64,000 bases of DNA. Origin: Candidatus Woesearchaeota archaeon (lineage in GTDB: Archaea; Nanobdellota; Nanobdellia; SCGC-AAA011-G17; PNOQ01). The notes beneath the pieces were generated by a model. It had not been told where the DNA came from and searched no databases. It saw nothing but the letters and a program-made list of their open reading frames with translations. Both the position numbers and the translations under genes were made by a program. Within the stretch, counting starts at the first letter, position 1, and the number at the start of each line of letters is the position of its first letter. The DNA lies in contig JABHMJ010000022.1 in assembly GCA_018693795.1 (NCBI GenBank), forward strand, positions 146 to 64,145. The letters are read 5' to 3'. Positions 1 to 64,000 of this stretch are shown here, piece by piece.

Positions 1-154
1 ATTTTCCTGAACCCGAGGGCCCCAAAATAGCAACAAAATCTCCCTCTCTTATTTGTAAAGAAACTCCATCTACGGCCCTAACAATGTTTTTTCCCATACG
101 ATAATGCTTGTAAACGTTTTTTAATTCTATGATTACTTTTTTTTCATTTTTCAT
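1..154 (-). CDS. ABC transporter ATP-binding protein, N-terminal fragment (gene continues upstream of window)
   Basis: The reverse-strand translation reads MKNEKKVIIELKNVYKHYRMGKNIVRAVDGVSLQIREGDFVAILGPSGSGK, a typical ABC ATPase N-terminus with a Walker A motif. The start ATG at 154..152 overlaps the stop of the upstream gene (ATGA). It is truncated by the window edge. Confidence 0.7.
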   Translation of the reverse strand, partial: MKNEKKVIIELKNVYKHYRMGKNIVRAVDGVSLQIREGDFVAILGPSGSGK

Positions 155-1215
155 TGTTTTATATTCCCCTTTGCGCTTAATTGTACTCCTTTATCTTTTT
201 TCTTTTGAGAAATGTAATCATAAAATTCTTTGTAAGTCATTACTTGAACATCATCATTTTTTACATAAGCTAAAAATTTATCTAAATCATCTAACTTTTC
301 TAGTGTATCAAACGTATTTGGATGTAATTGTAAAATAAATAAATTATCTTTTTCATATTCATCTATCCATTCTTCATATGGTGTATGTCTAAAATCAATA
401 GCATGCCACCCATAATGATAAATTGGATCGTATCCTTTTTGAGTGATTATTACATCAGAATCAAAATAGGCTTTAGGAACATGTGTGTTTCCAATAATTT
501 TGAATCCTGCTCTTTTTACGTTTTCATATTGTTCTGTAGTCCAATAATTTCCTGGCGGAAAATATGAATTGAATTGGATATTAAAAATATTTTCAAGTTC
601 TCTTTTTCCATTGTAAACATTAAACCAAACTTCTTCATATTTTGGGCAATGATATTGATTTCTACAGTGGTTATATCCGTGCATTCCCAATTCATATCCT
701 TCATCTGATAATTTTTTTAAATAATCAATCATTTGTTGATCTTCAATTAATGGTATGTTTTCTTTTGTGGATTCATCGAAAATATATGGTGTCACCCCCA
801 ATGTAGCTCTAAATCCATATTTGCTTATTGTATCAGTAACTGGAATAAATTGATCAAAAGTATAACCATATCTTTCATAATTTTCCACATCTTCAATATT
901 CCAATAATCATCTAGTTCTATAATCATTATTTTTTTATCTACTTTTACTGAGGTAGATTGATCCAAAGAATAAATTGCAAAACGTATTCCAGAATATAAT
1001 ATAATCAGAATTAATAGAATTACTAATATTATTTTAAATATTTCTTTATTTTTCTTTTTTGAGAAATTTAGTATCTTTTTCCAAAATTTAATATCTAATT
1101 TTTTTTTGACTATATACAATAGGATTATTGAAATTATGATTAATGCAAAAACATATCCAACTAAGATATAATACAAATCACTTAGTGTTAAACTTCCTGG
1201 AAGTAATCCTACCAT
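151..1215 (-). CDS. membrane-anchored polysaccharide deacetylase-like (NodB-fold) protein
   Basis: N-terminal TM helices are followed by NodB-like motifs (DDY, GMHGYNH, PPGNY, LQLHP). It is translationally coupled to the downstream ABC ATPase. Confidence 0.5.
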   Translation of the reverse strand: MVGLLPGSLTLSDLYYILVGYVFALIIISIILLYIVKKKLDIKFWKKILNFSKKKNKEIFKIILVILLILIILYSGIRFAIYSLDQSTSVKVDKKIMIIELDDYWNIEDVENYERYGYTFDQFIPVTDTISKYGFRATLGVTPYIFDESTKENIPLIEDQQMIDYLKKLSDEGYELGMHGYNHCRNQYHCPKYEEVWFNVYNGKRELENIFNIQFNSYFPPGNYWTTEQYENVKRAGFKIIGNTHVPKAYFDSDVIITQKGYDPIYHYGWHAIDFRHTPYEEWIDEYEKDNLFILQLHPNTFDTLEKLDDLDKFLAYVKNDDVQVMTYKEFYDYISQKKKDKGVQLSAKGNIKQ

Positions 1216-1266
1216 GTCTTAATTTTAATATTCTAATTTAAAAATTTAACTAAAAAAGAAAAAAAG

Positions 1267-2973
1267 TTATTTCCTTTTCTTAAAGAAAAGAGAAAGGAAA
1301 TAAATTATTATAACGATTAAAGCTATATCGCCAACTATCCAGAATGTTGTTTTTGCTGTTTCGTTATCAAAAAAGTTTCCAACAGACCAACCAGTAGGTA
1401 AAAATACTGTTCCACTAGTTTCTTCGTTAGATTCTCCAGCTAAACTATCAGTTGAATCTGATTCTTCTGATTCTTCAGTTTCTTCTGATACTAAACAACC
1501 ATTAACTGTTATCTTTTCTACGTAATTTTTTTGTTCACCTAAATCATCGTAGTAAAGAGTAAATGTTAATGCATATTCTTTGTTAGCCATTCCTTCTGGG
1601 ATTGTAGCTTCTAGATATACAGTGTTATCATCATCTCGGTCATCATATTTTTCTAAATCGAATGTTTCAGAAAAAACATCAATTCCAAGTTCTGAATTAT
1701 ACATTCTTACTTTTACTGCATCATCATCTCGATCGCCAACATTTTGTACATCAACTTCTGCGTTGAAAAGATATCCACATGAAACTACAGATGGATTAAC
1801 CAAAATACTATCGATTATTACTTTATGATCTGGTCTTTCTACATCTATTTCTTCAACATCTTCAATACATTGGTGATCTTCGTTTCTGTATTCATAAGCT
1901 TTAACATGAACTTCGTATGTCCCATCATCCCAATCATCTTCAACTTCTATTTCAAATGAAAAAGTTTCTGTTTCATCTTCTTCAATATCAGTTTTTGAGC
2001 TTTTTTCACTCTCTAACTTTCTATCCTCTCCACGTTCTGTTACCCAAACTTCTACGATTACATCATCGATGTCTTCATTATCATTATTTTCAATTTCAAC
2101 ATCTATTTGTATCATGTCCCCTTGTGAGTATTCATCCTCATCTACATCGAATTCTTCAATTCTTAGTTGACCTACATCACAAAAATCAGATTCATCTAGT
2201 AAATCAAAATCTTTTATATTAACATCATGTTGATTTAACTCATCATCTGTTTTGTAAGTTTTTACATATAAATCATAATTATGATCTGCATCTAAATTAT
2301 CATTTACATCTAATGAAACTGAGAATGTTTCCTCTTGTCCATCATCAACTGTTTGATCACTTGAATCTTCAAAAGCAACTATTTGTTTTAAATCTTCATC
2401 ATATAACCAAACTTCTAGTCTTACATCAGTTAAATCTGCTGATCCATCATTTTCAATATCTAAATCGATATCCAGGATATTTCCTGCCCTCATTTGATCA
2501 GGAATATCATCATATGAATCAGTATCAATTATATTTAAGTTTCCAACACTTCCTGTGTATTGATCTACGAATACTGTGGCAGGCATTGTTGTTTGTGTTG
2601 CATTTTCAGTTACAGTTATTGTTGATTCATATTCACCCATTCTTGTAGAAAGGGGCACATTTACTGTTGCTATTACATCAGTTGAACCGTTTCCAGGCAC
2701 ATCTGCTGTACTTGGGTTAAATGTTACTGTTCCGTCAAATAAATACGTGCTTATGAATGCATTAGTATATGTAAAATCACTCGCAGAAAGCACCGCACCA
2801 GTTACATTTGTTGCATCTGGGTTTGTTAATGTTATTGTGGCGTCTTTTGATTCACCTTGATTTGCAATTCCAAAGTCAATTGGGCCTGTAGTCAAGTCAG
2901 CATTTGCTAGCGTAGCTGATAAAATCAAAAACATTGCCAAAAATATTAATTTTTTCATTCTTTTGTCCTCCAA
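1267..2973 (-). CDS. secreted acidic cell-surface protein with tripartite C-terminal sorting-like signal (motif, TM helix, KKRK)
   Basis: N-terminal signal peptide (MKKLIFLAMFLILSATLANA); many N-x-S/T sequons; Asp/Glu-rich repeated domains; Ser/Glu-rich linker; C-terminal PTGWSVGNFFDNETAKTTFW followed by a hydrophobic helix and KKRK. Confidence 0.6.
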   Translation of the reverse strand: MEDKRMKKLIFLAMFLILSATLANADLTTGPIDFGIANQGESKDATITLTNPDATNVTGAVLSASDFTYTNAFISTYLFDGTVTFNPSTADVPGNGSTDVIATVNVPLSTRMGEYESTITVTENATQTTMPATVFVDQYTGSVGNLNIIDTDSYDDIPDQMRAGNILDIDLDIENDGSADLTDVRLEVWLYDEDLKQIVAFEDSSDQTVDDGQEETFSVSLDVNDNLDADHNYDLYVKTYKTDDELNQHDVNIKDFDLLDESDFCDVGQLRIEEFDVDEDEYSQGDMIQIDVEIENNDNEDIDDVIVEVWVTERGEDRKLESEKSSKTDIEEDETETFSFEIEVEDDWDDGTYEVHVKAYEYRNEDHQCIEDVEEIDVERPDHKVIIDSILVNPSVVSCGYLFNAEVDVQNVGDRDDDAVKVRMYNSELGIDVFSETFDLEKYDDRDDDNTVYLEATIPEGMANKEYALTFTLYYDDLGEQKNYVEKITVNGCLVSEETEESEESDSTDSLAGESNEETSGTVFLPTGWSVGNFFDNETAKTTFWIVGDIALIVIIIYFLSLFFKKRK

Positions 2974-3009
2974 AATTATAATTTTGTTACACTTCTAGAG
3001 TTGTAAATC

Positions 3010-3026
3010 TGTTTATAAAGTTTACT
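3010..3026 (-). promoter_or_regulatory. BRE/TATA promoter element (AGTAAACTTTATAAACA on minus strand) upstream of surface protein gene
   Basis: TATA-like TTTATAAA about 37 nt upstream of the start at 2973. The identical 17-mer recurs upstream of the L1 operon at 7067..7083. Confidence 0.35.
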
Positions 3027-3060
3027 AAAGCTTATAAATTTATTAAAGTGTGAGAAATTA

Positions 3061-3576
3061 ATGAAATATTATTGGAATTTGGGTTTTAGATTACTTTTTG
3101 CGGTAGTTTTTGTTGTTTTTTATGAATTTTTTTATTCTGTCATTTATCCTTTAACTGTTTATCCAGCTTATTTTTTAATTAATTTATTTTATGATGCTTA
3201 TTTGGTTAATAATTCTATATTTATTTCTGGTATTGTTATTAATATTATTCCTGCTTGTATTGCTGGAATTGCTTATGCTTTGTTATTATTTTTAATAATT
3301 TTTACTAAAGGCATTAGTTTAAAGAAAAGTGTTAGGATGTTTTTATTTGGTAGTTTGTTAATTTTATTAATGAATATTTTACGTATAGATTTATTGATAT
3401 TTGTTTTGTTGGAATTTGGATCTGATTTATTTGATAAAATTCATTTAGTATTTTGGAATTTTATTTCTGGGTTGTATGTTGCTTTTGTTTGGATATTTTT
3501 GGTTAAGAAGTTTAAGGTTAAAAGTATTCCTGTTGTTTCTGATGTAAAAGAATTATATAAGAGAATAAATCCCTAA
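3061..3576 (+). CDS. archaeosortase/exosortase family protein (small variant)
   Basis: Polytopic membrane protein with an IPACIAGIAY motif (exosortase ACSG-like catalytic Cys) and an NILRI motif (conserved NxxRI Arg). It lies next to a surface protein carrying a C-terminal TM plus basic tail. Confidence 0.5.
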   Translation: MKYYWNLGFRLLFAVVFVVFYEFFYSVIYPLTVYPAYFLINLFYDAYLVNNSIFISGIVINIIPACIAGIAYALLLFLIIFTKGISLKKSVRMFLFGSLLILLMNILRIDLLIFVLLEFGSDLFDKIHLVFWNFISGLYVAFVWIFLVKKFKVKSIPVVSDVKELYKRINP

Positions 3577-4008
3577 AGAAGCTAATGTTACAAGTATTCC
3601 TGCAATGAATACTCCTGCTGCAATTGTTACTAATGATTTTTTTCTATCTAATTTGAATAACCAAGCAGCTAACGACCCAGTATATGCTCCAGTTCCAGGG
3701 AGTGGGATAGCTACCAAAAGTAATAATGCTGGATATTCCCATTTTGTTCCAATTCTGTGTTCAATTTTTCTTCTTGTTCGGTTTATTAGTTTTGAAAATA
3801 AAACCCTGTAAAATTTTTTCTCCATGAATCTTTCATGTAAAAAATCTAGAAATAAAAATATTATGGGAATAATTAAAATATTAGCTAAAACACATAAAGT
3901 AAATATTACTCCGATAGATGCCCCAGAAGACATTGCCAATGGAATTCCACCACGCAATTCTGCAATTGGTAAAGCACTTAATATTATTCCGTAAATTAAA
4001 TTACTCAT
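3553..4008 (-). CDS. small integral membrane protein (COG2426 / small multidrug export-like)
   Basis: N-terminus LPIAELRGGIPLA and about 4 TM helices. Confidence 0.4.
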   Translation of the reverse strand: MSNLIYGIILSALPIAELRGGIPLAMSSGASIGVIFTLCVLANILIIPIIFLFLDFLHERFMEKKFYRVLFSKLINRTRRKIEHRIGTKWEYPALLLLVAIPLPGTGAYTGSLAAWLFKLDRKKSLVTIAAGVFIAGILVTLASLGIYSLI

Positions 4009-4047
4009 AAAATTAAATTATATAATTCATTTAATTAGTTTGTGGTA

Positions 4048-4887
4048 TTATTTACCAGAACCTTGGAAAACTAAAAGATCTTCATTTGTTAATTTTTTCT
4101 TTTTCTTTAATTTTTCTTCTACTTCTTTTGTTTTTTCTTCAAGAATATGTGTATCTCTTTTTTTAACTTTGAAATCTTGTTCTATTCTCATACCTTTTGC
4201 ATTTTTTAATTTTTCTTTTAATTGAGAATTTATTTTTGAGAATTTATTTTTTGAATCTATAAAACTTTCAAATGCTTTTTCTTGTTTTTTCTTTAAATCA
4301 TTAATTTGTTTTGTTAATTTTCTAAATTCTTCATAATCGGGTTTACTATCTTTTATTTCTTTTTGTAATTTTTTATGACAATCTTCTGCTTTGTCTTTTG
4401 CTTCTTTAATTTTGTTTGAAACTTCTTTTAATTCTTTGAATAAACCTTGTACATCTCCAGCTTCTGTCATTTGTTTTTTAAGATGTCTAATTTGTATCAT
4501 AATCTTTTTTTCTTTATCGAAAGATAATGCTTCAGTTTGAATAGAATAATCTAATGCTTCAATTTGTTTTGATATTTCTCCTGGATTGAAAGTAATCTTT
4601 TTATCTTTCATAATTTTTTGTTTTTCAGAATTAAGTTTTTTAAATTTGGAAATTAGTTTTTTTACTTCATCATTATATTTATTCCTTTCTGTTTTTAATT
4701 TTTGAACTTCTTTATTATCAGTAGTTTTAGAAAATTTAATTTTTTTAATTTGAGAGATTAATTTAGAAACTTCTTTTTTTAATCCCTCTTTTTCAGTAAA
4801 CCACTCTTCTTTTTCTACGTTTAGTTTATTAAGAGTGTTTTTTAGTTCTGTAATTCCCTTTTTTAGTTCTTTTTCCGATGTCATCAT
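4048..4887 (-). CDS. coiled-coil Lys/Glu-rich protein, unknown function
   Basis: 279 aa with heptad-like K/E/L periodicity throughout and no catalytic motifs. Confidence 0.5.
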   Translation of the reverse strand: MMTSEKELKKGITELKNTLNKLNVEKEEWFTEKEGLKKEVSKLISQIKKIKFSKTTDNKEVQKLKTERNKYNDEVKKLISKFKKLNSEKQKIMKDKKITFNPGEISKQIEALDYSIQTEALSFDKEKKIMIQIRHLKKQMTEAGDVQGLFKELKEVSNKIKEAKDKAEDCHKKLQKEIKDSKPDYEEFRKLTKQINDLKKKQEKAFESFIDSKNKFSKINSQLKEKLKNAKGMRIEQDFKVKKRDTHILEEKTKEVEEKLKKKKKLTNEDLLVFQGSGK

Positions 4888-4930
4888 TTATTGCGTCTGT
4901 TTAAAATAAAAAAAATAAAAAAAGAAAAGT

Positions 4931-5227
4931 TTATCCGAAAAGAGCACCTAGGCCTGCTGCTGCTTGTCCGTCATCTTCTTTCTTTTCTTCTTTCTTTTCT
5001 TCAGCTTTTGGAGCTTCTTCAGTTGCTGTTGCAGCTGGTGCTGCACTAACTGTAGCGGCTTCTTTAATTGCTTGCTCGATATCTACTCCATCAAGTGCTG
5101 CAACTAATGCTTTGATTTTTGAATCGTCTGCTGTTGCTCCTGCAGCTGTTAAAACTTTTTTTAAGCTTTCTTCATTGATTTCATTACCAGATTTGTGAAT
5201 AAGTAATGCTGCATATATTAATTCCAT
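4931..5227 (-). CDS. rpl12: 50S ribosomal stalk protein L12 (P1)
   Basis: N-terminus [14 protein letters not shown], an Ala-rich hinge, and the canonical acidic tail ending GLGALFG. Confidence 0.9.
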
Positions 5228-5228
5228 T

Positions 5229-6323
5229 TTATCCTCCTATACTCTCCTGTTTTAATTGATCTAAAAGTTTCTCAGCTTCTTTTGCTGATTCTTCTGAGTA
5301 ACCACTTTGATCTACTTCTTCTGATTTTTGATCTTCTTTCGGAACTTCTTCAGTTTTTTCTTCAACTTTTGGTTCTTCTGTTGGAGTTTCTTCTGGTTTT
5401 TGTTCCTCGGTTTTTTCTTCAGCTTTATGTTCTTCTTTCGGAACTTCTTCAACTTTTGGTTCTTCGGCCTTTTCTTCGACTTTTGGTTCCTCAGTTTTAG
5501 GTTCTTCTGATTTTTCTTCAGCTTTAGGTTCTTCTTTTGGAGTTTCCTCTTCTGGAAGTTTTGATTCTATTGAAATTTTTTCTCTTTCAGCTTTTTGTAA
5601 CAATATTTCAACAGTTTCTTTTGTTGGATATGTTACGAAAACTGCAAGATTGAGTGCTTCAGAAGCTGCTGCTTTAATTCTGTTCAAGTATTCAGCTTCA
5701 TCAATAGATAATACATCACTATCAAAAATATCCCCATTTTGATAGATTGCGGCAATGTTTAATCCAATTTCCATTGGTTCTATGCCAAATTTAGCAAGCA
5801 TATCTGCTTGTTTTTGTGTTATTTCTTCTCCTTTTTTAACAATTGTCGATTCTTCTTTAATTATAACTTTTCCATCTTCAATTGAAGCTTTAATTCCTGC
5901 TGCACCCAATTCTCCAATAATTGGTCCTGGCGCAAAAGGGGTTGGGCCTTCAGGAACTTTCAAATCTTTTGGAGCTATTTGTCCAGGCTTAGCGGCAGTA
6001 GAAGATTTATTTTTATCTAACATTTTTGCTATTTTGAAAGCATCTTTATCTGTTAACAATATTGCAGGCATTGATTTTTCTAAATATTTTTCTAATTTTT
6101 CTATTCCTTTTTTAGATCCTTTTACATTTTCTATTGCTATTTTAATTAATGATTTTTTAGCAACTATTACGTTTAGATCTTTTCTTAGTTTGTGTTTTAT
6201 TTTTTGGAATTGAGCAGAAGGTAAATTTGTTAAGTCTATGATTCCTATAATTGATCCTGATTCAAGCTTTTTAGTTAATTCTACAACTGTTTGCTTTTTC
6301 TTATCAGAAACGTGGGCTTTCAT
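5229..6323 (-). CDS. rplP0: 50S ribosomal protein L10 (P0) with long repetitive E/P/K-rich C-terminal extension
   Basis: Conserved L10/P0 core ([22 protein letters not shown]...) followed by about 100 aa of EEPKxEEK repeats. Sits between L1 and L12. Confidence 0.9.
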
Positions 6324-7012
6324 TCTTTCTTAGCCTCCTCTTTAAATTTAGGACCTTTTTCTGTAACTTCTACACTTTTACTCATTGTAAATTTAATTAA
6401 TAATGATTTTATATTTGCCTTTTCTTGAGGTAATTCATGTGTAATTGTATTGAATATTAAATTAATGTTTTCTGTAAGATCTTCGTCAGACATAGATTCT
6501 GTTCCAGCCACAGTTTTAATACTAGGTTGATCTCTTGATTGTAATCTTGCTGTACTTGCTAATCTTTTTGCTAGAGGTTCTAAGTCTGCAGTTGGAGGCA
6601 CAATGCATCCTGCTTTTGGATTTGGCATTTTTCCTATTGGCGCCAAAACTTTACCAAATTTTTTACCTATGTCTGCCATTAAATTTGCTTGTGCTACAAA
6701 ATAATCATATTCTCTTGCTAATTTTTTTAGGGCTTTTTTATCTTTTGCTAAAGCTTCAAATTCTTCACTTAGAATTACTTTATCGAAAATTTTAGCTTTT
6801 GTTTCTAATTCTTTTCCAACAAAGGCACATATTTTTGGTTTTTTTCCTATTTCTTTAGGAAGTTGTAAGAATAAATCTATTTTTTGATTAGGATTTTTCT
6901 TTAAATCTATTTTTGATAAATTAATAGAAACATCTAATGTTTGTGGAAATTTTCTTTGTTTTGAAATTTCCCTTAACTTTTTTATCGAATCTTGTATTGC
7001 TTTTTTATTCAT
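6320..7012 (-). CDS. rpl1: 50S ribosomal protein L1
   Basis: L1 family motifs (GKMPNPKAGCIVPP) in the conserved operon position. Confidence 0.9.
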   Translation of the reverse strand: MNKKAIQDSIKKLREISKQRKFPQTLDVSINLSKIDLKKNPNQKIDLFLQLPKEIGKKPKICAFVGKELETKAKIFDKVILSEEFEALAKDKKALKKLAREYDYFVAQANLMADIGKKFGKVLAPIGKMPNPKAGCIVPPTADLEPLAKRLASTARLQSRDQPSIKTVAGTESMSDEDLTENINLIFNTITHELPQEKANIKSLLIKFTMSKSVEVTEKGPKFKEEAKKE

Positions 7013-7066
7013 TTATTTCCCTCCTACTTACGTAGTCGTAATGGGTATGAATTTGTGTAATTGAAT

Positions 7067-7083
7067 TGTTTATAAAGTTTACT
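7067..7083 (-). promoter_or_regulatory. BRE/TATA promoter of L1-P0-L12 operon (same 17-mer as at 3010..3026)
   Basis: AGTAAACTTTATAAACA on the minus strand, about 55 nt upstream of the L1 start. Confidence 0.35.
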
Positions 7084-7600
7084 GTTTGGAAAGTCCATAT
7101 ACATATAATTTTTCATAAGGTATTTTTTCCTCTGAAAGTTTTTTAGTTTTGAAGTCTTTTAGTATTATTTCCATATCTGGAGTTAAAGAAGAAAATAAAA
7201 GCAGTATTTTTCCGTTTTCTTTTAAGTGATTTTTAACTTGTTTTAGGAATTTTATGATTATTTCATTCCCTTTTTTTCCACCTGTTGTTGCTAGTTTAGA
7301 ATCTTCTGGTTCTCTTTCATCTTCTGGAAGATAAGGGGGGTTGAAAATTATTAGATCGAAAGAACCTTTTACATTTTGAAATAAATCTGAATGTAATGTT
7401 TTTACGTTTGGTATTTTTAGACATTCTTTGTTAATATCTACAGCCAAAACCTCTGCTCCTTGTTCTTTTGCAGTTATTGCTTGAATCCCAGATCCAGTTC
7501 CCATGTCTAGAACTTTCATTCCTTGTTTTACAAATTTCTTTACTTGTTTTTGAAGTAAGTAAGAATCTTCAGCGGGTTGGTAAATCATTTTAATATTCAC
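7079..7600 (-). CDS. HemK-related protein N5-glutamine methyltransferase (Mtq2-like, NPPY family)
   Basis: SAM-binding motif VLDMGTGSGIQAI and catalytic motif NPPY. Confidence 0.7.
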   Translation of the reverse strand: MNIKMIYQPAEDSYLLQKQVKKFVKQGMKVLDMGTGSGIQAITAKEQGAEVLAVDINKECLKIPNVKTLHSDLFQNVKGSFDLIIFNPPYLPEDEREPEDSKLATTGGKKGNEIIIKFLKQVKNHLKENGKILLLFSSLTPDMEIILKDFKTKKLSEEKIPYEKLYVYGLSKQ

Positions 7601-7787
7601 TATATGGGGAATCTAAATCTATATAATTTGTGTGATCTGTTATATTTCGATCTCCTCTTTTTATTTGTGCACTTCTTGCTAACATAACTTTAGCTATCAA
7701 ATCTCCATCAGAGAGTTTTATTTTATTTTTAGGTTTTCTAGGGTATCCATCAAACTGTTGTGCCAATAGTACATCTCTATATTTCAT
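7590..7787 (-). CDS. small hypothetical protein (65 aa), translationally coupled in operon
   Basis: ORF with balanced composition; its start overlaps the stop of the upstream gene. No recognizable family. Confidence 0.3.
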   Translation of the reverse strand: MKYRDVLLAQQFDGYPRKPKNKIKLSDGDLIAKVMLARSAQIKRGDRNITDHTNYIDLDSPYSEY

Positions 7788-8239
7788 TTTACCTCCTTAA
7801 AGTAATCTTCAACTCTCTCTAATATGTTTTTAAGATAGAACTCCTTTATTTGTTTTTTGAATATTACATGCAATTCTTCAAACTCTGAAATTCTATATTG
7901 ATTTCTAATATTTTCTACTAAGTATATATCTCTTAATCTTTTTAATTGTCTTCTGACATTAGAAGATGCAACTCCTTTTAGTGGGAGTTTTTGTTTTTTT
8001 CTTGAAGAGATTACTTTTTCTTTTATTTCTTCAGAATTCATAAATAATTGTTCATTTTTGTTATCCATTAATACTTGTAAAATATCAACTATTATATCTC
8101 TGGAATCTCCTGGTTGTAATAATCCAATTGAGAGGCAAACTTTTCTGGTTAAATCTCTTTTAGAAGATGTTGAAGGTTTTTCATACCTTCTTAATGTTAT
8201 TTCAGATAATGGTGTATCTTTTGAAATTGTTTTAGCCAT
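7784..8239 (-). CDS. putative winged-helix DNA-binding protein
   Basis: 151 aa, basic, with helix-turn-helix-like segments. Weak call. Confidence 0.35.
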   Translation of the reverse strand: MAKTISKDTPLSEITLRRYEKPSTSSKRDLTRKVCLSIGLLQPGDSRDIIVDILQVLMDNKNEQLFMNSEEIKEKVISSRKKQKLPLKGVASSNVRRQLKRLRDIYLVENIRNQYRISEFEELHVIFKKQIKEFYLKNILERVEDYFKEVK

Positions 8240-8298
8240 GCTAGGAATTATTAATCAATGTTTATAAATTGTTTCTCAGTCTTTGGCAAGCTGTCAAG

Positions 8299-8535
8299 CT
8301 ATTCTTCTCTTCTCTTTTTCTTTACAATATGCCTTAATAGAAATAACGACGTTTCGTCTAACCTATCTTCTAGGCCAATTCCTTTTAAATCTCCTTGTTT
8401 TAAATATGTTTGTCTTAGATTTGTTGGATATTCTGCTATGAATCCGTATTCTTTTAGTAACTTTTCTTCTGATTTAAATCCTTTTTCAGACATAGTATTA
8501 TAATATTCAGTTGCTAATCTTTTATTTGAAATCAT
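8299..8535 (-). CDS. hypothetical protein (78 aa)
   Basis: ORF only. It overlaps an alternative + strand ORF that has a poorer composition. Confidence 0.25.
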   Translation of the reverse strand: MISNKRLATEYYNTMSEKGFKSEEKLLKEYGFIAEYPTNLRQTYLKQGDLKGIGLEDRLDETSLFLLRHIVKKKRREE

Positions 8536-8568
8536 ATTTTTGTTGAGAAATAACTCTTTTATAAAACT

Positions 8569-9612
8569 TTAGAATTCAGTTAATTTCTTTGAATAATTTA
8601 CAATTGAAGATTTCCCAGGAACTTCAATAACGTCTAACATGTGATTTTTCTTTAATTCATCTATTTTTCTGTGGAATGTTCTATAAGAAAACTTATCTTC
8701 TAACATTGAATGTAATTCTTTTACAGTTTTTCCAGAATTTTGTTTTATTAAATCTAAAATTGTTTGTTCATCATCTCCGAAGTCTAGAGAATTTTTAATT
8801 TTGAAACTTTCCAATTTTGTTAATGCTTTGTGTGCGTGATCAATTAATATTTTTCTTGAAGCTCTTGCCTCTGCAGAATTTCCAGATTCACGAAGTAAAA
8901 ATAATCCAGAACGTATATCTCCCACTTGTATTGTTTTATTTATTACTGCTTGCATGGCATCTTGATCCCAAACATTTGGAACAAAAGCATATTTTACTCT
9001 TTCTTTCATAATTCCTGCAGTTTCTTCAGCATTGTATTCATTAAACTCTAAAAGTTCTGGCATCAATCTTGATTTTACTCTATCATCTAATTGGGTTAAC
9101 CATTCTTTATTATTTGCAATCAAGATTAATGATTTTTTTAGTAAATCTTCGCAGAATGAATATAGTATGTCTACTTCTCTTACTTTATCAATTTCATCTA
9201 AGAATAAAACTACTGTTCCTTTGTTTAATTCTTTTGCAGCTATGTCCATTAATTCATCTGTTCTTTTATTTTGGGTCCATTTGTATCCAATTTGATTACA
9301 AATTTCTAATAATATTTTATAGCTTGAATCTTTTTTCCAACAGTTTATGTATATTGCTTTGACATCTCCTGTTTTTTCTTCTAATTCTCTTTTTACAAAT
9401 AATGCAGCTAAAGTTTTTCCTATTCCCGGTGCACCTTGTATGAATAAATTTCTTCCAGTTTTATTTTGAAGTAATGGTGCAATACATTCTGCGATAAATT
9501 GTTGTTGATTTTCTCTGAACGGAATTTGTTTTGGAACGTAATCATAATCTAACGCAATTTCATCTAAGAATAAGCTTTCATTGTCGTGTAAAATATTATC
9601 GAATAAACCCAT
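8569..9612 (-). CDS. cdc6: ORC1-type DNA replication protein Cdc6/Orc1
   Basis: AAA+ Walker A (GAPGIGKT), Walker B (VLFLDEIDK), sensor motifs, and a C-terminal winged-helix. Confidence 0.9.
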   Translation of the reverse strand: MGLFDNILHDNESLFLDEIALDYDYVPKQIPFRENQQQFIAECIAPLLQNKTGRNLFIQGAPGIGKTLAALFVKRELEEKTGDVKAIYINCWKKDSSYKILLEICNQIGYKWTQNKRTDELMDIAAKELNKGTVVLFLDEIDKVREVDILYSFCEDLLKKSLILIANNKEWLTQLDDRVKSRLMPELLEFNEYNAEETAGIMKERVKYAFVPNVWDQDAMQAVINKTIQVGDIRSGLFLLRESGNSAEARASRKILIDHAHKALTKLESFKIKNSLDFGDDEQTILDLIKQNSGKTVKELHSMLEDKFSYRTFHRKIDELKKNHMLDVIEVPGKSSIVNYSKKLTEF

Positions 9613-9647
9613 AAAAATGATAAAAAGAAAGAAAGATATAAAACTTT

Positions 9648-10001
9648 CTAAAGTTCTTTAAGACCTTCATCTGCATTAGTTACGAATCTAAAGCCTACTC
9701 CAGACTTCATTAAGGCAGTGACTAAGGCCATATGTTCTTTTCCTGTGCCTGAAACGAAATTAACTGCAATTTCATCTTTTACTTTTTCTTTTATAATTCC
9801 AGTGATTTCATCTCTTAGTTCTTCCTCTGAAGCTGAAGAATTTACAACTATTAATTCAGTATTTTCTGCTGCTGTAAATTTTTCTTTTCCGAAATCATTT
9901 GTTAGTAAATAGATTTTATCCCAGCTTTCTGCGTTGATTAATCCAGTTACTTGTCCCCAAGTTCCTTTTCCTGTTGATAGGAATGCTATTAAATCTGTCA
10001 T
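9648..10001 (-). CDS. hypothetical protein, possibly nucleotide-binding alpha/beta fold
   Basis: 117 aa; 35 bp upstream of cdc6 on the same strand; the GTGK motif is glycine-rich-loop-like. Confidence 0.4.
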   Translation of the reverse strand: MTDLIAFLSTGKGTWGQVTGLINAESWDKIYLLTNDFGKEKFTAAENTELIVVNSSASEEELRDEITGIIKEKVKDEIAVNFVSGTGKEHMALVTALMKSGVGFRFVTNADEGLKEL

Positions 10002-10376
10002 TTTAAGTTTGATTTTCTTTAGTTGTATTTAAGTTTTGTTGTTTTGGAGCTTGCCAGCTTGCCAAACATGCGGGTGAGATATATAAACATTTTTTCTCAT
10101 AATTAGTATACGTCATGGAGGTGATGTTTAATGGTTAAATACTTACATTGGGAAGATTTTGTTGAGGAAGAATTGGAGATGAAGTTTTGGAAGTTAATAC
10201 ATAATAGCGCGATATGCCACATGAAAATATGAAAATGGGGGAATATAACTATTATGAGAAAGAATGTATAATCCGGCTAGAAGAGGAGGGAGACATAGAT
10301 CCTTATGACGCTGGGTTCATGCATGGGTTTTTAGAAGCATAATAAGGTTTAAAAAACCTAAAATTTAACTTTTTTT

Positions 10377-10961
10377 ATGAATATCTTAGCATTTACAGAT
10401 CCGCACTTTGATGAGAGAATAAATCCTAAATTAATTTCTAAAGCAAAAAAGGCAGATGTTGTAGTTTGTGCTGGAGATTTTACTAATTTTGGAAGGAATT
10501 TTAATAATATAATAAAAGATTTTGATAAGTTTAACAAACCAACTATAGTTGTCCCGGGAAATCATGAAGAGGGAGAAGACTTTAAATTAATAACTGGTAA
10601 GCAAGTTAAATTTTTACACAAGAAAAGCATTATTATTGGAGACTATTTATTTTTTGGATATGGTTATGGTGGATTTTCTGAAAGATATAAAGATCTAGAA
10701 GAGTTAATCCCAAAATTAAAAGAAAAATCTAAAGGAAAGAAAGTTATTTTTGTTACACATCCTCCAATTTATGGAACTACAACGGATTATATTGATTGGG
10801 CAGGACATGTTGGAAATAAATCTGCTTTAAAATTAATAAAAGAAGTGAAACCAATGTTGGTTATTTGTGGACATATTGAAGAGAATTTTGGTCAAATAGA
10901 TAATATAGGTAAAACTATAATAATTAATCCTGGAGATAAAGGGCAAATTTTAGAAGTTTAA
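10377..10961 (+). CDS. metallophosphoesterase (calcineurin-like)
   Basis: Motifs DPHF, GDFTN, GNHE and GH in canonical order. Confidence 0.8.
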   Translation: MNILAFTDPHFDERINPKLISKAKKADVVVCAGDFTNFGRNFNNIIKDFDKFNKPTIVVPGNHEEGEDFKLITGKQVKFLHKKSIIIGDYLFFGYGYGGFSERYKDLEELIPKLKEKSKGKKVIFVTHPPIYGTTTDYIDWAGHVGNKSALKLIKEVKPMLVICGHIEENFGQIDNIGKTIIINPGDKGQILEV

Positions 10962-11119
10962 TTCTTATGTTTTGATATTGCCATTGCTGTGAATCCCAAT
11001 CCCATTCCAATGAATAATCCTGCGGGAACATTTGATATTAAAAATCCAAATCCTAACCCCAAAAAAATTCCGGCTGGAACAAAAATTCCTGCCCTATCTT
11101 CTTTATTTTTTTTAGCCAT
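10958..11119 (-). CDS. small Gly-rich membrane protein (53 aa)
   Basis: Manual translation MAKKNKEDRAGIFVPAGIFLGLGFGFLISNVPAGLFIGMGLGFTAMAISKHKN. Below the ORF-track cutoff. Confidence 0.35.
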   Translation of the reverse strand: MAKKNKEDRAGIFVPAGIFLGLGFGFLISNVPAGLFIGMGLGFTAMAISKHKN

Positions 11120-11150
11120 GATGATTATTTATTTTTTGAATATATAAATA

Positions 11151-11882
11151 TTACTGTAGAAATATACTTTGATAATTCATGAAAATTATTTTTTCTAGTT
11201 CTTCTTCTGTTAATTGTTTTATTTCTGCAATTTTTTTAATTGAATCTTTTATGAAAGCAGGTTCATTTGGTTCTTCTCTTGGAGAAAGATAAGGTGCATC
11301 TGTTTCTGTAAGTAATTTATTTAATGGTATTCTCTTTGCTAGTTTTCTAAATGTTTTATTTTTTGTTACTGAACATGGAACTGTAAAATAATAATTTAAT
11401 TCTATTGCTTTGTCAGTTAATTCTTTATTTCCTGAAAAACAATGCATTATTACTTTTTTAGCATTATTTTCTTCTAAAAGTTTTAAAGTTTCTTCTTCTG
11501 CTTTTCTTGAATGGACTATTATTGGAATATCTAATTCTTTTGCTAAATTTATGAATTTTATTAGAACTTCTTTTTGTCTTTCTATATTTTCTACTCTAAA
11601 ATTGTCTAAGCCTACTTCTCCAATTGCTACTGGGTTACTTTTTTTTATTAATTTAATTTCTTCATCTATTTCTTTGTCTGTTAAAGAAACTGCCTTATCT
11701 GGATACATCCCTAAAGCAGGTTTTACTTTATCGTATAATTTTGCTATTTCAAGAACTCTTTTATTTGATTTTGGTCCAGTTCCATTTGAGATTATTACTT
11801 TTACTTCTTCTTTATTTATTACTTCATCTAGATCTTTTTCTTTTTCTAGTAAATCTAAATGTGTGTGTACATCAATTAACAT
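11151..11882 (-). CDS. tatD: TatD-family metal-dependent hydrolase/DNase
   Basis: N-terminal HxH (DVHTHLD), HCFSG and ETDAPYL motifs. Confidence 0.85.
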   Translation of the reverse strand: MLIDVHTHLDLLEKEKDLDEVINKEEVKVIISNGTGPKSNKRVLEIAKLYDKVKPALGMYPDKAVSLTDKEIDEEIKLIKKSNPVAIGEVGLDNFRVENIERQKEVLIKFINLAKELDIPIIVHSRKAEEETLKLLEENNAKKVIMHCFSGNKELTDKAIELNYYFTVPCSVTKNKTFRKLAKRIPLNKLLTETDAPYLSPREEPNEPAFIKDSIKKIAEIKQLTEEELEKIIFMNYQSIFLQ

Positions 11883-11919
11883 GTTATTTTAGAAGAAGAA
11901 TTTGTTTTTAATTGTTTTG

Positions 11920-12117
11920 TTAAGCATTTACTCCAGTATTTTTTTCATAATGCGCTAATCTTCTTTTATAATAAAGACTGTCTGGATTAATATCTCTCCC
12001 ATACTGTAAACATTCTGCATTTACTTTTAATTGTGCTAAGGTTGGTCTTTGTAATTTTCTGCTCTCGACTATTTCCTCTAATTCATTTCTTAAATCACTC
12101 GGTAATTTTTGGAACAT
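11920..12117 (-). CDS. hypothetical small protein (65 aa)
   Basis: ORF only. Confidence 0.3.
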   Translation of the reverse strand: MFQKLPSDLRNELEEIVESRKLQRPTLAQLKVNAECLQYGRDINPDSLYYKRRLAHYEKNTGVNA

Positions 12118-12148
12118 AATTAAAAATAATCTAAAGAACTATTTAAAA

Positions 12149-13372
12149 TTATTGGAATGGAGATGTAAAGTAACTCCACATTGCAGGCAATAGGAAAAAT
12201 AACAAGAATAATAATAGCATTATACTTACTGTTGCAAATATTGTTTTTGCTGTTTTTTCATTTTTTACAACTGAACTTACTGCAATGAAAAACATTTGTC
12301 CACCATCTACAATTCCCAGAGGAAGCAAATTAACTAATCCAACCATTAAATTTGTTAAGAATAACCAGTAGATTAAGATTGAAAACCATGCGAATATTTG
12401 AACAGGGACTTTTCCAATACTTCCCAAAATTGATTGTTTTATTCCTGTTTTGTTTGCTAGATTTATTCCCATGTATCCATATTCTTTTCCATCTGGATGT
12501 TCAGTCAAAACTAAATTATAAGTATTATTTTCAGTTTGCAATGTAACTTTTTCAAATGGTTCTGTTTTATTCAGTTCATTAAATAATTGTTCTAAAGAAT
12601 TTATTTCTACCCCATTAAAAGAAGTTATTACTTCATTTGTTCCTACTCCCGCTTCAAAGGCTGGAGAGTCATCAGAAATTCCTGCGATAATAACTCCTTG
12701 TTGTTCCATCATTGCACCAGAAAGTGGTGCAAATATTAATGATAAAATTAAGAAAAATACTCCTGCAAAAATAAAGTTTGAGAATGTTCCTGCAGACAAT
12801 ACAGCTAATTGTGCTTTTTTAGATTTCTTGCTCATTTGTTTTTCATCAGGTTCTACAAAAGCAGCAGGAATTATTGGAAGTAGAATTCCAAAGAAAGCAA
12901 ATCCTGAAGATTTAACTTTTATATTGTACATTCTTGCGAAAATACCATGTGAAAATTCGTGAACTGTTGCTAAAATAAATATTGCAATTATCCAATGTAT
13001 AAAAGAAAGTTGTGGCATTCCAGGAATTGTGGCGCCTGGCAATAATGGTGCAACTACTGCTTCCTTTTCTATAAAAAAATATTTGTAAACAGATAATAAG
13101 AATAGATATGTCATGGCCACCATTCCAACAAATCCTAAAGTTATTGAAGTGTAACTTAGCGCATTTTTATATTTCTTTAAACGTTCTGCAATGGAATCCA
13201 TTTTTTTAAGACCCCATTTAGTTTTGTACATAATTAAATATAAGAAAGGAAATAATATTTTTTGTAATTCTATATTTTTTCTTTTGAAATATAATAAAAA
13301 AGTCATAACTAAAGCAAACAATATTAGCATTACATAATCTGTATTTGCGGCTATAAAAGCAGATATCACCAT
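12149..13372 (-). CDS. site-2 protease (M50 family zinc metalloprotease) with PDZ domain
   Basis: HEFSHG (HExxH) in a TM helix, multiple TM segments, and a central PDZ-like segment. Confidence 0.8.
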   Translation of the reverse strand: MVISAFIAANTDYVMLILFALVMTFLLYFKRKNIELQKILFPFLYLIMYKTKWGLKKMDSIAERLKKYKNALSYTSITLGFVGMVAMTYLFLLSVYKYFFIEKEAVVAPLLPGATIPGMPQLSFIHWIIAIFILATVHEFSHGIFARMYNIKVKSSGFAFFGILLPIIPAAFVEPDEKQMSKKSKKAQLAVLSAGTFSNFIFAGVFFLILSLIFAPLSGAMMEQQGVIIAGISDDSPAFEAGVGTNEVITSFNGVEINSLEQLFNELNKTEPFEKVTLQTENNTYNLVLTEHPDGKEYGYMGINLANKTGIKQSILGSIGKVPVQIFAWFSILIYWLFLTNLMVGLVNLLPLGIVDGGQMFFIAVSSVVKNEKTAKTIFATVSIMLLLFLLFFLLPAMWSYFTSPFQ

Positions 13373-13380
13373 TTTAATTA

Positions 13381-13548
13381 TTATTTAGCTTTTCTTGGAA
13401 CTCTAAAAGCTTTTCCACCACATTTTTTACAAAGAATCTTTCCTTGCAATACTTTTTGTGTTGTAGATCTCTTTTTAGATTTGCACTTCTTGCATACGAA
13501 GACGTTTTTGAATAGTCTTGCTTGTGCTTCTTCAAATTTAGATGCCAT
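13381..13548 (-). CDS. rpl40e: 50S ribosomal protein L40e
   Basis: Manual translation MASKFEEAQARLFKNVFVCKKCKSKKRSTTQKVLQGKILCKKCGGKAFRVPRKAK with a C4 zinc ribbon, matching the L40e pattern. Missed by the 60-aa ORF cutoff. Confidence 0.75.
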   Translation of the reverse strand: MASKFEEAQARLFKNVFVCKKCKSKKRSTTQKVLQGKILCKKCGGKAFRVPRKAK

Positions 13549-13550
13549 TT

Positions 13551-13937
13551 TTATTTAGATCTTAGTACTTTTTTGCCTAAGATAATCCAATAGTTTACTT
13601 GGTCACCTTCTTTTACTTGGTCTTTTAAGTCTTCCGGTATATCCAAATCAAATGTTTCATAGGATTTCATATCCATTACATTTGCTTTATCTCCAGCAAT
13701 AGACAATACTTGTGCAGTTTCCTTTTCAATTATTGGAACTTCTACTTTGTCATGTCCTGGGAAAACTTTAATGATCTTTGAACCATTTGTTATTGAGACA
13801 GCAGCTATTCTTGCTTTTGCATGCCCGTGTTTTCCAGTCTTAGAAATTTCTATAGATGTTACTTTGCAAGCCTTATCATCAAAGATAACAAAGCCACCAA
13901 CTTTTAAACCACTTGCATGAACTAATTTTTTATCCAT
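13551..13937 (-). CDS. eif5a: translation initiation factor 5A (aIF-5A)
   Basis: Hypusination loop STSKTGKHGHAK-like (SKTGKHGHAKARI). Confidence 0.9.
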   Translation of the reverse strand: MDKKLVHASGLKVGGFVIFDDKACKVTSIEISKTGKHGHAKARIAAVSITNGSKIIKVFPGHDKVEVPIIEKETAQVLSIAGDKANVMDMKSYETFDLDIPEDLKDQVKEGDQVNYWIILGKKVLRSK

Positions 13938-13978
13938 TATAAAAAAGAAAGAAAGCCATGTCTTTATAAAATTTTTGT

Positions 13979-14266
13979 TTATAATCTGGCTAAAGTTTTC
14001 ATTACATCATCAATTTCCTTTTGTTGTTTCTTGGATCTTGACTTTTTTTTCTTTTCCATTAAAGTATCTGCTAATATTTTTTCCATGTATTTTAATCTAA
14101 TAGTTGTTTCTGCTAATTCTTTAGAAACATTTCCCAATGCACACCAAAGTTGCGCTTCTCTTGGGTTCTTTGAAAGAATTAGTGCTTCTCTATTCGCTGA
14201 AGCTTGAGTTATTCTTCCTTCTACATGGTCTTTTATTACCGGATCTATTTCATTTCGCCAATTCAT
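13979..14266 (-). CDS. hypothetical protein (95 aa)
   Basis: ORF with balanced composition; no family recognized. Confidence 0.3.
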   Translation of the reverse strand: MNWRNEIDPVIKDHVEGRITQASANREALILSKNPREAQLWCALGNVSKELAETTIRLKYMEKILADTLMEKKKKSRSKKQQKEIDDVMKTLARL

Positions 14267-14354
14267 CTTACCATGGGGGAGTGGGAATGAACTTAAAAAG
14301 TTTTTTATTGTGTAATATCACAAATTTATTAAATGTAGTTTAACTTCTAAAAAT

Positions 14355-14732
14355 ATGGCAACACCCTACCTTGATGGAAATTCTTTATCTATTCGAACAG
14401 AATCATTATTAAAAAAATATCGAGGATTTAATGTTTCACTAGGAGAAGCGATTCAAATAATTGAATCAAATGATGAGCCATACATTATAAGAGATTTAGC
14501 TTCAAGACATTTTGAACATGCTAGGAAAGCAGGATTAGTTGCTTTAATTTCTACAATTCCTCCTGCTATTGGACTTTATGTGGCACAAGAAACTAGTAAT
14601 GAAATAATTGCGCATATTTCTTCTTATTTAACAACAGTACCTCTTGTTTCTTCATTTCTTTCAATTATAGAAACCGGATCTGGCATTTGGAATAAAACTA
14701 GTGCTGGACTGATTGAATTTTTTGGAGATTAA
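14355..14732 (+). CDS. hypothetical protein (125 aa)
   Basis: ORF only. Confidence 0.35.
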   Translation: MATPYLDGNSLSIRTESLLKKYRGFNVSLGEAIQIIESNDEPYIIRDLASRHFEHARKAGLVALISTIPPAIGLYVAQETSNEIIAHISSYLTTVPLVSSFLSIIETGSGIWNKTSAGLIEFFGD

Positions 14733-14775
14733 TCTAGAGTAAAATTTAAATAGTACTTCTAAACTCAAATTAAAC

Positions 14776-15447
14776 ATGGTAAAAATAAAGAAAGGCGATT
14801 TTGTTGAACTAGATTATACTGGCAAAGTTAAATTAATGGATAAAGTTTTTGATACAAGTAATGAAGAAGTTGCTAAATCCAATAATATTTATAATGAAAA
14901 AATGAAATATGGGCCGATTACTATTTGTGTTGGTGAAAAAAATGTTCTACAAGGATTGGATGATGAACTAGATGGTAAAGAAACTGGGAAGGATTATGAA
15001 ATTGATATTGCTCCAGAAAAAGCATTTGGTAAAAAAGATCCTAAAAAAATGAAAATTGTTTCTATGAGTTTATTTAGAAAACAAAAAATGAACCCTTATC
15101 CTGGATTACAAATTAATGCTGATGGAATGATTGGGACAGTAAGAAGTGTTAGTGGAGGAAGAGTTAATTTGGATTTTAATCATCCTTTAGCAGGAAGAGA
15201 TTTGGTTTATACTTTTAAAATTTTAAAGAAAGTTGAAGATTTAAAAGAAAAAGTTGATAGCGTTATGAAATTTGGGTTAGAAATGTTTGGCCCAGATATG
15301 TTTAAGAAAGAATTAACTGAAAATAATCTTAAAATTACTTCTAAAATCAAGATGCCGGAACAAATTGTGAAAACATTTTCTGATAAATTTAAAAAATTAG
15401 TTCCTGGGCTTGAAAAAGTTGAATTTATAGAGGAAAAACCTAAATAA
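14776..15447 (+). CDS. FKBP-type peptidyl-prolyl cis-trans isomerase (long archaeal type with IF insert)
   Basis: N-terminus KKGDFVELDYTGK, typical of SlyD/FKBP. Confidence 0.8.
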   Translation: MVKIKKGDFVELDYTGKVKLMDKVFDTSNEEVAKSNNIYNEKMKYGPITICVGEKNVLQGLDDELDGKETGKDYEIDIAPEKAFGKKDPKKMKIVSMSLFRKQKMNPYPGLQINADGMIGTVRSVSGGRVNLDFNHPLAGRDLVYTFKILKKVEDLKEKVDSVMKFGLEMFGPDMFKKELTENNLKITSKIKMPEQIVKTFSDKFKKLVPGLEKVEFIEEKPK

Positions 15448-15528
15448 CCACTTTAGGATAATTAACTTTATAAATTAAATTGGATTCCCCTTTTTATGCT
15501 AGATTGTACAAATAGAGGGGGATTTTAA

Positions 15529-16656
15529 ATGGATAGTATAATTCAAAATGTTCAAGAAAGGAACCCGGTTGTTTCTGATAGATTTGAAAGAAGAGCTCCG
15601 GAAAGATTAAGTTCTGTCGACGAAGAATTGGAAGCAATTTTATCAAAACAGAAAGCAAAAATAAAGGTTATTGGTGTTGGTGGCGGAGGAAATAATACAA
15701 TAAATAGAATTTCTGAAGTTGGAATTACTGGTGCTGAAACTGTTGCTGTAAATACAGATGCTCAAGATTTATTATATACAAATTCAACTCACAAAGTTTT
15801 GATTGGGAAAGAACTAACTCAAGGACTTGGTGCAGGTAGTATCCCTCAAGTTGGAGAAGAATCTGCCAGAGAGAGTGAACATGATATTAGAGAAGTTTTG
15901 AAAGGCGCAGATATGGCTTTCATAACATGTGGAATGGGTGGAGGAACTGGAACTGGTGCTGCCCCTGTTGTTGCAGATATTGCTAAAAAATTGGGAATGT
16001 TAACTGTGGGAATAATTACTTTGCCATTTGAAATGGAAGGACATAGAAGATATGAAAATGCTGTTCTTGGTCTTGAAAAGATGGAAAGTATTGTTGATAC
16101 TTTAATTGTAATACCGAATGATAAATTATTGGAGCTGGCTCCAGATTTGCCACTTCATACTGCATTTAAGGTTGCTGATGAAATTTTGACAAATGCTGTA
16201 AAAGGTATTGCAGAATTGGTAACAAAAGCAGGTTTAGTTAACTTAGACTTTGCAGATATTAAAACAGTCATGGGGAAAGGAGGAGTAGCTATGATTGGTG
16301 TTGGTGAATCTGACAGTGAAAATAGAGCTAAAGAAGCTGTTGAAAAAGCAATTCACAACCCATTATTAGATGTTGATATAAATGGTGCAAATGGTGCATT
16401 GATTAATGTTTGTGGTGGGGCTGATATGACATTAGAAGAAGCTAAACAAGTTGTTGAATCTGTATCTGATAAATTAGATGAAGATGCAAGAATAATTTGG
16501 GGAGCTCAAATAATGGAAGATTTGGAAAAAACACTTCGAGTTATGTTGATTGTTACTGGAGTAAATAGCCCACAAATCTTTGGCCCAAGGAAAGTTAATA
16601 AAGAAGTTGAGAAGAGAGAAATCGAAAATGAGCTTGGAATTGACTTTGTAGATTAA
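15529..16656 (+). CDS. ftsZ: cell division GTPase FtsZ
   Basis: Tubulin signature GGGTGTGAAPVVA and GVGGGGNN. Confidence 0.95.
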   Translation: MDSIIQNVQERNPVVSDRFERRAPERLSSVDEELEAILSKQKAKIKVIGVGGGGNNTINRISEVGITGAETVAVNTDAQDLLYTNSTHKVLIGKELTQGLGAGSIPQVGEESARESEHDIREVLKGADMAFITCGMGGGTGTGAAPVVADIAKKLGMLTVGIITLPFEMEGHRRYENAVLGLEKMESIVDTLIVIPNDKLLELAPDLPLHTAFKVADEILTNAVKGIAELVTKAGLVNLDFADIKTVMGKGGVAMIGVGESDSENRAKEAVEKAIHNPLLDVDINGANGALINVCGGADMTLEEAKQVVESVSDKLDEDARIIWGAQIMEDLEKTLRVMLIVTGVNSPQIFGPRKVNKEVEKREIENELGIDFVD

Positions 16657-16680
16657 AATCTACTTTTTCTTTTTATTATA

Positions 16681-16696
16681 GAAAGGTTTATAAATT
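16681..16696 (+). promoter_or_regulatory. BRE/TATA promoter element GAAAGGTTTATAAATT upstream of secE-spt5-L11 operon
   Basis: Purine-rich BRE plus TTTATAAA about 50 nt upstream of the SecE start. A similar motif recurs at 18238 and 20217, and on the minus strand at 25167. Confidence 0.4.
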
Positions 16697-16743
16697 AAAT
16701 ATTTTCCTCAACATATGTTATTCTAAGGAATTAAGGACCTAAG

Positions 16744-16941
16744 ATGGAACAAGAAAATCAAAAAAGAAGCGTATTTTCAAAGTTAAGAAGCTTTGCTACT
16801 CAGAGTAAAAGAGTTTTTAAAGTTACTAAGAAACCTACGAAAGAAGAATTGAAGGTAACTGTGAAGGTTACTGGGATAGGAATACTTTTGATAGGTGCTA
16901 TTGGATTCCTTATTCACATAGCATGGAAATTACTAGGTTAA
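16744..16941 (+). CDS. secE: protein translocase subunit SecE (Sec61 gamma)
   Basis: 65 aa with a single C-terminal TM, in the conserved position before Spt5-L11. Confidence 0.8.
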   Translation: MEQENQKRSVFSKLRSFATQSKRVFKVTKKPTKEELKVTVKVTGIGILLIGAIGFLIHIAWKLLG

Positions 16942-16942
16942 A

Positions 16943-17422
16943 ATGGAAACAGAAGTAAAAAAAGAAACAGAAATATTAACATTAAGAACTACTGCGAATA
17001 GAGAAGATCAAGTTTTAGATTTTGTCTCTGCAAATGTTGAAAAGAAAGGATTGCACGTTTATAGCATATTTAGGCCTCATGGATTAAGAGGGTATGTATT
17101 TATTGAAGCAAGAAGTAGGGCAGATGCTGAAGAAGCTTGTGCTGGTGTTCCGTATGCAAGAGGAATTTTGCCTGGAAATTTAGATTATTCTGAAATTGAA
17201 CATATGATTGAACAAGCAAAAGCTACAGTAGATATCAGAAAGAATGATATTGTAGAAATTATTGCTGGTCCATTCAAGAGAGAAAAAGCGAGAGTAGTTA
17301 GAATTGATGAAGCAAAGGGAGAAGTTGTCGTTGAACTTCTTGAAGCTGCGGTTCCAATTCCAATTACTGTAAGTTTAGATTCTGTTAAAGTAATAAGAAG
17401 AGAAGGAGACGAAAAAGAATGA
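16943..17422 (+). CDS. spt5: transcription elongation factor Spt5 (NusG)
   Basis: NGN domain plus a KOW motif (IVEIIAGPFKREKARVV). Confidence 0.85.
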   Translation: METEVKKETEILTLRTTANREDQVLDFVSANVEKKGLHVYSIFRPHGLRGYVFIEARSRADAEEACAGVPYARGILPGNLDYSEIEHMIEQAKATVDIRKNDIVEIIAGPFKREKARVVRIDEAKGEVVVELLEAAVPIPITVSLDSVKVIRREGDEKE

Positions 17423-18087
17423 GTAAAGAAAAAGTAGATGTAATGATCGAGGGTGGAAAGGCTTCAGCCGGTCCAGCAATGGGACAAGCATTTGGTCCAT
17501 TGGGAGTAAATATTCAAGACATTTTAGCAAAAATTAATGAAAAAACTGCAGACTTTAAAGGAATGAAAGTTCCTGTTACTGTTATTGTAGATACAGAGGA
17601 TAAATCTTTTGATTTAGAGATTGGAACTCCTCCTGTTTCTGAATTGATTAAAAAAGAAATTAATCTTCAAAAAGGATCTGGATTACAAAAAATTAAGAAA
17701 TCTGCAAACATGGCAATGGAACATATTGTAAAAGTTGCTAAAATGAAAACAGATTCTATGTTATCAAAAGATTTGAAAGCTTCTGTTAAAACTGTTATCG
17801 GGAGTTGTGGCCCTATGGGGATTCTTATCGAGAGTAAACCTTTAGATGAAGTTACTAAAGAAGTAGATGAAGGAAAATATGATGAATTAATTAACTCTGG
17901 AAATACTGAAGTTAGTGATGAAAAACTTAAGCAATTGAACGCTGATTTGAAAGAAATTAATATTGCATTAGAAAGCAGATATAGTAAAGAATTAGCTAAA
18001 ATTGAAGAAGATAAAGAAGCTGCTGCTGCACCTGCTGAAGGTGAAGAAGCCGCTAAAGAAGAAGATTCCAAAGAAGAAAAGAAATAA
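17419..18087 (+). CDS. rpl11: 50S ribosomal protein L11 with acidic Ala/Glu-rich C-terminal extension
   Basis: Conserved L11 N-terminus (GGKASAGPAMGQAFGPLGVNI) plus an extra ~60 aa ending AAAAPAEGEEAAKEEDSKEEKK. Confidence 0.9.
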   Translation: MSKEKVDVMIEGGKASAGPAMGQAFGPLGVNIQDILAKINEKTADFKGMKVPVTVIVDTEDKSFDLEIGTPPVSELIKKEINLQKGSGLQKIKKSANMAMEHIVKVAKMKTDSMLSKDLKASVKTVIGSCGPMGILIESKPLDEVTKEVDEGKYDELINSGNTEVSDEKLKQLNADLKEINIALESRYSKELAKIEEDKEAAAAPAEGEEAAKEEDSKEEKK

Positions 18088-18153
18088 CTTTTCTTACCTT
18101 TTTTTTATTTTTAGTAACATTTATTAATGTAATAAAACCGATGAATCTATCGC

Positions 18154-18226
18154 GGGGTAATGGTGTAACTTGGTAGCACTCGACGTTTGGGGCGTCGGAA
18201 TCGGGGTTCAAATCCTCGTTACCCCA
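18154..18226 (+). tRNA. tRNA-Pro (anticodon UGG)
   Basis: Hand-folded cloverleaf: acceptor GGGGTAA/TTACCCC, anticodon stem CGACG/CGTCG with loop TTTGGGG, T-loop TTCAAAT. CCA is not encoded. Confidence 0.85.
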
Positions 18227-18237
18227 TATTTGAAATT

Positions 18238-18252
18238 AGAAAGGTTTTTAAA
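18238..18252 (+). promoter_or_regulatory. BRE/TATA promoter element AGAAAGGTTTTTAAA upstream of L37ae
   Basis: Matches the recurring promoter consensus, about 35 nt upstream of the start. Confidence 0.4.
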
Positions 18253-18287
18253 AGGAAATTTAACTCAGAAAATAGAGTTTTAGAAAG

Positions 18288-18500
18288 ATGGTAAAAAAAA
18301 CTAAGGGAAGCGGAAGATTTGGAGCAAGATATGGTGCGCCATTGAAGCAAAAGAGACTTAATATTGAAGAAAAGCAGAAAAAGCTATACAAATGTCCTTT
18401 GTGTTTAAAGGAGAAAGTAAAGAGAGTTAGTTCTGGAATTTGGTATTGTAGTAAATGTGATGTAAAATTTGCTGGTAAGGCATACTCATTGGGAGAATAA
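18288..18500 (+). CDS. rpl37ae: 50S ribosomal protein L37Ae
   Basis: GRFGARYGAPLK motif and a C4 zinc ribbon (CPLC...CSKC). Confidence 0.85.
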   Translation: MVKKTKGSGRFGARYGAPLKQKRLNIEEKQKKLYKCPLCLKEKVKRVSSGIWYCSKCDVKFAGKAYSLGE

Positions 18501-18502
18501 AA

Positions 18503-18640
18503 ATGGTTGAATATAAATGTTTCAATTGTGGGAAAAAAATTGATAGTACAACTTTAAGAAAAAGAGTTAGATGCATATACTGTGGATCTAAAATATTATT
18601 TAAACCAAGATCTATTGGTACAAAAGTAAAGGCAATTTAA
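18503..18640 (+). CDS. rpoP: DNA-directed RNA polymerase subunit P (Rpo12/RpoP)
   Basis: Manual translation MVEYKCFNCGKKIDSTTLRKRVRCIYCGSKILFKPRSIGTKVKAI: a 45-aa C4 zinc ribbon in the conserved L37ae-RpoP-prefoldin position. Confidence 0.7.
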   Translation: MVEYKCFNCGKKIDSTTLRKRVRCIYCGSKILFKPRSIGTKVKAI

Positions 18641-18641
18641 A

Positions 18642-18977
18642 ATGGAAAATATCGATAAAGAGACAAAAAAGAAGATCTCTAAATTACAAATGTTAGAACA
18701 GCGATTGCAAAGCCTTGCAATGCAAAAACAAACATTCCAAACACAAAGTATGGAATCCGATAATGCTTTAAGAGAAATTGATAATTCTGAGGACACTTAC
18801 AAAGTTGTAGGTAACGTTATGATCTCTGTGGAAAAGACTGAATTAAAAAAAGAATTGACGTCAAAAAAGGAAATGGCAGATATGAAAGTTACTAATTTGG
18901 AAAAAGAAGAGAAAAAACTGAGAGAAGAAGCAACAGAATTACAAAAAGAAGTTATGGGTTCCATCAAAAATGAGTGA
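18642..18977 (+). CDS. pfdB: prefoldin beta subunit
   Basis: Coiled-coil, beta hairpin (YKVVGNVMI), coiled-coil layout; the position after RpoP is conserved. Confidence 0.75.
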   Translation: MENIDKETKKKISKLQMLEQRLQSLAMQKQTFQTQSMESDNALREIDNSEDTYKVVGNVMISVEKTELKKELTSKKEMADMKVTNLEKEEKKLREEATELQKEVMGSIKNE

Positions 18978-19224
18978 AGATATGGTTTTGGAAATATTGG
19001 AAATGCTTTCAGATTTGCAAGAAGACGATTGTGTCCCAAAAAATGTAAGGGGCAGAATTGGATGCGCAATTGAAGCATTAAAATGTGAAGAAAGATCTAT
19101 TTCTATGAAAGTTGATGCCTCATTACAAGAATTGGAAGAAGTTTCTGAAGATTCAAATGTGCCTGCTTTTACTAAAACTCAAATTTATTCTATAGTTTCA
19201 AAATTAGAGTGTATTAAACAATAG
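18970..19224 (+). CDS. UPF0147 family protein
   Basis: Pattern LSDLQEDDCVPKNVRGRIGCAIEAL resembles the UPF0147 signature (VPRNIRRAA). Confidence 0.5.
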   Translation: MSEDMVLEILEMLSDLQEDDCVPKNVRGRIGCAIEALKCEERSISMKVDASLQELEEVSEDSNVPAFTKTQIYSIVSKLECIKQ

Positions 19225-19261
19225 AAATGTTTATAAATTTGTTAATATTTCCCTTCTTAAG

Positions 19262-19666
19262 ATGAAAAAATTCCTTTCAAAAATAAAAGATAGCGTAGGA
19301 CAAAAAGATTTTTCTTATAATGATGATATGCCTGAAGAGTTTGAAGAAGACTATGTTGAATTAACAACAGATGGAGATGTTCCTAAAGCTAGAATTGTTG
19401 TTAGACCCTTTATTGTACAGGATTTTTCAGACATAAAGCCTGCTTTAGATGCTTTAAGAGAAGGATATACTATTGCTTTGATTAATATTGGACCATTAAA
19501 AGAGAGAGATATGGTTGAGTTAAAGAGAGCTGTGAACAAATTAAAGAAAACATGTGATGCAATTGATGGAGATATTGCTGGTTTTGGTGGAGATTGGGTG
19601 GTTGTTACTCCAAGTTTCGCTAGTGTTCATAGAACTAATGCAATGGAATCTTTTGGAGACGAATAA
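19262..19666 (+). CDS. sepF: cell division protein SepF (archaeal FtsZ anchor)
   Basis: SepF/DUF552 core (VVRPFIVQDFSDIKPALDALREGYTIALINI) and C-terminal VVVTPSF. Confidence 0.75.
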   Translation: MKKFLSKIKDSVGQKDFSYNDDMPEEFEEDYVELTTDGDVPKARIVVRPFIVQDFSDIKPALDALREGYTIALINIGPLKERDMVELKRAVNKLKKTCDAIDGDIAGFGGDWVVVTPSFASVHRTNAMESFGDE

Positions 19667-19699
19667 TTTTATAAATACTTATTCTTTTTTTATTACAAA

Positions 19700-20218
19700 A
19701 TGGATGAAGCAACAAAACAACCGTGTCCTATTTGTGGAAAAAATGGATTAACATTAAGAGATAGAGAAATAGATATTCCTTATTTTGGTAAAACTTTTGT
19801 TTTTGCTATGCAATGTTCAGAATGTGGATTTTCTAAAGCAGATGTAGAATTTGAAGAAAAGAAAGATCCTTCTAAAATAACATTTGAGGTTAATTCTGAA
19901 GAGGATTTATTTGTTAGAGTTGTGAAATCTGGTTCTGCTAGTGTAAAAATTCCCGGATTAAGAATGAGTATGGACCCTGGAGAAAATTCTGAAGGATTTG
20001 TTACAAATATTGAAGGATTGATTGGAAAATTTGAGAAAATCTTAGAGGCTCAAAGAGATGAAGCCGATGATAAGGCTGTTCGAAAGAAAGCTAAAAACTT
20101 ATTGAAGAAAATTTGGAAAGTTAAATTGGGCGAATTGCCTTTGAAAATTGTAATTGAAGACAAGACTGGAAATTCTGCCATTGTTTCTGAGAAAACTGAA
20201 GTAAAAAAATTGAAATAG
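19700..20218 (+). CDS. ZPR1-type zinc finger protein
   Basis: CPICG...CSECG zinc ribbon followed by a ZPR1 A-domain-like beta region. Confidence 0.7.
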   Translation: MDEATKQPCPICGKNGLTLRDREIDIPYFGKTFVFAMQCSECGFSKADVEFEEKKDPSKITFEVNSEEDLFVRVVKSGSASVKIPGLRMSMDPGENSEGFVTNIEGLIGKFEKILEAQRDEADDKAVRKKAKNLLKKIWKVKLGELPLKIVIEDKTGNSAIVSEKTEVKKLK

Positions 20219-20253
20219 AAAGGTTTTTAATGCTTATTTTTTGTTGTATTTTT

Positions 20254-20934
20254 ATGGAAAGTAAAGAAATCAATGGTTTAAAAACAATATTTATTCCTGC
20301 AAAGGCTAAAAATATTGATGTAGTTCCTGTTTTGAAGAAGTTAAAATTAGATGTAAAAAGAATTGGATTAATTTCTGCAGTACAATATATTGATTATTTA
20401 GATGATGCTAAAGTATTTCTTGAAAGTAAAGGTTTTGAAGTTTTTATTGCTGGTCAAATGGTCGGTTGCAACTCTTCTAACGCTATAAAGATAAAAGATA
20501 AAGTAGATGCATATGTTTTTATTGGAAGTGGCGAGTTTCATCCATTAGAATTAGTTAATTATTCTGGAATTGATGAAATATATTTAGCTAATCCTGTTTC
20601 TTGCAATATTACTAAATTTGATAAGAAAGAATTAGAAAAATTAGAAAAGAAAAAGATTGGTAAAATAAAGAAATATCTAACTGTAAATAAAATAGGAATT
20701 TTAGTTTCTGTCAAACCTGGGCAAAATGCTTTGAAAGCTGCTTTGAAATTTGCAGAGAACTGTGGAAAAGAAGCTTATGTTTTTATGGCAGATGAAATTG
20801 ACATTAATAGATTAGAAGACTTTAATGATATAAAAATGTGGGTGAATACTTCTTGTCCTAGATTAGAAGGTAACAATATTATTTCATTAAAAGATATAGT
20901 TGGAAGTAAATTAGTTGATTATCATACTTATTAA
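20254..20934 (+). CDS. dph2: diphthamide synthesis radical-SAM-like enzyme Dph2 (short form)
   Basis: Conserved Cys motifs (MVGCNSS, NTSCPRLEG) and a GSGEFHPL region. The start is moved to the second ATG because a TATA element lies at 20217-20231. Confidence 0.55.
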   Translation: MESKEINGLKTIFIPAKAKNIDVVPVLKKLKLDVKRIGLISAVQYIDYLDDAKVFLESKGFEVFIAGQMVGCNSSNAIKIKDKVDAYVFIGSGEFHPLELVNYSGIDEIYLANPVSCNITKFDKKELEKLEKKKIGKIKKYLTVNKIGILVSVKPGQNALKAALKFAENCGKEAYVFMADEIDINRLEDFNDIKMWVNTSCPRLEGNNIISLKDIVGSKLVDYHTY

Positions 20935-20936
20935 AA

Positions 20937-21314
20937 ATGATATATGAACCAGAATATTCGGAAAGAGAAATTTTAGTTGGTTATAAAAATATGGTTGAAC
21001 CTAGAGAAAACTTTCCTGAACATTTTGTTTCAATATTTTTTATAGGAGTAAAATATGTTGGATCTTGGAAATATGGAGAAGACGTTTATATTTATAAGGT
21101 TCCTGCTGGATTAGAAGAAATTACTTGTGAAAAATTATTAGAAAAAAAAGATTTTGTAGATTGGACTGGAAGAAGAGATTTAAAATTAGAAGGATTTTGG
21201 GATTTAACAAAAAAAATGAGGAATATTATACAAGACATAGATCCTAGAGATCCAGATGTTAATGAAAAATTGGAACTATTGATAAATAATTCAAAAAACC
21301 TTCAAAATTCTTAA
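20937..21314 (+). CDS. hypothetical protein (125 aa)
   Basis: ORF only. Confidence 0.35.
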   Translation: MIYEPEYSEREILVGYKNMVEPRENFPEHFVSIFFIGVKYVGSWKYGEDVYIYKVPAGLEEITCEKLLEKKDFVDWTGRRDLKLEGFWDLTKKMRNIIQDIDPRDPDVNEKLELLINNSKNLQNS

Positions 21315-21352
21315 TCAAAAATTATAAAAACTATAGCAAATCCTAATTAATT

Positions 21353-22804
21353 ATGAAAGTAGAAGATAAAGTTTTAGATTTAGCAAAACGAAGGGGATTC
21401 GTATGGGGACCTAGTCCAAATATTTATGAAGGTGGATTGAAAGGTTTCTATGATTGGGGCCCATTAGGTAAACTGCTAAAGAATAAAGTTGAAAATATAT
21501 TAAGAAAAGGTTTTTCTGGATTTAGTTTTTGGGAAGTTGAATGCCCGACAATTATGCCAAAGAAAGTTTGGGAGGCTTCAGGTCATATGGATGGGCTAAT
21601 TGATTATGTTACTTATTGTACAAAATGTAAATCTGCACACAGGGTAGATCATTTAATGGATGATATTGAAGATTTTAATCAAAAAAAATTAGGAGAATTA
21701 CTAAGAGAGAGAAAAATAATTTGTCCTTCTTGTAAAAAGGGAGGTTTTGAAGTTGTTGAAAAGCGTAATTTAATGATGAAAACTAAAATAGGCCTAGATC
21801 AAGAAGCTTTTTTAAGACCAGAAACTGCAACTACAACATATTTATTATTTCCAGAATTATATAGATTTTTTAGAACAAAAATGCCTTTTGGGGTTTTCCA
21901 ATCTGGAAAAGCATATAGAAATGAAATAAGTCCAAGACAAGGAGTTTTTAGAACTAGAGAATTTACACAAATAGAAGCACAATTATTTTTGTTGAAAGAA
22001 AATTTTAATGATTATGAAAAATTTAATGATTATGCTGATGAAGAACTGCCATTAATGAAATATGGTTTTAAAAAAATTGAACATATTAGATTGGGGGATA
22101 GTATAAAGAAAAAATTCATGAAAAAAGAAGCTTATGCTTTCATGAATTTTGTTGCTTACAAATTAATTAAAGATATGGGATTTGATTCTAATAAAATAAG
22201 AATAAGACAGCATAATCCAGCAGAATTAGCTTTCTATGCAGATGATGCATGGGATATTGAGATAAATACTGAAAGACATGGATGGATGGAATTATGTGGA
22301 ATTCATGACAGAAAAGATTATGATTTGAAGAGACATGCTGAATTTTCTAAAACTAAAATGGAAGTTCAAGGAGAAACCCCCACTATTTTGGAAATTGCTT
22401 TTGGTTTAGAGAGAACTGCATATGCATTATTAGAAAATTCATTAGTTGATGATAAAGATAGAGATTGGTTGAATTTTAAACAAGGGATTGCCCCAATTGA
22501 TATTGCTGTATTTCCTCTAATGAAAAAAGAAGGAATGGATGATTTAGCTAAAGAGTTATTTTCTAATTTGGATAAAGATTTTGCTTGTGTTTATGATGAT
22601 TCTGGCTCAATAGGAAGAAGATATAGAAGAATGGATGAAGTCGGGACTTCTTTTTGTATTACAGTTGATCATGATTCATTAAAAGAAAATGATGTTACTA
22701 TAAGGGAAGTTTCCTCAATGAAACAAACTAGAATAAAAATTTCGGAAGTTACAAAAATTGTAAAAGATTTGATTTCTGGAAAGATTTCTTTTGAAGATTT
22801 ATAA
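21353..22804 (+). CDS. glyS: glycine--tRNA ligase (archaeal/eukaryotic class II type)
   Basis: Class II motifs (FRTREFTQIEAQ, RPETATTTYL) and a C-terminal anticodon-binding domain. Confidence 0.9.
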   Translation: MKVEDKVLDLAKRRGFVWGPSPNIYEGGLKGFYDWGPLGKLLKNKVENILRKGFSGFSFWEVECPTIMPKKVWEASGHMDGLIDYVTYCTKCKSAHRVDHLMDDIEDFNQKKLGELLRERKIICPSCKKGGFEVVEKRNLMMKTKIGLDQEAFLRPETATTTYLLFPELYRFFRTKMPFGVFQSGKAYRNEISPRQGVFRTREFTQIEAQLFLLKENFNDYEKFNDYADEELPLMKYGFKKIEHIRLGDSIKKKFMKKEAYAFMNFVAYKLIKDMGFDSNKIRIRQHNPAELAFYADDAWDIEINTERHGWMELCGIHDRKDYDLKRHAEFSKTKMEVQGETPTILEIAFGLERTAYALLENSLVDDKDRDWLNFKQGIAPIDIAVFPLMKKEGMDDLAKELFSNLDKDFACVYDDSGSIGRRYRRMDEVGTSFCITVDHDSLKENDVTIREVSSMKQTRIKISEVTKIVKDLISGKISFEDL

Positions 22805-22840
22805 TTTAAAAAAAAAGAAAAATTAATTATTTTTTACTAA

Positions 22841-23059
22841 CTAATGGCGCCCATGTATTAAATATATTAATGCAACAGCAATTCCCCAGTTAAATGGTAC
22901 TGTTTCCCACAATAAAGTAAATAATAAAAACAAAATAGCTATGTACATAAATGTTTTTTGTCCGTCCATTTCATCACCTCCTTTATTTAATCTTGTTTTT
23001 TTTTCTTTATAAGATTTATTATCGAAACATTTATATAATATATATGATATGCATATCAT
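22841..23059 (-). CDS. small membrane protein (72 aa), hypothetical
   Basis: Two hydrophobic helices; ORF only. Confidence 0.3.
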   Translation of the reverse strand: MICISYILYKCFDNKSYKEKKTRLNKGGDEMDGQKTFMYIAILFLLFTLLWETVPFNWGIAVALIYLIHGRH

Positions 23060-23350
23060 ATGATAGATTTAACATATGTAAATTTCTTTAGAACATTAGA
23101 CAACGATACTAGGTTAGGTATCGTTTTATGTTTAAAGAATGATTCGAAAAATGTTAGTCAATTATCTGATGAACTTAAAATGGAACAAAGTAGGATAAGT
23201 CATAATTTACAATGTTTGGAGAAAAATGGGTTCGTTACTGTAAAACAAGATGGAAAACAGAGAATATATTCTTTGAATAAGGATACAATTGAACCAATTC
23301 TTGTTGCAGTAAAAAAACATATGTCGAAGTATAAAATAAATTCATGTTAA
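23060..23350 (+). CDS. ArsR/SmtB-family transcriptional regulator
   Basis: HTH pattern (VSQLSDELKMEQSRISHNLQCLEKNGFV). Confidence 0.75.
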   Translation: MIDLTYVNFFRTLDNDTRLGIVLCLKNDSKNVSQLSDELKMEQSRISHNLQCLEKNGFVTVKQDGKQRIYSLNKDTIEPILVAVKKHMSKYKINSC

Positions 23351-23359
23351 GGAGGAAAA

Positions 23360-24295
23360 ATGAAAGAATACGATACAATAATTATTGGCGGCGGGGCAGC
23401 AGGGCTTACTGCGGCATTATACACTGGAAGAAAAAAATTAAAGACATTAATAGTTTCTATAGATCTTGGAGGACAAACTTTACTTACAGATAATATTGAA
23501 AATTACCCTGGCGTTGATAGTTCTCCTGGCCCAGAATTAATGGCTAAATTTCAGTCTCAAGCAACTAAATTTGGGGCAGAAGTTATTATGGGTGAGGCTA
23601 ATGCAATAAAAAAAATAGGCAAAACTTTTGAAGTGAATTTATCAAATGGAGAAAAATATTCTGGGAAAACCATCATAGTTGCATCTGGGAAAACTGCAAG
23701 AAAAATTGGAGCCCCAGGTGAAGATAAGTTTATGGGCAGGGGAGTTTCTACTTGTGCTACATGTGATGCAGCTTTTTTCAAAGATAAAGAGGTTGTTGTA
23801 GTTGGAGGAGGAAATTCTGCTTTTGAGGCCGCCGAATTATTAACTAAATTTGCTAAAAAAATATATTTGGTTCACAGAAATGATAAATTTAGGGCAGATG
23901 AAATTACTGTTGAAAAAGTAAAAAAATTAAAACAAGTTGAAGTTATACCTTTTTCACAATTAAAAGAAATAAAGGGAGATAAATTTGTTGATGGCGTTTC
24001 AATAGAAAATATAGAATCAAAAAAAATCAAAGAAGTGAAGGCAAATGGGATTTTTATAGAAATTGGATATGAATTAAAAACAGATTGGCTTAAATCTTTG
24101 GTAAAAAGAAATGATAAAAATGAAATAGTAATTGACGATAGGTGTAACACTTCTCAGAAAGGCATTTTTGCGGCAGGAGATGTTTCTACAGTACCGTATA
24201 AACAAACTGTAATATCTGCAGGAGAGGGCGCAAAGGCCGGTTTAGAGGCATATAAATACATAAATGGGGCAGAGGCTGCCATTGATTGGAAATAA
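23360..24295 (+). CDS. trxB: thioredoxin-disulfide reductase
   Basis: FAD GxGxxG (IIGGGAAG), redox-active CATC, and NAD(P) motif GGGNSAFEAA. Confidence 0.9.
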   Translation: MKEYDTIIIGGGAAGLTAALYTGRKKLKTLIVSIDLGGQTLLTDNIENYPGVDSSPGPELMAKFQSQATKFGAEVIMGEANAIKKIGKTFEVNLSNGEKYSGKTIIVASGKTARKIGAPGEDKFMGRGVSTCATCDAAFFKDKEVVVVGGGNSAFEAAELLTKFAKKIYLVHRNDKFRADEITVEKVKKLKQVEVIPFSQLKEIKGDKFVDGVSIENIESKKIKEVKANGIFIEIGYELKTDWLKSLVKRNDKNEIVIDDRCNTSQKGIFAAGDVSTVPYKQTVISAGEGAKAGLEAYKYINGAEAAIDWK

Positions 24296-24310
24296 CTGGA
24301 GGAAAAGAAA

Positions 24311-24661
24311 ATGGTTGAAAATTTAACAGCAGAGACTTTTAGAGAAAAGGTTTTTGATTATAAAAATGAAAAAGAATGGAAATACCGGGGAGAGTTGCCT
24401 TGCATAATAGATTTTTATGCAGATTGGTGCGGCCCTTGTAAAATGGTTTCTCCAATTTTGGATGAATTATCTGAAGAATATACTGGAAAAATAAAAATTT
24501 ATAAAATAAATACTGAAACTGAAAAAGAACTTGCTTCAGTATTTCAAATAATGAGTATACCAACGATATTATTTATTGCACTTGGAAAAGATCCTCAAGG
24601 AGTTAGAGGTGCATTACCTAAATCTGAATTTGAAAAAAAGATAAAGGAATGGTTGTTGTGA
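24311..24661 (+). CDS. trxA: thioredoxin
   Basis: WCGPC active site. Confidence 0.85.
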   Translation: MVENLTAETFREKVFDYKNEKEWKYRGELPCIIDFYADWCGPCKMVSPILDELSEEYTGKIKIYKINTETEKELASVFQIMSIPTILFIALGKDPQGVRGALPKSEFEKKIKEWLL

Positions 24662-24783
24662 ATATGGAATCCAATAGTGGAAGAAAAACAAAACGGGATA
24701 AAAAAGCTAAAGCAAAATATAATATATATAAAAAAGGCGGCGGAAAGAGAGCTGTAAAAATAAAAAATAAAAAATAAAAAGAA

Positions 24784-25110
24784 TTATCTTCTTTTCTTTT
24801 TAGTTGCTTTTTTCTTAACTACTTTCTTTTTTACAGCCTTTTTCTTAGTTACTTTTTTCTTAACTGCTTTTTTAGCTTTAGATAAACTTCTTTTAGCCTT
24901 AGTAACTTTTTTCTTATCGACTGCTACTTTTTTCTTAGCTTTAGAGACTCTTTTTTTATCTCCTGCCATTTTTTTCTTTACAACTTTTAATTTTGTTTTT
25001 GCCTTATTTACTCTTTTTTTAGCAACTGTAACTTTTTTCTTTACTGCCTTTTTCTTAACAAGCTTCTTTTTCACTGTTTTTTTCTTGACAGGTTTTTTTC
25101 TTGCGACCAT
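24784..25110 (-). CDS. lysine-rich basic protein with VKKKAVKKK repeats (histone H1 C-terminal domain-like, putative nucleoid protein)
   Basis: 108 aa, about 45 percent Lys, with tandem K-rich repeats. Has its own promoter-like element at 25167-25183. Confidence 0.55.
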   Translation of the reverse strand: MVARKKPVKKKTVKKKLVKKKAVKKKVTVAKKRVNKAKTKLKVVKKKMAGDKKRVSKAKKKVAVDKKKVTKAKRSLSKAKKAVKKKVTKKKAVKKKVVKKKATKKKRR

Positions 25111-25225
25111 TAATGGACACCTCCTTTTTTAAATTTAATCAAAACTTAGTTAATTTTTATTTAAAAGATTTATAAACCTTTTCTTTTTTGCAAAAACTTT
25201 TAAACTCTCGACGAAGATTATAATT

Positions 25226-25636
25226 ATGAAGTTCAAATATTTACCCCATACAGCAGACGCAAAATTTATTGCTTATGGGAATGATATCGACGAGGTTTTT
25301 GCTAATTCAGCTCTAGCTATGTTCAATATTTTAGGAGATACTAATAAAGTAAAAATTACAAAAAAAATAAAAGTTAATTTAGATGGAAAAAATTATGAAA
25401 GTTTGTTGAGAGATTTTTTAGAAGAATTATTATTTTTATTAGAAACTGAAAAATTATTTTTGTTTAGAGTTAAAGATTTAAAAATTAGTTCTAAGTTTAA
25501 CTTAAGTTGTGTTGTCGAGGGAGATGACCTTAATAATTACTCATTAAAAGGAGATATAAAGGCAGTAACTTATAGTGATATGAAAATTAGTAAAACTAAT
25601 AAAGGATATGAAGCGATTGTTGTTGTGGATATTTAG
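25226..25636 (+). CDS. archease (RtcB activator)
   Basis: N-terminus YLPHTADAKF (archease signature), directly upstream of rtcB. Confidence 0.85.
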   Translation: MKFKYLPHTADAKFIAYGNDIDEVFANSALAMFNILGDTNKVKITKKIKVNLDGKNYESLLRDFLEELLFLLETEKLFLFRVKDLKISSKFNLSCVVEGDDLNNYSLKGDIKAVTYSDMKISKTNKGYEAIVVVDI

Positions 25637-25639
25637 AAA

Positions 25640-27061
25640 ATGAAAATTAAAAAAATTTCAGAAAATGTATATGAAATCGATAAAGAGAAATGTATGAACG
25701 TTCCCGTAAAAATATTTGCTTCTGAAAAAATTTTAGAAAAAATTAAAAAAGATGATTCAATTCAACAAGCAAAAAATGTTGCTTGTATGCCTGGGATCCA
25801 AGGAAGGAGCATAATGCTTTCAGATGCTCATCAAGGGTATGGATTTCCAGTTGGAGGAGTTGCTGCATTTGATACTGAACATGGATGTATTTCTCCAGGT
25901 GGAGTTGGTTTTGATATTAATTGCGGGGTCAGATTATTAACTTCTAGTTTAGATAAAAAAGAAGTTGAACCTAAAATAAAAGAAGTTATTAATGATTTAT
26001 TTGATCATATCCCTTGTGGGGTCGGAAAAGAATCTAAATTAAGATTAGATGATAATGAGTTTGATGATGTTCTTAATAGTGGCCTTAAATGGGCATTGGA
26101 TAAAAAATATGCTGATAAAAAAGATTTAGATAGGTGTGAAGAGAATGGGCATATGAAGACTGCTGATGCTTCTAAAGTAAGTCTGCGAGCTAGAAAAAGA
26201 GGAAGAAGACAATTAGGAACATTGGGAGCAGGAAATCATTTTTTAGAAATTCAATATGTAGATGAAATTTATGATAAAGAAATTGCAAATAAATTTGGAA
26301 TTATTTCTGAAAATCAGATCGTTGTAATGATTCATTCTGGTTCTAGAGGATTAGGGCATCAAGTTTGTGGAGATTATTTGAAAAAAATAGAAGATGAATT
26401 TCCTGAAATATTTAATAATTTGCCAGACAAGGATTTAGCTTATGCTCCAACTGATTCTACTTTAGCTAAAGATTATCTTGGAGCCATGAGTGCAGCTGCA
26501 AATTATGGTTGGTGTAATAGGCAAATAATTTCTTATGAAACTAGAAAAGTTTTTTCTAAGATGTTTGGAGTGGATTTAAATTTAGTTTATGATGTTGCAC
26601 ACAATATTGCTAAAGTGGAAAAATATAAAATTGATGGTGTAAACAAAGATGTTTATGTTCATAGAAAAGGAGCAACTAGGGCTTTTGGTCCAGGGCATAA
26701 AGAAATTCCAAAAATTTACCGTGATGTTGGACAACCAATTTTACTTCCAGGAAGTATGGGAACTGCATCTTATGTTTTGGTTGGGACTGATAAAGCAATG
26801 AATGAAACTTTTTCTAGTGCTCCACATGGTGCCGGAAGATTAATGTCTAGACATGAAGCTATGAAAAAATTTGAAGGAGAAATAGTTAGAAAAGAGTTAG
26901 AAAAGAAAAAAATTTATATTAAAGCTGCTTCTGTTCGTGGAATTAGTGAAGAAGCGCCAGATGTTTACAAAGATGTAGATGATGTTGTTAAAGTTTCTGA
27001 TAAAGTCGGGATTGGTAAGAAAGTTTGCCGTTTACGTCCTCTTGGTGTGATTAAGGGTTAA
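25640..27061 (+). CDS. rtcB: RNA-splicing ligase RtcB
   Basis: Conserved motifs (HQGYGFPVGGV, GAGNHFLEIQ, SAPHGAGR). Confidence 0.95.
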   Translation: MKIKKISENVYEIDKEKCMNVPVKIFASEKILEKIKKDDSIQQAKNVACMPGIQGRSIMLSDAHQGYGFPVGGVAAFDTEHGCISPGGVGFDINCGVRLLTSSLDKKEVEPKIKEVINDLFDHIPCGVGKESKLRLDDNEFDDVLNSGLKWALDKKYADKKDLDRCEENGHMKTADASKVSLRARKRGRRQLGTLGAGNHFLEIQYVDEIYDKEIANKFGIISENQIVVMIHSGSRGLGHQVCGDYLKKIEDEFPEIFNNLPDKDLAYAPTDSTLAKDYLGAMSAAANYGWCNRQIISYETRKVFSKMFGVDLNLVYDVAHNIAKVEKYKIDGVNKDVYVHRKGATRAFGPGHKEIPKIYRDVGQPILLPGSMGTASYVLVGTDKAMNETFSSAPHGAGRLMSRHEAMKKFEGEIVRKELEKKKIYIKAASVRGISEEAPDVYKDVDDVVKVSDKVGIGKKVCRLRPLGVIKG

Positions 27062-27132
27062 GGGCCTGTGGTGTAATGGTATCACAGGGGGCTGGCAGTC
27101 CCCGGACCCGAGTTCGATTCTCGGCAGGTCCA
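27062..27132 (+). tRNA. tRNA-Ala (anticodon GGC)
   Basis: Cloverleaf with the G3:U70 alanine identity pair; anticodon loop CTGGCAG; T-arm CCGAG-TTCGATT-CTCGG. Confidence 0.8.
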
Positions 27133-27166
27133 TAATTTTTATATATTACTTGTAGTTCCTATTATT

Positions 27167-27574
27167 ATGGTTATTAATTTTTTATCAAGAGAAATGGCAT
27201 TTGATGCTTTAGATGTTGTGATGTATTTACGTGGAAAAGGAGGTTCTGAAGAAACATACCATCGTTTTGTTTCTAATCTTGAAGAAGGATTAGAAAGGAT
27301 AGAAAATGGAGAAATGGGGCCAATTTCAAATAGCGTGATTTATGATGCAGTTTATGCTGCTTACCCATTTATCAAGCCATATAGTGATCAAATGCAACTT
27401 TCATTAGTTAAAGACATACCAAATAGATTGAGAAACCACTTAATATGGAAAGACTACAATCAAGAAGAAATAGACAATCTTACCAATTTTTGTAAAACAT
27501 TTCATGATATTTCCTTAGAAAGAAGATCTGAAAATGTTCCTAGGATAGAAGAATATTTGGGAGAATTAGAATAA
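27167..27574 (+). CDS. hypothetical protein (135 aa)
   Basis: ORF between two tRNA genes; no family recognized. Confidence 0.35.
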   Translation: MVINFLSREMAFDALDVVMYLRGKGGSEETYHRFVSNLEEGLERIENGEMGPISNSVIYDAVYAAYPFIKPYSDQMQLSLVKDIPNRLRNHLIWKDYNQEEIDNLTNFCKTFHDISLERRSENVPRIEEYLGELE

Positions 27575-27614
27575 GGGAAAGCTTTTTAAAATAAAATTTG
27601 ACTCTTTTTATTAT

Positions 27615-27689
27615 GGCGCTATAGTTCAGCCTGGTTAGAACGCCCGTTTCATGTGCGGGAGATCCCCAGTTCAAATCTGGGTAGCGCCA
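27615..27689 (+). tRNA. tRNA with CAU anticodon (elongator Met or Ile2)
   Basis: Acceptor GGCGCTA/TAGCGCC, D-stem GTTC/GAAC, anticodon loop TTCATGT, T-loop TTCAAAT. The G1-C72 pair argues against an initiator. Confidence 0.8.
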
Positions 27690-27692
27690 TTT

Positions 27693-29402
27693 TTAATTAT
27701 CTTTTAAATGTTTTATATTTCGTTTTTTTGATTCTATGAAATATTTTTTATTTTTTGTTGATTTTTTTAACATTGAGGCTACTTTTTCTCCGCTTATTAT
27801 ATGTGGAAGAATTACATAATCTGCCCCAGCGCCATATAATATTTCTGCTTGATGCACATGATTTGCAGTTACTATTACATTTGTTTTTTCATTTTTATTT
27901 TTTATGTGTTTAATTAATAATATGTTATCATGCATATTTGGAACTGTAGCTATTACTGTTTTTAGAGATTTTACTTTTATTTTTTCTAAAACTTCTTTAT
28001 TCGACATGTTCCCATAAACACAAGGAATCTTTTTTTCTAGTAATTTTTTTATTACATCTGGATTGTTATCTAAAACCATGACCTTTTTTCTTAATCCTTT
28101 TAATGTGTTGTAGAATATTGAGCCCATTCTATGTTTTCCCACCAATAATACATCAATTTTTGTTCCGCGGGGAGTGTACTCTAGTACTTTTTTTCTCTTT
28201 GTGGGAATTATTTTTTCTATAAAACTAAGTACCGGCGAAAAGAACAGATAAATTGGATATTGGAATTCTAGTACATAAGAAGTTAATATCATAGTAATGA
28301 TTGTTAATAAAATTATTGTAGAAAATACTTCTTGAGATATTGCCCCCACTACAAAAGGCATTACAATTAATATTAATGAGAATTCACTTACTTGTCCTAA
28401 GCTTAATCCAGAAAAGAATGCTGTTCTTTTTTCATATCCAAATAAAGAGACTAAAAGATAGATTATAATTGGTTTTAAAATTACTATTGCTAAAACTAAC
28501 CAAAATATCCTAGACATAAATTCTGAACTTATTGAAGTTAATTGCATTCCTAGTGAAACAAAGAATAATGTTGCGAAAAAACTCTTTAATGGATTGACTT
28601 TTCCAACAATATCAAAATGATAAGGTAGGCTAGCTAATGCAACTCCTGCAACAAATGCTCCAATTGCTACTGAGAAAGATAGATAATGCGCAAAGATTGC
28701 AAATATGAATAATACTGTTAAAGATGTTAAAAATAATAATTCTTTAGACCTTGCAGCAAAACGGAATAATTTTGGGAAAATAAATTTACCTGATAAATAA
28801 GCCACTACAAATAATATTAATCCTCTAAATAATGCTAATACTATTAAAGATGGAGAGAAATTTTCTGCTGTAGTCAATAATGATAATACAATTATAATTA
28901 ATAAATCTTGAACTAATAATATTCCTAAAACAATTCTTCCATGTAATGTGTCTAGTTGTTCTGAATCTGAAAGTAATTTAATTACTATCATTGTACTACT
29001 AAATGCTAAAACAATACCTAAGATAATTGCTTCAAAATTTGAGAATCCTAGCCTTAAACTTAAGAAGAATCCAATAAAATACATTGCTACTATTTGTATT
29101 AAACCACCCAAAGATGCAGCTAAACCAATATCTTTTAATTTTTTAACATTGATTTCTAAACCAACTGCGAAAAGTAAAAATGCAATTCCAAATTCAGATA
29201 GTGCTTTTATTGCTTCTGGATCTTTTATAAGCCCCAATCCTAGCGGACCAAGAATTAAACCCGCCAAAATATATGCGGGAGTAAGGGGTTGTTTGAATAG
29301 TCTAACTATGAATGCTAGAATTGTTGCAAAAATTAGAATCATGCCAATTTCTAATACTACATTTCCATGTGCTAAATTAGTTAATGTTTCTATGAAACTC
29401 AT
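27693..29402 (-). CDS. CPA2-family cation:proton antiporter with C-terminal RCK/TrkA-N domain
   Basis: About 11-12 TM helices followed by a Rossmann fold (VLLVGKHRMGS...). Confidence 0.8.
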   Translation of the reverse strand: MSFIETLTNLAHGNVVLEIGMILIFATILAFIVRLFKQPLTPAYILAGLILGPLGLGLIKDPEAIKALSEFGIAFLLFAVGLEINVKKLKDIGLAASLGGLIQIVAMYFIGFFLSLRLGFSNFEAIILGIVLAFSSTMIVIKLLSDSEQLDTLHGRIVLGILLVQDLLIIIVLSLLTTAENFSPSLIVLALFRGLILFVVAYLSGKFIFPKLFRFAARSKELLFLTSLTVLFIFAIFAHYLSFSVAIGAFVAGVALASLPYHFDIVGKVNPLKSFFATLFFVSLGMQLTSISSEFMSRIFWLVLAIVILKPIIIYLLVSLFGYEKRTAFFSGLSLGQVSEFSLILIVMPFVVGAISQEVFSTIILLTIITMILTSYVLEFQYPIYLFFSPVLSFIEKIIPTKRKKVLEYTPRGTKIDVLLVGKHRMGSIFYNTLKGLRKKVMVLDNNPDVIKKLLEKKIPCVYGNMSNKEVLEKIKVKSLKTVIATVPNMHDNILLIKHIKNKNEKTNVIVTANHVHQAEILYGAGADYVILPHIISGEKVASMLKKSTKNKKYFIESKKRNIKHLKDN

Positions 29403-29458
29403 TATATCCCTCTTTCATAGAAATTGGGATTCTCCTTTTTTAAAGGTTTTTATAAAAA

Positions 29459-29773
29459 TTATTTCTTTTTTACTGTTATTTCCATAGTTGAAACTCGAAC
29501 TTGCTTTCCTTCTTTGTTTTCAAATTCTTCACTATCTATTTTCATATTAGAAACTTCAACGGTATCTTCTAAAAATCTTTTTGTAGCAACTTCAGCAATA
29601 TCTACTCCTCTAGAAATAAATTTTCCTCTTGATTTTATTACAACTTCTTTTGCATTTTGAGTTGTGAATTGCATTACGACTCCTGTCACATAATTCATGA
29701 AAGGTTTTCCCCCAACAAACACCACACTGTCTTCACTATTCTTTGCTTTTTTTGTTGTGTTATCTTCAGTCAT
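29459..29773 (-). CDS. albA: DNA/RNA-binding protein Alba
   Basis: Alba core (VVFVGGKPFMNYVTGVVMQF...IKSRGKFISRGVDIAEV). Confidence 0.85.
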   Translation of the reverse strand: MTEDNTTKKAKNSEDSVVFVGGKPFMNYVTGVVMQFTTQNAKEVVIKSRGKFISRGVDIAEVATKRFLEDTVEVSNMKIDSEEFENKEGKQVRVSTMEITVKKK

Positions 29774-29810
29774 TTTAAGATCCTCTAATTATCTATATTA
29801 TTACTAATAT

Positions 29811-30002
29811 TTATAATTGTTGTTTTTTTGCTAATCTAGTTAAATATCCGGCTATGATATTTCTGAATTTTTTGGATTCTGTTTCAACGTTTTCATCAAC
29901 GATTAATTTATTTTCCTCAAAATTCTTTTTAAATTTAGTAGGATCTTCTTTAAACAACTTGTGAGCTGTTCTTTTGATTAATGTAGTTTTTATTCTTCCC
30001 AT
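29811..30002 (-). CDS. rps17e: 30S ribosomal protein S17e
   Basis: MGRIKT start and the KKFRNIIAGYLTRL motif. Confidence 0.85.
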   Translation of the reverse strand: MGRIKTTLIKRTAHKLFKEDPTKFKKNFEENKLIVDENVETESKKFRNIIAGYLTRLAKKQQL

Positions 30003-30030
30003 TTTTCTATTGGTGAGGAATTTGTTTGAT

Positions 30031-31284
30031 TTATAAAGGTTTTGAATCCTGTTTTTTCTTTTTCTTTTTCTTTGGTTTTTTGAATTTAAACATCGAAATT
30101 GTGTAATTTAGTGGATTTTTGAATTTTCTAACTACATTTTCTTCAGGTAAAATCCCTATATCTGCATAATATGCTTTGTTTTCATAATTTGGAGGAGGAA
30201 CTTTTTTAGAATTAATTTTATGCCAATTCAATTGTGCAATTATGTATCCTTCTTTTAATGGATTTTCTAAAATGTTATTCCATTCCTTTACTCTTCTCTC
30301 TATTTCTTCTGGGTTCCATCCAATACATTTTAAGAAATTAATTAATATGAATAAAAATCTCTTCTTTCCGTCTTGTAATCCAGATAATCCAGATTTTATG
30401 CAAGGAGGAAAATAATCTTCTGGTATTGCTTCTGTAATTTCTTCAAAATCTGTTTTTCTTTTTTCAGTTAGTTCTTCTGTTGATTCTTTTTTTATTGAAT
30501 TTCTTGAATACCAATCTAAAGCTTGTGTTATTAAGGAAGTTGCTTCTCCATCAATGAAATTAGAACTTTCTAGAAATCTAATTTCTGTTTTTACATTTTC
30601 TGGTTTTGCCCTTTCTTTATCAAATGTTAATACTTCTTCAGGATTTATTGGGAGACTAGCTAAGCCTGATTTTTCATGTAAAGAATAAGGTGCCCTAAAC
30701 ATATGTCTATTAGAAATTAAAACTGTATCAATCTCTATTTTGTTCCTCATTTGTTCCCCATATTTTTCTATTAGTGCAGGAGTAATCATTTCTGTTAAAT
30801 ATTCTGCAATTATTTTTGGTCCTTCTGGGAATAAATTTATTATCTCTATCTCGTTTACTTTCGACGGAAATGTTTTGAAAGGAATTGCAATGTGGAATCC
30901 TTTGTTTCCGCTAAATTTTACTGACATATTTTTTACATCGTGAAACTTCATTGCTTCAATTAAATAATGAGATATTTTTTTTGAATCTTCTAAATCTGGA
31001 GAATCTATATCTAAAACAAAATCCCACCCTCTTCTTAAACTATCTAGATCTTTCTTTTTCATTCCTGGTTTTAATTCTAAAGGATTAGACCAATGTTCTT
31101 CAGAAATATGAAAAGAAGTTGCTCCCCTTTTTACTAATTCCACTATATCATTTTCAAATTGTATTATATCTGGACGTTTTCCAAATTTCCCTAAACCATG
31201 CATAACAGAAATCTCTCTTTTTTGAGAATTAAATGCTATTTCTGTTTTTATTTCATTTTTTGAATAATAAGAAATTGGGTCCAT
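30031..31284 (-). CDS. priS: single-polypeptide DNA primase: PriS catalytic domain fused to PriL-CTD-like helical domain
   Basis: AEP motifs DIDSPD (DxD) and FSGNKGFHI (SGxRG-like), followed by RAPYSLH. The C-terminal ~120 aa are helical (FPPCIKSGL...), analogous to the fused primases described in Nanoarchaeum-like lineages. Confidence 0.7.
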   Translation of the reverse strand: MDPISYYSKNEIKTEIAFNSQKREISVMHGLGKFGKRPDIIQFENDIVELVKRGATSFHISEEHWSNPLELKPGMKKKDLDSLRRGWDFVLDIDSPDLEDSKKISHYLIEAMKFHDVKNMSVKFSGNKGFHIAIPFKTFPSKVNEIEIINLFPEGPKIIAEYLTEMITPALIEKYGEQMRNKIEIDTVLISNRHMFRAPYSLHEKSGLASLPINPEEVLTFDKERAKPENVKTEIRFLESSNFIDGEATSLITQALDWYSRNSIKKESTEELTEKRKTDFEEITEAIPEDYFPPCIKSGLSGLQDGKKRFLFILINFLKCIGWNPEEIERRVKEWNNILENPLKEGYIIAQLNWHKINSKKVPPPNYENKAYYADIGILPEENVVRKFKNPLNYTISMFKFKKPKKKKKKKQDSKPL

Positions 31285-31318
31285 AAGAATAAGATAGTTT
31301 GCTTGTATTTAAAAAAGA

Positions 31319-31696
31319 TTATATTTCATCAAAATGTTTAGAGAAATTATCTAATTCATTTTGCATTTGTTTACTTAGTTTATTTAGTTCTTCAGATTGC
31401 TTTTCTATAACTTCTACAGCAGAGTTTGTATCTTTCCTTACAATTACTCCAGAACCAACACCCATTAAAACTTTAGAAGCGTCTTTTAATTCAGATTCAA
31501 TAAAAATTCCAGAACCTAATGGAGTTTGTATTTTTCTATTCTTTAATTCTTTTAATTCTTTTAGATTATCTTTTAACGCATGTAAATCAGAAATTTGTTG
31601 TCCAACTGCAGCTATTTGTTGTTCCATCTGTTGAACTTGTTGCATCATTAATTGTTGTGCCATTAATTTTTGTTGGTCTTGTTGATTTTCGGTCAT
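31319..31696 (-). CDS. pfdA: prefoldin alpha subunit
   Basis: Q-rich coiled coil, two beta hairpins (GSGIFIESE...VGSGVIV), then a coiled coil. Confidence 0.65.
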   Translation of the reverse strand: MTENQQDQQKLMAQQLMMQQVQQMEQQIAAVGQQISDLHALKDNLKELKELKNRKIQTPLGSGIFIESELKDASKVLMGVGSGVIVRKDTNSAVEVIEKQSEELNKLSKQMQNELDNFSKHFDEI

Positions 31697-31992
31697 TTTT
31701 TAGAAACAGTTGTTTTCTTTGGGGCCCCTTTTTTTGCAGATCTTTTTACTTTTTTTCTTTCTACAACTTTTATTCCTGCAGCAGACATTATTTTGTGTAC
31801 TTCTGCAGTTGATGCTCCTTTTTTGATCTTAAGAACTTCATTTTTTGGTTCTAAGTGGGTAATGTTGCATTTTCTTCTTCTAACATTACCATCAATTAGA
31901 ACATTATTATCATCTATTTTATCAACTACAATTGCTGTATTTCCAGCGTCTCTTCCTGCAATTTTTATAACTATTCTTCCTATTTCGAACAT
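31693..31992 (-). CDS. rpl14e: 50S ribosomal protein L14e
   Basis: KOW-like N-terminus (GRIVIKIAGRDAG) and RRRKCNITHLEP. Confidence 0.8.
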   Translation of the reverse strand: MFEIGRIVIKIAGRDAGNTAIVVDKIDDNNVLIDGNVRRRKCNITHLEPKNEVLKIKKGASTAEVHKIMSAAGIKVVERKKVKRSAKKGAPKKTTVSKK

Positions 31993-31993
31993 T

Positions 31994-32257
31994 TTACATT
32001 ACCTGTGATTTTATCTTTTTTCTCATACAAGATGAGCATAAGTTTCCGCCATAAGGTCTTTGTGGTTTTTTCTTAGTTAAAGGTAAATTCTTGAATTTTG
32101 ATTGAATTAAACTTGGAATACCTTGTAAAGCTTTACCACAGTCTTGACAAGCCCGCTTAGAGGGCTTTCTCTTCCTGTATTGTATTTTCGTTCCACTTCC
32201 AGGAGTTTTTACAAACACCCTTCTTAAACTTCTTGATTTATGTTTTCCTGCTGGCAT
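31994..32257 (-). CDS. rpl34e: 50S ribosomal protein L34e
   Basis: RSLRRV...C-x2-C...C-x2-C pattern. Confidence 0.85.
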   Translation of the reverse strand: MPAGKHKSRSLRRVFVKTPGSGTKIQYRKRKPSKRACQDCGKALQGIPSLIQSKFKNLPLTKKKPQRPYGGNLCSSCMRKKIKSQVM

Positions 32258-32258
32258 T

Positions 32259-32702
32259 TTAGTGTACCTTCAATATTTTTCTTATTACTATGCTCATGGC
32301 CATTGAGATTATTATATATACCCAAAGCCAACCGTCTATGAACCCTAAAAAGTTAAGGTCGCCAACGTCTGCATATACTTTTCTTAACCATCCAAATAGG
32401 ATAATTAGTGGTAAAAAGGTAATAAGCATGGGTTTAAAAGAGTTTTTCATTTGAATCATAGACTTTTCTATTGATTTTTTATTCAACTCCATCATTTTTT
32501 CAGGATCATCCTTGAATTGTTTCATTTCCTCTCGGATATCCTTAATTTCTTGCTTAATTTCCTTCATTAATTTTTGATCAGTAACTAACATGTAAATTAT
32601 TGTCACAAATAATGTTAGTGCGAAAGCAACTACGGTTAATCCAACTAAGGGAGAGATATCTATTGCCCATCCAAACATTGCATTAAATAGTGAGTCTAAC
32701 AT
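32259..32702 (-). CDS. DUF106 family membrane protein (archaeal YidC/Oxa1-like insertase homolog)
   Basis: 3 TM plus a cytosolic coiled-coil loop (KEIKQEIKDIREEMKQ). Position immediately after secY is conserved. Confidence 0.65.
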   Translation of the reverse strand: MLDSLFNAMFGWAIDISPLVGLTVVAFALTLFVTIIYMLVTDQKLMKEIKQEIKDIREEMKQFKDDPEKMMELNKKSIEKSMIQMKNSFKPMLITFLPLIILFGWLRKVYADVGDLNFLGFIDGWLWVYIIISMAMSIVIRKILKVH

Positions 32703-32739
32703 TTTAATTTTAAAGATTTTCAGCCCTTTTTAAAGGTTA

Positions 32740-34164
32740 TCATTGCATCATTTTTCTTAATGCGGGATTCATGTCCATCATGTGTTGTTGAGCGACTTCT
32801 TCGTATAATTTATAGATAATCATAACTGTAAGCAATATTCCAGTTCCTCTAGATAATGCTCCAGATAAGTCTGCAACTGCTGCTAAAATACCTACTGTTG
32901 CTCCTCCCATTATCGTTAATGGAGTTATGTACCTTTTTAGTACTTTTTCCAACACCCTAGGATCTCTTCTGAAACCAGGCATTTGTAATCCGGAATTTAA
33001 TATTTGTTTTGCTTGTGATTTTGCATCCATTCCTGCCGTTTGAACCCAGAAAATAGAAAATATTACTGCCCCACCAACCATGAATAATATGTAAACTAAA
33101 CTTTGTAATAATACATCGAATGTGAAATATTTGTTTATCACTGCATCTACCAAATTTGGTGCATGTGTCCAATAAACTAAACCTGAAATTGGGGTTTGAC
33201 CAGAAAATTGACCCAACATGTTATAAGATATCCAATGTCCGAATCCGGATTCTCCTGCCTTATTTTGTAATAATCTTGCCCATAATTGGAAGTTGGCTAA
33301 TAATGCTGCAACTAAAATAACTGGGATATTAGAAGTATAAATGAATTTTAATGGCCATCTGATTCCATGTCCTCTTATTCTTCCAAAAGAAAGAGGAATA
33401 TCTACTTTCATTGCTTGAGCATAAACTGCCATTATGAATACTAAAATTGTAAATAATATTGCAAAGAAAGGCAATGCCGCACCAGATAGATCTGCGTTTA
33501 ATAATGATTTAAAGAATACCCAAACTTGCCCCACTGGAGCTAATCCTGAGCCAAATGCAAATTGTCCTGTTGTTGTCAAAGGAGACAATGCTCTGATGAA
33601 TATTTGTTGTGAAACTCCTGCGGCAATAAATATTGAGATTCCTGAACCGAAACCCCATTTATCTACAACTTCAGCCATAAACAGAAGTAGCATTCCCCCA
33701 AAGAATAATTGTATTATTAATAAAAACTGCATTAAAGAATATGTTGCTGGAATTAAATTAGCTGCTGGAGCCAATCCACCCATTAATACATAAATTATTG
33801 CTTCAAAAATTATGAAAAATATTCCTAAAAGCTTTTGTAGTCCTTGGAAAAATTGCTTTCCTTCTGGACTAGATTGATCTATGTTTATTATTCCTGAACC
33901 AGAAAGTAATTGCAATACAATGGATGCTGTTACGATTGGTCCTATACCCAAAGACATTATTGAACCAAAACTTGCACCCAAAATTATAGATAATTGTTCA
34001 AATTGGGATAACGCATTTTGACCAAGGCCAAATAAAGGTATCATAGAAAGTATAAAAAATGAAATTAAAATTATTCCTGTCCACTTAAGTTTTTCTTTAA
34101 AAGATAATTTTTGTTTTGTTGGCCCTGCAACTTCTGGCAGCATTGCCATAATTTTTCTCAACAT
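32740..34164 (-). CDS. secY: preprotein translocase SecY
   Basis: 10-TM SecY architecture and conserved motifs, at the end of the spc operon. Confidence 0.95.
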   Translation of the reverse strand: MLRKIMAMLPEVAGPTKQKLSFKEKLKWTGIILISFFILSMIPLFGLGQNALSQFEQLSIILGASFGSIMSLGIGPIVTASIVLQLLSGSGIINIDQSSPEGKQFFQGLQKLLGIFFIIFEAIIYVLMGGLAPAANLIPATYSLMQFLLIIQLFFGGMLLLFMAEVVDKWGFGSGISIFIAAGVSQQIFIRALSPLTTTGQFAFGSGLAPVGQVWVFFKSLLNADLSGAALPFFAILFTILVFIMAVYAQAMKVDIPLSFGRIRGHGIRWPLKFIYTSNIPVILVAALLANFQLWARLLQNKAGESGFGHWISYNMLGQFSGQTPISGLVYWTHAPNLVDAVINKYFTFDVLLQSLVYILFMVGGAVIFSIFWVQTAGMDAKSQAKQILNSGLQMPGFRRDPRVLEKVLKRYITPLTIMGGATVGILAAVADLSGALSRGTGILLTVMIIYKLYEEVAQQHMMDMNPALRKMMQ

Positions 34165-34574
34165 GTTGCTGCTTCTCCACCAACTTTTTCAATCTTTTCT
34201 TTAGCTAATTTTGAATATGATTTTGCTTTAACTTTTATTTTTTGAGTTAAATTTCCTTTTCCAAGTACTTTGTCATATTTACATGCATCAAATTCTTTAG
34301 CTTCTGTTTTAAGAATTATTTCATTTATTTCTGAAAGATTAATTATTTTTGGTGTTTTTACTTTTGATTGAGGCCTATTAAATCCAAAACTACCGAAATA
34401 TCTTTTGCCCTCGTGTTTGATTATAGATGGTTTTTTTTGATCTGCCCTTTTACCAGTTCCAGCCATACCTCTTCCTCCACGATTACCTGCTCCACGATTT
34501 TTTTTCATAGAACCATAACCATGTGTGGTTTTTGCTTTCATCCTAGTATTCTTTTTTCGCTTATTAGTTGGCAT
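34158..34574 (-). CDS. rpl15: 50S ribosomal protein L15 (uL15)
   Basis: Gly/Arg-rich N-terminus (GYGSMKKNRGAGNRGGRG). Confidence 0.85.
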   Translation of the reverse strand: MPTNKRKKNTRMKAKTTHGYGSMKKNRGAGNRGGRGMAGTGKRADQKKPSIIKHEGKRYFGSFGFNRPQSKVKTPKIINLSEINEIILKTEAKEFDACKYDKVLGKGNLTQKIKVKAKSYSKLAKEKIEKVGGEAATC

Positions 34575-34575
34575 T

Positions 34576-35043
34576 TTAAATCATCCTTTGTATTAATTCA
34601 TTTATTTTATCTTTTCTGTAACCCAATGCTCCACCAACTGAAAAGTGTTTTTTTGTTCCTTTTCTTTCAAATCCTTTTCTAGGAGGCATTAATTTGAAGA
34701 AAGGTTTTAATCCCTCTACTTTTATTTTTTTATCATCTGCAAATAATTCATCCGCAAATTTATTTAAATCTAATTTTGTTTTTTCTTGTAAATATTCTGC
34801 GGTTAATTGTTTATTTCCTGCAATTCTTCCTCTTTTTTCTAAAAGTTGTAAAACAGTTTCTTTATCAATTTCACCCCAAGTCACATTATCTTTGATTACT
34901 TTTAACATTCCTTCGATTTCTTGAGTATTTGAAACTAATACACAATTGTATTTTTTATGAAGATTTAATAGTTTGAAAGTAGTTTTTATTTTCCCACTTA
35001 ATCCTTGTTCTCCAGATATCCTGATTATAGCTATTTTAGTCAT
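34576..35043 (-). CDS. rpl30: 50S ribosomal protein L30 (uL30)
   Basis: N-terminus IAIIRISGEQGLSGKIKTTFKLLNL. Confidence 0.85.
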   Translation of the reverse strand: MTKIAIIRISGEQGLSGKIKTTFKLLNLHKKYNCVLVSNTQEIEGMLKVIKDNVTWGEIDKETVLQLLEKRGRIAGNKQLTAEYLQEKTKLDLNKFADELFADDKKIKVEGLKPFFKLMPPRKGFERKGTKKHFSVGGALGYRKDKINELIQRMI

Positions 35044-35756
35044 TTTGTTTTAACCATTGATAATTGTTTTAGTGCAGCAATACATGCTTTTACTAAATTT
35101 AATTGTGTATTTGTTTTTCCATAAGTTTTTGAATATACATCTTTTATTCCTGCCAAAGTTAATATTTTTCTTAACTCTTTGTGAATACAAAGATTTGTTC
35201 CTTTTGGGGCAGGCAATAATTCTACTATTACGCTACTACATTTTCCAGAAACTTTGAATGGTATTGAATGAATTTCTCCACAAGCACAATCCCAAGATCC
35301 ACAACCATACTTTACTTTTATCAGGTTTAGCTTTGCTTGTCTTATTGCTTTTTCTCTTGCTGGAACAGTTTCTTTTGCTTTTCCATAACCAATTCCTACA
35401 TATCCTTTTCTATTTCCTACAACTGCCACAGTAGCGAATTTTGGTTTGTTTCCTTCTTTTGTTTTCTTTTGAGTTTGTTTCCAGATACTTCTTTTTCCAC
35501 CACCAAATTTACCTTTGGATTGACCTATTGTAATTAACTCATACTCTAGATCTGGAAACAAAGAATCTACAATTTCTGATTCTAATATTTTGCCACCTTT
35601 TTCTAAGATTACATCTATGTCTTTGATTTCTCCTGATTTTACTTGTTTTCCAAATTCAGTTTTTGGAATCCAACTTGCTAAAGCTGCTTCAGTTTTTGTT
35701 TTCTGAATTTCAGCTTTCTTCTCTTTCGACATTCCTGTATTTTTTCTTGGTGCCAA
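35040..35756 (-). CDS. rps5: 30S ribosomal protein S5 (uS5)
   Basis: GIGYGKAKETVPAREKAIRQAKLNL motif. Confidence 0.9.
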   Translation of the reverse strand: MAPRKNTGMSKEKKAEIQKTKTEAALASWIPKTEFGKQVKSGEIKDIDVILEKGGKILESEIVDSLFPDLEYELITIGQSKGKFGGGKRSIWKQTQKKTKEGNKPKFATVAVVGNRKGYVGIGYGKAKETVPAREKAIRQAKLNLIKVKYGCGSWDCACGEIHSIPFKVSGKCSSVIVELLPAPKGTNLCIHKELRKILTLAGIKDVYSKTYGKTNTQLNLVKACIAALKQLSMVKTK

Positions 35757-35758
35757 TT

Positions 35759-36343
35759 TTATTCTCCATTTATTTTAGTTTTTACTTTTTCAAACTGTTC
35801 AGCCATTAATTCAGGCTTTTGTTTGTTTTTTAAATATTTTGAAAATTGTTTATTATACTTTCCTTCATCTGTTGATAATATTTTTGCAAAATCTGCTATT
35901 CTTTTTCCAGAAATTGTTTCTTCTGAAGGGAATATTGATTCACTATGGCTTACTTTTATTCCAGAATCTACAATTCCTTTTATTGCAGCTGGAAATCTTG
36001 TTCCACGTGTTATTGAGTTTAATCCCAAATCAATTATTCCTTCTTTTATTTTTTCTTTTATTTTATTTCCGAACAAAAGTCCAGTTAAATATGAAGCAGG
36101 GATATTTCCTGTTGAATAAGCCCAACCATATTTTTTTAGATCTGTTGATTTTATAGTTGTGATTACTTTATCTCCATCTGCACTATAATCCACAGCTTGA
36201 ATTATTAAATTATTTGTTGAAGATCTCATAACAAATCTTGTCTTTTCAGATTTAAGATGACTCAATCTCTTACTGTAATCCGTTTTTCCTTTTCGTTTCC
36301 TTCTGAAACTTACTGTATATGTTTTACTTTTTGACATCTTCAA
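35759..36343 (-). CDS. rpl18: 50S ribosomal protein L18 (uL18)
   Basis: RRKRKGKTDYSKRL motif. Confidence 0.85.
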   Translation of the reverse strand: MKMSKSKTYTVSFRRKRKGKTDYSKRLSHLKSEKTRFVMRSSTNNLIIQAVDYSADGDKVITTIKSTDLKKYGWAYSTGNIPASYLTGLLFGNKIKEKIKEGIIDLGLNSITRGTRFPAAIKGIVDSGIKVSHSESIFPSEETISGKRIADFAKILSTDEGKYNKQFSKYLKNKQKPELMAEQFEKVKTKINGE

Positions 36344-36782
36344 ATAACCTATTTTCTGTTAAGTATATTTTTATGTGGTTTTTACTTCTGAAAAATCCAC
36401 CTTTTACTTTACTATACATATTTCTGTAAACTAGAGTAGATATTAATTTTTTATCTCTAAGTTCTTTTATGAATTCTCTTTGCTTTCTTACGTGATTCAT
36501 CCAGTTTTGTTTTTTTGGAAGTCTAGATGTTTTTACTCCCTTTCTTGAACCAGAACCGGCCCTTCTTCCTTTTCTTTTTTGAACTAATGTTTTTCTAGCT
36601 CTTGATCGTGATATTCCTCTCTTTGGATCTGCAGAAATTGCATTATCAATTATTAATGCTCTTATATCTGTTCTAGTGATTGCTTCTTTTATATCAGATA
36701 ATCTATCTGTTTTAAATTTGATTTTCTTGATGCCTTTTTTTAGTACATCTGCTGCAATCCTTTTTTGATTATTTAGTTTCAT
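36324..36782 (-). CDS. rpl19e: 50S ribosomal protein L19e
   Basis: N-terminus QKRIAADVLKKG. Confidence 0.85.
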   Translation of the reverse strand: MKLNNQKRIAADVLKKGIKKIKFKTDRLSDIKEAITRTDIRALIIDNAISADPKRGISRSRARKTLVQKRKGRRAGSGSRKGVKTSRLPKKQNWMNHVRKQREFIKELRDKKLISTLVYRNMYSKVKGGFFRSKNHIKIYLTENRLFEDVKK

Positions 36783-37435
36783 TGTTTATTTCCAGGAACA
36801 CTGCTATGTTGATGTCCTTCTTTTTGAGTGGTTGTGTTTTTTTGTTTTGTTTCTTTTTTTGGTTTTTCTTCTTTTGGTTTTGATTTTAATATTTCTTCTT
36901 TGACTTCTTCTTGAGTTTCTTTAGTTTCTTTAGTTTCGTCTTCTTTCTTTTTTTCTTCTTCTGCTTTCTTAACAGATGACGCTTTTGACTTCTTTTTTTC
37001 TTCTGCTTTCTTTGTTTTTTGTTTTTTGTTTGATTCTAAATTTGATTTAACATCAGCTATAAATTTATCAATATTTTTTACATTAGAAACTTGTAATTTT
37101 TTTGTTTTACATTCTTCTAATATTTTTATTTTGTTTTTTTTACCGACGTTAGATGCAATTTCTACTATTTGAGTTTCTTTTATATTATTGAGATCATTTA
37201 AATTTGATACAATTACTAATTCTAATCCTGATGTGTGAAGACCTCTTACTTCTAATGGGGACCTATATCCTTGTGAAGGATTTTTTTGATGTCCTTTGAA
37301 ACCCAATCTTCTTTTATTATGTAAACCTCTTGGTTTTCTCCAATTATTTTTATATTTTTTTCTATTAGAATCTGTTCTAAGAAAAGTTGGCTTTTTTGCC
37401 TTCAATTTTTTCCTAATTTCTAATAAAACTTTCAT
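36779..37435 (-). CDS. rpl32e: 50S ribosomal protein L32e with K/E-rich C-terminal extension
   Basis: WRKPRGLHNKRRLGFKGH motif plus a ~90 aa K/E tail. Confidence 0.85.
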   Translation of the reverse strand: MKVLLEIRKKLKAKKPTFLRTDSNRKKYKNNWRKPRGLHNKRRLGFKGHQKNPSQGYRSPLEVRGLHTSGLELVIVSNLNDLNNIKETQIVEIASNVGKKNKIKILEECKTKKLQVSNVKNIDKFIADVKSNLESNKKQKTKKAEEKKKSKASSVKKAEEEKKKEDETKETKETQEEVKEEILKSKPKEEKPKKETKQKNTTTQKEGHQHSSVPGNKQ

Positions 37436-37977
37436 ATTTTTTTACCTGCTTTTGATGTTATGAATATTCCGTCTTGAAATCTTCTTCTATCTCTGTTTGT
37501 TATTCTTGTTAATGATTCAATAGATGCCGCAACTTGTCCAGCTTTTTCTTTATCTACTGATTTCACAGTGATATCGTTGCCTTTAATTTGAATATCTACT
37601 CCTTCTTGCATTTTCTTTTTTCTAGGAACTGATTCTCCTAAAAAGTTTTTTACAACAACTTCTCCATTGTCTAATGAAACGGTCATTGGAAAATGCCCTG
37701 AACATATTTTTAATGTATATTCATATTCTTCTGTTGTCCCTTTCATCATATTTTTTAAATGGGCTTCAGTTGTTTTCATAATCATTTTTTCTTTTTTTGC
37801 TGCTTTTTTAACAGAAAATATTACTTCTTTATCTTTTACTTCAACTTTTATTCCTGGCGTAAATATTTTTCTAGACAGTTCTCCTTTTGGACCTTTTACT
37901 TTTATCAGATTTTTATCTATAGTAACTTCCACTCCCTCAAGGATACTAATGTTGTCTGTGATATCTACTTTTGCCAT
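37432..37977 (-). CDS. rpl6: 50S ribosomal protein L6 (uL6)
   Basis: Two-domain L6 pattern in operon context. Confidence 0.85.
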   Translation of the reverse strand: MAKVDITDNISILEGVEVTIDKNLIKVKGPKGELSRKIFTPGIKVEVKDKEVIFSVKKAAKKEKMIMKTTEAHLKNMMKGTTEEYEYTLKICSGHFPMTVSLDNGEVVVKNFLGESVPRKKKMQEGVDIQIKGNDITVKSVDKEKAGQVAASIESLTRITNRDRRRFQDGIFITSKAGKKI

Positions 37978-37978
37978 T

Positions 37979-38371
37979 TTAATAACAGTATGCGATTAAC
38001 TTTCCTCCAAGTTTTTGTTCTATTGCTTTATCTTGTGTCATTAATCCTTTTGTTGTTGAAATAATCATTATTCCGAAGTCTTTTGCTGGAAGATATCTTC
38101 TTTCATATTTTTCATATCCTTCTAAACTTACAGGGAATCTTGGTTTTATTGCCCCACAATTGTTTATTGCCCCTTTTAGTTCAACAATTATTGTGTTTCC
38201 TTTTGGACTTTCTTTAAATTCTATTTTATTAACATAACCATGAGATTTCATAATTTCTAAAACTTCTTTTATCATTTTAGATGCATCTCTAACTATGCAT
38301 GTGTTTTTTCCTACCCTTTCACAATTTAACATGTGAGATAAGGCATTTGCTAGTGTATCGTTCATTGACAT
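37979..38371 (-). CDS. rps8: 30S ribosomal protein S8 (uS8)
   Basis: N-terminus NDTLANALSHMLNCERVGK. Confidence 0.9.
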   Translation of the reverse strand: MSMNDTLANALSHMLNCERVGKNTCIVRDASKMIKEVLEIMKSHGYVNKIEFKESPKGNTIIVELKGAINNCGAIKPRFPVSLEGYEKYERRYLPAKDFGIMIISTTKGLMTQDKAIEQKLGGKLIAYCY

Positions 38372-38381
38372 TTTTTTATCC

Positions 38382-38612
38382 TCAGTTGTATTTTTTGAAA
38401 CCTAATTTTTTTGCTGTTTCTCTGAAACATTGTCTGCATAATCCTATGCCATACTTTTGGATATGCCCACCGTTTCTTCCACATCTTTTACATTTTTTTA
38501 AAGCAATTCCACAAGACCTTTCTTTTGGTTTATTGTGTTTTATGAATTTAGCTAACTTTACTGGTTTAGCTTTTAGTTGCGTATATGCTTTTTTATGATC
38601 AGATGCGGTCAT
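38382..38612 (-). CDS. rps14: 30S ribosomal protein S14 (uS14, zinc-binding type)
   Basis: CKRCGR...CRQC zinc ribbon. Confidence 0.85.
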
Positions 38613-39130
38613 TTTTCTTCTTCCTCTCCTATTTTTGCATTATATTTTGTTCTCATGAATTCTTGTGCTTCTTCTGAAGTTATTCTGTGTTTGATTGGGA
38701 TTTTTTTTATATTGAATTTTCTTTTTTTAATTCTAAATCCTGCTCTTTCTAGTGTTACTGCCACTTCTAACCCGACAATCCCAATTTCTACTATATATTC
38801 CATTTCTGGTATATCTATATATTCAGGAATTCCGAATGCAAAGTTTCCTTCTTTATCGAAAGATTTAGGTTTTATAGTATTGTCAACTGCAACAAGCAAT
38901 CTTTTTAGTAATTCTGCTGCTGCTTTTCCTCTTATTGTAACTTTTGTTCCTATTGCTAGACCAGGTCTTACTTGCCAAGTTGGAATTCTTTTATTTGAGA
39001 TTCTTTGAATAGGTTTTTTTCCAGTTATTTTATTTAGAAGCATTGTATATTTCTCTAATTTGTTTCCTGCTTCTCCTGCGCCCATATTAAGGGTTAACTT
39101 CTCTATCTTAATCTCTCTCATCTTGTTCAT
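38609..39130 (-). CDS. rpl5: 50S ribosomal protein L5 (uL5)
   Basis: uL5 core in operon position. Confidence 0.9.
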
Positions 39131-39825
39131 TTTTCTAAAGTTACTAAAGGTTTGTTTTTACCGACGATAAAAACATAATTTCTTAATGTTTCGAAATCTT
39201 CTTTTCCTTGAGTGAATATAATTTTTGCAGGTTGTAGTCCTTTCTTTTCTATTATTTCTTTTATTAGACCAATTCTCCCAACTTGTTTTCCAGCTAAAAT
39301 ATATCCCATTGAACCTTTTTCTAATTTAATATGTTCTTTTACTTTATTATCCGAGAAAACAACTGTATCTCCTGTATTGTATTTTTCTTTTGAGATCATA
39401 TTTGATCCTTCTGAAAAATTTACTTGTATTTTCTTATTTTTTAATGAAGTTTTATTTTCTACTCTTTTTAGTATTAATTTTGCTTCATCATTTTTTATTT
39501 TTACTGGGATTAATTTTCCCTTAGTATTGATTATTATTCTATAATTGTCCTTTCCTATTGTTATAACATCTAAAATACCTACAGGCAATTTTTGTTTCTT
39601 TACTATTTTCCCATTAACAGAAACTTTTCCTTGGTTTACGATATATTTAGTTTCTTTTGTAGTTTTTACGTAACCCAATATTTCTTTTAAAATTAAGCCA
39701 GCTGGCATAGACGTTTCAAAAGTATGTGAACCTGGATTAGATCTAAGTACCCAAACATTTGTCTTTCTATTTATAGGCCATGATTTTGGCGCTGCTAATC
39801 TTTTTATGTGTTGTCCTTTTCCCAT
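39127..39825 (-). CDS. rps4e: 30S ribosomal protein S4e
   Basis: N-terminus MGKGQHIKRLAAPKSW. Confidence 0.9.
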   Translation of the reverse strand: MGKGQHIKRLAAPKSWPINRKTNVWVLRSNPGSHTFETSMPAGLILKEILGYVKTTKETKYIVNQGKVSVNGKIVKKQKLPVGILDVITIGKDNYRIIINTKGKLIPVKIKNDEAKLILKRVENKTSLKNKKIQVNFSEGSNMISKEKYNTGDTVVFSDNKVKEHIKLEKGSMGYILAGKQVGRIGLIKEIIEKKGLQPAKIIFTQGKEDFETLRNYVFIVGKNKPLVTLEK

Positions 39826-39826
39826 T

Positions 39827-40207
39827 TTATTTTCTCTCTAGACTTGCTTTTCTTTTTTTGTCTTCTAATTTTAATTCGGTAATCATTAAATTTGAGGGAG
39901 ATATTGGATAAGCTGCTTTTGATCCATCTTTCTTTATATTTTCTGCCCCATTAACATGTATTTTTATATTTCTCATATCAACTTTTTCTACTAATCCAGT
40001 TTTACCTTTGAATTGTCCTCTCATGATTTTTACTTTATCTCCTTTTATTACTGAAAAATTTCTTTTTGTATATTTTTCTCGAAGTTCTTTAGTAAAATTT
40101 ACTGAAATGAACTTCTTTTTTATATGCAAGGGGGCATTATGCCTATACTTTCTTTGCTTTCTAGGTTGTTTGCTCCTTATCCAAGATAGTGAAAATATTG
40201 ATTTCAT
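39827..40207 (-). CDS. rpl24: 50S ribosomal protein L24 (uL24)
   Basis: KOW motif (KGDKVKIMRGQFKGKTG). Confidence 0.85.
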   Translation of the reverse strand: MKSIFSLSWIRSKQPRKQRKYRHNAPLHIKKKFISVNFTKELREKYTKRNFSVIKGDKVKIMRGQFKGKTGLVEKVDMRNIKIHVNGAENIKKDGSKAAYPISPSNLMITELKLEDKKRKASLERK

Positions 40208-40208
40208 T

Positions 40209-40610
40209 TTATACTATAATTTTAGCCACTTTTCCAACGGCCGTCCATCTTTGTGCTGCTTCTTTTGCGATTGGTCCCTTGAAAATTGTTCCTTTTGGGT
40301 TTCCTTTATCATCTTTACAAATTACAACAGCATTGTCTTCGAATTTTATTCTTGTACCATCTGGCCTTTTGTACTCTTTTCTTTGTCTTACTAATATCGC
40401 AGGAAATAATTGTTTTCTCATCTCTTGATTTCCTTGAACTATGGACACTTTTAATAAATCTCCAACGCCAGCTGTAGGGAATCTTCCTTTTCTTGTTTTT
40501 GATCCTTTTACAGAAACTAAGAATGCTTTTTTAGCTCCCGAATTATCACAAACATCTATTCTAGATCCTCTTACAAGAGTTTTTGTAACATTTGCGTTTA
40601 TTGCTTTCAT
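40209..40610 (-). CDS. rpl14: 50S ribosomal protein L14 (uL14)
   Basis: Motif GSRIDVCDNSGAK. Confidence 0.9.
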   Translation of the reverse strand: MKAINANVTKTLVRGSRIDVCDNSGAKKAFLVSVKGSKTRKGRFPTAGVGDLLKVSIVQGNQEMRKQLFPAILVRQRKEYKRPDGTRIKFEDNAVVICKDDKGNPKGTIFKGPIAKEAAQRWTAVGKVAKIIV

Positions 40611-40613
40611 TTT

Positions 40614-40943
40614 TTATTCCTGTTTTTCGATTATAACGAATTTCTTTGTTTTACTTATTGGTTTTGTTTCAACAATTTTAACCATATCTCCTTTTTGTGC
40701 ATCTATGCACGGTGGATTGTGAACGCTAACCTTTGATCTTCTTTTTTCTGTTCTTTCATATTTTGGAATTTTTATTATTCTATCCCAGCCTACAACTGCA
40801 GAATTATGGGTGTCTTTAGAAATAAGAGTTCCAGCGAAAGCTCTACCTCTAAGTTTTATTGTCCCATGATATGGACAATTCTTATCAGTGCACTTTTCTT
40901 TTGGTGCTTTTACTTCAATTCCAATGTTTTTTTGTTTTTTCAT
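40614..40943 (-). CDS. rps17: 30S ribosomal protein S17 (uS17)
   Basis: CPYHG...GTLISKDTHNSAVV motif. Confidence 0.85.
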   Translation of the reverse strand: MKKQKNIGIEVKAPKEKCTDKNCPYHGTIKLRGRAFAGTLISKDTHNSAVVGWDRIIKIPKYERTEKRRSKVSVHNPPCIDAQKGDMVKIVETKPISKTKKFVIIEKQE

Positions 40944-41170
40944 TTTTTTATTCTGTCTTCTGGTTTTTTTTGTAACGATTTTCCATCGACGATTTCTTTG
41001 CCAATTTCCAATGTTACGTGCGATTTGAGCAACTTTTTTTTGTTACTCAATGTGATCGTGTTTTTTGTTTCTTCAACAACATCTCCGGTTAATCCGACAA
41101 GTGATTTGTTTTTTGAATCGACGACCTTTATTTTTTTTCCAATGATTTCTTTTTTCCAAGTTTTTACCAT
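40940..41170 (-). CDS. rnp1: RNase P protein component 1 (Rpp29/Pop4)
   Basis: SLVGLTGDVVEETKNTITL motif (Rpp29 signature) in the conserved S17-Rpp29-SUI1-L29 position. Start moved to an internal ATG to avoid a 29-nt overlap with SUI1. Confidence 0.65.
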   Translation of the reverse strand: MVKTWKKEIIGKKIKVVDSKNKSLVGLTGDVVEETKNTITLSNKKKLLKSHVTLEIGKEIVDGKSLQKKPEDRIKK

Positions 41171-41171
41171 T

Positions 41172-41477
41172 TTATTCAATGGTGTCTCGGTTGAAACCAA
41201 GCTTCACAAGTTCTTCTTTTACTTTTGCTACGTTATGGTCGCCTTGGAGTTCAATTGTTGACTCTTTGACCGTCCCGCCACAAGCAAACTTGCTTTTAAG
41301 CTTTTTGGACACATCTTTTATGTCGATTTTTGCCTTGTCTATACCTTCGATGACTGTTATTATTTTTCCGTATCGTTTTTTTTCTTTTTTAACACGGATT
41401 GCCTGATCTTCTTTTGCTATTGTTTCGCAAACGCAAAGGTCCTCTGGAAGCCCACATGTGGAGCATATTTCAGTCAT
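41172..41477 (-). CDS. translation initiation factor SUI1 (aIF1)
   Basis: SUI1 fold motifs (RVKKEKKRYGKIITVIEG...FACGGTV). Confidence 0.85.
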   Translation of the reverse strand: MTEICSTCGLPEDLCVCETIAKEDQAIRVKKEKKRYGKIITVIEGIDKAKIDIKDVSKKLKSKFACGGTVKESTIELQGDHNVAKVKEELVKLGFNRDTIE

Positions 41478-41686
41478 ACTTTATTCTCACCCTCCTTTTG
41501 TTTCTGGATTGTTAATATTCTTGCTATGGTTCTTTTTATTTCTCCAATTTTTCCAGGATTTTCTGGAGCAGTACCCATAGCAACTTGAGCATTAAGGGAA
41601 ACTAATTCACTTCTTAATTCAAACAATTTAGTTGTGATTGTTTTGTCATCCATTTCTCTTATTTCTTTTGATTTTATGATTGCCAT
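41474..41686 (-). CDS. rpl29: 50S ribosomal protein L29 (uL29)
   Basis: ELRSELVSL motif. Confidence 0.85.
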   Translation of the reverse strand: MAIIKSKEIREMDDKTITTKLFELRSELVSLNAQVAMGTAPENPGKIGEIKRTIARILTIQKQKEGENKV

Positions 41687-41687
41687 T

Positions 41688-42680
41688 TTATTCTTTTTTT
41701 GCTTCTTTCTTTTTTGCTAGTTCAGCAGCTGTTGGAACTTTTTCTTCTTTAGTCACTTCTTTAACTATTTCTTTTCCTGATTCTTCTTTAACTTCTTCAG
41801 CTACTTTTTCTGCAACTTCTTTTTCCATTCCTTCTTTTTGAAGTTCTTCCTTTACTTCCTCTTTTACTTCTTCCTTGATCTCTTCTTTAGTTGCAGTTTT
41901 TTTAGGTTCTTCTTTAACTTCTTCTTTTTTCTTTGAAGCAACTTTCTTTTTGGAAGGTTCTTTCTTAGAAACTTTTTCTTCTTTCTCAGAAGGTTTTTCT
42001 TTTGGTGCTTTTTCTTTGATTTCTTCTTTTACTTTTTCTTCTTTTTCACCTTCAAGAACTTCTTCTTGTTTTGCAATTATTGTGCTTTTGATTTTGATTG
42101 TATCTGGAAGTACCACATCCGGTGTTAAAATACTTACTTTAACTCCAACTGAACCTGATTTAAGATGTGCAACTGCGAATCCTTTACTAATAAAATTTTC
42201 AGCAATATCTCCTGATTTTTTTAAGTGTCCTGCTGAGAATCTCCATGTTTTTGATCTTTGACTTGGAACTCCTCTTCCTGAAATAACAATTTCTCCGCCT
42301 ATTGCTCCAGCTTGAATTATTGTATCTAACATTTTGTATCCCAAAAATTTAAATCTTTGAGGGCCAAATCTTTCAAAAGTATGAACTATGTGTTTTGCAA
42401 CAGAATGTGGATTCAAATTTGGATTATCAATTTCACTTACTTCAACTTGTGGATTTTCATATCCGAATTTTATTTTTAGAACTTCTGTAAGTTCTTTTAT
42501 GTTTGCACCCTTTCTTCCCACTATGAATCCAGGTTTTGATGTATAGATTGTAACTTTTTCACCTAATGGAGTTTTTTGAATAGTTGTGTGGCTATATCCA
42601 GGCCTATCTAAGACTTCTGCTATGTATTCCATAATTTCAAATTCTTTAAGTTTTTTTTGTATAATATCTCTCTCAATCAT
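41688..42680 (-). CDS. rps3: 30S ribosomal protein S3 (uS3) with K/E-rich C-terminal extension
   Basis: KH domain plus uS3 C-domain, then about 120 aa of EEVKEE repeats. Confidence 0.9.
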   Translation of the reverse strand: MIERDIIQKKLKEFEIMEYIAEVLDRPGYSHTTIQKTPLGEKVTIYTSKPGFIVGRKGANIKELTEVLKIKFGYENPQVEVSEIDNPNLNPHSVAKHIVHTFERFGPQRFKFLGYKMLDTIIQAGAIGGEIVISGRGVPSQRSKTWRFSAGHLKKSGDIAENFISKGFAVAHLKSGSVGVKVSILTPDVVLPDTIKIKSTIIAKQEEVLEGEKEEKVKEEIKEKAPKEKPSEKEEKVSKKEPSKKKVASKKKEEVKEEPKKTATKEEIKEEVKEEVKEELQKEGMEKEVAEKVAEEVKEESGKEIVKEVTKEEKVPTAAELAKKKEAKKE

Positions 42681-43174
42681 TCTTCTTTCTCCATTACTTT
42701 AATTGATAAATGGGTGTTTTTCATTTTTCTTCTTCTCATTCTACCTTGATGCCATTGTTGTGGCCCTTGATCTGCTTTCATTTCAGTAATAATTAAATTT
42801 TTTGAATCTAATCCTTTATCTTCTGCATTTGCTTCTGCAGTATTTATTAATATAAGGAAATTTTGTATTGCTTTTTCTGGATATCTTCCTGATGCAATAT
42901 TTCCTGGTTTATGTCCAGTATCTCTATTATATCTTTTAAAAGGGACTGCCCGTTTATGTTCTAAAACTTCATTTAACAACATTTTTGCTTTTGATGTTTC
43001 TTTTCTTCTTATGAAATTAGAAATTTCAACTGATTGTTTTGTTGAGATTGGAAGATTAATAGACTTTGCAGTAGCAAAATGTTCTTTTTTATCTGCTGTA
43101 GTTTCCACTTTTTTAGTTTCTACTTTTTCAACAGGTTTTTTCTCTTCCACAGTTGTTTTTTTAGTTTCAGCCAT
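42677..43174 (-). CDS. rpl22: 50S ribosomal protein L22 (uL22)
   Basis: uL22 core preceded by a basic N-terminal extension. Confidence 0.85.
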   Translation of the reverse strand: MAETKKTTVEEKKPVEKVETKKVETTADKKEHFATAKSINLPISTKQSVEISNFIRRKETSKAKMLLNEVLEHKRAVPFKRYNRDTGHKPGNIASGRYPEKAIQNFLILINTAEANAEDKGLDSKNLIITEMKADQGPQQWHQGRMRRRKMKNTHLSIKVMEKEE

Positions 43175-43176
43175 TT

Positions 43177-43575
43177 TTATTTAACAGATGCATATGCACT
43201 AGATCTTGTAGCTCCAATACCTGGTGCGCTGTGTTTTAATCTTACTCTAGTTTCAGCGAATTCTCCAAGTCTGTGACCTATCATTTCTGGCATAATTTCA
43301 ATTGCATCAAATTTATTTCCTCTATGAATTTGAATTTTTAATCCTACCATAATCGGGAGTATAACCATATTTCTGCAATGTGTTTTTATTGCTTTTTTGT
43401 ATGTTCCATTACTTGCGGCTTCTACTTTTTTCATTAATAATTTCTGTGCATCAGTAAATCCTCTAGTGATTGTTCTTCTTTCTCTAGTAGGAAGTAATTT
43501 TGCTACTTCTTGAATTGGCATTGCCTTAAGTTCTTCTAATGTTTTTCCCCGATATGTGAATTCTTTTTTAGCCAT
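43177..43575 (-). CDS. rps19: 30S ribosomal protein S19 (uS19)
   Basis: GHRLGEF...GIGATRSS motif. Confidence 0.9.
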   Translation of the reverse strand: MAKKEFTYRGKTLEELKAMPIQEVAKLLPTRERRTITRGFTDAQKLLMKKVEAASNGTYKKAIKTHCRNMVILPIMVGLKIQIHRGNKFDAIEIMPEMIGHRLGEFAETRVRLKHSAPGIGATRSSAYASVK

Positions 43576-43577
43576 TT

Positions 43578-44300
43578 TTATTTCTTACCTGTCCTCTTAG
43601 ATGCGATAGAACCAACTTTTCTTCCAGGTGGTGCTGTTCTGGATACAGTTCTTGGTTTTCCCATATGTCTTCCTCTACCGGAACCAAATGGATGATCTAC
43701 TGCATTCATCGCTACACCAGATGTTTTTGGGAATAGTTTGTTCTTTCCTTTCATAATCTTTACTTTTTTACCTGCTTTAAGTATTGGTTTATCTTTTCTT
43801 CCGCCACCAGCAACTATACCAACCGTTGCACGGCAGTTTGAATCTAATATTTTTGTTTTCTTTGATTTAAATTGAATAGTAACTTTTTTATCTGTTTTTG
43901 CAATTACTCTTGCGAAACTTCCTGCAGTTTTAACAAATTTTCCGCCGTCTCCAGCTTGTCCTTCCACATTATGAATTTGTGTTCCTATTTGTGTTGCACC
44001 CAATGGAACTGTGTTTCCTAGTTTTACTTCTGCTTTTTTTCCAGAATATACAATGTTTTTTGTATTTAATCCAAAAGGTGCAATAGTTAATATTCTTTCT
44101 CCACCTTCAAATTCTACTTCTATTAGAGGAGCTGAATGTCCTGGGCAATTAATCATATCTAATACTTTTCCAGCAATAACACCTTCTTTTTCAAGATTAT
44201 CATATGTTCTATTTGAAACAGCACCAATAAATTTGTGGCCAGGAGACCTATATGTTTGTGTTCCTCTTCCCCGTCTTTGTGATATTATTCTTTTACCCAT
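43578..44300 (-). CDS. rpl2: 50S ribosomal protein L2 (uL2)
   Basis: Conserved GRG...HPFGGG motifs. Confidence 0.95.
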   Translation of the reverse strand: MGKRIISQRRGRGTQTYRSPGHKFIGAVSNRTYDNLEKEGVIAGKVLDMINCPGHSAPLIEVEFEGGERILTIAPFGLNTKNIVYSGKKAEVKLGNTVPLGATQIGTQIHNVEGQAGDGGKFVKTAGSFARVIAKTDKKVTIQFKSKKTKILDSNCRATVGIVAGGGRKDKPILKAGKKVKIMKGKNKLFPKTSGVAMNAVDHPFGSGRGRHMGKPRTVSRTAPPGRKVGSIASKRTGKK

Positions 44301-44301
44301 T

Positions 44302-44562
44302 TTACATTAATCCTAATTTTGTAGCAACATCAATTGCTGGGGTTTCTTGAGATAACAAAATGTACGCTTTTTTTCTGTTATCTGGTGTGTTTAGTGTGGA
44401 AACTTTTAAAACTTTAACACTGAATAATTCTTCTACTGCTTTTTTAATGTCATTTTTTGTAGCTTTTCTATCTACAATTAACACTAACTTGTTCTCTACT
44501 TCCATCATCCTAACAGCCTTTTCAGTTGCTAGTGGATATTTTATCGTTTTGTATGCTTCCAT
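44302..44562 (-). CDS. rpl23: 50S ribosomal protein L23 (uL23)
   Basis: KENKLVLIVDRKATK motif. Confidence 0.85.
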   Translation of the reverse strand: MEAYKTIKYPLATEKAVRMMEVENKLVLIVDRKATKNDIKKAVEELFSVKVLKVSTLNTPDNRKKAYILLSQETPAIDVATKLGLM

Positions 44563-45373
44563 TTTTTGAATAAAATAAATTTTCTTTTTCTAATCTTTGT
44601 ATTGAATTTGAAGACCAAATTACTAATCTCCCTGGTTCAGCACCTGGTGCTAAAAGTTCTGTATTCAATGAAGAAACTTCAGTAATTTCGAACCCAGGCA
44701 TATTTCTTCCAGATTTGTAAACTTTTGAATCATTACTTGAAACAACTATTAAAGGTCCTTTTACTTTTCTATATTTTCTTCCCCTCATTGTTCCTTTTCC
44801 TGCCCTTACTTTTTTGTTATCTGCTCTTTCTAGTTCAGGAGTTAAGTTTAATTTTTCTAATAATGCCTTGATTTCTTTTGTTTTATTTACATCTTCTAAT
44901 TTTTCAACTATTAAAGGTAAATTTTCTGTTGTTTTTATTCCCTTATTTTCTAAATAATCTTTATCGATTGTAGCTGCTATTGCAGAACGTATTGCTTTTT
45001 GTCTTTCTTTTTTATTTAATGATTTTGCGAATATTTTTTCTCCCTTAGGAGGATGAGCCCTTCTTCCACCCATTGTACCAGAAACAACAGCTCCAGTATA
45101 AATGAATTGTGTTCCTCTTCTTAACATAACTTTTCTAGGAATTCTAGACGCGCTTCTACCATATCCACCACGATAGGCTTTTCTTCTTCTTGAAAGTTTT
45201 GCAGAATATTCAATCCCTGCTCGAGGGTCTGTACCATATTGTTGCCTTTTTCTAGATTGAATAACTAATACGGCCTGTTTTATTAAATCGGGCCTTATTT
45301 CTTCTGAGAACTGTTTAGGTAATTCTATTTCCTTTCCTTTTGTCCCAGTTATAGTATATGTAGTAGCTTTCAT
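44522..45373 (-). CDS. rpl4: 50S ribosomal protein L4 (uL4)
   Basis: uL4 core (GTMGGRRAHPPK). Confidence 0.9.
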   Translation of the reverse strand: MKATTYTITGTKGKEIELPKQFSEEIRPDLIKQAVLVIQSRKRQQYGTDPRAGIEYSAKLSRRRKAYRGGYGRSASRIPRKVMLRRGTQFIYTGAVVSGTMGGRRAHPPKGEKIFAKSLNKKERQKAIRSAIAATIDKDYLENKGIKTTENLPLIVEKLEDVNKTKEIKALLEKLNLTPELERADNKKVRAGKGTMRGRKYRKVKGPLIVVSSNDSKVYKSGRNMPGFEITEVSSLNTELLAPGAEPGRLVIWSSNSIQRLEKENLFYSKNGSIQNDKISTSN

Positions 45374-46314
45374 TGTTTAGACTCTGTACTTATTGATTTT
45401 ACATCAACAGGTTTTTCTGATTTTTTATCTCGAATTGTGTTTGAAAATATTATTAATCTTTTTGATGGTCCAGCGACTGAACCTTTAATTAACATGTATT
45501 TATTTTTTACAAGACCGTATTGTTTAATTCCGCCCTTTTGATTTACTTCTTCTGGATTTTCTCCAATCTTTAATATTAATTTATTATATTCTGTCCTTTT
45601 ATGATAACCGTGTTGTCCGTGTTGTGGAACTCTCCAAGAAGTTTTTCTCGGTGTAAATGGTCCAAGGTTACCTGCAGATCTTCTTTTCTTTTCGGATTTA
45701 TGAGATTTTAATGCTATTCCGAATCTTTTTACAGGTCCAGTAAATCCATGACCTTTTGTTATGGCGTGAACGTCTGTATATTCTCCTGCTGCAAATGTAT
45801 CTTCTATATTAATTTCTTTTTCTAATAATGATTTTGCATATTCTAAATCTCCACCCAATGGAATTTCAAATACTTCTGGTTTTTTCTTTCCAATTCCAGT
45901 TAAGTTTGGTTGAGTGTAAACAACTAGTTTTAAGAAATCATAATCTTTTGGAATTTCTTCTTTTGTTTTTTTAGGTAATGATATTTTTTTTGATAATTCT
46001 TTATTAAGATTTTTTGAGAAAATTTGTGTTATTGGTTGAGAACCGTAAGCTGTTTTTTTATAGAATCTTAAAGAAAGAGGTTTTAGGGGTGGGCACTCAA
46101 TAATCGTCACGGGAGTTGTTGTGATAATTTCTACACCTTTTTTCCCTTGTTTAGAATCTTGAATGTGAGTCATTCCAACTTTATATCCTGCAAAAGCTAG
46201 AGGCTTATTATTATCGTTTGATATCCATGATTTAATATTAGCATAAATTCTTTGAGCTCTCACTCTAGGCCAAAACTGCAAACTTCCTGATCTTGGTTGA
46301 TGTCTCTTCGCCAT
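45370..46314 (-). CDS. rpl3: 50S ribosomal protein L3 (uL3)
   Basis: Start set at MAKRHQPRSGSLQFWPRVRA (canonical uL3 N-terminus). The longer ORF to 46488 is likely 5' leader. Confidence 0.9.
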   Translation of the reverse strand: MAKRHQPRSGSLQFWPRVRAQRIYANIKSWISNDNNKPLAFAGYKVGMTHIQDSKQGKKGVEIITTTPVTIIECPPLKPLSLRFYKKTAYGSQPITQIFSKNLNKELSKKISLPKKTKEEIPKDYDFLKLVVYTQPNLTGIGKKKPEVFEIPLGGDLEYAKSLLEKEINIEDTFAAGEYTDVHAITKGHGFTGPVKRFGIALKSHKSEKKRRSAGNLGPFTPRKTSWRVPQHGQHGYHKRTEYNKLILKIGENPEEVNQKGGIKQYGLVKNKYMLIKGSVAGPSKRLIIFSNTIRDKKSEKPVDVKSISTESKQ

Positions 46315-46544
46315 GTTTCTTTTTGGGAACTTGTTTCGTTTATAAATCTTTCTAGAATCAGCGGTCTGATAAACGCATACAGTAGGGTATTCTTTTGTTG
46401 TTTTATATGGTTTATAAGTGTTTTTGTTGATAGAAAATGAAGGAAGACCTAGTGTCTTTTCATCATTCATAAGGTGAAACCACACCAATAGTAGAAAAGT
46501 TTCCGCGGGCCTTCCAAAAATAAAAATAATCTAAACTTTAAAAA

Positions 46545-46835
46545 TTATTCGTGTTTTCCGGCCAACCAATTAAAGAATTCTATTCCAATTAAAATAAAAA
46601 CTAACCAAATAAATGTGTTTAGTAATAATCTTAAGAATAATAGTGCACTCAGTAATAAAAGTAAAAATATCCAACTTTTTTTGAACATATTTGGCCATGT
46701 AAACTTGTTTTTCTTAGATAATTCAGATAAGATCCAATCAAAGTAATTTTTTATGGCAAATTTAGACATATAGAGTAAATAAAAATAAGATAATATAAAC
46801 TTTACTATGAAAATTACTGATAAATATATACTCAA
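46545..46835 (-). CDS. hypothetical small membrane protein (96 aa)
   Basis: 3 predicted TM helices, upstream of the ribosomal operon. Confidence 0.3.
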   Translation of the reverse strand: MSIYLSVIFIVKFILSYFYLLYMSKFAIKNYFDWILSELSKKNKFTWPNMFKKSWIFLLLLLSALLFLRLLLNTFIWLVFILIGIEFFNWLAGKHE

Positions 46836-46885
46836 TCATACATATCGAAAGCTTTATATACCTAATACTACTACAAAGTGGTACA

Positions 46886-48319
46886 ATGAAACAAACAAAA
46901 TTTACAAAAATCATAACATTATTCGCAATTTTCTTAATCTTATTAAATACTGTTTCTGCGTTAAAAATTTCAACTAGTGAAATAAATGATGTAGACCAAG
47001 GGGATAATGTTTATTTCGACGTAGAAATTGGATTATCTAGGATAGACATAATTCAATTGGTAAATGATGATATTTTTATTAGACATGCAAAATTAACAAT
47101 AACTGGTCCAAACGGATTTTATGAAACTTGTTTTGTAAAAGATGGACAATTAGTTGACTGTGATTTAGATCTTTCTGTTAAAGAGGTTATTTCTCAAAAT
47201 AAAGATCAAATTACTTATCAATTTGTTTGGAACACTCTAAGTGGGATTGAAAAAGGAACATATAATGTTAATGGGGAATTATACTTAACAAAAACTCTTG
47301 ATGCTCAATATTCTTATTGCGATATATTAGTTGGCAGGTATCAAGCATTATCTAGTTTTGATCATGTTTTACTGTATGATTCAACTTTAGATTTAAATAA
47401 TGATAATATAGTTAATTTATCGGATTTGGTTATTTTCCAATCAAACCCTATGTACAGACAAGATGGGGAATTATTTGGAAGATTTCAAGGATTTTTTATG
47501 TTGAATAAAGAATATAGGGAGTATAATTCAATGCTGGATTTGAACGAAGATGGCATCATTAACTTATCCGATTTAGTATTATTATCTCAAGAATTGGGAA
47601 ATGATAAATTAGATTTAAATGGAGATGGGATAGAAAATTTATCAGATATTGTTATACTTGCACAATATTTTGAAACAGAAAATTTAGAGTTAGATTGGAA
47701 TAATGATGGAATTGTTAATCTTTCAGATATCATATTAATAACACAATATATGGAAAATGGCAATTTAGAACTTGATATGAATGGAGATGACATTTTCAAC
47801 TTAAGTGACATCGTTATAATTTCAGAAATATATTCTAATTCAAAAATTTCAACTGAGTATGAAAGATCTTTAGACTTGGATGGAAATGGAATTGTTAATC
47901 TTTCAGATATTATTATACTTGCACAAAACATTGAAGGCTCATTTGAATTAGAAGATCTAAATGAAGATGGAATACTTGATTTAACAGAAACCATCATTGC
48001 TGCCAATGGAATAAATAATGAGGAATGGTGTGCAATGCAATTAGAAAAGATAGATGGTCTTGTTACAATATTTAATTCAGAAGAACAATCATTTGAGATA
48101 ACTTCAAGATCTTCAAATGGAGGATCTAGAAATCATGATGATGACAACTCTGCTGGAGATGACTACCAAGATTATGAATCTGGAGATGAATATGAAGGAA
48201 CATATACTCCATTTACAGAAACAAACTATTTGATGGATAATTTGTGGTCTTTAGTATTTTATCTGATTGCCATTATTGTTTCATTTAGTGGAATAGTGAT
48301 AGTTTCAAAAAAACTTTAA
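46886..48319 (+). CDS. secreted cell-surface protein with about eight dockerin-like Ca-binding repeats and C-terminal TM anchor
   Basis: Signal peptide, then repeated DLNxDGxxNLSDxVxLxQ motifs (dockerin type I-like), an acidic/Ser-rich linker, a TM helix and an SKKL tail. Confidence 0.6.
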   Translation: MKQTKFTKIITLFAIFLILLNTVSALKISTSEINDVDQGDNVYFDVEIGLSRIDIIQLVNDDIFIRHAKLTITGPNGFYETCFVKDGQLVDCDLDLSVKEVISQNKDQITYQFVWNTLSGIEKGTYNVNGELYLTKTLDAQYSYCDILVGRYQALSSFDHVLLYDSTLDLNNDNIVNLSDLVIFQSNPMYRQDGELFGRFQGFFMLNKEYREYNSMLDLNEDGIINLSDLVLLSQELGNDKLDLNGDGIENLSDIVILAQYFETENLELDWNNDGIVNLSDIILITQYMENGNLELDMNGDDIFNLSDIVIISEIYSNSKISTEYERSLDLDGNGIVNLSDIIILAQNIEGSFELEDLNEDGILDLTETIIAANGINNEEWCAMQLEKIDGLVTIFNSEEQSFEITSRSSNGGSRNHDDDNSAGDDYQDYESGDEYEGTYTPFTETNYLMDNLWSLVFYLIAIIVSFSGIVIVSKKL

Positions 48320-48325
48320 TTTTTT

Positions 48326-48640
48326 TTATTTTTCACAAATTACTTGCATTGGAAACGATTCAGTAAAATCGCAAATTAAAGATTCGCATTTTAAGCAAGG
48401 ATCGCCCTGATAACAAATTGGTTCATCTTCAAAGTTATAACAATTAAAACTTTCTGGACAATTATTCATATAATCACATTTTATTGTTTCTGGACATTCT
48501 TCAAAATTACAATTATTATTTGAATCTCTTGAAACAAATGTTCCATCTTGACACATCTTTGCTTCTTCGGTACAAGCTAAAGGTTCACCCATACAAGAAG
48601 AAATCAATACTGTTGCTAAAATTAATAATAATATTTTCAT
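48326..48640 (-). CDS. Cys-rich secreted lipoprotein-like protein (104 aa, about 17 Cys)
   Basis: Lipobox-like LISSC followed by CxxC/CNFEEC-type Cys spacing. Confidence 0.45.
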   Translation of the reverse strand: MKILLLILATVLISSCMGEPLACTEEAKMCQDGTFVSRDSNNNCNFEECPETIKCDYMNNCPESFNCYNFEDEPICYQGDPCLKCESLICDFTESFPMQVICEK

Positions 48641-49167
48641 TTTTCTATTTTTTTATAGCCAATCCACATTATTATGATTAGCTCAACTAATATTACTAAG
48701 GCTCTCCATATCTTGCTTAAATCTGAGAATGCACGTATTGTTCCATAAAATAAAACAATTAAACCTGCAAACATTAAACCTGCACCCATATAATCTGTTT
48801 TAAAATACAACCCTAGAATTACTAATATTAGGCCAATTGGGGCTATGATAAAAAATAAGTTTCTATTGTATTTTTCTTTTGCATCTTGATATTCGTTATT
48901 ACAAAAATCACATTCTTTGAATTCATTACATCCTTGATCATTTGTTTCTAGAATTGGATTTCCATTTTCTTCTAAACAACTTTGATAATCTGGACCATAG
49001 TCAAAATTACATTCTTCAATTGGTTTTACATTTGTTGGGAAAAAACGTTGTCCACTACAAAAATCATCGTAATCTGGAGAAGAATAAATTGCATCAACAA
49101 ATAACCCTACAAATAGTGGGAGAAGTATTGCTATCCCCAAAATCATGGCTAATTTTTTTGGATCCAT
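48637..49167 (-). CDS. Cys-rich membrane protein (paralogous Cys domain plus 2 C-terminal TM)
   Basis: N-terminal TM; extracellular Cys-rich domain sharing an ECNF motif with the adjacent gene; 4-nt overlap coupling. Confidence 0.45.
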   Translation of the reverse strand: MDPKKLAMILGIAILLPLFVGLFVDAIYSSPDYDDFCSGQRFFPTNVKPIEECNFDYGPDYQSCLEENGNPILETNDQGCNEFKECDFCNNEYQDAKEKYNRNLFFIIAPIGLILVILGLYFKTDYMGAGLMFAGLIVLFYGTIRAFSDLSKIWRALVILVELIIIMWIGYKKIEK

Positions 49168-49303
49168 AATTTAATGTTTATTTTTTTATTTATATAATTT
49201 GGGGTGTGGCCCAAATTGGGCCAAGAAAATATTAAACGGAGGTAATCCTTTATTGTGTGTGACCCTTTTTAAATAAAATGAAGATAAAATATGGAAGTGA
49301 GTT

Positions 49304-49531
49304 CTATATATTTAGCAAGATAGAATAATTATCTGGAGCGAATTCTGCTACAAATCTCTCTGCATTTGCTTTTGCTTGTTTCAATAATTCAGAATTATTA
49401 TCCGTTATTGTTTCAGTAACAAGATACTGCATTCCACCAAAAAGTTTTATATCTTCTATAAACTCTTTTCTTGAAATTGTATGCATCCCGGATTCTGCTT
49501 TTAGAAAATTTAATTTATATTCTATTGTCAT
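49304..49531 (-). CDS. hypothetical protein (75 aa)
   Basis: ORF only. Confidence 0.3.
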   Translation of the reverse strand: MTIEYKLNFLKAESGMHTISRKEFIEDIKLFGGMQYLVTETITDNNSELLKQAKANAERFVAEFAPDNYSILLNI

Positions 49532-49567
49532 AATCTTGGTATAGATAATTTATTTATAATTCTTATG

Positions 49568-50281
49568 TTACTTCTTTCTGAAAGATTTAGAAATTGAATC
49601 ATTCCAAAATTCAGGCAACCCTGCTTTCATTAAACCTTCAAATTCATCGGATATTACATAAAAATGTTCTTTTTTGTTTTTTATTTCAGAAAAAGAATTT
49701 CCAACTTTAATAAACATGTCTTGCAAAGCTTTTCTTTCGAATCTCGTTTGAAGTAAAGATGGTTCTTTGAATAATAAAATATCACAAAGTCTTAAAACAT
49801 TTAGATCTAGCATTGCAGAGTTTTGGGTTATGAATATCAATGAAAGATTTTTATGTCTTGCTATTGCCAATAGCTCTGCTAAATCTTTATTTGATTGTTT
49901 CATGGATGATCTTGAAGAAAACGAAATCCCCGCCTCATCAATTAATACTAAAGAATTATTTGGTATTTCTGATATGCTTTCTACATTTTGTACCCAATAA
50001 GGTATTTTTGAATTATTGAATCCAATTACAAAAATATTTTTATCCAATATTGCTGCAGTTTCAACTAATTTCATTCCTAACGCAGTTTTTCCTGCGCCCC
50101 TTCTTCCGACTATTAGCATAATTAAAGAGTGATCCCTAAATTGTGTCATGAATCCTTCAAAATCCCCATTAACAATTTGATTTACTTCAAAATTTGATAA
50201 AGCAGAATTAAACCTATCTTTTTGTGTTATTTTATGTTTCTCTTCTTTTTGTTTTTTATATTTTTTAATTGGATTGAACAT
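49568..50281 (-). CDS. P-loop NTPase (AAA+/IstB-DnaC-like minimal ATPase), unknown function
   Basis: Walker A VGRRGAGKT, Walker B LVLIDEAG, and sensor-like ITQN. Confidence 0.55.
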   Translation of the reverse strand: MFNPIKKYKKQKEEKHKITQKDRFNSALSNFEVNQIVNGDFEGFMTQFRDHSLIMLIVGRRGAGKTALGMKLVETAAILDKNIFVIGFNNSKIPYWVQNVESISEIPNNSLVLIDEAGISFSSRSSMKQSNKDLAELLAIARHKNLSLIFITQNSAMLDLNVLRLCDILLFKEPSLLQTRFERKALQDMFIKVGNSFSEIKNKKEHFYVISDEFEGLMKAGLPEFWNDSISKSFRKK

Positions 50282-50323
50282 TAAGGTATTTGTAAAAAAG
50301 AAATATAAAAGTATTTTGTAAGT

Positions 50324-50647
50324 CTATAAGTCTATTTTCTTAGCATACTCGCCGATTACTGGTATGTATTTTTTCTCACCAGATAATGCATACGTCCAGT
50401 TGTATACCCATGCAACAAATACTAAAACTCTTAACCCTAAAGCAATTACCCACCCTAGGATTGGAATCCATCCAAGAATAGTTAATATTATCGAAGACAA
50501 TACTGCGAAGAGGAATATCACAAGACTTTGCTTTGCATAGTGCATTACATACTTATCTTTCTTCCATAACAATAATGCAGTAATAAATCCAAATATACTA
50601 AAAAAAGTTGTTATAAATGCATTAGTCCTTGATTTCTTTCTAATCAT
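50324..50647 (-). CDS. small membrane protein (DUF4870-like)
   Basis: 2-3 TM helices with a YAKQS motif. Confidence 0.35.
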   Translation of the reverse strand: MIRKKSRTNAFITTFFSIFGFITALLLWKKDKYVMHYAKQSLVIFLFAVLSSIILTILGWIPILGWVIALGLRVLVFVAWVYNWTYALSGEKKYIPVIGEYAKKIDL

Positions 50648-50698
50648 TATTAGAATTCCATTTTTATTTTATTTAAATGTTTTGAAAAAAGAAAAAAA

Positions 50699-51352
50699 TT
50701 AAGAGGCTAATTCGGCCTCAATTATTTGTTCAAAAACACTAAATGGTTGCGCACCACTCACTAAAATTCCATTAACAAATGTTGCTGGAGTTCCACGTAC
50801 ACCTGCTGCAGAACCATCTTTTATGTCATTTTGAATTTCATCATAGTATTTTCCAGAATCTAAACATACATCAAACTCATTTTGGTTTAAACCTAAATTT
50901 GCTGCGTATTGTTTAAATGAGGTTATTCCTCCAGTTACACCAGATTCAAATAACATATTGTGCATTTCATAATATTTCTCTTGATCTCCAGCACACTCTG
51001 CTGATTCAGCTGCCTTTTGAGCGTTTGTATGTAAACTTAGTGGAAAGTCCCTATAGACGAATTTTACTTTTCCAGTTTCAACATATTTTTCTTTTATTTG
51101 TTGTAATGCATCAGTATAAAATCTTCCACAAAATGGGCATTCATAATCACTGAATTCAATTATTGTTACCGGGGCATTTGCGTCTCCTAAAAAATCATCA
51201 TCATCTGCAGAAACCTGTATCCGCGTAGGTTGTCCTGTTGCTTGTCCTGTTGGAGGACTATTTTGTAAATCAGTTTTTGAATTAGAAATGAAACTAATTA
51301 TCAATACAATAGCCAAAACTCCTATAATTATTTTTAATCCTTTGTTTTCCAT
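50699..51352 (-). CDS. DsbA-like thiol:disulfide oxidoreductase (thioredoxin fold, membrane-anchored)
   Basis: N-terminal TM, CPFC active site and a helical insert. Confidence 0.75.
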   Translation of the reverse strand: MENKGLKIIIGVLAIVLIISFISNSKTDLQNSPPTGQATGQPTRIQVSADDDDFLGDANAPVTIIEFSDYECPFCGRFYTDALQQIKEKYVETGKVKFVYRDFPLSLHTNAQKAAESAECAGDQEKYYEMHNMLFESGVTGGITSFKQYAANLGLNQNEFDVCLDSGKYYDEIQNDIKDGSAAGVRGTPATFVNGILVSGAQPFSVFEQIIEAELAS

Positions 51353-51421
51353 ATTTCATCAACTCCTATTTATTTTTTTTAAAATTTTATTTAAAAAGAT
51401 TAAGGAGGATAAATCATTTAT

Positions 51422-53593
51422 CTATAATTTTTTCTTTCTTAATGCTAAAGAATTTAATATTACACTTACTGAAGACATTGCCATTGCTCCTCCGGCAATC
51501 ATTGGGTTTAACAACCATCCGGTAAATGAATAAAACACACCGGCTGCAACTGGAATTCCAAGTGTATTATAAAATAGTGCCCAAAACATGTTTTGTTTTA
51601 TTTTTGACATTGTTAATTTACTTAATCTTATTGCCTTTCCAACATCTAGCAAATTATTTCTCATTAATACAATGTTTCCTGTTTCCATTGCTACATCGGT
51701 TCCAGAACCCATTGCAATACCAATATCTGCTTGTGCTAAGGCTGGAGCATCATTTATTCCATCTCCCACCATTGCAACTTTTCCGTATTTTTGTAATTTT
51801 TTTACATAATTTGATTTATCTTCAGGGAGAACTTCAGCAAAAACATTTTTTATGCCTGCTTTTTTTGCAATTGCATTTGCAGTTCTTTTGTTATCTCCAG
51901 TAATCATGTAAACTTTTATACCCAATTTTTCCAAATATTTTATTGCAGTTGGAGATGTTTTCTTTATTGTATCTGCTACTGCGACCATGCCAATTAGTTT
52001 TTTTCCTTCAGCCAAAAACATTACAGTTTTTCCTTGTTCTTCTAAAGTCTCAAATTCATTCGAAATAATTTTTATTTTCAAATCTTTCATTAATTTTTGA
52101 TTTCCAAAATTGTATGTTTTTTTACCAATGTTTGCTTTAATTCCATGCCCAGGAATTGCATTGAAATTTGAAACTTTTTTTAGAATAATTTTGCTTTGCT
52201 TTGCTTTTTCAACTATCGCATCTGCCAATGGGTGTTCTGAATTTTTTTCTATGCTTCCTGCAATCATCAATAGTTCTTTTTCTGTTTTGTCTTTTGAAAT
52301 TATATCCGTCACTTCTGGAATTCCAGTTGTTATTGTTCCCGTTTTATCAAAAATTACATATTTTATTTTATGTGCAGTTTCTAAAGCATCTCCGCCTTTT
52401 ATCAAAATACCTTCCTTTGCTCCCTTACCCGTTCCAACCATTATTGCAGTTGGTGTTGCTAATCCTAAGGCACACGGACAGGCTATTACTAAAACCGCTA
52501 TGGCCGCAGTTAATGCAAACGTTAGGTCCGCATTAAACATTAATTTCCATGAAATGAATGTTATTATTGCAACTAATATTACTATTGGCACAAAATAAGA
52601 AGAAACCATATCTGCAAACCTTTGAATTGGTGCTTTTTTTCCTTGTGCTTCTTCTATTAATTTTATTATATGGGCAAGAGTTGTATTTTTTCCTATTTTT
52701 GTTGCTTTAAATTTGAATGAACCTTGTTTATTTATCGTCCCACCAATTACTCCATCTCCTTTCTTTTTTTCTATTGGCATACTCTCTCCAGTCACCATAG
52801 ATTCATTTATACTTGAAAATCCTTCTGTGATTATTCCATCTACTGGAATTTTTGCACCTGGTTTTATTAAGATTATATCTCCCAATTCTATCTCTTTTAA
52901 TGGAATTACTATTTCTTTTCCTTTTCTAATTACTATTGCTTTCTTTGGGGCCAGTTCCATTAATTTTTTTATTGCTCCAGAGGTTTTTGATTTTGCTAAT
53001 GCTTCTAAATATTTTCCCAATAAAACCAATGTGATTAAGACTGCAGATGCTTCAAAGTATTGTGCGTGACTTGAAGTAAATAATACTGCATATACACTAA
53101 AAAAGTATGCGGCACTTGTACCAATTGCAATTAGACTATCCATATTTGCACTTTTGTTTTTTAATGCTGCCCAAGATCCTTTGTAGAATTGGGCCCCAGC
53201 AATAAATTGTACTGGAGTCGCTAAGATCCACAATATATATTCTTCAAAAGGCATGGATATTCCTAACCACATAAATACCATTCCAATTACAAAGGTTGGG
53301 ATTGCAAATAATGAACTAAAGAAGAATAAGTTTCTTAGTTTTTTAATTTCTTTTTTTTGAGATTGAAGATCAATCCCATCTTTAAGTTGGGATGCACCAT
53401 ACCCTCTTTTTTTAATTATGCCTATTAAATTTTCTTCTTTTATTTTTTTTGGATCGTATTCTATTGTTGCTTTTTCAGTTGTTAAATTAACATTTGCGTT
53501 GATAACTCCTTTCTCTTTTTTTAATCCTTTTTCTATTACAGTAACGCAACTAGCACAATGCATTCCCTTAATTTGTAATTCTGTTTTTTTCAT
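51422..53593 (-). CDS. copA: copper-translocating P1B-type ATPase
   Basis: N-terminal HMA (GMHCASC), TM CPC motif, DKTGT phosphorylation site, and GDGxND. Confidence 0.95.
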   Translation of the reverse strand: MKKTELQIKGMHCASCVTVIEKGLKKEKGVINANVNLTTEKATIEYDPKKIKEENLIGIIKKRGYGASQLKDGIDLQSQKKEIKKLRNLFFFSSLFAIPTFVIGMVFMWLGISMPFEEYILWILATPVQFIAGAQFYKGSWAALKNKSANMDSLIAIGTSAAYFFSVYAVLFTSSHAQYFEASAVLITLVLLGKYLEALAKSKTSGAIKKLMELAPKKAIVIRKGKEIVIPLKEIELGDIILIKPGAKIPVDGIITEGFSSINESMVTGESMPIEKKKGDGVIGGTINKQGSFKFKATKIGKNTTLAHIIKLIEEAQGKKAPIQRFADMVSSYFVPIVILVAIITFISWKLMFNADLTFALTAAIAVLVIACPCALGLATPTAIMVGTGKGAKEGILIKGGDALETAHKIKYVIFDKTGTITTGIPEVTDIISKDKTEKELLMIAGSIEKNSEHPLADAIVEKAKQSKIILKKVSNFNAIPGHGIKANIGKKTYNFGNQKLMKDLKIKIISNEFETLEEQGKTVMFLAEGKKLIGMVAVADTIKKTSPTAIKYLEKLGIKVYMITGDNKRTANAIAKKAGIKNVFAEVLPEDKSNYVKKLQKYGKVAMVGDGINDAPALAQADIGIAMGSGTDVAMETGNIVLMRNNLLDVGKAIRLSKLTMSKIKQNMFWALFYNTLGIPVAAGVFYSFTGWLLNPMIAGGAMAMSSVSVILNSLALRKKKL

Positions 53594-53628
53594 TGTTATT
53601 TATGTCCTTCTGTTATTTATATCTTTAT

Positions 53629-54084
53629 TCAAAATCTGAAAGCCCCATTTGCTAATTCAGATTCACTTATTAAAATATGGTCTCCTTCAATTTTATTTTC
53701 TAAAAATGATGGCCAACATCCTCCTCCACGGTTTTCTGTACCAATAGAATCTATACTAAATACTCTTCCACAATTATTGCATACCATGTCTGTACCCTCT
53801 TGTCTATACCCCTTATATCCACCACAAACATCACAAGCATCGAAGGCCGATCTTATTTCCCCATTAGATCCTTTAACTAAAAAATATTTTACTTCTTTCC
53901 CATTTACATCAAATGAATAGTGTTTTGCAGTTTCTGAAATTTCAGAAATCGGTATTTTTATGAAAGCATCATTTGAAATTATATTTCCTGTTGGGTTTCC
54001 CTTTTGAGTAGGATTACTAGTAGTGCACCCACTCACCAAAATAATTGTTAATAAAATTATTCCATATATTATTTTATTGTTCAT
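53629..54084 (-). CDS. DUF2318-like Cys-rich lipoprotein (metal-binding, permease-associated)
   Basis: Start set at MNNK with lipobox VSGC. Contains FDACDVCGGY...CNNCG motifs. Confidence 0.5.
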   Translation of the reverse strand: MNNKIIYGIILLTIILVSGCTTSNPTQKGNPTGNIISNDAFIKIPISEISETAKHYSFDVNGKEVKYFLVKGSNGEIRSAFDACDVCGGYKGYRQEGTDMVCNNCGRVFSIDSIGTENRGGGCWPSFLENKIEGDHILISESELANGAFRF

Positions 54085-54085
54085 C

Positions 54086-55507
54086 TTATCCTCCACACCC
54101 GCATCCCCCGCCAGATGCCCCGCATGAGCCACCTTGAGGAACTTGAATATCATTTATTTTATTTGAATCTAAATTTGTTAAATCATCTACCACTACAAAA
54201 GTCCCTGGGATCATTCCCATCCAACAACTCCAAGAGATTACCCCCGTAGTCGTAGGCGTAAATTCTATTGTTTGTTCTCCAGGGGTTACTTTAAAATTTA
54301 AATTGTATTTTGGAACTTGGATTGCATTGTTACATCCATTTATTTCTTTTCCATCTATTATCCATTTTACTGGAATTCCTTTTTGTAAAACAAATTTATC
54401 TGGAGACCAACCATATCTATTCACTTCCATTCTAATCTCTTGATAATTCCCATTTAGGGTTGCTAATTCATTTGAAGGCAAATTTTCATAATTTGTTGAT
54501 TTTACTGTTGCGCCAACAATTAATGAATCATAGTCATACCCTGAACCCGTTAGAGATAGCCCCCGATTAATCATGACTATTCCAAGAATCATGACCACTA
54601 CTGCAGAGACTTTTAGGATTTTTTTTGTTGATGATGCACTAATTATCGATGTCATTATCCCAAAACCCAGTAAAACTGGTAGGGTTCCTAATCCAAATGC
54701 AGTCAAACTTAATGCTCCTTGCAACATACTTCCTGTGCCTGCCGCATAAATGTACATAGCTTGCAACGGACCGCATGCGATCATTAGACTATTCAATAAT
54801 CCAATTTTTAATGGACTTCTTGATTTTTGAGTTTCTTTCGAAGCAAATTTATTTAAGAAACTTGGAGATTTAATTCTTATTTTTCTTAACCAAGGAAATA
54901 TATTTAACATGTTCAATCCAAAAATTACTAGGAAAAGTCCTGCTAATATTGCAGCATATCCTCTTAAATTTGGGGTGAACGCAATAAACGATCCAAACAG
55001 TCCAAATATTCCCCCAATTATTGCATACCCTGTTGTTTTTCCTAAACCATATTCTAGGTGTGCACGAGTTTTCGATTTTGCTTTTGTAGCATAAGAGATT
55101 ACAAATCCCCCACACATGCCAATACAATGAAATCCAGTTAATAACCCAAGTACAAATAACAAAGCTAAAGAGGTTTCCTGAGATAAATCTGGGAAAAAAT
55201 CAAATCCCCCTGTATTTTCTAAAATTAGGTATGCACCAATCAATAAGAATGCTATTGATATTGCAATTGTAAGATATAACCTACTTTTTTTTGGTTTTAT
55301 TTCACTTGGAGAGTATCCAGATTCATCAATTATATTAAATATTTTTTCTTTAGATATTTTTTCTTCATCGAATCTAATGTTTAATTTACTTGACTCATAA
55401 TTTGCTTTTACTTCTTGAATCCCTTCTTTTTTTTCTAATGCTCTTTCTAATATTTTTTCACAGCTCCCGCAAGTCATCCCAGAAATATATATTATTTTTT
55501 CAGTCAT
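54086..55507 (-). CDS. fusion protein: N-terminal HMA domain, polytopic permease (DsbD_2/TauE-like, HCIGMCGG motif), C-terminal cupredoxin-like domain with Cys/Gly tail
   Basis: GMTCGSC HMA motif; about 8 TM helices; C-terminal beta-rich domain (TTGVISWSCWMGMIPG) ending SCGASGGGCGCGG. Confidence 0.6.
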   Translation of the reverse strand: MTEKIIYISGMTCGSCEKILERALEKKEGIQEVKANYESSKLNIRFDEEKISKEKIFNIIDESGYSPSEIKPKKSRLYLTIAISIAFLLIGAYLILENTGGFDFFPDLSQETSLALLFVLGLLTGFHCIGMCGGFVISYATKAKSKTRAHLEYGLGKTTGYAIIGGIFGLFGSFIAFTPNLRGYAAILAGLFLVIFGLNMLNIFPWLRKIRIKSPSFLNKFASKETQKSRSPLKIGLLNSLMIACGPLQAMYIYAAGTGSMLQGALSLTAFGLGTLPVLLGFGIMTSIISASSTKKILKVSAVVVMILGIVMINRGLSLTGSGYDYDSLIVGATVKSTNYENLPSNELATLNGNYQEIRMEVNRYGWSPDKFVLQKGIPVKWIIDGKEINGCNNAIQVPKYNLNFKVTPGEQTIEFTPTTTGVISWSCWMGMIPGTFVVVDDLTNLDSNKINDIQVPQGGSCGASGGGCGCGG

Positions 55508-55707
55508 ATTTTATATCCCTCTGCCATTATTTTCTTTTTTATTTTATCCACCATATCATTAGATCCATCAAATTCAATAGAAACCCTTTCTTTTTCATGG
55601 TCTGGGGTTGCAGTTTTTACTCCAGAGATTTCTTCTAATTCTTCTTTCAAAAGTATTTCGCAACTTTTGCAATGCATGCCTTTTACTTTTATTTTTTCTA
55701 AAACCAT
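55504..55707 (-). CDS. copZ: copper chaperone CopZ (HMA domain)
   Basis: 67 aa with GMHCKSC. Confidence 0.85.
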   Translation of the reverse strand: MVLEKIKVKGMHCKSCEILLKEELEEISGVKTATPDHEKERVSIEFDGSNDMVDKIKKKIMAEGYKI

Positions 55708-55775
55708 TATCTATTTGTAGGTGAAACACCTTAAAAGGAATTGTATGAAACTAGTTTCATTTTATAAATAAATTG

Positions 55776-56234
55776 TTAATTATGTTTAAGAATTACTACG
55801 TTTGTCATTCCTCTTCGTTTTCTTTCTATCTTTCCTTTTCCTTCCAATCTATCTAAAATTCTTGTAATCTTAACTTTGTTCATGTTTGTTTTCTCTGTTA
55901 ATTCAGATTGAAATATTGTTCCTTCTGCATTTAATATTTCATTTAATAATATTTTTTCATCTTCTGAAAATTTACTTAAATCTAGTTCCTTGGATTTTTC
56001 TTTACTTTTCTCTTTTGCAAAGAAAATTAAATATAATCCAGTTAAAATAATTACAATCATTATTCCTAAACTTATATTTGTTTGAAATCTTATTGAAGTC
56101 CACATTGCACATTCAGACCCATGAGAGCAAGTAGTATTAACAATTTCAGTTAGAGCTTTGTTAAAAGCACTAATTATGAATCCGATTAATACAGCGATTC
56201 CAATTATTATATATCCAGTAGTTTTGTTTTTCAT
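55776..56234 (-). CDS. membrane-anchored winged-helix transcriptional regulator (paralog of 57051..57464)
   Basis: Two N-terminal TM helices flank a CSHGSEC loop; C-terminal wHTH (KVKITRILDRLEGKGKIERK). Confidence 0.55.
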   Translation of the reverse strand: MKNKTTGYIIIGIAVLIGFIISAFNKALTEIVNTTCSHGSECAMWTSIRFQTNISLGIMIVIILTGLYLIFFAKEKSKEKSKELDLSKFSEDEKILLNEILNAEGTIFQSELTEKTNMNKVKITRILDRLEGKGKIERKRRGMTNVVILKHN

Positions 56235-56383
56235 GGTTTTAATGCAAAATGGAGGGTATAAAAGATTTATGATTTGTTGATTTCAAAAATTTGTTTGTTT
56301 GTTTCAATAATTTTCAACTGGTTTCAATAAAATAGTTATCTGGTTTCACCCATTATACTGGATACATTTGGAGGAAAATAAAA

Positions 56384-56758
56384 ATGACAAATAAAAAATT
56401 AGGAATTTTTGCCATCGTGCTTGTGTCTCTAGTTGCTTTTGGAGGACTTGTATCTGCATATGGCAGGGGGATAGATAATCCAGAAAGAGGATTGTACCAT
56501 GAACAAATGGAAGAAATAATTGAAGAAGGAAACTATGAAGATTTAGTTAACTTTAGAAACGAAATAGGTTATGATGTTGCTCGAAGAGTTGTAGATGAAG
56601 AAAGCTTTCAACAACTAAAAGAAAGACATACATATATGGAAGAAAATGGAATTGAACCTGGTCAAGGTCAGAGATTAAAAGATGGATCTGGAAATAAGAT
56701 GGGCCAACGAATGGGACAAGAAAATTATAACCAAATGGGGGAATGCCCTTACCAATAA
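56384..56758 (+). CDS. secreted hypothetical protein (signal peptide)
   Basis: MTNKKLGIFAIVLVSLVAFGGLVSA signal, then an acidic and Gly/Gln-rich mature part. Confidence 0.4.
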   Translation: MTNKKLGIFAIVLVSLVAFGGLVSAYGRGIDNPERGLYHEQMEEIIEEGNYEDLVNFRNEIGYDVARRVVDEESFQQLKERHTYMEENGIEPGQGQRLKDGSGNKMGQRMGQENYNQMGECPYQ

Positions 56759-56794
56759 TTTTTTTTTCTTTTTTTTCATAACATTTAAAAGCAA

Positions 56795-57061
56795 ATGGAA
56801 TTCAATATTGATAATATGCCAATGGGACAAGTAATTAGGCCAATGGGACTTCACATACAGTATATGTGGGTATTTCAATTAATTATATTACTATTATTTT
56901 TCTTGATAATCTGGTGGGTGTTGAGGGGAAACAATAATTATGGATATAAATCTGATGATTCTGCAATTGATATTTTAAATAAGAGATTGGCTAGTGGCGA
57001 AATTACAAAAAAAGAATATGAAGAAATAAAAAGAGACATAAACACAAAAGATGGAGATTAA
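56795..57061 (+). CDS. membrane protein with C-terminal SHOCT domain
   Basis: TM helix plus RLASGEITKKEYEEIKRDI (SHOCT signature). Confidence 0.5.
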   Translation: MEFNIDNMPMGQVIRPMGLHIQYMWVFQLIILLLFFLIIWWVLRGNNNYGYKSDDSAIDILNKRLASGEITKKEYEEIKRDINTKDGD

Positions 57062-57464
57062 TAATAAAAAATTAATTATTGGATTCGGGTTGGTTTTTTT
57101 ATTAGGGGTTGCTTTCTCTATCGTAAATGGAGAGTATACCGACTCTACAAATGAACAATTGCCTTTGATTGTTTATGCAATTTCTTTTTTATCTGTAATT
57201 GTTGGGGCGTTCTTAGTCATAATGTTTCAAGCAAAAATAAATAAAATTCAACTAGAAAGAGTTTTGAAGATATTACATAGGGAAGAGAGGGTCATTGTAA
57301 AAATTCTTTTAGACAATAATAACTCAATTGAACAAAATAAATTAGTAGTGCTGTCTGGATTTAATAAGGTTCAAACGTTTAGAATTACTAGAAAACTTGA
57401 AGAAAGGGGAGTTATTGAAAAAAAACATTTAGGAAATACAAATCTCATTATTTTAAAAATTTAG
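57051..57464 (+). CDS. membrane-anchored winged-helix transcriptional regulator (paralog of 55776..56234)
   Basis: 2 TM helices plus wHTH (KVQTFRITRKLEERGVIEKK). Confidence 0.55.
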   Translation: MEINNKKLIIGFGLVFLLGVAFSIVNGEYTDSTNEQLPLIVYAISFLSVIVGAFLVIMFQAKINKIQLERVLKILHREERVIVKILLDNNNSIEQNKLVVLSGFNKVQTFRITRKLEERGVIEKKHLGNTNLIILKI

Positions 57465-57679
57465 TTTTTAGATAGCTCTATAAAATCGTGATATAATGCA
57501 AGAAAATCTATCTTCTTCCCCTTAGGTTCATATTTTTCATGAATTTCAATCATATATTGTATATTATTTTCATTTGGTAGAATCAAATTTGTCTCTTTAA
57601 AAATTTCAAATACTCTGTCTGGATCTTGTTGTTCTATTGCTTTATGATATTGTTCTTGAATTTCATCATTTAAACTCAT
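57461..57679 (-). CDS. hypothetical protein (72 aa)
   Basis: ORF only. Confidence 0.3.
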   Translation of the reverse strand: MSLNDEIQEQYHKAIEQQDPDRVFEIFKETNLILPNENNIQYMIEIHEKYEPKGKKIDFLALYHDFIELSKN

Positions 57680-57715
57680 TTAATTGTAATTAGAAAATAA
57701 TATAAAATCCTTTTG

Positions 57716-58159
57716 TTATGCCCTTGTAGCACTAAATAGTAGATCTCCTAAAGATTTTTTTTCTGTTTTTGGAGGGCCAAGTTTTCTTACTCCTGAAAGA
57801 GTTATTTTTTCTGTATTCGTGTCATAAGAAACAAAGACATGGCTGTGCCTTCCTTCTGAAAGATTTTCTGGTTTGATTGAATTGGGCACGTATCTTTTTT
57901 CTGAAGCATTTACAAAGAGCTGTTCTTGCATATCCCTTATGGTGCATCCCTCCTTTTCGAAAATTAGGTCTACATTCTGAAATCCGACAAGCACAGAGTT
58001 ATATTCATCCCAGAGGAAAGGACTTAGAAAATATCTTTTACCTGGTTGTTGAATTTCTTGATGATGATTATCTTTGAAATCTTTTATAGTTATTGCCGCG
58101 TAAATATCTGGCGTAAATATATAATCAATAATCCGCATATTTTCTCTAAAACTTATCAT
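57716..58159 (-). CDS. hypothetical protein (147 aa)
   Basis: ORF with conserved-looking His/Cys residues; no family recognized. Confidence 0.35.
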   Translation of the reverse strand: MISFRENMRIIDYIFTPDIYAAITIKDFKDNHHQEIQQPGKRYFLSPFLWDEYNSVLVGFQNVDLIFEKEGCTIRDMQEQLFVNASEKRYVPNSIKPENLSEGRHSHVFVSYDTNTEKITLSGVRKLGPPKTEKKSLGDLLFSATRA

Positions 58160-58206
58160 TTTCTTAGAATTTAGGAATTTACCACCATATAAAGGTTACT
58201 TTTAAT

Positions 58207-58920
58207 TTACACTTCAAAATTAGTTTCTTTTTCAGATTCTTTTTCATCAATTGTTAAAAATCTGGTTATCTTTCCTTTTCTTTTTGCGTGTATTCTTGCT
58301 TTTGCAAAATCATTTTTATATTCTTCCGGAACAATTATCTCATCTATCCCAATTGTATGTTCTATGAATGTTTTTTTGAAAGGCTCTTTAATATCAAAAG
58401 CATAATCTTCCAGTATTGATTTATCAGTTGTTATTAGAACACAATAATCTGCTTTTGGTTTTTTATCTCCTTTTCCAGGTTTTCCAGATTTGGGTGCCTT
58501 CTCTTTTATTTTTAATTTACCATATTCTGTTTCAAAAGATAGACTTAATGGATTTAATGGGAATTTTTCATGAAGTTCTAGAATTTGATGTTTTGTTAAT
58601 TCTTTGTTTACTATGTGTTTTTTTACTCCCATTGCATTTTTTATTTCTTCAAATTCAATTGGGGATTCTGCAGATAGATCTTTTGCTGCAAAGATTATTC
58701 CATTAACTTGTACTTTGGTTGTATCATCTTTTATTGTGTTTGCTAAGAATACGACCATCCCATTAGCATATTCTGGAGATGTTTTTATCTTAACTGCTTT
58801 CGCAGTGATAGTTATATCTATTAGTGCTTTATGTTTAAAAATTCCTTTTCCAAATTTAACAAATTGATTATGTACTTGTTCATCTATTTTATTTTCAAAT
58901 ATTTTTTTTATGAAATTCAT
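58207..58920 (-). CDS. hypothetical protein (237 aa)
   Basis: ORF only. Confidence 0.35.
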   Translation of the reverse strand: MNFIKKIFENKIDEQVHNQFVKFGKGIFKHKALIDITITAKAVKIKTSPEYANGMVVFLANTIKDDTTKVQVNGIIFAAKDLSAESPIEFEEIKNAMGVKKHIVNKELTKHQILELHEKFPLNPLSLSFETEYGKLKIKEKAPKSGKPGKGDKKPKADYCVLITTDKSILEDYAFDIKEPFKKTFIEHTIGIDEIIVPEEYKNDFAKARIHAKRKGKITRFLTIDEKESEKETNFEV

Positions 58921-58999
58921 GATTTTGATTTTATGTTGGTCATTTTTATATCTTCTGGTTTAGTAAATGATATAAATTGGGGTTTATTAGTGGATTTAT

Positions 59000-59072
59000 A
59001 GTCCTGTAGTGTAGTGGTCCAGCATAAGAGGTTCTGGGCCTTTTGACCCAGGTTCGAATCCTGGCAGGACTA
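59000..59072 (+). tRNA. tRNA-Gln (anticodon CUG)
   Basis: Acceptor AGTCCTG/CAGGACT, anticodon loop TTCTGGG, T-arm CCAGG-TTCGAAT-CCTGG. Confidence 0.75.
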
Positions 59073-59073
59073 T

Positions 59074-59871
59074 TTATTTTCCAAAATGTTTAAAGAAATT
59101 TTTCCTATATCTATTTGGAGATTCAAATTTATTTGCTAATTCTAAATATTCTTTTTCAATTTGTTTTAGTGTGGGTGATTTATGTCCTTTTAATTGATTA
59201 AAAATTGTTGGATTAATTATTGCGGCCCTTCCAATCATTACTCCCTTTAAACCTAATTTTTTAAATTCTGATACTTGTTTTTTATTATTTATACTCCCGT
59301 TAGCAATAATATTTTTCCCTGTTTTCACACATTCATCATAAACTGAATAATCTGGTTCTTCTTCATAAGTTTGGGATCCCTCCCTTGCATGAACTATGAA
59401 AAAATTAGGGTTTGTACCATCAATTAAATTTAAATAAACTTTTTTTTCTTTTTCAGATTTATTCATCCCTAACCTCATTTTTATGGAACATTTATATCCA
59501 TGGTCATTTATTATTTTAATTAGTCTTTTTGTTTTGCCAATCCTTTTTATCATTGCACAACCCAGCCCCACATTTATCACATGTGGACTCGGACATCCAA
59601 TGTTTAGGTTAAATCCTTTGAATCCTTTATGTGCTTTAAACATTTTTAAGAATTTTTTTAAACGCATTTCATTTCCACCAAGTAATTGTATTACTACAGG
59701 GGTTTTATCTTTGAAATCTAATCTTGACCAAGTTGATTTATTGCCTTGTGAAAGGGGATTAATCATTGTCATTTCGGTGAATGTTAAATCTGCACCATAT
59801 TTATAACAAAGTGTCCTTAGTGCACCATCTGAATAATCTTCCAATGGGGCCAACATATACGAAAATTTCAT
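59074..59871 (-). CDS. dus: tRNA-dihydrouridine synthase (Dus family)
   Basis: NIGCPSPHV catalytic-Cys motif and a TIM-barrel FMN pattern. Confidence 0.85.
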   Translation of the reverse strand: MKFSYMLAPLEDYSDGALRTLCYKYGADLTFTEMTMINPLSQGNKSTWSRLDFKDKTPVVIQLLGGNEMRLKKFLKMFKAHKGFKGFNLNIGCPSPHVINVGLGCAMIKRIGKTKRLIKIINDHGYKCSIKMRLGMNKSEKEKKVYLNLIDGTNPNFFIVHAREGSQTYEEEPDYSVYDECVKTGKNIIANGSINNKKQVSEFKKLGLKGVMIGRAAIINPTIFNQLKGHKSPTLKQIEKEYLELANKFESPNRYRKNFFKHFGK

Positions 59872-59922
59872 GTTAAAATTAATTCAATTAACCTTATAAA
59901 TCTTTATCGATTAATATATTAT

Positions 59923-60147
59923 ATGAAACTTACAGATTTAATGGATTTAATTCTTGAAAAAAATCCTTCTTTTGATAAGGAAAATTTGGCCATAAGAACA
60001 AATGGAAATGTTGAATATTGTTGTACACATGATGTGGGGCATACAGTTTACATTTCTGGTGGAAAAGAAACACATGGATGTTGTGAAGATAGATGTTGCA
60101 TAAATTATAATATTCTCACTCAGAAAGACCTAAATTCTCAAGAATAA
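59923..60147 (+). CDS. small Cys/His-rich hypothetical protein (74 aa)
   Basis: CCTHDVGH...HGCCEDRCC; it overlaps the 3' end of the convergent gene. Confidence 0.25.
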   Translation: MKLTDLMDLILEKNPSFDKENLAIRTNGNVEYCCTHDVGHTVYISGGKETHGCCEDRCCINYNILTQKDLNSQE

Positions 60148-60850
60148 ATTCTTTTGAAACAATCAATGTTTTTCCTAACCCAATTTTTAAATTACTTAAA
60201 TCTAAATTTCCTATTTTAATTCTAGTTAATTTATTTATTTCATAATCAATCTTTTCAAACATTAATCTTATTTCTCTTTTTTTACCTTCATCTAATACTA
60301 TTAAAATGCGCTTTGTATTACTTCCAATTTTCACTTCCAAAGGTTTTAACTGTTGGTTATTTATCTCGATCCCTTTTTCTAAAGTTGCTTTTGATTTATT
60401 ATCTAGTTCTTCTGTTAATTCTATTAAATATGTTTTTTTTACTTTAAATTTAGGATTTGCAACTTTGTGACTCAATTTTCCATCATTTGTGATTATAATC
60501 AACCCTTCTGTATTTTCATCCAATCTACCTATACAAAATAAAGTTGAATCTTCTTCTAGTAAAGAAAATAAGGTTTTTTTATTTAATTTAATATCTTCTC
60601 TTGTCAATCTCGAAGAAAGATATCCTTGTGGTTTATTTAATATTATATACTTATTTTTTCTTTCAGCAATTAATTTTTCGTTTTTATATTTCACATCATC
60701 TGAAAATTTTAGATGATAATCTGGCGTATGGATTGTTTTATTATTTACTGTAACTTCTCCATTTTTTAAAATTTCCAATATTTCTTGCTTATTATTGAAC
60801 TTTCCAGTCCGTATTAAATACTGGTGTAATCTTATTTGTCGTTTTGTCAT
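60116..60850 (-). CDS. RsuA/RluB-family pseudouridine synthase with N-terminal S4 domain (bacterial-type)
   Basis: S4 domain; catalytic GRLDENTEGLIIITNDG (conserved Asp); QGYLSS motif. Confidence 0.85.
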   Translation of the reverse strand: MTKRQIRLHQYLIRTGKFNNKQEILEILKNGEVTVNNKTIHTPDYHLKFSDDVKYKNEKLIAERKNKYIILNKPQGYLSSRLTREDIKLNKKTLFSLLEEDSTLFCIGRLDENTEGLIIITNDGKLSHKVANPKFKVKKTYLIELTEELDNKSKATLEKGIEINNQQLKPLEVKIGSNTKRILIVLDEGKKREIRLMFEKIDYEINKLTRIKIGNLDLSNLKIGLGKTLIVSKEFILENLGLSE

Positions 60851-60904
60851 GGTATTTAGGTAAATGCTTAATTTTATAAATAGATTGTTTTCTCAAAGAG
60901 TTAT

Positions 60905-60979
60905 GCTCTTGTAGTGTAGTCCGGTCCAGCATTTCGGCCTCTCGCGCCGAAGACCCGGGTTCAAATCCCGGCGGGAGCA
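60905..60979 (+). tRNA. tRNA-Glu (anticodon CUC)
   Basis: Acceptor GCTCTTG/CGGGAGC (two G-U pairs), anticodon stem TCGGC/GCCGA with loop CTCTCGC, T-arm CCGGG-TTCAAAT-CCCGG. Confidence 0.75.
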
Positions 60980-61051
60980 TACGAACTTTATGTTCGAGTA
61001 ATTAGCTAAGGTAAGGTAAGGGAAAATAAAAGATTAAGGAGAACTTACCAA

Positions 61052-62215
61052 ATGAAAAAAAATAAGATAGATGTGCATTATAGCACAAAATCATTAGCTA
61101 CTGCATTAAAAAAATTAAAAGAAGACTTAACAGAAGACAACTATAAACAGATAAATAATTTCTTAACAGATTTAGATATTGGATTAACGGGTACTAAGCG
61201 ACCAAATGAGAGAACACAGTTAAAAATAATGTTTCGGCTGAAAACTTGCGCCTTATACTTCGATAAGAAGAACATAAGGATAGATAAGATAGATTTAGCC
61301 AATATGAAGCGGTTTATTTCTGACCTACAAAATGATGTAATCCAAAAACAAAGACCTAATAGCTCAAATTTGAACTATTCTGACAATACAAAGAGCGGTA
61401 TTAAGAAAGAACTCCGTCGATATCTCAAATATCGGATGGGCGAAACTGCAAAATGGAAAAAACTCACTGCGTGGTTTGATACTACGACAGACGAGCAAGA
61501 GATAATCTACATAAAGAGAGACGAAGTCAAAAGATTACTATTGAACACTGGGACATTTATGAATAAAACCATTATCCAAGTTTTGTATGATAGCGGAATG
61601 AGGGCGGAGGCATTTTTGAACTTATTCCCGTCGGATATTTCACAAGATGAGGAAACCGGTCTCTTCGTGATTGATGTTCGCCCGGAAACTACAAAAACAA
61701 AGAAGGGAAGGAAAATATTTCTGTATATGGCAGAGACCACAGAGATACTTGGAGAATATCTAAGGGGCATTAAGGACAAAGACCAAAACTCTCAGCTATT
61801 CCCCCTAACCTATGACGGACTAAGATTGATGATAAGTCGTCTAACAAAAAAGACGTTAGGTAAATCTTACACCCCTCACAGCTTCCGACGAGGTTCCGCT
61901 AGCTTTTACGCTTCAAGTCTAAACCATTATCAATTATGTCAAAGATTTTCTTGGTCAGCTTCAAGCGATATCCCAAATAAATATGTAGACTTGAGTTGTG
62001 TTAACCAAAAAAAGATAGCCAAGAAGATAACACTTGACCAAGTCGGAGAGTTCAAAGAAAGAATGAACAAATTAGAAAGTGAAAATAATCTTATGAAAGA
62101 AAACCAAAAACAATTTGAGTTAAAGACCGCGGAACTGTTATCTAAGATTATGGGGCAGATACAACAATCGGAACAAGAACCAGTTTTAGAAATCGTAGAG
62201 CAATATCGCTCTTAA
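61052..62215 (+). CDS. int: tyrosine recombinase/integrase (phage integrase family)
   Basis: Catalytic R (SGMRAEA), HxxR (HSFRRGSAS) and C-terminal Y (IPNKYVD) motifs in canonical order. Confidence 0.85.
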   Translation: MKKNKIDVHYSTKSLATALKKLKEDLTEDNYKQINNFLTDLDIGLTGTKRPNERTQLKIMFRLKTCALYFDKKNIRIDKIDLANMKRFISDLQNDVIQKQRPNSSNLNYSDNTKSGIKKELRRYLKYRMGETAKWKKLTAWFDTTTDEQEIIYIKRDEVKRLLLNTGTFMNKTIIQVLYDSGMRAEAFLNLFPSDISQDEETGLFVIDVRPETTKTKKGRKIFLYMAETTEILGEYLRGIKDKDQNSQLFPLTYDGLRLMISRLTKKTLGKSYTPHSFRRGSASFYASSLNHYQLCQRFSWSASSDIPNKYVDLSCVNQKKIAKKITLDQVGEFKERMNKLESENNLMKENQKQFELKTAELLSKIMGQIQQSEQEPVLEIVEQYRS

Positions 62216-62427
62216 TTTTTCTTTCTTTTTCTTGTCGTTAGATTTACAAAAAGCGACAAGAATTAACCCTTTTTTCCGTCGCTGTTACAAGCAAATAAAA
62301 AATAAAACAAAGGTTTAAATAAGTTAAACAATTCTTATTCTCTAGAACTTTTTTTTTGGTTCTAAAATGTATGGAGTAACGATTTCTCGTTTCTCCTTGA
62401 ATGGAATAGAAATTCAAGGAGGACAAA

Positions 62428-62655
62428 ATGAATAACACAATAAAACAAAAAACTGATACGAACATTACATCTATAAAATTTTCAACAGAAAATGATAAAC
62501 TATTTTTTCAGTTTTTAAAACAATATGGAGAGAAAGAAGGGCTTGGTCTTAGTACATTTATACGACGGCATTTGATTACTTCATTGGATATTGAATTTAG
62601 GTCTTGGAAAAAAAGACAAATAGATGAGGCAAGCAAAAATGGCGACGAGAACTAA
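62428..62655 (+). CDS. putative ribbon-helix-helix DNA-binding protein
   Basis: N-terminal beta strand (ITSIKFST) followed by helices (GLSTFIRRHL). Confidence 0.35.
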   Translation: MNNTIKQKTDTNITSIKFSTENDKLFFQFLKQYGEKEGLGLSTFIRRHLITSLDIEFRSWKKRQIDEASKNGDEN

Positions 62656-62821
62656 AGGAGTTTTTTGTTATTTGACGCCGAAGGAGAAAGAATTCCTTAA
62701 AACGGCTGCTTCGAAGGCCGGGCTAAGTCAAAGCGATTATCTGCGCTATAAAATTTTCAAACAAAATAGGATTTCATCAAAACTAGATAAAATTCTAAAG
62801 ATTTGTGAGGGCTTCGAATGA
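62624..62821 (+). CDS. putative ribbon-helix-helix (CopG-like) protein
   Basis: GVFCYLTPKEKEFLKTAASKAGLSQSDYLRYKI, a typical RHH pattern. Confidence 0.45.
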   Translation: MRQAKMATRTKGVFCYLTPKEKEFLKTAASKAGLSQSDYLRYKIFKQNRISSKLDKILKICEGFE

Positions 62822-63087
62822 CTTCTAGGAACAATTATTGCACTTACTGTGGTAGTAAATTGATATTTGACAATTGTGAGAAGTGCAGTAATAAGATTTG
62901 GGATTTGCCTTCTGATGATGAAATTGATAGGAAGATAAAATCTAAGTGGGGAATTTCTAGAATTTATAGATGGATTTCAAAACGTTGTCCATGCTATAGA
63001 ACAGATTTAATTCTAAATAGAATATTGAATAGGCCTAATGAGTTTAGTTCTCACTCTGTTTATCGGGCGAGAAGGAGCTTAAAATGA
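62818..63087 (+). CDS. zinc-ribbon protein
   Basis: CTYCGSKLIFDNCEKCSNK (C4). Confidence 0.4.
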   Translation: MTSRNNYCTYCGSKLIFDNCEKCSNKIWDLPSDDEIDRKIKSKWGISRIYRWISKRCPCYRTDLILNRILNRPNEFSSHSVYRARRSLK

Positions 63088-63204
63088 GTTTAATGATGTT
63101 TACCCTAACCGAACTATCTTTTAATGATTTTAAAGCCGAGAAAGACGTTTTTGATAGGAAAAGTTGCGCTATAGGTATGTTCATTTTGGGGGTGTGGTTG
63201 TAAA

Positions 63205-63459
63205 ATGAATGAGAAGAAAAAATACGTCAGAAACGAACTGGCGAAACGCCTAAGAACCAGCCGACACGAAATTCTTGAAATTCAAAAAGAAATTCATTGT
63301 GAGCTTGAAAGTTTGAAAAAGTTTGGAAATACAACAGAAGACACCGATGATTTTGAAGAGTGGACTTTAGCCTATAAGGAATTTAAAGGTTATTTTTTAA
63401 CTATTGATAAAATATTTTCTGAGCTTAGCGGACGTTTGGAGGGTTTGCAAAATGAATAA
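63205..63459 (+). CDS. hypothetical protein (84 aa) of integrated element
   Basis: ORF only. Confidence 0.3.
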   Translation: MNEKKKYVRNELAKRLRTSRHEILEIQKEIHCELESLKKFGNTTEDTDDFEEWTLAYKEFKGYFLTIDKIFSELSGRLEGLQNE

Positions 63460-63664
63460 GGATTTTTTAGAAAATCTAATTGGAAAAAGAGTTTTTATGA
63501 TTTTGAAGAGCAATCACAAATATTCTGGGCTTGTTCAACAAATTGAAGGGAAGCATATTCAGTTCAAAGATAAATTCAATGAATTTGTGATTATTTCTAT
63601 TGATGAAATCAAAGTATTGAAGGAAGTTAGAGATGATGAGGAGAGAAAAAATGGTGGTTGTTAG
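63404..63664 (+). CDS. hypothetical protein (86 aa) of integrated element
   Basis: ORF only. Confidence 0.3.
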   Translation: MIKYFLSLADVWRVCKMNKDFLENLIGKRVFMILKSNHKYSGLVQQIEGKHIQFKDKFNEFVIISIDEIKVLKEVRDDEERKNGGC

Positions 63665-64000
63665 GTCAAAAGAAGGTGATATAGCTGATGTTTTTGATAA
63701 AGCATCTGCGAAAAAAGAAAGAAGAAAACCTGGAGGGAATATTCCAACTAAACCAAAAAAAGTTATTGGGGTTTTCAATGAAACAGATATCAAATCCTTT
63801 TATAAAATATTAAACAATAAAGAAGTAGAGATAAGAGCTTTCAATGAAACTTCAAAGAAACAGTTTTTTGTAAACTCCGAAGACGAAGCAATTAAGATAT
63901 GCAAAGAACTTGATAAAACTCATAATATTTATTTTGGAGTTAATGAAAGAACTCCTAACGGTTCTACAAATAAAGATGTTATTGCAGTAACAACAATTCC
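63651..64000 (+). CDS. partial CDS (N-terminal 116 aa), possible replication/primase-polymerase-like protein of element
   Basis: Manual translation MVVVRSKEGDIADVFDKASAKKERRKPGG...HNIYFGVNERTPNGSTNKDVIAVTTI; open to the window end and not in the ORF track. Confidence 0.3.
   Translation, partial: MVVVRSKEGDIADVFDKASAKKERRKPGGNIPTKPKKVIGVFNETDIKSFYKILNNKEVEIRAFNETSKKQFFVNSEDEAIKICKELDKTHNIYFGVNERTPNGSTNKDVIAVTTI

What the first reader, a model, noticed from the sequence alone, without database searches (positions are those of the whole stretch)
1267..3576. Small archaeosortase-like protein adjacent to a surface protein whose C-terminal sorting signal is not a named motif type
The 171-aa polytopic protein at 3061-3576 carries ACIAG and NILRI, the two signature motifs (catalytic Cys and NxxRI Arg) of the exosortase/archaeosortase family. 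It is only about half the size of ArtA. The divergently transcribed neighbour (1267-2973) is a secreted, acidic, sequon-rich surface protein. It ends with an acidic Ser/Glu linker, the motif PTGWSVGNFFDNETAKTTFW, a TM helix and KKRK. That is the tripartite architecture of sortase substrates, but the motif does not match PGF-, PEF-, PIP-, VPXXXP- or PEP-CTERM. This could be an undescribed archaeosortase/substrate class in a DPANN-type genome.
Basis: partly seen in the sequence, partly recalled or inferred. Interest (0 to 1): 0.72.

Follow-up and report, generated by a model that had tools for sequence, protein, structure and literature searches.

The report
Pacearchaeosortase with its S-layer substrate
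This is a small membrane-bound cysteine peptidase (an archaeosortase) sitting next to the single cell-surface protein it probably processes; NCBI's curated models already name both genes, so only a variant sorting tail on the surface protein is new.

Summary
The core observation holds. The 171-aa protein (3061-3576, +) is an archaeosortase. The divergent neighbour (true start ATG 2958, 563 aa) is a secreted, acidic surface protein with a signal box, a TM helix and a KKRK tail.

The class is not undescribed. The 171-aa protein matches NCBIfam NF033505 "pacearchaeosortase" over its full length (136 bits, cut-off 80). The neighbour matches NF033506 "PACE-CTERM-PROT, putative S-layer protein" (153 bits, cut-off 110). 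The exact sequences are in GenBank under those names (MBT6995250.1, MBT6995249.1; Ca. Woesearchaeota). No paper in the searched library uses either name.

In 77 related loci, 53 of 61 sortase genes with enough upstream DNA have exactly one such substrate, always upstream.

One modest new point emerged. The window's C-terminal signal ([FY]-x-P-T-G, then FWIxGD at the helix start 17-18 residues later, then YF and basic residues) is not matched by the C-terminal part of NF033506. Pacearchaeota-type tails are matched. A profile of this signal, searched against 1.84 billion proteins, found it only on this protein family. It tracks a separate sortase sub-clade with divergent gene order.

Two details fail: the protein is not sequon-rich (4 sequons, 4.9 expected), and 46886-48319 does not share the signal. 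Cleavage and lipid anchoring are inferred from ArtA.

The parts
3061..3576 (+). Pacearchaeosortase gene: 171 aa, a polytopic membrane cysteine peptidase/transpeptidase of the exosortase/archaeosortase family.
   Evidence: NF033505 at 136 bits (cut-off 80), profile positions 9-166 of 167. TIGR04178 at 35.8 bits (cut-off 23). The exact sequence is MBT6995250.1, 'pacearchaeosortase'. AF2 model pLDDT 82.
3253..3267 (+). ACIAG motif (residues 65-69) with the presumed catalytic Cys66 at the start of a TM helix.
   Evidence: C66, A68 invariant and A65 nearly invariant in alignment A1. The motif lies inside the TIGR04178 signature match, residues 61-147.
3373..3387 (+). NILRI motif (residues 105-109) with invariant N105 and R108.
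   Evidence: Invariant in A1. The Cys-to-Arg spacing is 42 residues, against 41 in ArtA (Cys173/Arg214; PMC9263693).
3442..3444 (+). Invariant His128, a candidate third active-site residue.
   Evidence: Invariant in A1. A catalytic role is inferred, not tested.
3526..3543 (+). Conserved C-terminal IPxxSD motif (residues 156-161), following the basic stretch after the last TM helix.
   Evidence: I156, P157, D161 invariant and S160 nearly invariant in A1. This peptide was the pattern that retrieved 77 related loci. Function unknown.
2959..3060 (.). 102-bp divergent intergenic region. It holds A/T-rich TATA-like boxes (tttataaa 3012-3019; cttataaa 3031-3038) and a GGAGG (minus strand, 2967-2971) ahead of the substrate gene's ATG.
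   Evidence: Read directly from the sequence. The closest relative, L001, has the same 102-bp spacing. Promoter function is not tested.
1267..2958 (-). Substrate gene: a 563-aa secreted acidic surface protein ('putative S-layer protein', PACE-CTERM-PROT family).
   Evidence: NF033506 at 153 bits (cut-off 110). The exact sequence is MBT6995249.1. The AF2 model shows four beta-sandwich domains.
2899..2958 (-). Sec-type signal peptide (residues 1-20, MKKLIFLAMFLILSATLANA).
   Evidence: Read from the sequence. The AF2 model has helix 3-16 followed by a low-confidence stretch.
1504..2895 (-). Four tandem Ig-like beta-sandwich domains (residues about 22-485).
   Evidence: AF2 pLDDT is mostly above 85. 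Foldseek hits are tandem Ig-like and macroglobulin-domain arrays. There are weak, sub-threshold Pfam matches to Ig-like domain families (NPCBM_assoc, HYDIN/VesB-like Ig, Fn3-like); close homologues carry precomputed CARDB (PF07705) hits.
1411..1503 (-). Acidic Ser/Glu/Thr-rich linker (residues 486-516), predicted disordered.
   Evidence: pLDDT is below 50 for residues 490-530. Composition read from the sequence.
1387..1410 (-). Upstream box of the sorting signal: TVFLPTGW (residues 517-524). Consensus [TV]-x-[FY]-x-P-T-[GS].
   Evidence: P521 is invariant and T522 nearly invariant in 27 homologues. A P-[TS] box is present in 50 of 68 FWIxGD-type tails, against about 15% expected. It sits 17-18 residues before the FW in 33 of those 50.
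1282..1344 (-). TM helix of the sorting signal (residues 539-559). It begins with FWIVGD and contains the conserved YF.
   Evidence: F539, W540, L547, Y553 and F554 are invariant or nearly invariant. AF2 helix spans 533-562.
1270..1281 (-). Basic cytoplasmic tail KKRK (residues 560-563).
   Evidence: Read from the sequence. All 53 family members analysed have 2-5 K/R directly after the helix.

Best explanation
A dedicated archaeosortase and its substrate, of the already curated pacearchaeosortase / PACE-CTERM type.

Proposed mechanism:
1. The 563-aa surface protein is exported through Sec and loses its N-terminal signal peptide.
2. It is held transiently in the membrane by its C-terminal helix and KKRK tail.
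3. The 171-aa polytopic enzyme encoded 102 bp away recognises the bipartite signal ([FY]xPTG box, spacer, FWIxGD helix start).
4. Using Cys66 with Arg108 (and possibly His128), placed near the outer face of the membrane, it cleaves off the helix.
5. By analogy with Haloferax ArtA, it transfers the new C-terminus to a membrane lipid. The cell-surface (probably S-layer) protein ends up lipid-anchored.

Shown here: family membership of both proteins, intact active-site residues, conserved one-to-one gene pairing, restriction of the signal to this one protein family, and co-divergence of sortase clade and signal type.

Inferred: cleavage, its position, the acceptor molecule, and the S-layer role.
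For: - Both proteins exceed the curated NCBIfam cut-offs: NF033505 136/80, NF033506 153/110, TIGR04178 35.8/23.
- The exact proteins carry these names in GenBank, with consecutive accessions.
- C66, N105, R108 and H128 are invariant across 19 homologues down to 39% identity.
- Of 75 sortase loci from different species, 53 have exactly one substrate-family ORF, always upstream. Only 8 of the 61 loci with at least 2.5 kb of upstream DNA lack one.
- A profile of the 55-aa C-terminal signal, searched against 1.84 billion representative proteins, gave 57 hits. Of these, 48 have the same beta-sandwich body. Seven of the others are short (39-188 aa, mostly evident C-terminal fragments) and two are spurious internal matches.
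- Average-linkage clustering of sortase pairwise distances gives two groups that coincide exactly with gene orientation. The nearest-neighbour sortase has the same signal class in 48 of 53 cases.
- The window contains one sortase and one matching substrate.
- ArtA precedent: the C-terminal PGF/TM/basic signal is cleaved and lipid is attached, and Cys173, Arg214 and Arg253 are essential (PMC6098224; PMC9263693).
Against: - There is no experimental evidence for any member of this family, and no paper in the searched library mentions it.
- No solved structure of any exosortase or archaeosortase exists to check active-site geometry.
- The equivalent of ArtA's third essential residue, Arg253, was not identified.
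- Eight related genomes have the sortase without an adjacent substrate.
- Whether this DPANN genome has the lipid-synthesis partners that ArtA substrates need (PssA/PssD) was not examined.
- The window's C-terminal tail is not matched by the C-terminal part of NF033506, so recognition of this particular tail rests on gene linkage alone.
Confidence: 0.8

Rival explanations
1. The C-terminal helix is a permanent membrane anchor, as in Sulfolobus SlaB, and is never cleaved. The small sortase-like protein acts on another target or has a non-proteolytic role such as a chaperone or assembly factor.
For: Many archaeal surface proteins keep a C-terminal TM anchor (PMC6098224). Eight related loci have the sortase with no adjacent substrate. 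No processing data exist.
Against: The tail is conserved well beyond simple hydrophobicity: PT box at fixed spacing, FW, GD, YF. It is exclusive to this family. Its type co-varies with sortase clade. Cys, Arg and His are invariant, which argues for a working enzyme. The pairing holds in 53 of 61 loci.
Confidence: 0.1
2. The enzyme does cleave the tail but acts as a transpeptidase onto an acceptor other than a membrane lipid. The acceptor could be another protein subunit, a glycan, or a host-cell surface component in this presumed episymbiont. Alternatively it simply releases the protein.
For: Only ArtA has a known acceptor. DPANN archaea often lack full lipid biosynthesis (general knowledge, not tested here). 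Just downstream of the substrate gene lies a DUF2334/polysaccharide-deacetylase-like membrane protein.
Against: There is no positive evidence for a different acceptor. The closest characterised homologue attaches lipid.
Confidence: 0.15
3. The LPTG in the tail is a bacterial-type LPXTG signal handled by a classical sortase A-like enzyme, and the adjacency to the 171-aa protein is incidental.
For: The window protein literally contains L-P-T-G about 15 residues before a TM helix and a basic tail.
Against: Only P-T (usually followed by G) is conserved. The Leu position varies (L/M/I/Y/F/Q/T) across the family. LPXTG normally lies directly before the helix. The neighbour is an exosortase-family protein, not a sortase-fold protein: it has no Pfam hit at all. 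The linkage is conserved across dozens of species.
Confidence: 0.02

Closest known systems
Pacearchaeosortase (NCBIfam NF033505) with PACE-CTERM-PROT putative S-layer protein (NF033506)
   Same: Both window proteins exceed the curated cut-offs and carry these names in GenBank. The size (about 170 aa), the one-sortase-one-substrate adjacency and the DPANN (Woese-/Pace-/Nanoarchaeota) distribution all agree.
   Different: The window belongs to a sub-clade that scores lower against NF033505 (136 and 116 bits for the window and L066, against 151-221 for the three Pace-type sortases tested). In this sub-clade the genes are divergent rather than co-directional. Its C-terminal signal ([FY]xPTG ... 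FWIxGD ... YF) is not matched by the C-terminal part of NF033506 (profile positions 551-627), which does match Pacearchaeota-type tails (NWYLWGIGxLN...) at 31-88 bits.
Haloferax volcanii archaeosortase A (ArtA) with PGF-CTERM substrates, including the S-layer glycoprotein
   Same: Same superfamily signature (TIGR04178). The Cys and Arg motifs have nearly the same spacing (42 vs 41 residues). The substrate has a tripartite C-terminal signal (motif, TM helix, basic tail). A major surface or S-layer protein is the target.
   Different: The enzyme here is 171 aa. No ArtA model appears among its hits at E<=10. ArtA serves from 1 to 52 substrates per genome (PMC6098224), whereas this enzyme appears to have one. 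In ArtA substrates the PGF motif directly abuts the helix. Here there is no PGF, but a P-T-G box 17-18 residues before an FWIxGD helix start. The equivalent of ArtA Arg253 was not identified.
Small archaeosortases ArtD (TIGR04175) and ArtE (TIGR04124)
   Same: Comparable size (profiles of 150-153 positions). Weak full-length similarity (28.6 and 32.7 bits).
   Different: The scores are far below the family cut-offs (125 and 95), so the protein is not a member. These subfamilies are reported to have their own distinct substrate motifs (PMC6098224).
Bacterial sortase A with LPXTG substrates
   Same: Analogous logic: C-terminal motif, TM helix and basic tail, with a Cys/Arg-dependent transpeptidase. 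The window tail happens to contain LPTG.
   Different: The enzyme fold is unrelated (PMC6098224). The Leu is not conserved in the family, and the box lies 17-18 residues from the helix start.

Membership tests
Exosortase/archaeosortase superfamily (TIGR04178 signature) | Matches the signature HMM above its curated cut-off | tested here: met
   35.8 bits against a cut-off of 23; residues 61-147.
Exosortase/archaeosortase superfamily (TIGR04178 signature) | Conserved Cys and Arg active-site motifs in a polytopic membrane protein | tested here: met
   C66 and R108 are invariant in 19 homologues, as are N105 and H128. Hydropathy and the AF2 model show multiple TM helices.
Exosortase/archaeosortase superfamily (TIGR04178 signature) | Cleaves the C-terminal sorting signal of its substrates | not testable with these tools
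   This needs proteomics or heterologous co-expression. Only ArtA has such data.
Pacearchaeosortase (NF033505) | Full-length HMM match above the curated cut-off | tested here: met
   136 bits against a cut-off of 80; profile positions 9-166 of 167. GenBank names the exact sequence pacearchaeosortase.
Pacearchaeosortase (NF033505) | Encoded next to a single PACE-CTERM-PROT surface protein in a Pace-/Woese-/Nanoarchaeota genome. This criterion is my reading of the paired model names; the curators' text was not available. | tested here: met
   The window pair is separated by 102 bp. 53 of 61 informative related loci have one substrate ORF upstream. The locus titles name these taxa.
PACE-CTERM-PROT putative S-layer protein (NF033506) | Whole-protein HMM score above the curated cut-off | tested here: met
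   153.1 bits against a cut-off of 110. The best-scoring stretch is residues 277-479 of the TTG-extended 568-aa ORF, that is, the domain body.
PACE-CTERM-PROT putative S-layer protein (NF033506) | C-terminal sorting region matches the C-terminal part of the model (profile positions about 551-627) | tested here: not met
   The last 77 aa and the last 130 aa of the window protein give no match to profile positions 551-627. Pace-type tails from L039, L070 and L031 match at 88, 55 and 31 bits. Membership therefore rests on the body domains, and the tail is a variant.
PACE-CTERM-PROT putative S-layer protein (NF033506) | Forms the S-layer | not testable with these tools
   The name is 'putative'. 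The data show only a secreted, acidic protein with four Ig-like domains.
ArtA / PGF-CTERM | ArtA HMM match and a PGF motif abutting the TM helix | tested here: not met
   No ArtA or PGF-CTERM model appears among the hits at E<=10. The tail contains no PGF.
ArtD (TIGR04175) / ArtE (TIGR04124) | HMM score above the curated cut-off | tested here: not met
   28.6 bits against 125, and 32.7 bits against 95.
Classical sortase / LPXTG | Sortase-fold enzyme and a conserved LPXTG directly before the helix | tested here: not met
   The 171-aa protein has no Pfam hit. The Leu is variable and the box lies 17-18 residues upstream of the helix start. The rest of the genome was not searched for sortases.

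The most novel reading that the evidence does not exclude
The Woesearchaeota-type branch of the pacearchaeosortases, to which this window belongs, recognises a sorting signal of its own. The signal is bipartite: [TV]-x-[FY]-x-P-T-[GS], held at a fixed 17-18 residues before an F-W-I-x-G-D helix start, followed by a conserved Y-F and a basic tail. The curated PACE-CTERM model does not represent this tail, and no paper in the searched library uses the family's names. The fixed spacing suggests that the P-T-G box, rather than the helix edge, is the cleavage or transfer site. That would differ from PGF-, PEP- and PEF-type signals, where the motif abuts the helix, and would resemble LPXTG by convergence.
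Probability: 0.35. Interest if true: 0.45.

Novelty: already known. Interest (0 to 1): 0.25.

Why it matters
The system still has value as an uncharacterised case. Apparently one enzyme serves one substrate, and it anchors what is probably the main surface protein of ultrasmall DPANN archaea, whose cell surface mediates contact with hosts. The variant tail, with its fixed-distance P-T-G box, gives a clean and testable handle on how small archaeosortases read their signals. It also suggests that the C-terminal part of the curated substrate model could be widened to cover the Woesearchaeota-type branch.

Tried and rejected
- Pfam scan of the 171-aa protein gave no hit. NCBIfam was needed to identify it.
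- The AFDB library was not available.
- Literature searches for pacearchaeosortase, PACE-CTERM and paceosortase found 0 papers. Searching archaeosortase with DPANN found only general reviews. Haft 2012 and Abdul Halim 2018 are not held in the library.
- A word-indexed search with the C-terminal profile returned only 2 fragments. The exhaustive search was the informative one.
- 46886-48319 was tested as a second substrate and rejected. It is a dockerin-like repeat protein with an ordinary TM anchor.
- A family-wide PGF-like G[FWL] box upstream of the helix was tested. It is enriched 5.7-fold over the protein body but present in only 30 of 53 proteins. That is too loose to claim as a shared motif.
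- The LPXTG/sortase A reading was rejected.
- "Sequon-rich" was rejected.
- A metaproteomic DPANN paper was checked for S-layer evidence and contains none.
- tRNA and Rfam scans of the window found 5 tRNAs, none near the locus.
Full report
**What is in the sequence**

The window (about 28-33% G+C) has a 171-aa ORF at 3061-3576 (+) and a large ORF on the minus strand ending at 1267.

The ORF listing starts the large ORF at TTG 2973. The ATG at 2958 is the better start. A GGAGG lies 9-13 nt upstream of it, and both NCBI and JGI call the gene as 563 aa.

The 563-aa protein has these features:
- A classical signal peptide, MKKLIFLAMFLILSATLANA|D.
- Strong acidity: pI 4.05, 24.7% Asp+Glu.
- The C-terminus ...SGTVFLPTGWSVGNFFDNETAKTTFWIVGDIALIVIIIYFLSLFFKKRK.
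- It is not sequon-rich: 4 N-x-S/T against 4.9 expected from composition.

**Identity of the two proteins**

Against NCBIfam, the 171-aa protein matches NF033505 "pacearchaeosortase" over its full length (E=1.3e-39, 136 bits, cut-off 80). It also matches the exosortase/archaeosortase signature TIGR04178 (35.8 bits, cut-off 23). ArtE and ArtD score far below their cut-offs.

The neighbour matches NF033506 "PACE-CTERM-PROT, putative S-layer protein" (153 bits, cut-off 110). Pfam has nothing for the enzyme.

An exact-sequence look-up shows both proteins are already in GenBank under those names, from a Candidatus Woesearchaeota MAG, with consecutive accessions MBT6995250.1 and MBT6995249.1. The assembly is GCA_018670755.1.

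So the "archaeosortase plus substrate" interpretation is right, and the "undescribed class" part is not. A full-text search found no paper using the family's names, so the description exists only as curated annotation models. Experimental knowledge is limited to Haloferax ArtA.

**Is the enzyme intact?**

In an alignment of 19 homologues (39-78% identical to the window protein), C66, N105, R108, H128, W132, W144 and a C-terminal I156-P157-x-x-S-D161 motif are invariant or nearly so.

The Cys-to-Arg spacing is 42 residues, against 41 between the essential Cys173 and Arg214 of ArtA (PMC9263693). I could not identify the equivalent of ArtA Arg253.

The AF2 model is reasonably confident (pLDDT 82, pTM 0.74). 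It is helical with one short beta-hairpin region at residues 46-61.

The charged loops (TKGISLKKSVR after the Cys helix, KKFKVK after the last helix) suggest a topology by the positive-inside rule. That topology puts C66, R108 and H128 toward the outer face of the membrane. This is inference.

No solved structure resembles the model.

**Is the pairing real?**

A scan of one genome per species returned 77 related loci, in MAGs labelled Woesearchaeota, Pacearchaeota, Nanoarchaeota or Nanoarchaeia.

- A sortase ORF was found in 75 loci.
- 53 of these have exactly one ORF of the substrate family, always upstream of the sortase.
- Only 8 of the 61 loci with at least 2.5 kb of upstream DNA lack one.
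- In 18 loci, including the window's relatives, the genes are divergent. Gaps are 51-151 bp in eight of them and up to 3.8 kb in the others.
- In 35 loci the genes are co-directional, with gaps of about 31-35 bp in nine of them.

In the window itself there is one sortase and one protein matching the signal.

**The sorting signal**

Close homologues share the consensus [TV]-V-[FY]-L-P-T-G-[WF] ... (A)KT-x-F-W-I-[VL]-G-D-I-A-L ... I-Y-F ... [KR]3-4.

A 55-position profile of this tail was searched exhaustively against 1.84 billion representative proteins and gave only 57 hits.

- 48 carry the same beta-sandwich body.
- Seven are short (39-188 aa), mostly evident C-terminal fragments.
- Two are spurious internal matches.

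The signal is therefore exclusive to this one protein family, which fits a dedicated system.

Across 68 tails with an FWIxGD-like helix start, 50 have a P-[TS] box upstream, against about 15% expected. In 33 of the 50 it lies exactly 17-18 residues before the Phe of FW.

The substrate AF2 model shows four Ig-like beta-sandwich domains (residues 22-485), a disordered acidic linker that contains the box (pLDDT below 50 for 490-530), and a terminal helix at 533-562. Fold matches are generic tandem Ig-like or macroglobulin arrays.

**How the window differs from the curated family**

The C-terminal part of NF033506 (profile positions 551-627) matches Pacearchaeota-type tails (...NWYLWGIGxLNVILVIIIIVVAVRVxRK) at 31-88 bits. 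It does not match the window's last 77 or 130 residues, nor the one related FWIIGD-type tail tested (L066). The window protein passes the model on its body domains only.

Average-linkage clustering of sortase pairwise distances gives two groups that coincide perfectly with gene orientation.
- One group has 18 members, all divergent. It contains all 11 FWIxGD tails, including the window.
- The other has 35 members, all co-directional. It contains all 20 W..LN tails.
- The nearest-neighbour sortase has the same tail class in 48 of 53 cases.
- The window and L066 sortases score 136 and 116 bits against NF033505, against 151-221 for the three Pace-type sortases tested.

Enzyme and signal have diverged together. 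This would also follow from shared ancestry of the two lineages, so it is consistent with specific recognition but does not prove it.

**Mechanism and rivals**

The best-supported reading has five steps:
1. Sec export of the surface protein.
2. Transient anchoring by the C-terminal helix and KKRK tail.
3. Recognition of the bipartite signal by the adjacent enzyme.
4. Cys66/Arg108-dependent cleavage.
5. Transfer of the new C-terminus to a lipid, as for ArtA substrates.

Family membership, intact motifs, linkage, exclusivity and co-divergence are shown here. Cleavage, its site, the acceptor and the S-layer role are inferred.

Rivals:
- A permanent TM anchor with the enzyme acting elsewhere. This is disfavoured by motif conservation and linkage.
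- A non-lipid acceptor or simple release. This remains open.
- A true LPXTG/sortase A signal. This is rejected: the Leu is not conserved, the box is far from the helix, and the enzyme fold is unrelated.

**Verdict**

The finding is real and correctly read as an archaeosortase-substrate pair, but it is already covered by curated annotation. It is ordinary from a discovery standpoint.

The residual novelty is modest. The Woesearchaeota-type tail, with its fixed-distance P-T-G box, is not represented by the model's C-terminal region, no paper in the searched library uses the family's names, and nothing in this family has been tested experimentally.

Noticed in passing
window 46886-48319 (+): A 477-aa secreted protein with about eight dockerin/EF-hand-like repeats (DLNxDGxxNLSDxxxx), an acidic linker and a plain C-terminal TM anchor ending SKKL. 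It scores only weakly against the GC-type dockerin model (E=0.037) and does not carry the PACE-type signal.
   Followed up: partly
window 48326-48640 (-): A 104-aa Cys-rich small protein with a lipobox-like N-terminus (MKILLLILATVLISSC...). It sits next to a 176-aa Cys-rich membrane protein at 48637-49167.
   Followed up: no
window 3553-4008 (-): A small membrane protein of family PF06695 (Sm_multidrug_ex, E=2.4e-33), convergent with the sortase gene and overlapping its 3' end by 24 nt. Downstream context is partly conserved in related loci: the DUF7121 coiled-coil protein (4048-4887) recurs in several (e.g. L009, L017, L019, L021, L034), and L034 also keeps PF06695 and the L10/L1 ribosomal genes.
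   Followed up: partly
window 151-1215 (-): A DUF2334/polysaccharide-deacetylase-like protein with N-terminal TM segments lies directly downstream of the S-layer gene. On the parent contig it is followed by a MacB/FtsX-type ABC transporter. This could be a cell-surface modification or export cluster.
   Followed up: no
L009, L017, L019, L021, L029, L030, L034, L042: Eight related genomes have the pacearchaeosortase gene with no substrate-family ORF within about 6 kb. L019 and L021 instead have an 863-aa protein downstream with ...RLPTIFPGEENVKTFIFIG...KNRKK, which may be an alternative substrate.
   Followed up: partly
L047 and L068: Contigs carrying pacearchaeosortase loci are filed in bins labelled as bacteria (uncultured Vicingus sp.; Candidatus Dojkabacteria). 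They are probably mis-binned DPANN contigs.
   Followed up: no
window residues 156-161 of the sortase (3526-3543): A conserved C-terminal IP[IV][VY]SD motif follows the last TM helix in all 19 aligned pacearchaeosortases and matched most of the 77 retrieved loci. It is presumably cytoplasmic. Its function is unknown.
   Followed up: partly

Follow-up and report, generated by a model that had tools for sequence, protein, structure and literature searches.

A single-chain Woesearchaeota-type DPANN primase whose PriL-CTD-type domain lacks the Fe-S ligand set

The gene described here very probably encodes the chromosomal, presumably replicative, single-chain primase of a Woesearchaeota-type DPANN archaeon, carrying a PriL-CTD-type domain that would be unable to bind a [4Fe-4S] cluster. 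This is a known kind of protein, and the cluster-free form is the new part. The fusion itself is not new, since fused primases were documented by Raymann 2014 (PMC3914693) and Dombrowski 2020 (PMC7414124), and the PriS-PriL fusion is a synapomorphy of Undinarchaeota and DPANN Cluster 2 (PMC7414124). Apart from being one more marker for a DPANN Cluster 2 assignment, it adds nothing, and the loss of the Cys residues is the more interesting feature. Cluster loss in such primases is not reported in the literature that we searched.

One open reading frame encodes a PriS-type and a PriL-CTD-like domain

The stretch of DNA analyzed here (64 kb; referred to below as the window) has a GC content of about 30% and carries, at 30031 to 31284, a single 417-aa ORF with an ATG start and a TAA stop. 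The gene lies on the minus strand, a point that we add to the initial annotation. Its features are as follows.

30031..31284, minus strand: fused PriS-PriL(CTD) primase, complete ORF of 417 aa closed by a TAA stop; 17 contigs from several metagenomes encode the identical protein
30565..31284, minus strand: AEP (PriS-type) catalytic domain, aa 1 to 240 (PF01896; AF2 pLDDT mostly >90; Foldseek)
30994..31020, minus strand: AEP motif I, FVLDIDSPD, aa 89 to 97, with the predicted metal-binding residues D92 and D94, both invariant in 86 homologues
30889..30912, minus strand: AEP motif II, SGNKGFHI, aa 125 to 132; S125, G126, G129, and H131 invariant
30670..30738, minus strand: AEP motif III region, IEIDTVLISNRHMFRAPYSLHEK; D186, R193, H194, R197, and S201 invariant in 86 homologues
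30406..30564, minus strand: linker, aa 241 to 293, modelled by AF2 as a helix (aa 249 to 275) followed by a low-confidence, probably flexible loop
30079..30405, minus strand: PriL-CTD-like helical domain without the Fe-S ligand set, aa ~294 to 402 (PF04104, profile match, AF2)
30400..30411, minus strand: FPPC motif, aligned with the FPPC of P. abyssi PriL; its Cys, C295, is a remnant of Fe-S ligand 1
30349..30381, minus strand: GLQDGKKRFLF, a conserved basic/aromatic motif and the presumed site for the initiating nucleotide or primer 5′ end
30109..30195, minus strand: former ligand 2 to 4 segment, PPNYENKAYYADIGILPEENVVRKFKNPL, in which Y367, L379, and V385 replace Cys
30034..30078, minus strand: C-terminal tail rich in Lys, KPKKKKKKKQDSKPL, with predicted disorder (pLDDT <50 at aa 407 to 412)

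The Pfam model PF01896 (DNA_primase_S) matched aa 91 to 214 with an E value of 5e-8 (33.9 bits; cut-off, 26.8) and was detected in all 86 of 86 relatives. PF04104 (DNA_primase_lrg) matched aa 243 to 328 with an E value of 2.6e-5 (24.1 bits; cut-off, 22.4), which is marginal for the query alone; it was detected in 56 of the 86 relatives, with a best E value of 1.5e-10. With both models above their cut-offs, the initial proposal that PriS and PriL(CTD) reside in one chain is borne out. The NCBIfam models of PriS and PriL gave weak matches, far under their equivalog cut-offs. The AEP motifs that had been assigned to the N-terminal ~300 aa are all present, but the boundary had to be moved, as the PriS domain ends at about aa 240 and the CTD starts at about aa 294. 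The intervening linker of ~50 aa, with AF2 pLDDT values below 50 at aa 271 to 280, is under the weakest constraint in this gene, with dN/dS values of up to 0.3 to 0.5 against two relatives of 70 to 72% identity (L008 and L009).

The C-terminal domain is related to PriL-CTD and is under strong purifying selection

The initial annotation described a C-terminal helical domain resembling PriL-CTD and quoted the sequence FPPCIKSGLSGLQDGKKRFLFILINFLKCIGW, which is present at aa 292 to 324. The resemblance held up in the PF04104 match, in a profile match to P. abyssi PriL, and in a structural match to PriX. While phmmer, run with the query sequence alone, yielded no match among PDB sequences and profiles were required, the CTD profile matched P. 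abyssi PriL (9f26_B) with an E value of 4.9e-5, in an alignment that spans all four ligand positions and takes in the FPPC(V/I)K motif and the PPNC...C...C..(R/K)NP segment. Because the AEP domain dominated the full-length Foldseek search, which was thus uninformative on the CTD, the latter was modelled separately with AF2 (pLDDT, 88, as in the full-length model). The top PDB matches to this model were PriX structures (weak E values of 0.03 to 0.055; probability, 0.97 to 1.0; TM to target, 0.5 to 0.6), and the top matches among viral structures were LEF-2 and PriCT-1; none of the three reached an E value of 0.001.

In the GLQDGKKRFLF motif, G302, D305, G306, K308, and F312 are invariant among 86 homologues, whereas R309 shows conservation of at least 90%. 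PriX has GLQDSRKRF at the aligned positions, and the set of residues predicted to contact the initiating NTP or primer 5′ end in PriL-CTD appears to be present in the query. These functional-motif residues are invariant in cluster-bearing and cluster-less homologues alike. Against orthologues of 88 to 91% identity, the CTD showed dN/dS values of 0.02 to 0.04, similar to those of the PriS domain, indicating that it is under strong purifying selection.

These data bear on the possibility that the fused C-terminal domain is decaying or purely structural, with initiation left to a second, PriL- or PriX-like protein whose gene lies in another part of the genome. We regard this as unlikely. Our gene search for such a protein covered 64 kb of the genome, and a cluster-less PriX does coexist with an Fe-S PriL in Sulfolobales (PMC10250227); nevertheless, the CTD is constrained as strongly as the catalytic domain, and its predicted nucleotide-binding motif is invariant. 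When all six-frame ORFs of at least 50 aa in the window were searched by hmmsearch with family NTD and CTD profiles, no second PriS- or PriL-like ORF was detected (next-best E value, 0.05 or worse), in agreement with the earlier statement that the window holds no separate priL. Furthermore, for DPANN Cluster 2 genomes, published surveys report the fused gene only (PMC7414124), Nanoarchaeum equitans has no further AEP domain, and the domains of its fused primase, NEQ395, do not work in trans (PMC10250227).

Three of the four Fe-S ligands have been lost

The whole protein contains two Cys residues only, C295 and C320. The initial annotation stated that the four Cys of an Fe-S PriL-CTD are lacking; three of them are indeed missing, being replaced by Y367, L379, and V385, whereas C295 is the first canonical ligand and is the only member retained of the four-Cys set found in PriL-CTD and NEQ395-type primases. 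With Tyr, Leu, and Val at ligand positions 2 to 4, the query should be unable to bind a [4Fe-4S] cluster. Cluster-bearing homologues read LPPNCxNxxYYxDxxIC(x5)C(x3)KNP at the ligand 2 to 4 segment, and the ligand 1 position of cluster-less relatives is occupied by S, C, E, D, A, or T.

Among the 116 closest homologues, 55 showed the C-C-C-C pattern and 61 were without ligands 2 to 4 together. A wider sample of 254 sequences comprised 161 of the cluster type, 89 cluster-less ones, and 4 intermediates, so that ligand loss, as read from the alignments, is all-or-none. When homologues are grouped at 50% identity, about 20% of the group representatives are without the ligands, and many cluster-less sequences are from marine water-column MAGs. 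Of the 89 cluster-less sequences, 87 have Tyr or Phe in place of ligand 2. The other columns that best separate the two classes all fall within aa 374 to 399, and several of them are more hydrophobic in the cluster-less class (I388 to F, K398 to M/L, and A/S399 to F/Y). Hydrophobic and aromatic side chains (Y367, F388, and F399) most likely occupy the former cluster site.

Fitch parsimony on NJ trees gave at least 16 independent losses in every bootstrap replicate, a count probably inflated by tree error; for this reason, we claim only that the ligands were lost several times. Genomes with the cluster type and genomes with the cluster-less type share the SecY-to-Alba locus in which the gene resides, an observation in favor of loss in situ, and the query CTD derives from DPANN CTDs that bear the cluster at this locus. 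We did not adopt the explanation that cluster loss is an adaptation to oxic, iron-poor sea water, since the closed groundwater genome AR15 (GW2011_AR15; CP010425.1) is also without the ligands. An organism devoid of Fe-S proteins altogether is unlikely, given a Dph2-family gene in the window.

Could the domain instead have been remodelled to bind an Fe-S cluster or another metal through noncanonical ligands, such as C295 and C320 together with Tyr, His, or Asp? Both Cys residues survive in the sub-clade of the query, and ligand swapping does occur in the fused-primase family, as mixed Cys/His patterns are found at positions 2 to 4 in some relatives (P0129, P0212, P0225, and L060). However, C295 is replaced by Asp (FPPD) in relatives of ~70 to 73% identity and by Glu, Ser, Ala, or Thr in other cluster-less clades, while at the C320 position 37 of the 89 cluster-less sequences have Ser, and cluster-bearing ones mostly carry Ser or Asn. 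No other set of ligands shows conservation, and ligand positions 3 and 4 are aliphatic (L379 and V385). Remodelling of this kind is therefore very unlikely.

The catalytic domain and its genomic setting point to a cellular primase

The N-terminal domain scored above the curated cut-off of the AEP profile and adopts the prim fold in its AF2 model, for which Foldseek returned Prim-PolC, LigD Pol, and PriS structures at E values of 6e-8 to 1e-5. Motifs I to III occur in order, as FVLDID (D92 and D94), SGNKGFH (H131), and EIDTV (D186), and are invariant in 86 homologues. The motif III stretch was aligned by the family profile to residues 313 to 362 of human PriS, and RAPYSLH is found at aa 197 to 203. 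A structural zinc motif lies near the active site of nearly all characterized AEP primases (PMC4434180). Such a motif is absent from the query: with zero Cys in aa 1 to 294, the AEP domain holds no Cys-based zinc motif. About 23% of the relatives carry an insert of 90 to 100 aa with four CxxC motifs at the position corresponding to query aa 175 to 183, and the query is without it.

A hypothetical protein annotated in a Candidatus Woesearchaeota MAG matches the primase at 100% identity, which upholds the DPANN affiliation suggested in the initial annotation. Of the 80 closest genome loci listed, nearly all bear the title Woesearchaeota, Nanoarchaeota/Nanoarchaeia, or just "archaeon"; nine Methanosarcinales titles and one Cloacimonadota title among them are probably mislabelled bins. 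Together, the identical protein and these titles point to a host within DPANN Cluster 2 or Undinarchaeota. The gene is embedded in a ribosomal-protein cluster with the order SecY, EMC3-like, L34e, L14e, prefoldin, primase, S17e, and Alba, and this position in the ribosomal-protein/SecY cluster is conserved in many genomes. A Dph2-family gene is also present in the 64-kb window.

A repair-type or mobile-element primase-polymerase resembling LigD Pol, Prim-PolC, pTN2, or pRN1, rather than a replicative primase, is extremely unlikely: although the best full-length Foldseek matches are Prim-PolC and LigD Pol domains, PF21686 (LigD_Prim-Pol) scored just over its cut-off (27.5 versus 27.4 bits), and the window contains an integrase (61052 to 62215), that integrase lies 30 kb away, no ligase, Ku, helicase, or integrase adjoins the gene, its neighbours are ribosomal proteins, prefoldin, and Alba at a position fixed across many genomes, relatives are encoded in at least 578 matched stretches of GTDB species-representative genomes, the chain carries a PriL-CTD, which LigD-type NHEJ enzymes do without, and it is homologous to NEQ395-type fused primases, described as the cellular replicative primase (PMC7414124, PMC10250227).

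Proposed mode of action and significance

For the replicative single-chain primase favored here, NEQ395 and PriS-PriL/PriX serve as models for a proposed mode of action. The AEP domain (D92/D94, H131, and D186) would be tethered by the long helix and the flexible loop to the PriL-CTD-type domain, which would grip the initiating nucleotide and the template via GxxDG[KR][KR]RF. With both of them held in this way, the catalytic domain could form the first dinucleotide, after which the tether would limit the length of the primer.

The role of the PriL [4Fe-4S] cluster is disputed, being seen either as a DNA-charge-transport redox switch or as a structural element, and papers up to 2025 term the cluster highly conserved in archaea and eukaryotes. 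In vitro, primer synthesis outlasts cluster loss in a Sulfolobus PriX-PriL fusion and in NEQ395 Cys mutants (PMC10250227). Evidence from natural cellular replicative primases was previously missing, and the locus studied here and its relatives offer such evidence, in the form of positional orthologues with and without the ligands, repeated loss, and a domain under strong purifying selection. If confirmed biochemically, this would mean that these lineages replicate their chromosomes without needing the cluster. Repeated replacement of Cys by Tyr or Phe at ligand 2 would also hint at how a stable cluster-free PriL-CTD could be designed.

We lean, by a little, toward a broader interpretation, in which many DPANN archaea of the Woesearchaeota type, GW2011_AR15 among them, rely on this protein as their sole replicative primase, and its cluster was lost repeatedly and completely in favor of an aromatic/hydrophobic core while initiation was kept. 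Were this true, the experiment of dispensing with the cluster would have been carried out by nature many times over in living cells, and same-locus orthologue pairs would allow a direct test of the redox switch against the structural element.

Comparison with known systems

The helix-bundle, PriCT, and LEF-2 domains of pRN1 ORF904, pTN2 PolpTN2, and baculovirus LEF-2 are likewise helical domains of monomeric primases or primase accessories and are without an Fe-S cluster. These systems belong to mobile elements or viruses, whereas the query gene is chromosomal and syntenic in the ribosomal cluster; according to Raymann et al. (PMC3914693), the fused primase of pTN2 and those of nanosized archaea are not similar in sequence.

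PriX of Sulfolobus solfataricus (PDB 4wyh and 5of3) gave the best structural match to the CTD model; it is a helical bundle related to PriL-CTD, has no cluster, and shares the GLxD(G/S)(R/K)KRF motif with the query. It is, however, a separate third subunit beside an Fe-S PriL in Sulfolobales, while the CTD of the query is fused and is the sole PriL-like module in the window. The PriX family model, PF18689, was touched by only 1 of 86 relatives (E value, 0.009), and the query is not placed in that family.

Canonical PriL-CTD (PF04104; P. abyssi PriL 9f26 and yeast and human p58C) is related to the query domain by sequence-profile homology, and a role in initiation is likewise attributed to both. 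The query differs from canonical PriL in its covalent fusion to PriS and in the absence of three of the four cluster ligands, and it would not form part of a canonical heterodimer as judged from the chain, which has no PriL-NTD, and from the 64-kb window, which has no PriL-like ORF.

The closest counterpart in architecture is NEQ395, an active monomeric PriS-PriL primase that holds a [4Fe-4S] cluster via C289/C364/C376/C384 and whose Cys-to-Ala mutants lose the cluster and keep activity (PMC10250227). Both proteins are single chains of ~400 aa with a PriS domain bearing the three AEP motifs, a helical linker, and a C-terminal PriL-CTD, and both are without a PriL-NTD. Residues were mapped from the positions quoted in PMC10250227 and from cluster-bearing relatives, not from an alignment of the NEQ395 sequence; on this basis, D92/D94 of the query correspond to D87/D89 of NEQ395 and H131 corresponds to H125, the linker matches the helix (aa 251 to 280) and loop (aa 281 to 288) of NEQ395, and the same spacing of 12, 14, and 17 residues separates the FPPC motif from two basic residues and a Phe (R301/R303/F306 in NEQ395 and K307/R309/F312 here). 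The four cluster ligands of NEQ395 correspond in turn to C295, Y367, L379, and V385. Thus, the match to Nanoarchaeum-type fused primases proposed in the initial annotation stands for the fusion architecture and not for the cofactor: because NEQ395 carries a [4Fe-4S] cluster, the query is a cluster-less variant of the Nanoarchaeum type.

A fused primase gene in a DPANN ribosomal locus

The primase gene starts 34 nt past the end of the upstream prefoldin gene and stops 28 nt ahead of the S17e start.

30031-31284, minus strand: fused primase ORF, 417 aa, ATG at 31284, TAA at 30033-30031

Pfam searches placed PF01896 (PriS, aa 91-214, E = 5e-8) and PF04104 (PriL, aa 243-328, E = 2.6e-5) on the same chain, both over their curated cut-offs. 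PF21686 (LigD Prim-Pol) scored merely at its cut-off, and the NCBIfam PriS and PriL equivalogs gave weak matches far under theirs. Every motif quoted in the initial annotation was found in the ORF, and the two Pfam families bear out the PriS-PriL fusion described there; the window was also said to hold no separate priL, and indeed no further PriS- or PriL-like ORF was present in the 64 kb. The original observation is thus confirmed, and its interpretation is supported.

The primase matches 'hypothetical protein HN953_01575 [Candidatus Woesearchaeota archaeon]' at 100% identity, and 2949 homologues score E <= 0.001. Exactly this protein turned up on 17 contigs, drawn from several independent metagenomes, each time in an identical context. 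Its neighbours in the window are a Na+/H+ exchanger with TrkA_N, Alba and S17e on one side of the gene and, on the other, prefoldin, a KOW protein occupying the L14e position, L34e, an EMC3/YidC-like protein, SecY and L30. The remaining window is an ordinary small-archaeon chromosome (GC ~30%), with genes for Orc1/Cdc6, L1, L10, L11, Spt5, FtsZ, RtcB and a class II aminoacyl-tRNA synthetase, and an L3-to-SecY ribosomal cluster. Among GTDB species-representative genomes, at least 600 stretches matched and at least 578 encode a relative; titles of the best 80 of these at least 600 loci are nearly all Woesearchaeota, Nanoarchaeota/Nanoarchaeia or plain 'archaeon'. With these titles and the identical Woesearchaeota protein, the DPANN affiliation first proposed for the host is sound.

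The C-terminal domain matches PriL-CTD

AlphaFold2, run on the full primase with an 86-sequence alignment, yielded a model with mean pLDDT 88.3 and pTM 0.63, the latter fitting two rigid domains of uncertain mutual orientation.

Segments of the AlphaFold2 model
aa 1-240: mixed alpha/beta domain
aa 249-275: long helix
aa 271-280: low confidence, then no regular structure to ~293
aa 294-402: all-helical domain (CTD)
aa 403-417: Lys-rich tail, disordered

Published models of NEQ395, the fused monomeric primase of Nanoarchaeum equitans, resemble this layout (linker helix 251-280, flexible loop 281-288, PriL domain 285-393; PMC10250227). AEP structures hit by the full model, with E-values between 6e-8 and 1e-5, were Prim-PolC, the Pol domain of LigD, and the Pyrococcus, Sulfolobus, human and yeast PriS. 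When the CTD was modelled separately (pLDDT 88), its top three PDB matches were Sulfolobus PriX (probability 0.97-1.0, E 0.03-0.055) and its top viral matches were baculovirus LEF-2 and a phage PriCT-1 domain, all of them primase accessory helical domains and none with an E-value as good as 0.001. A 24-sequence CTD profile matched P. abyssi PriL (PDB 9f26_B) at E 4.9e-5 over two stretches, one being FPPCVKNALKGV. This profile match shows that the domain is a true PriL-CTD homologue, and the PriL likeness first noted holds.

The Lys-rich tail (window 30034-30078, minus strand; KPKKKKKKKQDSKPL) is predicted to be disordered, and basic C-terminal tails are also present in relatives; it may serve in non-specific DNA binding or partner binding.

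The [4Fe-4S] ligands are lost as a set

When the 116 nearest near-full-length homologues were aligned, four Cys columns (ligands 1-4) stood out, spaced C-x72-C-x11-C-x5-C. This is close to the spacing of the NEQ395 [4Fe-4S] ligands C289, C364, C376 and C384, which follow one another at 75, 12 and 8 residues (PMC10250227). The query carries C295, Y367, L379 and V385 in these columns; of the four cysteines initially reported missing, ligands 2-4 are indeed absent and ligand 1 is kept. C295 and C320 are the only cysteines in the whole primase. The pattern is all-or-none: 55/116 homologues are C-C-C-C, and 61/116 lack ligands 2, 3 and 4 together, with C, D, E or S at ligand 1. When 150 representatives of 50%-identity clusters were added, the resulting 254 sequences comprised 161 cluster-type, 89 cluster-less and 4 intermediate members; by themselves, ~116 of the representatives have all four Cys and ~30 (20%) do not. 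Among the matches listed, 10 of 57 parsed loci of species-representative genomes are cluster-less, including that of the closed genome Archaeon GW2011_AR15 (CP010425.1).

At the ligand 2 column, the 89 cluster-less sequences carry Tyr (66) or Phe (21). They have Leu, Lys or Asn at ligand 3, mostly an aliphatic residue at ligand 4, and one of Ser, Cys, Glu, Asp, Ala and Thr at ligand 1. The columns next best at separating the classes all lie near the ligands (aa 374-399), and several gain hydrophobicity in the cluster-less class (I388 -> F, K398 -> M/L, A/S399 -> F/Y). These shifts suggest that side chains fill the cluster cavity in cluster-less members. The ligand segment of cluster-bearing members has the consensus LPPNCxNxxYYxDxxIC(x5)C(x3)KNPVNY; the query counterpart is PPPNYENKAYYADIGILPEENVVRKFKNPLNY, its surrounding sequence being otherwise conserved.

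A few relatives (P0129, P0167, P0212, P0225, P0266 and L060) have two Cys plus His residues in the ligand 2-4 segment (e.g. PPNCGNDLYYEKSHDCQNDPFHKF); His may have taken over from Cys as a ligand in them, or they may be partway through losing the cluster. In GW2011_AR15, a closed DPANN genome of 1.16 Mb, the cluster-less fused primase (FPES...PPPNYNTGYY) of locus L037, which spans CP010425.1 444876-454162, lies outside the SecY-to-S17e context.

Both classes share a locus, and the CTD is under purifying selection

A single locus (SecY, EMC3-like, L34e, L14e, prefoldin, primase, S17e, Alba) is common to cluster-bearing genes (L013, L016, L019-L021, L028) and cluster-less genes (L007, L009, L011, L012, L014, L017, L029). 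Thus, cluster loss is in-situ evolution and not foreign-gene replacement. In the neighbor-joining (NJ) tree, cluster-less members form several separate clades, and some of these nest inside cluster-bearing clades or are sister to them. At least 16 state changes were required by Fitch parsimony on NJ trees in 100/100 bootstrap replicates, for the PriS domain alone, the full length minus ligand columns and the CTD alone, and shuffled ligand states required ~73; because NJ error inflates the Fitch number, these trees point only to several independent losses. Independent losses would make the repeated replacement of Cys by Tyr/Phe at ligand 2 convergent. One sequence, P0048 (439 aa), shares its ligand pattern, C-Y-L-S-N, with the P0024-P0026 clade, yet the NJ tree placed it among cluster-bearing sequences in the P0097/P0113 group, which may be domain recombination or a tree artefact.

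Residues invariant in both classes include F292, G302, D305, G306, K308, F312, W335, Y347, Q351, N366, Y373, N390 and P391. The query motif GLQDGKKRFLF aligns with PriX GLQDSRKRF and is as far from ligand 1 as R301/R303/F306 are in NEQ395 (PMC10250227). In the query's cluster-less clade, comparison with L007 and L029, orthologues of 88-91% identity, gave dN/dS of ~0.02-0.04 for the CTD and ~0.05-0.06 for the PriS domain, ratios that are only rough because dS is near saturation, although pN is far under pS. The cluster-less CTD is thus kept by selection and is not decaying.

Inserts and inteins in relatives

Between AEP motifs II and III, 58/254 family members (~23%; e.g. P0086, P0105, P0107, P0112, P0119 and P0121), cluster-bearing and cluster-less alike, have an insert of 90-100 aa that contains four CxxC motifs and resembles a pair of zinc ribbons. 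The insert point corresponds to aa 175-183 of the query (nt ~30736-30762), which has no such insert and zero Cys in its catalytic domain. In P0126, P0142, P0175, P0238 and P0269 (727-1019 aa), an intein with a LAGLIDADG homing-endonuclease domain splits the fused primase in or beside the PriS catalytic domain (Pfam Intein_splicing and LAGLIDADG_3).

Other features of the window

8569-9612, minus strand: Orc1/Cdc6 gene, within 8569-10376
20230-20934, plus strand: Dph2-family (diphthamide synthesis) ORF, Pfam E 2.2e-36
46886-48319: dockerin/Excalibur-motif protein
49568-50281: Zot-like ATPase
50699-51352: DsbA-like thioredoxin
51422-53593: HMA plus P-type ATPase
54086-55507: HMA-DsbD fusion
61052-62215: tyrosine integrase

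The intergenic region beyond Orc1/Cdc6 holds a 27-nt inverted repeat (10084-10110 and 10244-10270, 81% complementary), and GC skew changes sign at ~10-14 kb; a replication origin may lie here, ~20 kb from the primase gene. The match of the Dph2-family ORF is confined to positions 59-271 of the 302 in the profile, and the ORF may therefore have a miscalled or truncated N-terminus. The Dph2 of archaea is an enzyme of the [4Fe-4S] kind, and this ORF retains Cys-containing motifs (e.g. VGCNSS and NTSCPRL). The host probably still makes Fe-S clusters despite the loss in its primase. The stretch 46886-62215 is unlike the ribosomal cluster in character; it may be an integrated element or an island devoted to metal and redox homeostasis.

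Discussion

The PriS-PriL fusion was noted in N. equitans (Iyer 2005, as cited in PMC3914693), was later found in other nanosized archaea (PMC3914693), and was then shown to be a synapomorphy uniting Undinarchaeota and DPANN Cluster 2 (PMC7414124). Given these reports and the characterization of NEQ395, the initial identification is correct and concerns a known kind of protein. What appears new is the cluster-less state. Papers up to 2025 term the primase cluster 'highly conserved', and no mention of cluster-less DPANN primases was found in the relevant passages of NEQ395, Asgard primase, DPANN comparative-genomics and Nanobdellota papers or by full-text searches on primase/PriL Fe-S topics in a literature set that covers few subscription journals. 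The cluster-less state is of moderate interest, because natural orthologue pairs with and without the ligands provide a means to test the purpose of the primase Fe-S cluster.

A separate PriL or PriX may be encoded elsewhere in the query's genome, but this would be at odds with published surveys, with the strong constraint on the CTD and with the need of the NEQ395 domains for a covalent link (PMC10250227). A remodelled metal site built on C295 and C320 is unlikely, since cluster-less relatives conserve neither of the two. Synteny, wide distribution and possession of a CTD contradict a prim-pol of the repair or mobile-element type.

By analogy with work on NEQ395, PriSLX and human primase, the fused enzyme would be the replicative primase and the cell's only one, and the query protein would be free of Fe-S. 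Its CTD would hold the initiating NTP and template, and the tether would bring the CTD to the active site when the dinucleotide is made and would restrict primer length. According to PMC10250227, NEQ395 is an active, sequence-specific primase whose separated domains show no trans activity and whose primer products depend on linker length, and its single Cys-to-Ala mutants lose the cluster and keep activity.

What the first reader, a model, noticed from the sequence alone, without database searches (positions are those of the whole stretch)
46886..48319. Surface protein with about eight tandem dockerin-like calcium-binding repeats and a C-terminal anchor resembling the 1267-2973 protein
Repeated DLNEDGIINLSDLVLLSQ-type segments match the dockerin type I Ca-binding loop (DxNxDGxxNxxD followed by a hydrophobic helix). 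Dockerin repeats usually come as a duplicated pair in one module, so a tandem string of them is unusual. The C-terminus (acidic/Ser-rich linker, then ...EGTYTPFTETNYLMDNLW, a TM helix and SKKL) parallels the putative archaeosortase substrate at 1267-2973. In a reduced, possibly episymbiotic archaeon this could be an adhesin for host attachment or for a cohesin partner.
Basis: partly seen in the sequence, partly recalled or inferred. Interest (0 to 1): 0.65.

Follow-up and report, generated by a model that had tools for sequence, protein, structure and literature searches.

The report
Archaeal surface protein with seven dockerin repeats
This gene encodes a membrane-anchored surface protein of a tiny (DPANN/Woesearchaeota) archaeon, with an antibody-like head on a string of seven calcium-binding "dockerin" units; it is real and tidy, but such strings are common in environmental proteins and no binding partner was found.

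Summary
The ORF at 46886-48319 (+), 477 aa, is real and has eight orthologues kept beside the ribosomal-protein L3 operon. It has exactly seven, not eight, dockerin-type Ca2+-loop/helix units. Pfam Dockerin_1 scores 45 bits (cut-off 22.9), and all significant PDB sequence matches are dockerins. The order is Sec signal peptide, Ig-like β-sandwich, seven F-hand units, a conserved "WC" β-hairpin, an acidic linker, a conserved pre-TM motif, a TM helix and KKL.

A wider Woesearchaeota family keeps only the core (Ig domain, first loop, "GRF" helix, last loop, WC). Loop counts run 2, 3, 5 and 7, so this array is a lineage-specific expansion.

Tandem strings are not rare. A profile search found 1159 protein clusters, many with 5-33 consecutive loops or 3-8 adjacent Dockerin_1 modules.

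The C-terminus shares the signal/TM/basic-tail architecture of the S-layer protein at 1267-2973, and a pacearchaeosortase lies at 3061-3576. Its motif, however, matches neither the S-layer C-terminus nor the "ITGAVxG" C-terminal domain of its own paralogue. No cohesin was found in the window proteins scanned or in the 10-kb flanks.

Verdict: an ordinary but well-defined new member of the non-cellulosomal dockerin-repeat surface proteins. Partner and processing are unknown.

The parts
46886..48319 (+). Complete CDS (477 aa plus stop) of the dockerin-repeat surface protein
   Evidence: ORF list. It is 100% identical to NCBI 'hypothetical protein HN865_04315 [Candidatus Woesearchaeota archaeon]' and has 7 further orthologues at 36-74% identity.
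46886..46960 (+). Sec-type signal peptide (aa 1-25, MKQTKFTKIITLFAIFLILLNTVSA|LK)
   Evidence: Read directly from the sequence: basic N-region, hydrophobic core and V-S-A before the likely cleavage site. S24 and A25 are invariant in the orthologues. No signal-peptide predictor was run.
46961..47305 (+). N-terminal Ig-like β-sandwich domain (aa 26-140) with conserved C82 and C92
   Evidence: AF2 pLDDT is 71-87 and the domain is all β. Foldseek hits are only Ig V-set or nanobody folds (TM about 0.45, E about 1e-3) with no cohesin. No Pfam family matches.
47306..47380 (+). Conserved helix 'YSYC145DILVGRYQAL' preceding the array (aa 141-165)
   Evidence: AF2 helix at 144-157. G150 is invariant and C145 nearly invariant across 18 family members.
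47387..47455 (+). F-hand unit 1 (aa 168-190, LDLNNDNIVNLSDLVIFQSNPMY), part of the family-wide core
   Evidence: Unit HMM gives 40.9 bits. D169, D180 and F184 are invariant in the 18-sequence family alignment.
47456..47530 (+). 'GELFGRFQGFFML' linker helix (aa 191-215), family-wide core
   Evidence: AF2 helix at 194-213. G198 is invariant.
47534..47602 (+). F-hand unit 2 (aa 217-239)
   Evidence: Unit HMM gives 35.6 bits. Together with unit 3 it forms the best Pfam Dockerin_1 stretch, 218-262, and aligns to dockerin 2Y3N_B.
47609..47677 (+). F-hand unit 3 (aa 242-264)
   Evidence: Unit HMM gives 47.1 bits.
47690..47758 (+). F-hand unit 4 (aa 269-291)
   Evidence: Unit HMM gives 43.4 bits.
47771..47839 (+). 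F-hand unit 5 (aa 296-318)
   Evidence: Unit HMM gives 35.5 bits. Units 5 and 6 (spacing 33) align without gaps to a full dockerin, 4WI0_B.
47870..47938 (+). F-hand unit 6 (aa 329-351)
   Evidence: Unit HMM gives 35.3 bits.
47951..48019 (+). F-hand unit 7 (aa 356-378, EDLNEDGILDLTETIIAANGINN), part of the family-wide core
   Evidence: Unit HMM gives 26.7 bits. It aligns with the last loop of the 2-loop relatives. AF2 pLDDT is 64-83.
48020..48100 (+). 'EEW381C382' helix plus β-hairpin (aa 379-405)
   Evidence: W381 and C382 are invariant in 18 sequences. AF2 gives a helix at 379-389 and strands at 393-397 and 401-405, with pLDDT about 80.
48101..48196 (+). Low-complexity acidic/Ser/Asn linker (aa 406-437)
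   Evidence: pLDDT is about 30. It is the least conserved region, at 40% mean pairwise identity.
48197..48247 (+). Conserved pre-TM motif E-G-T-[YF]-T-P-x-x-E-x8-W (aa 438-454)
   Evidence: T441, P442, E445 and W454 are invariant in the 8 orthologues although the linker is variable. The motif matches neither the S-layer C-term HMM (E=3.6) nor the ITGAV-type HMM (no hit at E<=1).
48248..48316 (+). C-terminal TM helix plus short basic tail (aa 455-477, SLVFYLIAIIVSFSGIVIVS-KKL)
   Evidence: Read directly from the sequence. AF2 gives a helix at 446-476. The tail is K[KR][LFI] in all orthologues.
3061..3576 (+). Context: pacearchaeosortase, the candidate processing enzyme
   Evidence: NCBIfam NF033505 gives E=1.3e-39 and 136 bits (cut-off 80). 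The TIGR04178 exo/archaeosortase signature gives 7e-9.
1267..2973 (-). Context: PACE-CTERM-PROT putative S-layer protein, the comparison protein of the finding
   Evidence: NF033506 gives E=1.2e-44 and 153 bits (cut-off 110). C-termini of 40 homologues were compared.

Best explanation
The gene encodes a type-I surface protein of a Woesearchaeota (DPANN) archaeon, N-terminus outside and C-terminal TM anchor.

Proposed path:
1. After Sec export and signal-peptide removal, the protein is held in the membrane by its C-terminal helix. Its KKL tail stays in the cytoplasm.
2. A roughly 30-residue disordered acidic linker and a small β-hairpin carry a helical array of seven dockerin-type F-hand units. 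Each unit is a 12-residue Ca2+ loop, D1-N3-D5-(D/N)9-(D/E)12, followed by a hydrophobic helix.
3. The array ends distally in an Ig-like β-sandwich 'head'.
4. Ca2+ binding, up to seven ions, is expected to fold and stiffen the array.

The array is bracketed by the conserved C145 and invariant C382, which I infer form a clasping disulfide. DsbA- and DsbD-like genes lie nearby.

The array arose by expansion of a two-loop, dockerin-like core that is conserved across a wider Woesearchaeota family. Loop counts are 2, 3, 5 and 7 in different lineages.

The most likely role is a Ca2+-dependent protein-docking or adhesion stalk on the cell surface. The F-hand units would offer one to several binding sites for a cohesin-like or other β-sandwich partner, on the cell's own envelope or on another cell. 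The array would also project the Ig-like head away from the membrane.

Shown: gene, domain order, dockerin-type repeats, Ca-ligand conservation, family, expansion and synteny. Inferred: Ca2+ binding, the disulfide, surface display and the docking function. Whether the C-terminus is cleaved by the pacearchaeosortase is open. I lean towards a plain TM anchor or a divergent signal.
For: - Gene and orthologues. Synteny beside the L3 operon is conserved in five loci.
- Dockerin identity: Pfam Dockerin_1 scores 45.1 bits against a cut-off of 22.9. In the profile-versus-PDB search every hit at E<=0.1 is a dockerin-bearing chain, best 2Y3N_B at 4.8e-9. Units 5+6 align gap-free to 4WI0_B.
- Ca-ligand positions 1, 3, 5, 9 and 12 are 92-100% D/N/E across 49 unit copies. 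N/D interchange at position 9 and S/T at position 11 are as in dockerins.
- There are exactly seven units, far above chance.
- Domain order and confidence: AF2 gives pLDDT 70-87 for the Ig domain and the core (40-210, 355-405). Helices follow every loop. The Ig-like fold comes from Foldseek.
- Family core and the 2/3/5/7 expansion, with invariant C92, D169, D180, G198, W381 and C382. Relatives come and are named Woesearchaeota.
- The protein evolves faster (57-65% identity) than its neighbours (r-proteins 74-98%, most above 80%; S-layer 87%), as expected for an exposed interaction protein.
- DsbA-like and DsbD-like genes are in the window.
- Single dockerin repeats can bind cohesin on their own (PMC12270676). 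Archaeal dockerin-cohesin pairs are reported to bind specifically (PMC9012536).
Against: - No cohesin (PF00963) or cohesin-like fold was found in the protein itself, in the window's secreted or unannotated proteins, or in the 10 kb on either side. The rest of the genome could not be scanned.
- The inserted units 2-6 are modelled with low confidence (pLDDT about 40), so their packing and pairing register are unknown.
- Most loop spacings (25-27 residues) are shorter than the 32-35 of canonical dockerins. The Pfam score is modest compared with 80-265 bits for other tandem-dockerin proteins.
- The conserved L10, S/T11, A17 and Q18 positions could reflect inter-unit packing rather than a ligand surface.
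- There is no experimental data for any member.
Confidence: 0.6

Rival explanations
1. Pure spacer or stalk. The F-hand array binds nothing except Ca2+. It acts as a Ca2+-rigidified rod whose length (2 to 7 units) sets how far the Ig-like head, the real ligand-binding part, projects through or above the S-layer.
For: - Unit number varies among lineages (2, 3, 5, 7) while the Ig domain and core are kept.
- The Ig domain is the more variable folded part (61% against 70% identity for the array), as expected if it carries specificity.
- No cohesin was found.
- The units are uniform and closely spaced, like a solenoid.
Against: - Positions that contact cohesin in dockerins (10, 11, 17, 18) are conserved across units and orthologues, which a mere spacer would not need.
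- No confident model shows a rod.
- Single dockerin repeats are competent binders (PMC12270676).
Confidence: 0.25
2. Pacearchaeosortase substrate. The C-terminal [YF]-T-P-x-x-E...W / TM / KKL segment is a sorting signal. The TM helix is cleaved off and the protein is lipid-anchored or attached to the S-layer, like PGF-CTERM proteins processed by ArtA.
For: - The archaeosortase gene is in the same window.
- The tripartite layout (conserved motif, hydrophobic helix, basic tail) fits the definition in PMC6098224.
- T441, P442, E445 and W454 are invariant after a hypervariable linker.
- The S-layer orthologues have [FY]-[LMI]-P-T-G at a similar place, giving a shared G-T-x-[FY]-x-P look.
Against: - The S-layer C-terminus HMM does not detect this protein (E=3.6).
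- The C-terminal segment of NF033506 matches the 'GITGGVIGAG' type only.
- A paralogue (P0149) and its neighbour in a sister genome share a distinct 'ITGAVxGxG..GxGET.SY' C-terminal domain (E=1.6e-12). The seven-repeat subfamily lacks that domain.
- The motif lies 8-12 residues upstream of the TM helix rather than abutting it as PGF or PEP do (my knowledge of those signals).
Confidence: 0.3
3. Surface Ca2+ store or envelope stabiliser. The acidic, multi-site Ca2+-binding protein mainly sequesters divalent cations at the membrane/S-layer interface and has no specific partner.
For: - There are seven predicted Ca2+ sites plus an acidic linker.
- The gene is a single-copy, syntenic, 'housekeeping-like' gene beside the ribosomal operon.
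Against: - Conservation of an Ig-like head, a WC hairpin and non-ligand helix positions is unnecessary for ion storage.
- It diverges faster than true housekeeping neighbours.
- Relatives with only two loops would be poor stores.
Confidence: 0.1

Closest known systems
Type I dockerin modules of bacterial cellulosomal proteins (Pfam PF00404; e.g. B. cellulosolvens Cel48 dockerin 2Y3N_B, C. thermocellum Xyn10B dockerin 1OHZ_B/2CCL_B, A. cellulolyticus ScaB X-dockerin 4WI0_B)
   Same: - The 12-residue Ca2+ loop (D1, N3, D5, D/N9, D/E12) followed by a hydrophobic helix.
- A Pfam score above threshold.
- Adjacent unit pairs that align to whole dockerins.
   Different: - Seven units instead of two.
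- Loop-to-loop spacing mostly 25-27 residues rather than 32-35, so there is no room for the middle helix. Only units 5-6 have canonical spacing.
- Carried by a membrane-anchored, non-enzymatic archaeal protein.
- No cohesin identified.
Uncharacterised metagenomic proteins with tandem Dockerin_1 arrays (e.g. P0054, 2148 aa with 30 loops, named by JGI 'Ca2+-binding EF-hand superfamily protein'; P0061, P0069, P0098, P0127 with 5-8 adjacent Dockerin_1 modules)
   Same: Back-to-back strings of the same F-hand unit. They match the window's array over 130-170 residues.
   Different: - They lack the Ig-like head, the GRF helix, the WC hairpin and the C-terminal anchor of this family.
- Most show alternating spacing of about 33/27 (whole modules in tandem).
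- They have much higher Pfam scores (80-265 bits against 45).
Two-loop Woesearchaeota relatives and paralogues of the same family (P0055, P0056 = MBS3172589-like 'Ca. Woesearchaeota archaeon', P0058, P0060, P0149)
   Same: Signal peptide, Ig-like domain with the conserved Cys pair, the C145 helix, first loop, GRF helix, last loop, invariant WC, hairpin, low-complexity linker and C-terminal TM anchor.
   Different: - They have only 2 loops (3 in P0053, 5 in P0008/P0052).
- Many have a GYGYGYG insert in the Ig domain.
- Their C-terminus is the 'ITGAVxGxG...GxGxT.SY' domain rather than 'GT[YF]TPxxE...W'.
Non-cellulosomal archaeal dockerin/cohesin proteins (Archaeoglobus fulgidus, ANME archaea)
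   Same: Dockerin-type modules on archaeal extracellular proteins with no link to cellulose. Archaeal pairs are reported to bind specifically (PMC9012536).
   Different: - Those proteins carry one dockerin, and in ANME often several cohesins or a substrate-binding protein.
- Here there is a seven-unit array, no cohesin, and a DPANN host lineage.
Archaeosortase substrates (PGF-CTERM/ArtA; PACE-CTERM-PROT, NF033506)
   Same: Sec signal peptide, extracellular domains, low-complexity linker, then conserved motif, TM helix and basic tail. An archaeosortase gene is in the same genome.
   Different: The motif is not PGF. It is not the 'ITGGVIG' of the NF033506 model and not the '[FY]LPTG' of the neighbouring S-layer protein. 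No profile-level similarity was found.

Membership tests
Dockerin type I (Pfam PF00404) | Sequence matches the family HMM above the curated gathering score | tested here: met
   45.1 bits against a cut-off of 22.9, E=1.2e-11, 2 stretches. In the PDB profile search every hit at E<=0.1 is a dockerin-bearing chain.
Dockerin type I (Pfam PF00404) | Repeated ~22-residue segments, each a 12-residue EF-hand-like Ca2+ loop (ligands at 1, 3, 5, 9, 12) plus a helix (F-hand) | tested here: met
   There are seven units. Over 49 unit copies D1 is 100%, N3 92%, D5 92%, D/N9 94% and D/E12 100%. AF2 places a helix after each loop.
Dockerin type I (Pfam PF00404) | Module made of exactly two segments joined by a third helix (loop-to-loop distance about 32-35 residues) | tested here: inconclusive
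   Spacings are 49, 25, 27, 27, 33 and 27, so only units 5-6 are canonical. The Pfam alignment of units 2-3 covers 54 model positions with 45 residues. The packing of units 2-6 is not confidently modelled.
Dockerin type I (Pfam PF00404) | Binds a cognate cohesin module | not testable with these tools
   Binding cannot be tested. As a proxy, no cohesin was found in the window's secreted or unannotated proteins, in the 10-kb flanks, or in the protein's N-domain.
Archaeosortase / pacearchaeosortase substrate (PACE-CTERM type) | Genome encodes the cognate archaeosortase | tested here: met
   Pacearchaeosortase at 3061-3576, NF033505 136 bits (cut-off 80).
Archaeosortase / pacearchaeosortase substrate (PACE-CTERM type) | C-terminal tripartite structure: conserved motif, hydrophobic helix, basic tail | tested here: met
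   Invariant T441, P442, E445 and W454, a 20-22-residue hydrophobic helix, and a K[KR][LFI] tail. The definition is from PMC6098224.
Archaeosortase / pacearchaeosortase substrate (PACE-CTERM type) | The signature motif is the one shared by the other putative substrates of the same genome or lineage | tested here: not met
   The S-layer C-term HMM gives E=3.6. The ITGAV-type C-terminal-domain HMM hits a paralogue and its neighbour (2.5e-22 and 1.6e-12) but not this subfamily. The C-terminal segment of NF033506 matches only the 'ITGGVIG' type.
Archaeosortase / pacearchaeosortase substrate (PACE-CTERM type) | C-terminal helix is removed and the protein is lipid-attached in vivo | not testable with these tools
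   This needs proteomics or genetics.
Cohesin (PF00963), for the N-terminal domain | Nine-stranded jelly-roll β-sandwich matching cohesin HMMs or structures | tested here: not met
   No Pfam hit for aa 26-165, no cohesin among the PDB sequence hits, and Foldseek returns Ig V-set-like folds only.
Canonical EF-hand proteins (PF13499 and related) | Helix-loop-helix pairs scoring above the EF-hand gathering thresholds | tested here: not met
   EF-hand_8 scores 15.9 bits (cut-off 28) and EF-hand_6 10.5 bits (cut-off 25). Excalibur passes only as a summed score with no individual stretch.

The most novel reading that the evidence does not exclude
The protein is a cell-anchored 'reverse scaffoldin'. 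Instead of one dockerin per enzyme and many cohesins per scaffold, a DPANN episymbiont displays a polyvalent string of single-repeat dockerins. Several of these engage cohesin-like or Ig-like modules at once, on a host cell's surface or on its own S-layer. Lineage-specific expansion from 2 to 7 units tunes avidity and reach, which would make the protein a core part of the attachment apparatus.
Probability: 0.15. Interest if true: 0.7.

Novelty: new member of a known kind. Interest (0 to 1): 0.35.

Why it matters
How DPANN archaea attach to and recognise their partners is largely unknown, and few conserved surface proteins have been defined for Woesearchaeota.

This family has several features that make it a reasonable candidate for expression, Ca2+-binding and pull-down experiments:
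- It is single-copy and syntenic.
- It combines an Ig-like head with an expandable Ca2+-dependent dockerin array.
- The 2/3/5/7 series of unit numbers is a natural experiment on repeat expansion.

The work also shows that the lineage carries at least three different C-terminal anchor motifs. That matters for defining what the pacearchaeosortase actually recognises.

The building blocks themselves are well known. Tandem dockerin arrays are widespread in environmental proteomes, and nothing here yet points to a new mechanism.

Tried and rejected
1. Eighth repeat. A unit HMM at permissive thresholds finds only seven units, and the 'GRF' helix region does not score.
2. Recent DNA duplication. TRF finds no tandem repeat and units are 44-72% identical at nucleotide level.
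3. N-glycosylation sequon reading of 'N-L-S'. Rejected, because position 9 alternates N/D in orthologues, as a Ca ligand would.
4. N-terminal domain as a cohesin. Rejected.
5. S-layer protein 1267-2973 as a recognisable cohesin carrier. It has no PDB sequence match at all, and its Pfam hits are CARDB/Ig-like families only.
6. Shared sorting signal with the S-layer protein. Two HMM tests were negative, and NCBIfam has no separate PACE-CTERM domain model that hits it.
7. The 165-aa gene found upstream of some orthologues. It has no homologue in the window.
8. Searches that led nowhere:
   - The third homologue search, with the wider alignment, returned only one new protein because repeat words swamped candidate selection.
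   - The genome-contig scan with alignment A2 failed for lack of a conserved stretch. With A1 it found only two species representatives.
   - 'pacearchaeosortase' is in no held paper, and Peer et al. 2009 (PMC3035643) is not held.
   - No paper links dockerins with Woesearchaeota or Pacearchaeota.
Full report
**1. Is it there?**

The ORF 46886..48319 (+) encodes 477 aa. The window has 30% G+C. It carries an archaeal ribosomal-protein operon directly upstream on the other strand.

NCBI names the identical protein 'hypothetical protein HN865_04315 [Candidatus Woesearchaeota archaeon]'.

A loop pattern D-x-[ND]-x-[DN]-[GDN]-x-x-[ND]-x-[ST]-[DE] occurs at aa 169, 218, 243, 270, 297, 330 and 357, with spacings of 49, 25, 27, 27, 33 and 27. 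Shuffled versions of the protein give 0.0026 matches each. The six-frame translation of the whole window has no other match.

An HMM built from the 23-aa unit finds exactly seven units (26.7-47.1 bits) and nothing else in the protein or in any other window protein. The count is therefore seven, not 'about eight'.

At DNA level there is no tandem repeat, and unit pairs are 44-72% identical, so the duplications are old.

**2. Are the units dockerin-like?**

Yes.
- Pfam Dockerin_1 scores 45.1 bits (cut-off 22.9, E=1.2e-11). EF-hand models stay below threshold, and Excalibur passes only as a summed score.
- A profile of the eight orthologues searched against all PDB sequences returns only dockerin-bearing chains at E<=0.1. 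The best is 2Y3N_B at 4.8e-9. Units 5+6, spaced 33 residues, align gap-free to the A. cellulolyticus ScaB dockerin 4WI0_B. Units 2+3 need an 8-residue deletion in the linker.
- Over 49 unit copies (7 units in 7 orthologues) the Ca-ligand positions are D1 100%, N3 92%, D5 92%, D/N9 94% and D/E12 100%.
- The consensus is L-D-L-N-G-D-G-I-V-[DN]-L-[ST]-D-[IL]-V-[LI]-L-A-Q.
- The N/D alternation at position 9 argues for metal ligation and against an N-glycosylation sequon.

**3. Anatomy of the whole protein**

From sequence, the orthologue alignment and two AF2 runs, the order is:
- Signal peptide, aa 1-25 (…VSA|LK).
- All-β domain, aa 26-140 (pLDDT 71-87), with conserved C82 and C92.
- Helix 144-157, carrying C145.
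- Unit 1.
- A long 'GELFGRFQGFFML' helix.
- Units 2-7.
- An 'EEWC382' helix and a β-hairpin at 393-405.
- A disordered acidic/Ser/Asn linker (pLDDT about 30).
- The motif E-G-T-[YF]-T-P-x-x-E-x8-W.
- A 20-22-residue hydrophobic helix and the KKL tail.

Foldseek against the PDB matches the N-domain only to Ig V-set or nanobody-like folds (TM about 0.45, E about 1e-3). It never matches cohesins, although many cohesin structures are in that library.

Units 2-6 are modelled as loop plus helix, but their mutual arrangement has low confidence (pLDDT about 40). The pairing register is therefore open. Every adjacent pair can be aligned to some dockerin.

**4. Family and evolution**

The word-indexed search finds only eight orthologues at 36-100% identity. 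Only two GTDB species representatives carry the gene, both Woesearchaeota MAGs.

The gene sits beside the L3-L4-L23-L2 operon in every locus examined.

The exhaustive profile search found two kinds of hit.

First, about 18 representatives share the N-terminal domain and the core but have fewer loops. One cluster is named Woesearchaeota.

The 18-sequence alignment shows a conserved core. It runs: Ig domain, C145 helix, loop 1, GRF helix, last loop, invariant W381-C382, hairpin. The invariant residues are C92, Y126, G150, D169, D180, F184, G198, W381 and C382.

The number of loop-helix units after the GRF helix is:
- 1 in P0055, P0056, P0058, P0060, P0062, P0068 and P0149.
- 2 in P0053.
- 4 in P0008 and P0052.
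- 6 in the window protein and P0002-P0007.

The window protein is therefore an expanded variant of a two-loop, dockerin-like surface protein.

Between the same genome pairs it is 57-65% identical. Ribosomal proteins are 74-98% (most above 80%), the neighbouring Zot-like ATPase 89-91%, and the S-layer protein 87%. Within the protein, the linker is the least conserved region (40%), the Ig head is at 61% and the array at 70%.

Second, more than a hundred unrelated proteins match only the array, over 130-170 residues.
- Counting loops in the 148 listed hits gives runs of at least 5 consecutive loops in 51 of them, and up to 30 and 33 loops.
- The spacing often alternates around 33/27.
- Ten of these hits were scanned, and each carries 3-8 adjacent Dockerin_1 modules with 78-265 bits.

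In characterised cellulosomes two dockerins in one polypeptide is called rare (PMC4217186). In environmental proteomes, tandem strings are commonplace. This sample is biased towards multi-repeat proteins because the query is itself a repeat array, but it does show that such proteins are numerous (1159 clusters at E<=1e-3).

**5. The C-terminal anchor**

The window does hold a pacearchaeosortase (3061-3576, NF033505, 136 bits). Next to it, on the other strand, is a PACE-CTERM-PROT S-layer protein (1267-2973, NF033506, 153 bits). An archaeosortase system is therefore present.

The anchor has the tripartite layout that defines sortase, exosortase and archaeosortase substrates (PMC6098224). T441, P442, E445 and W454 are invariant after a hypervariable linker.

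The close S-layer orthologues have an invariant [FY]-[LMI]-P-T-G-[WFS] about 17 residues before their TM helix. This gives a superficial G-T-x-[FY]-x-P similarity.

The formal tests are negative:
- An HMM of 40 S-layer C-termini scores this protein at E=3.6.
- The C-terminal part of the NF033506 model matches only the 'GITGGVIGAG…' type of distant S-layer proteins. It matches neither window protein.
- P0149 is a two-loop paralogue encoded in the same sister genome (GCA_964344655.1) as orthologue P0003 and S-layer P0012. P0149 and the unrelated gene just upstream of it share a distinct C-terminal domain, 'ITGAVxGxG…GxGET.SY', then TM and a basic tail (HMM E=2.5e-22 and 1.6e-12).
- That domain resembles the NF033506 type and is absent from the seven-repeat subfamily.

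The lineage thus has at least three different pre-TM motifs. This protein's motif is the least like the canonical one. I rate sortase processing at about 0.3. A plain TM anchor, or a diverged signal, is at least as likely.

**6. Partner search**

No cohesin was detected in any of these places:
- Ten secreted, membrane or unannotated window proteins.
- The S-layer protein, which has no PDB sequence match and only CARDB/Ig-like Pfam families.
- The precomputed Pfam annotation of the 10 kb beyond either window end.
- The neighbourhoods of four orthologues and the paralogue.

The remaining roughly 90 kb of the contig, and the rest of the genome, could not be examined.

**7. Mechanism**

Best-supported reading: a Sec-exported, C-terminally membrane-anchored protein. 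Its seven F-hand units bind Ca2+ and fold into a helical array that carries an Ig-like head away from the membrane.

The array is bracketed by C145 and C382, which I infer form a clasp. The inference rests on their conservation and on the DsbA/DsbD-like genes at 50699-51352 and 54086-55507. An intramolecular clasp is a known dockerin feature in R. flavefaciens ScaA (title of PMC3821032).

The non-ligand positions 10, 11, 17 and 18 are the cohesin-contact positions of type I dockerins (my knowledge of the C. thermocellum complexes). They are conserved across units and orthologues. Single dockerin repeats can bind cohesin alone (PMC12270676). I therefore favour a Ca2+-dependent docking or adhesion role over a pure spacer. 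The spacer model (0.25) is not excluded, and the two are not mutually exclusive.

**8. Verdict**

- The claimed unusualness of the tandem string, and the equivalence of the anchors, are not borne out. The adhesin or cohesin idea is untested.
- This is a new, uncharacterised member of the known class of non-cellulosomal dockerin-repeat surface proteins. Its lineage-specific repeat expansion is of modest interest.

Noticed in passing
window 60904-62215 and on to about 64000: tRNA-Glu (60904-60980, +) is followed directly by a tyrosine integrase (61052-62215, PF00589) and a run of small ORFs, including a NikA-like one. This looks like a mobile element integrated at a tRNA.
   Followed up: partly
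window 49568-50281 (-): A Zot-like or archaeal ATPase_2 P-loop protein (237 aa) stays within about 3 kb of the dockerin-repeat gene in every locus seen, including the rearranged P0008 locus. It is 89-91% identical between species.
   Followed up: partly
L008 9146-9895 and 10001-11119 (GCA_964344655.1 contig 4): Two adjacent genes, a 249-aa secreted protein and the 2-loop paralogue P0149, share a roughly 50-aa C-terminal domain: 'ITGAVxGxG..GxGET.SY', then a TM helix and a basic tail (HMM E=1.6e-12). It resembles the C-terminus of the NF033506 model and may be the true pacearchaeosortase sorting signal.
   Followed up: partly
window 1267-3576: The pacearchaeosortase (3061-3576, +) is divergently adjacent to the PACE-CTERM-PROT S-layer gene (1267-2973, -). 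In this lineage the S-layer C-terminus carries an invariant [FY][LMI]PTG[WFS] motif, reminiscent of LPXTG, instead of the model's 'ITGGVIG'.
   Followed up: partly
window 48326-49167 (-): Two small Cys-rich proteins lie immediately downstream: a 104-aa secreted protein, possibly a lipoprotein, and a 176-aa membrane protein. Neither has a Pfam match. Both are conserved in the sister genome at 69-76% identity but absent from the more distant loci.
   Followed up: partly
window 51422-55707 (-): A copper or heavy-metal cluster. It holds a P-type ATPase with an HMA domain, an HMA-DsbD_2-cupredoxin-like fusion ending in a Cys/Gly-rich tail, and a small HMA chaperone. A DsbA-like thioredoxin lies nearby at 50699-51352.
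   Followed up: no
relatives P0056, P0058, P0060, P0062, P0068, P0073 (no window coordinates): The Ig-like domain of many family relatives carries a 30-45-residue GYGYGYGYG low-complexity insert. P0073 and P0088 also have large extra domains inserted into the core.
   Followed up: no
JGI sample 3300072015: The window's own contig (156 kb) and the contig of the 36%-identical, 5-loop orthologue P0008 (170 kb) come from the same metagenome. Two related Woesearchaeota with different repeat numbers therefore co-occur.
   Followed up: no
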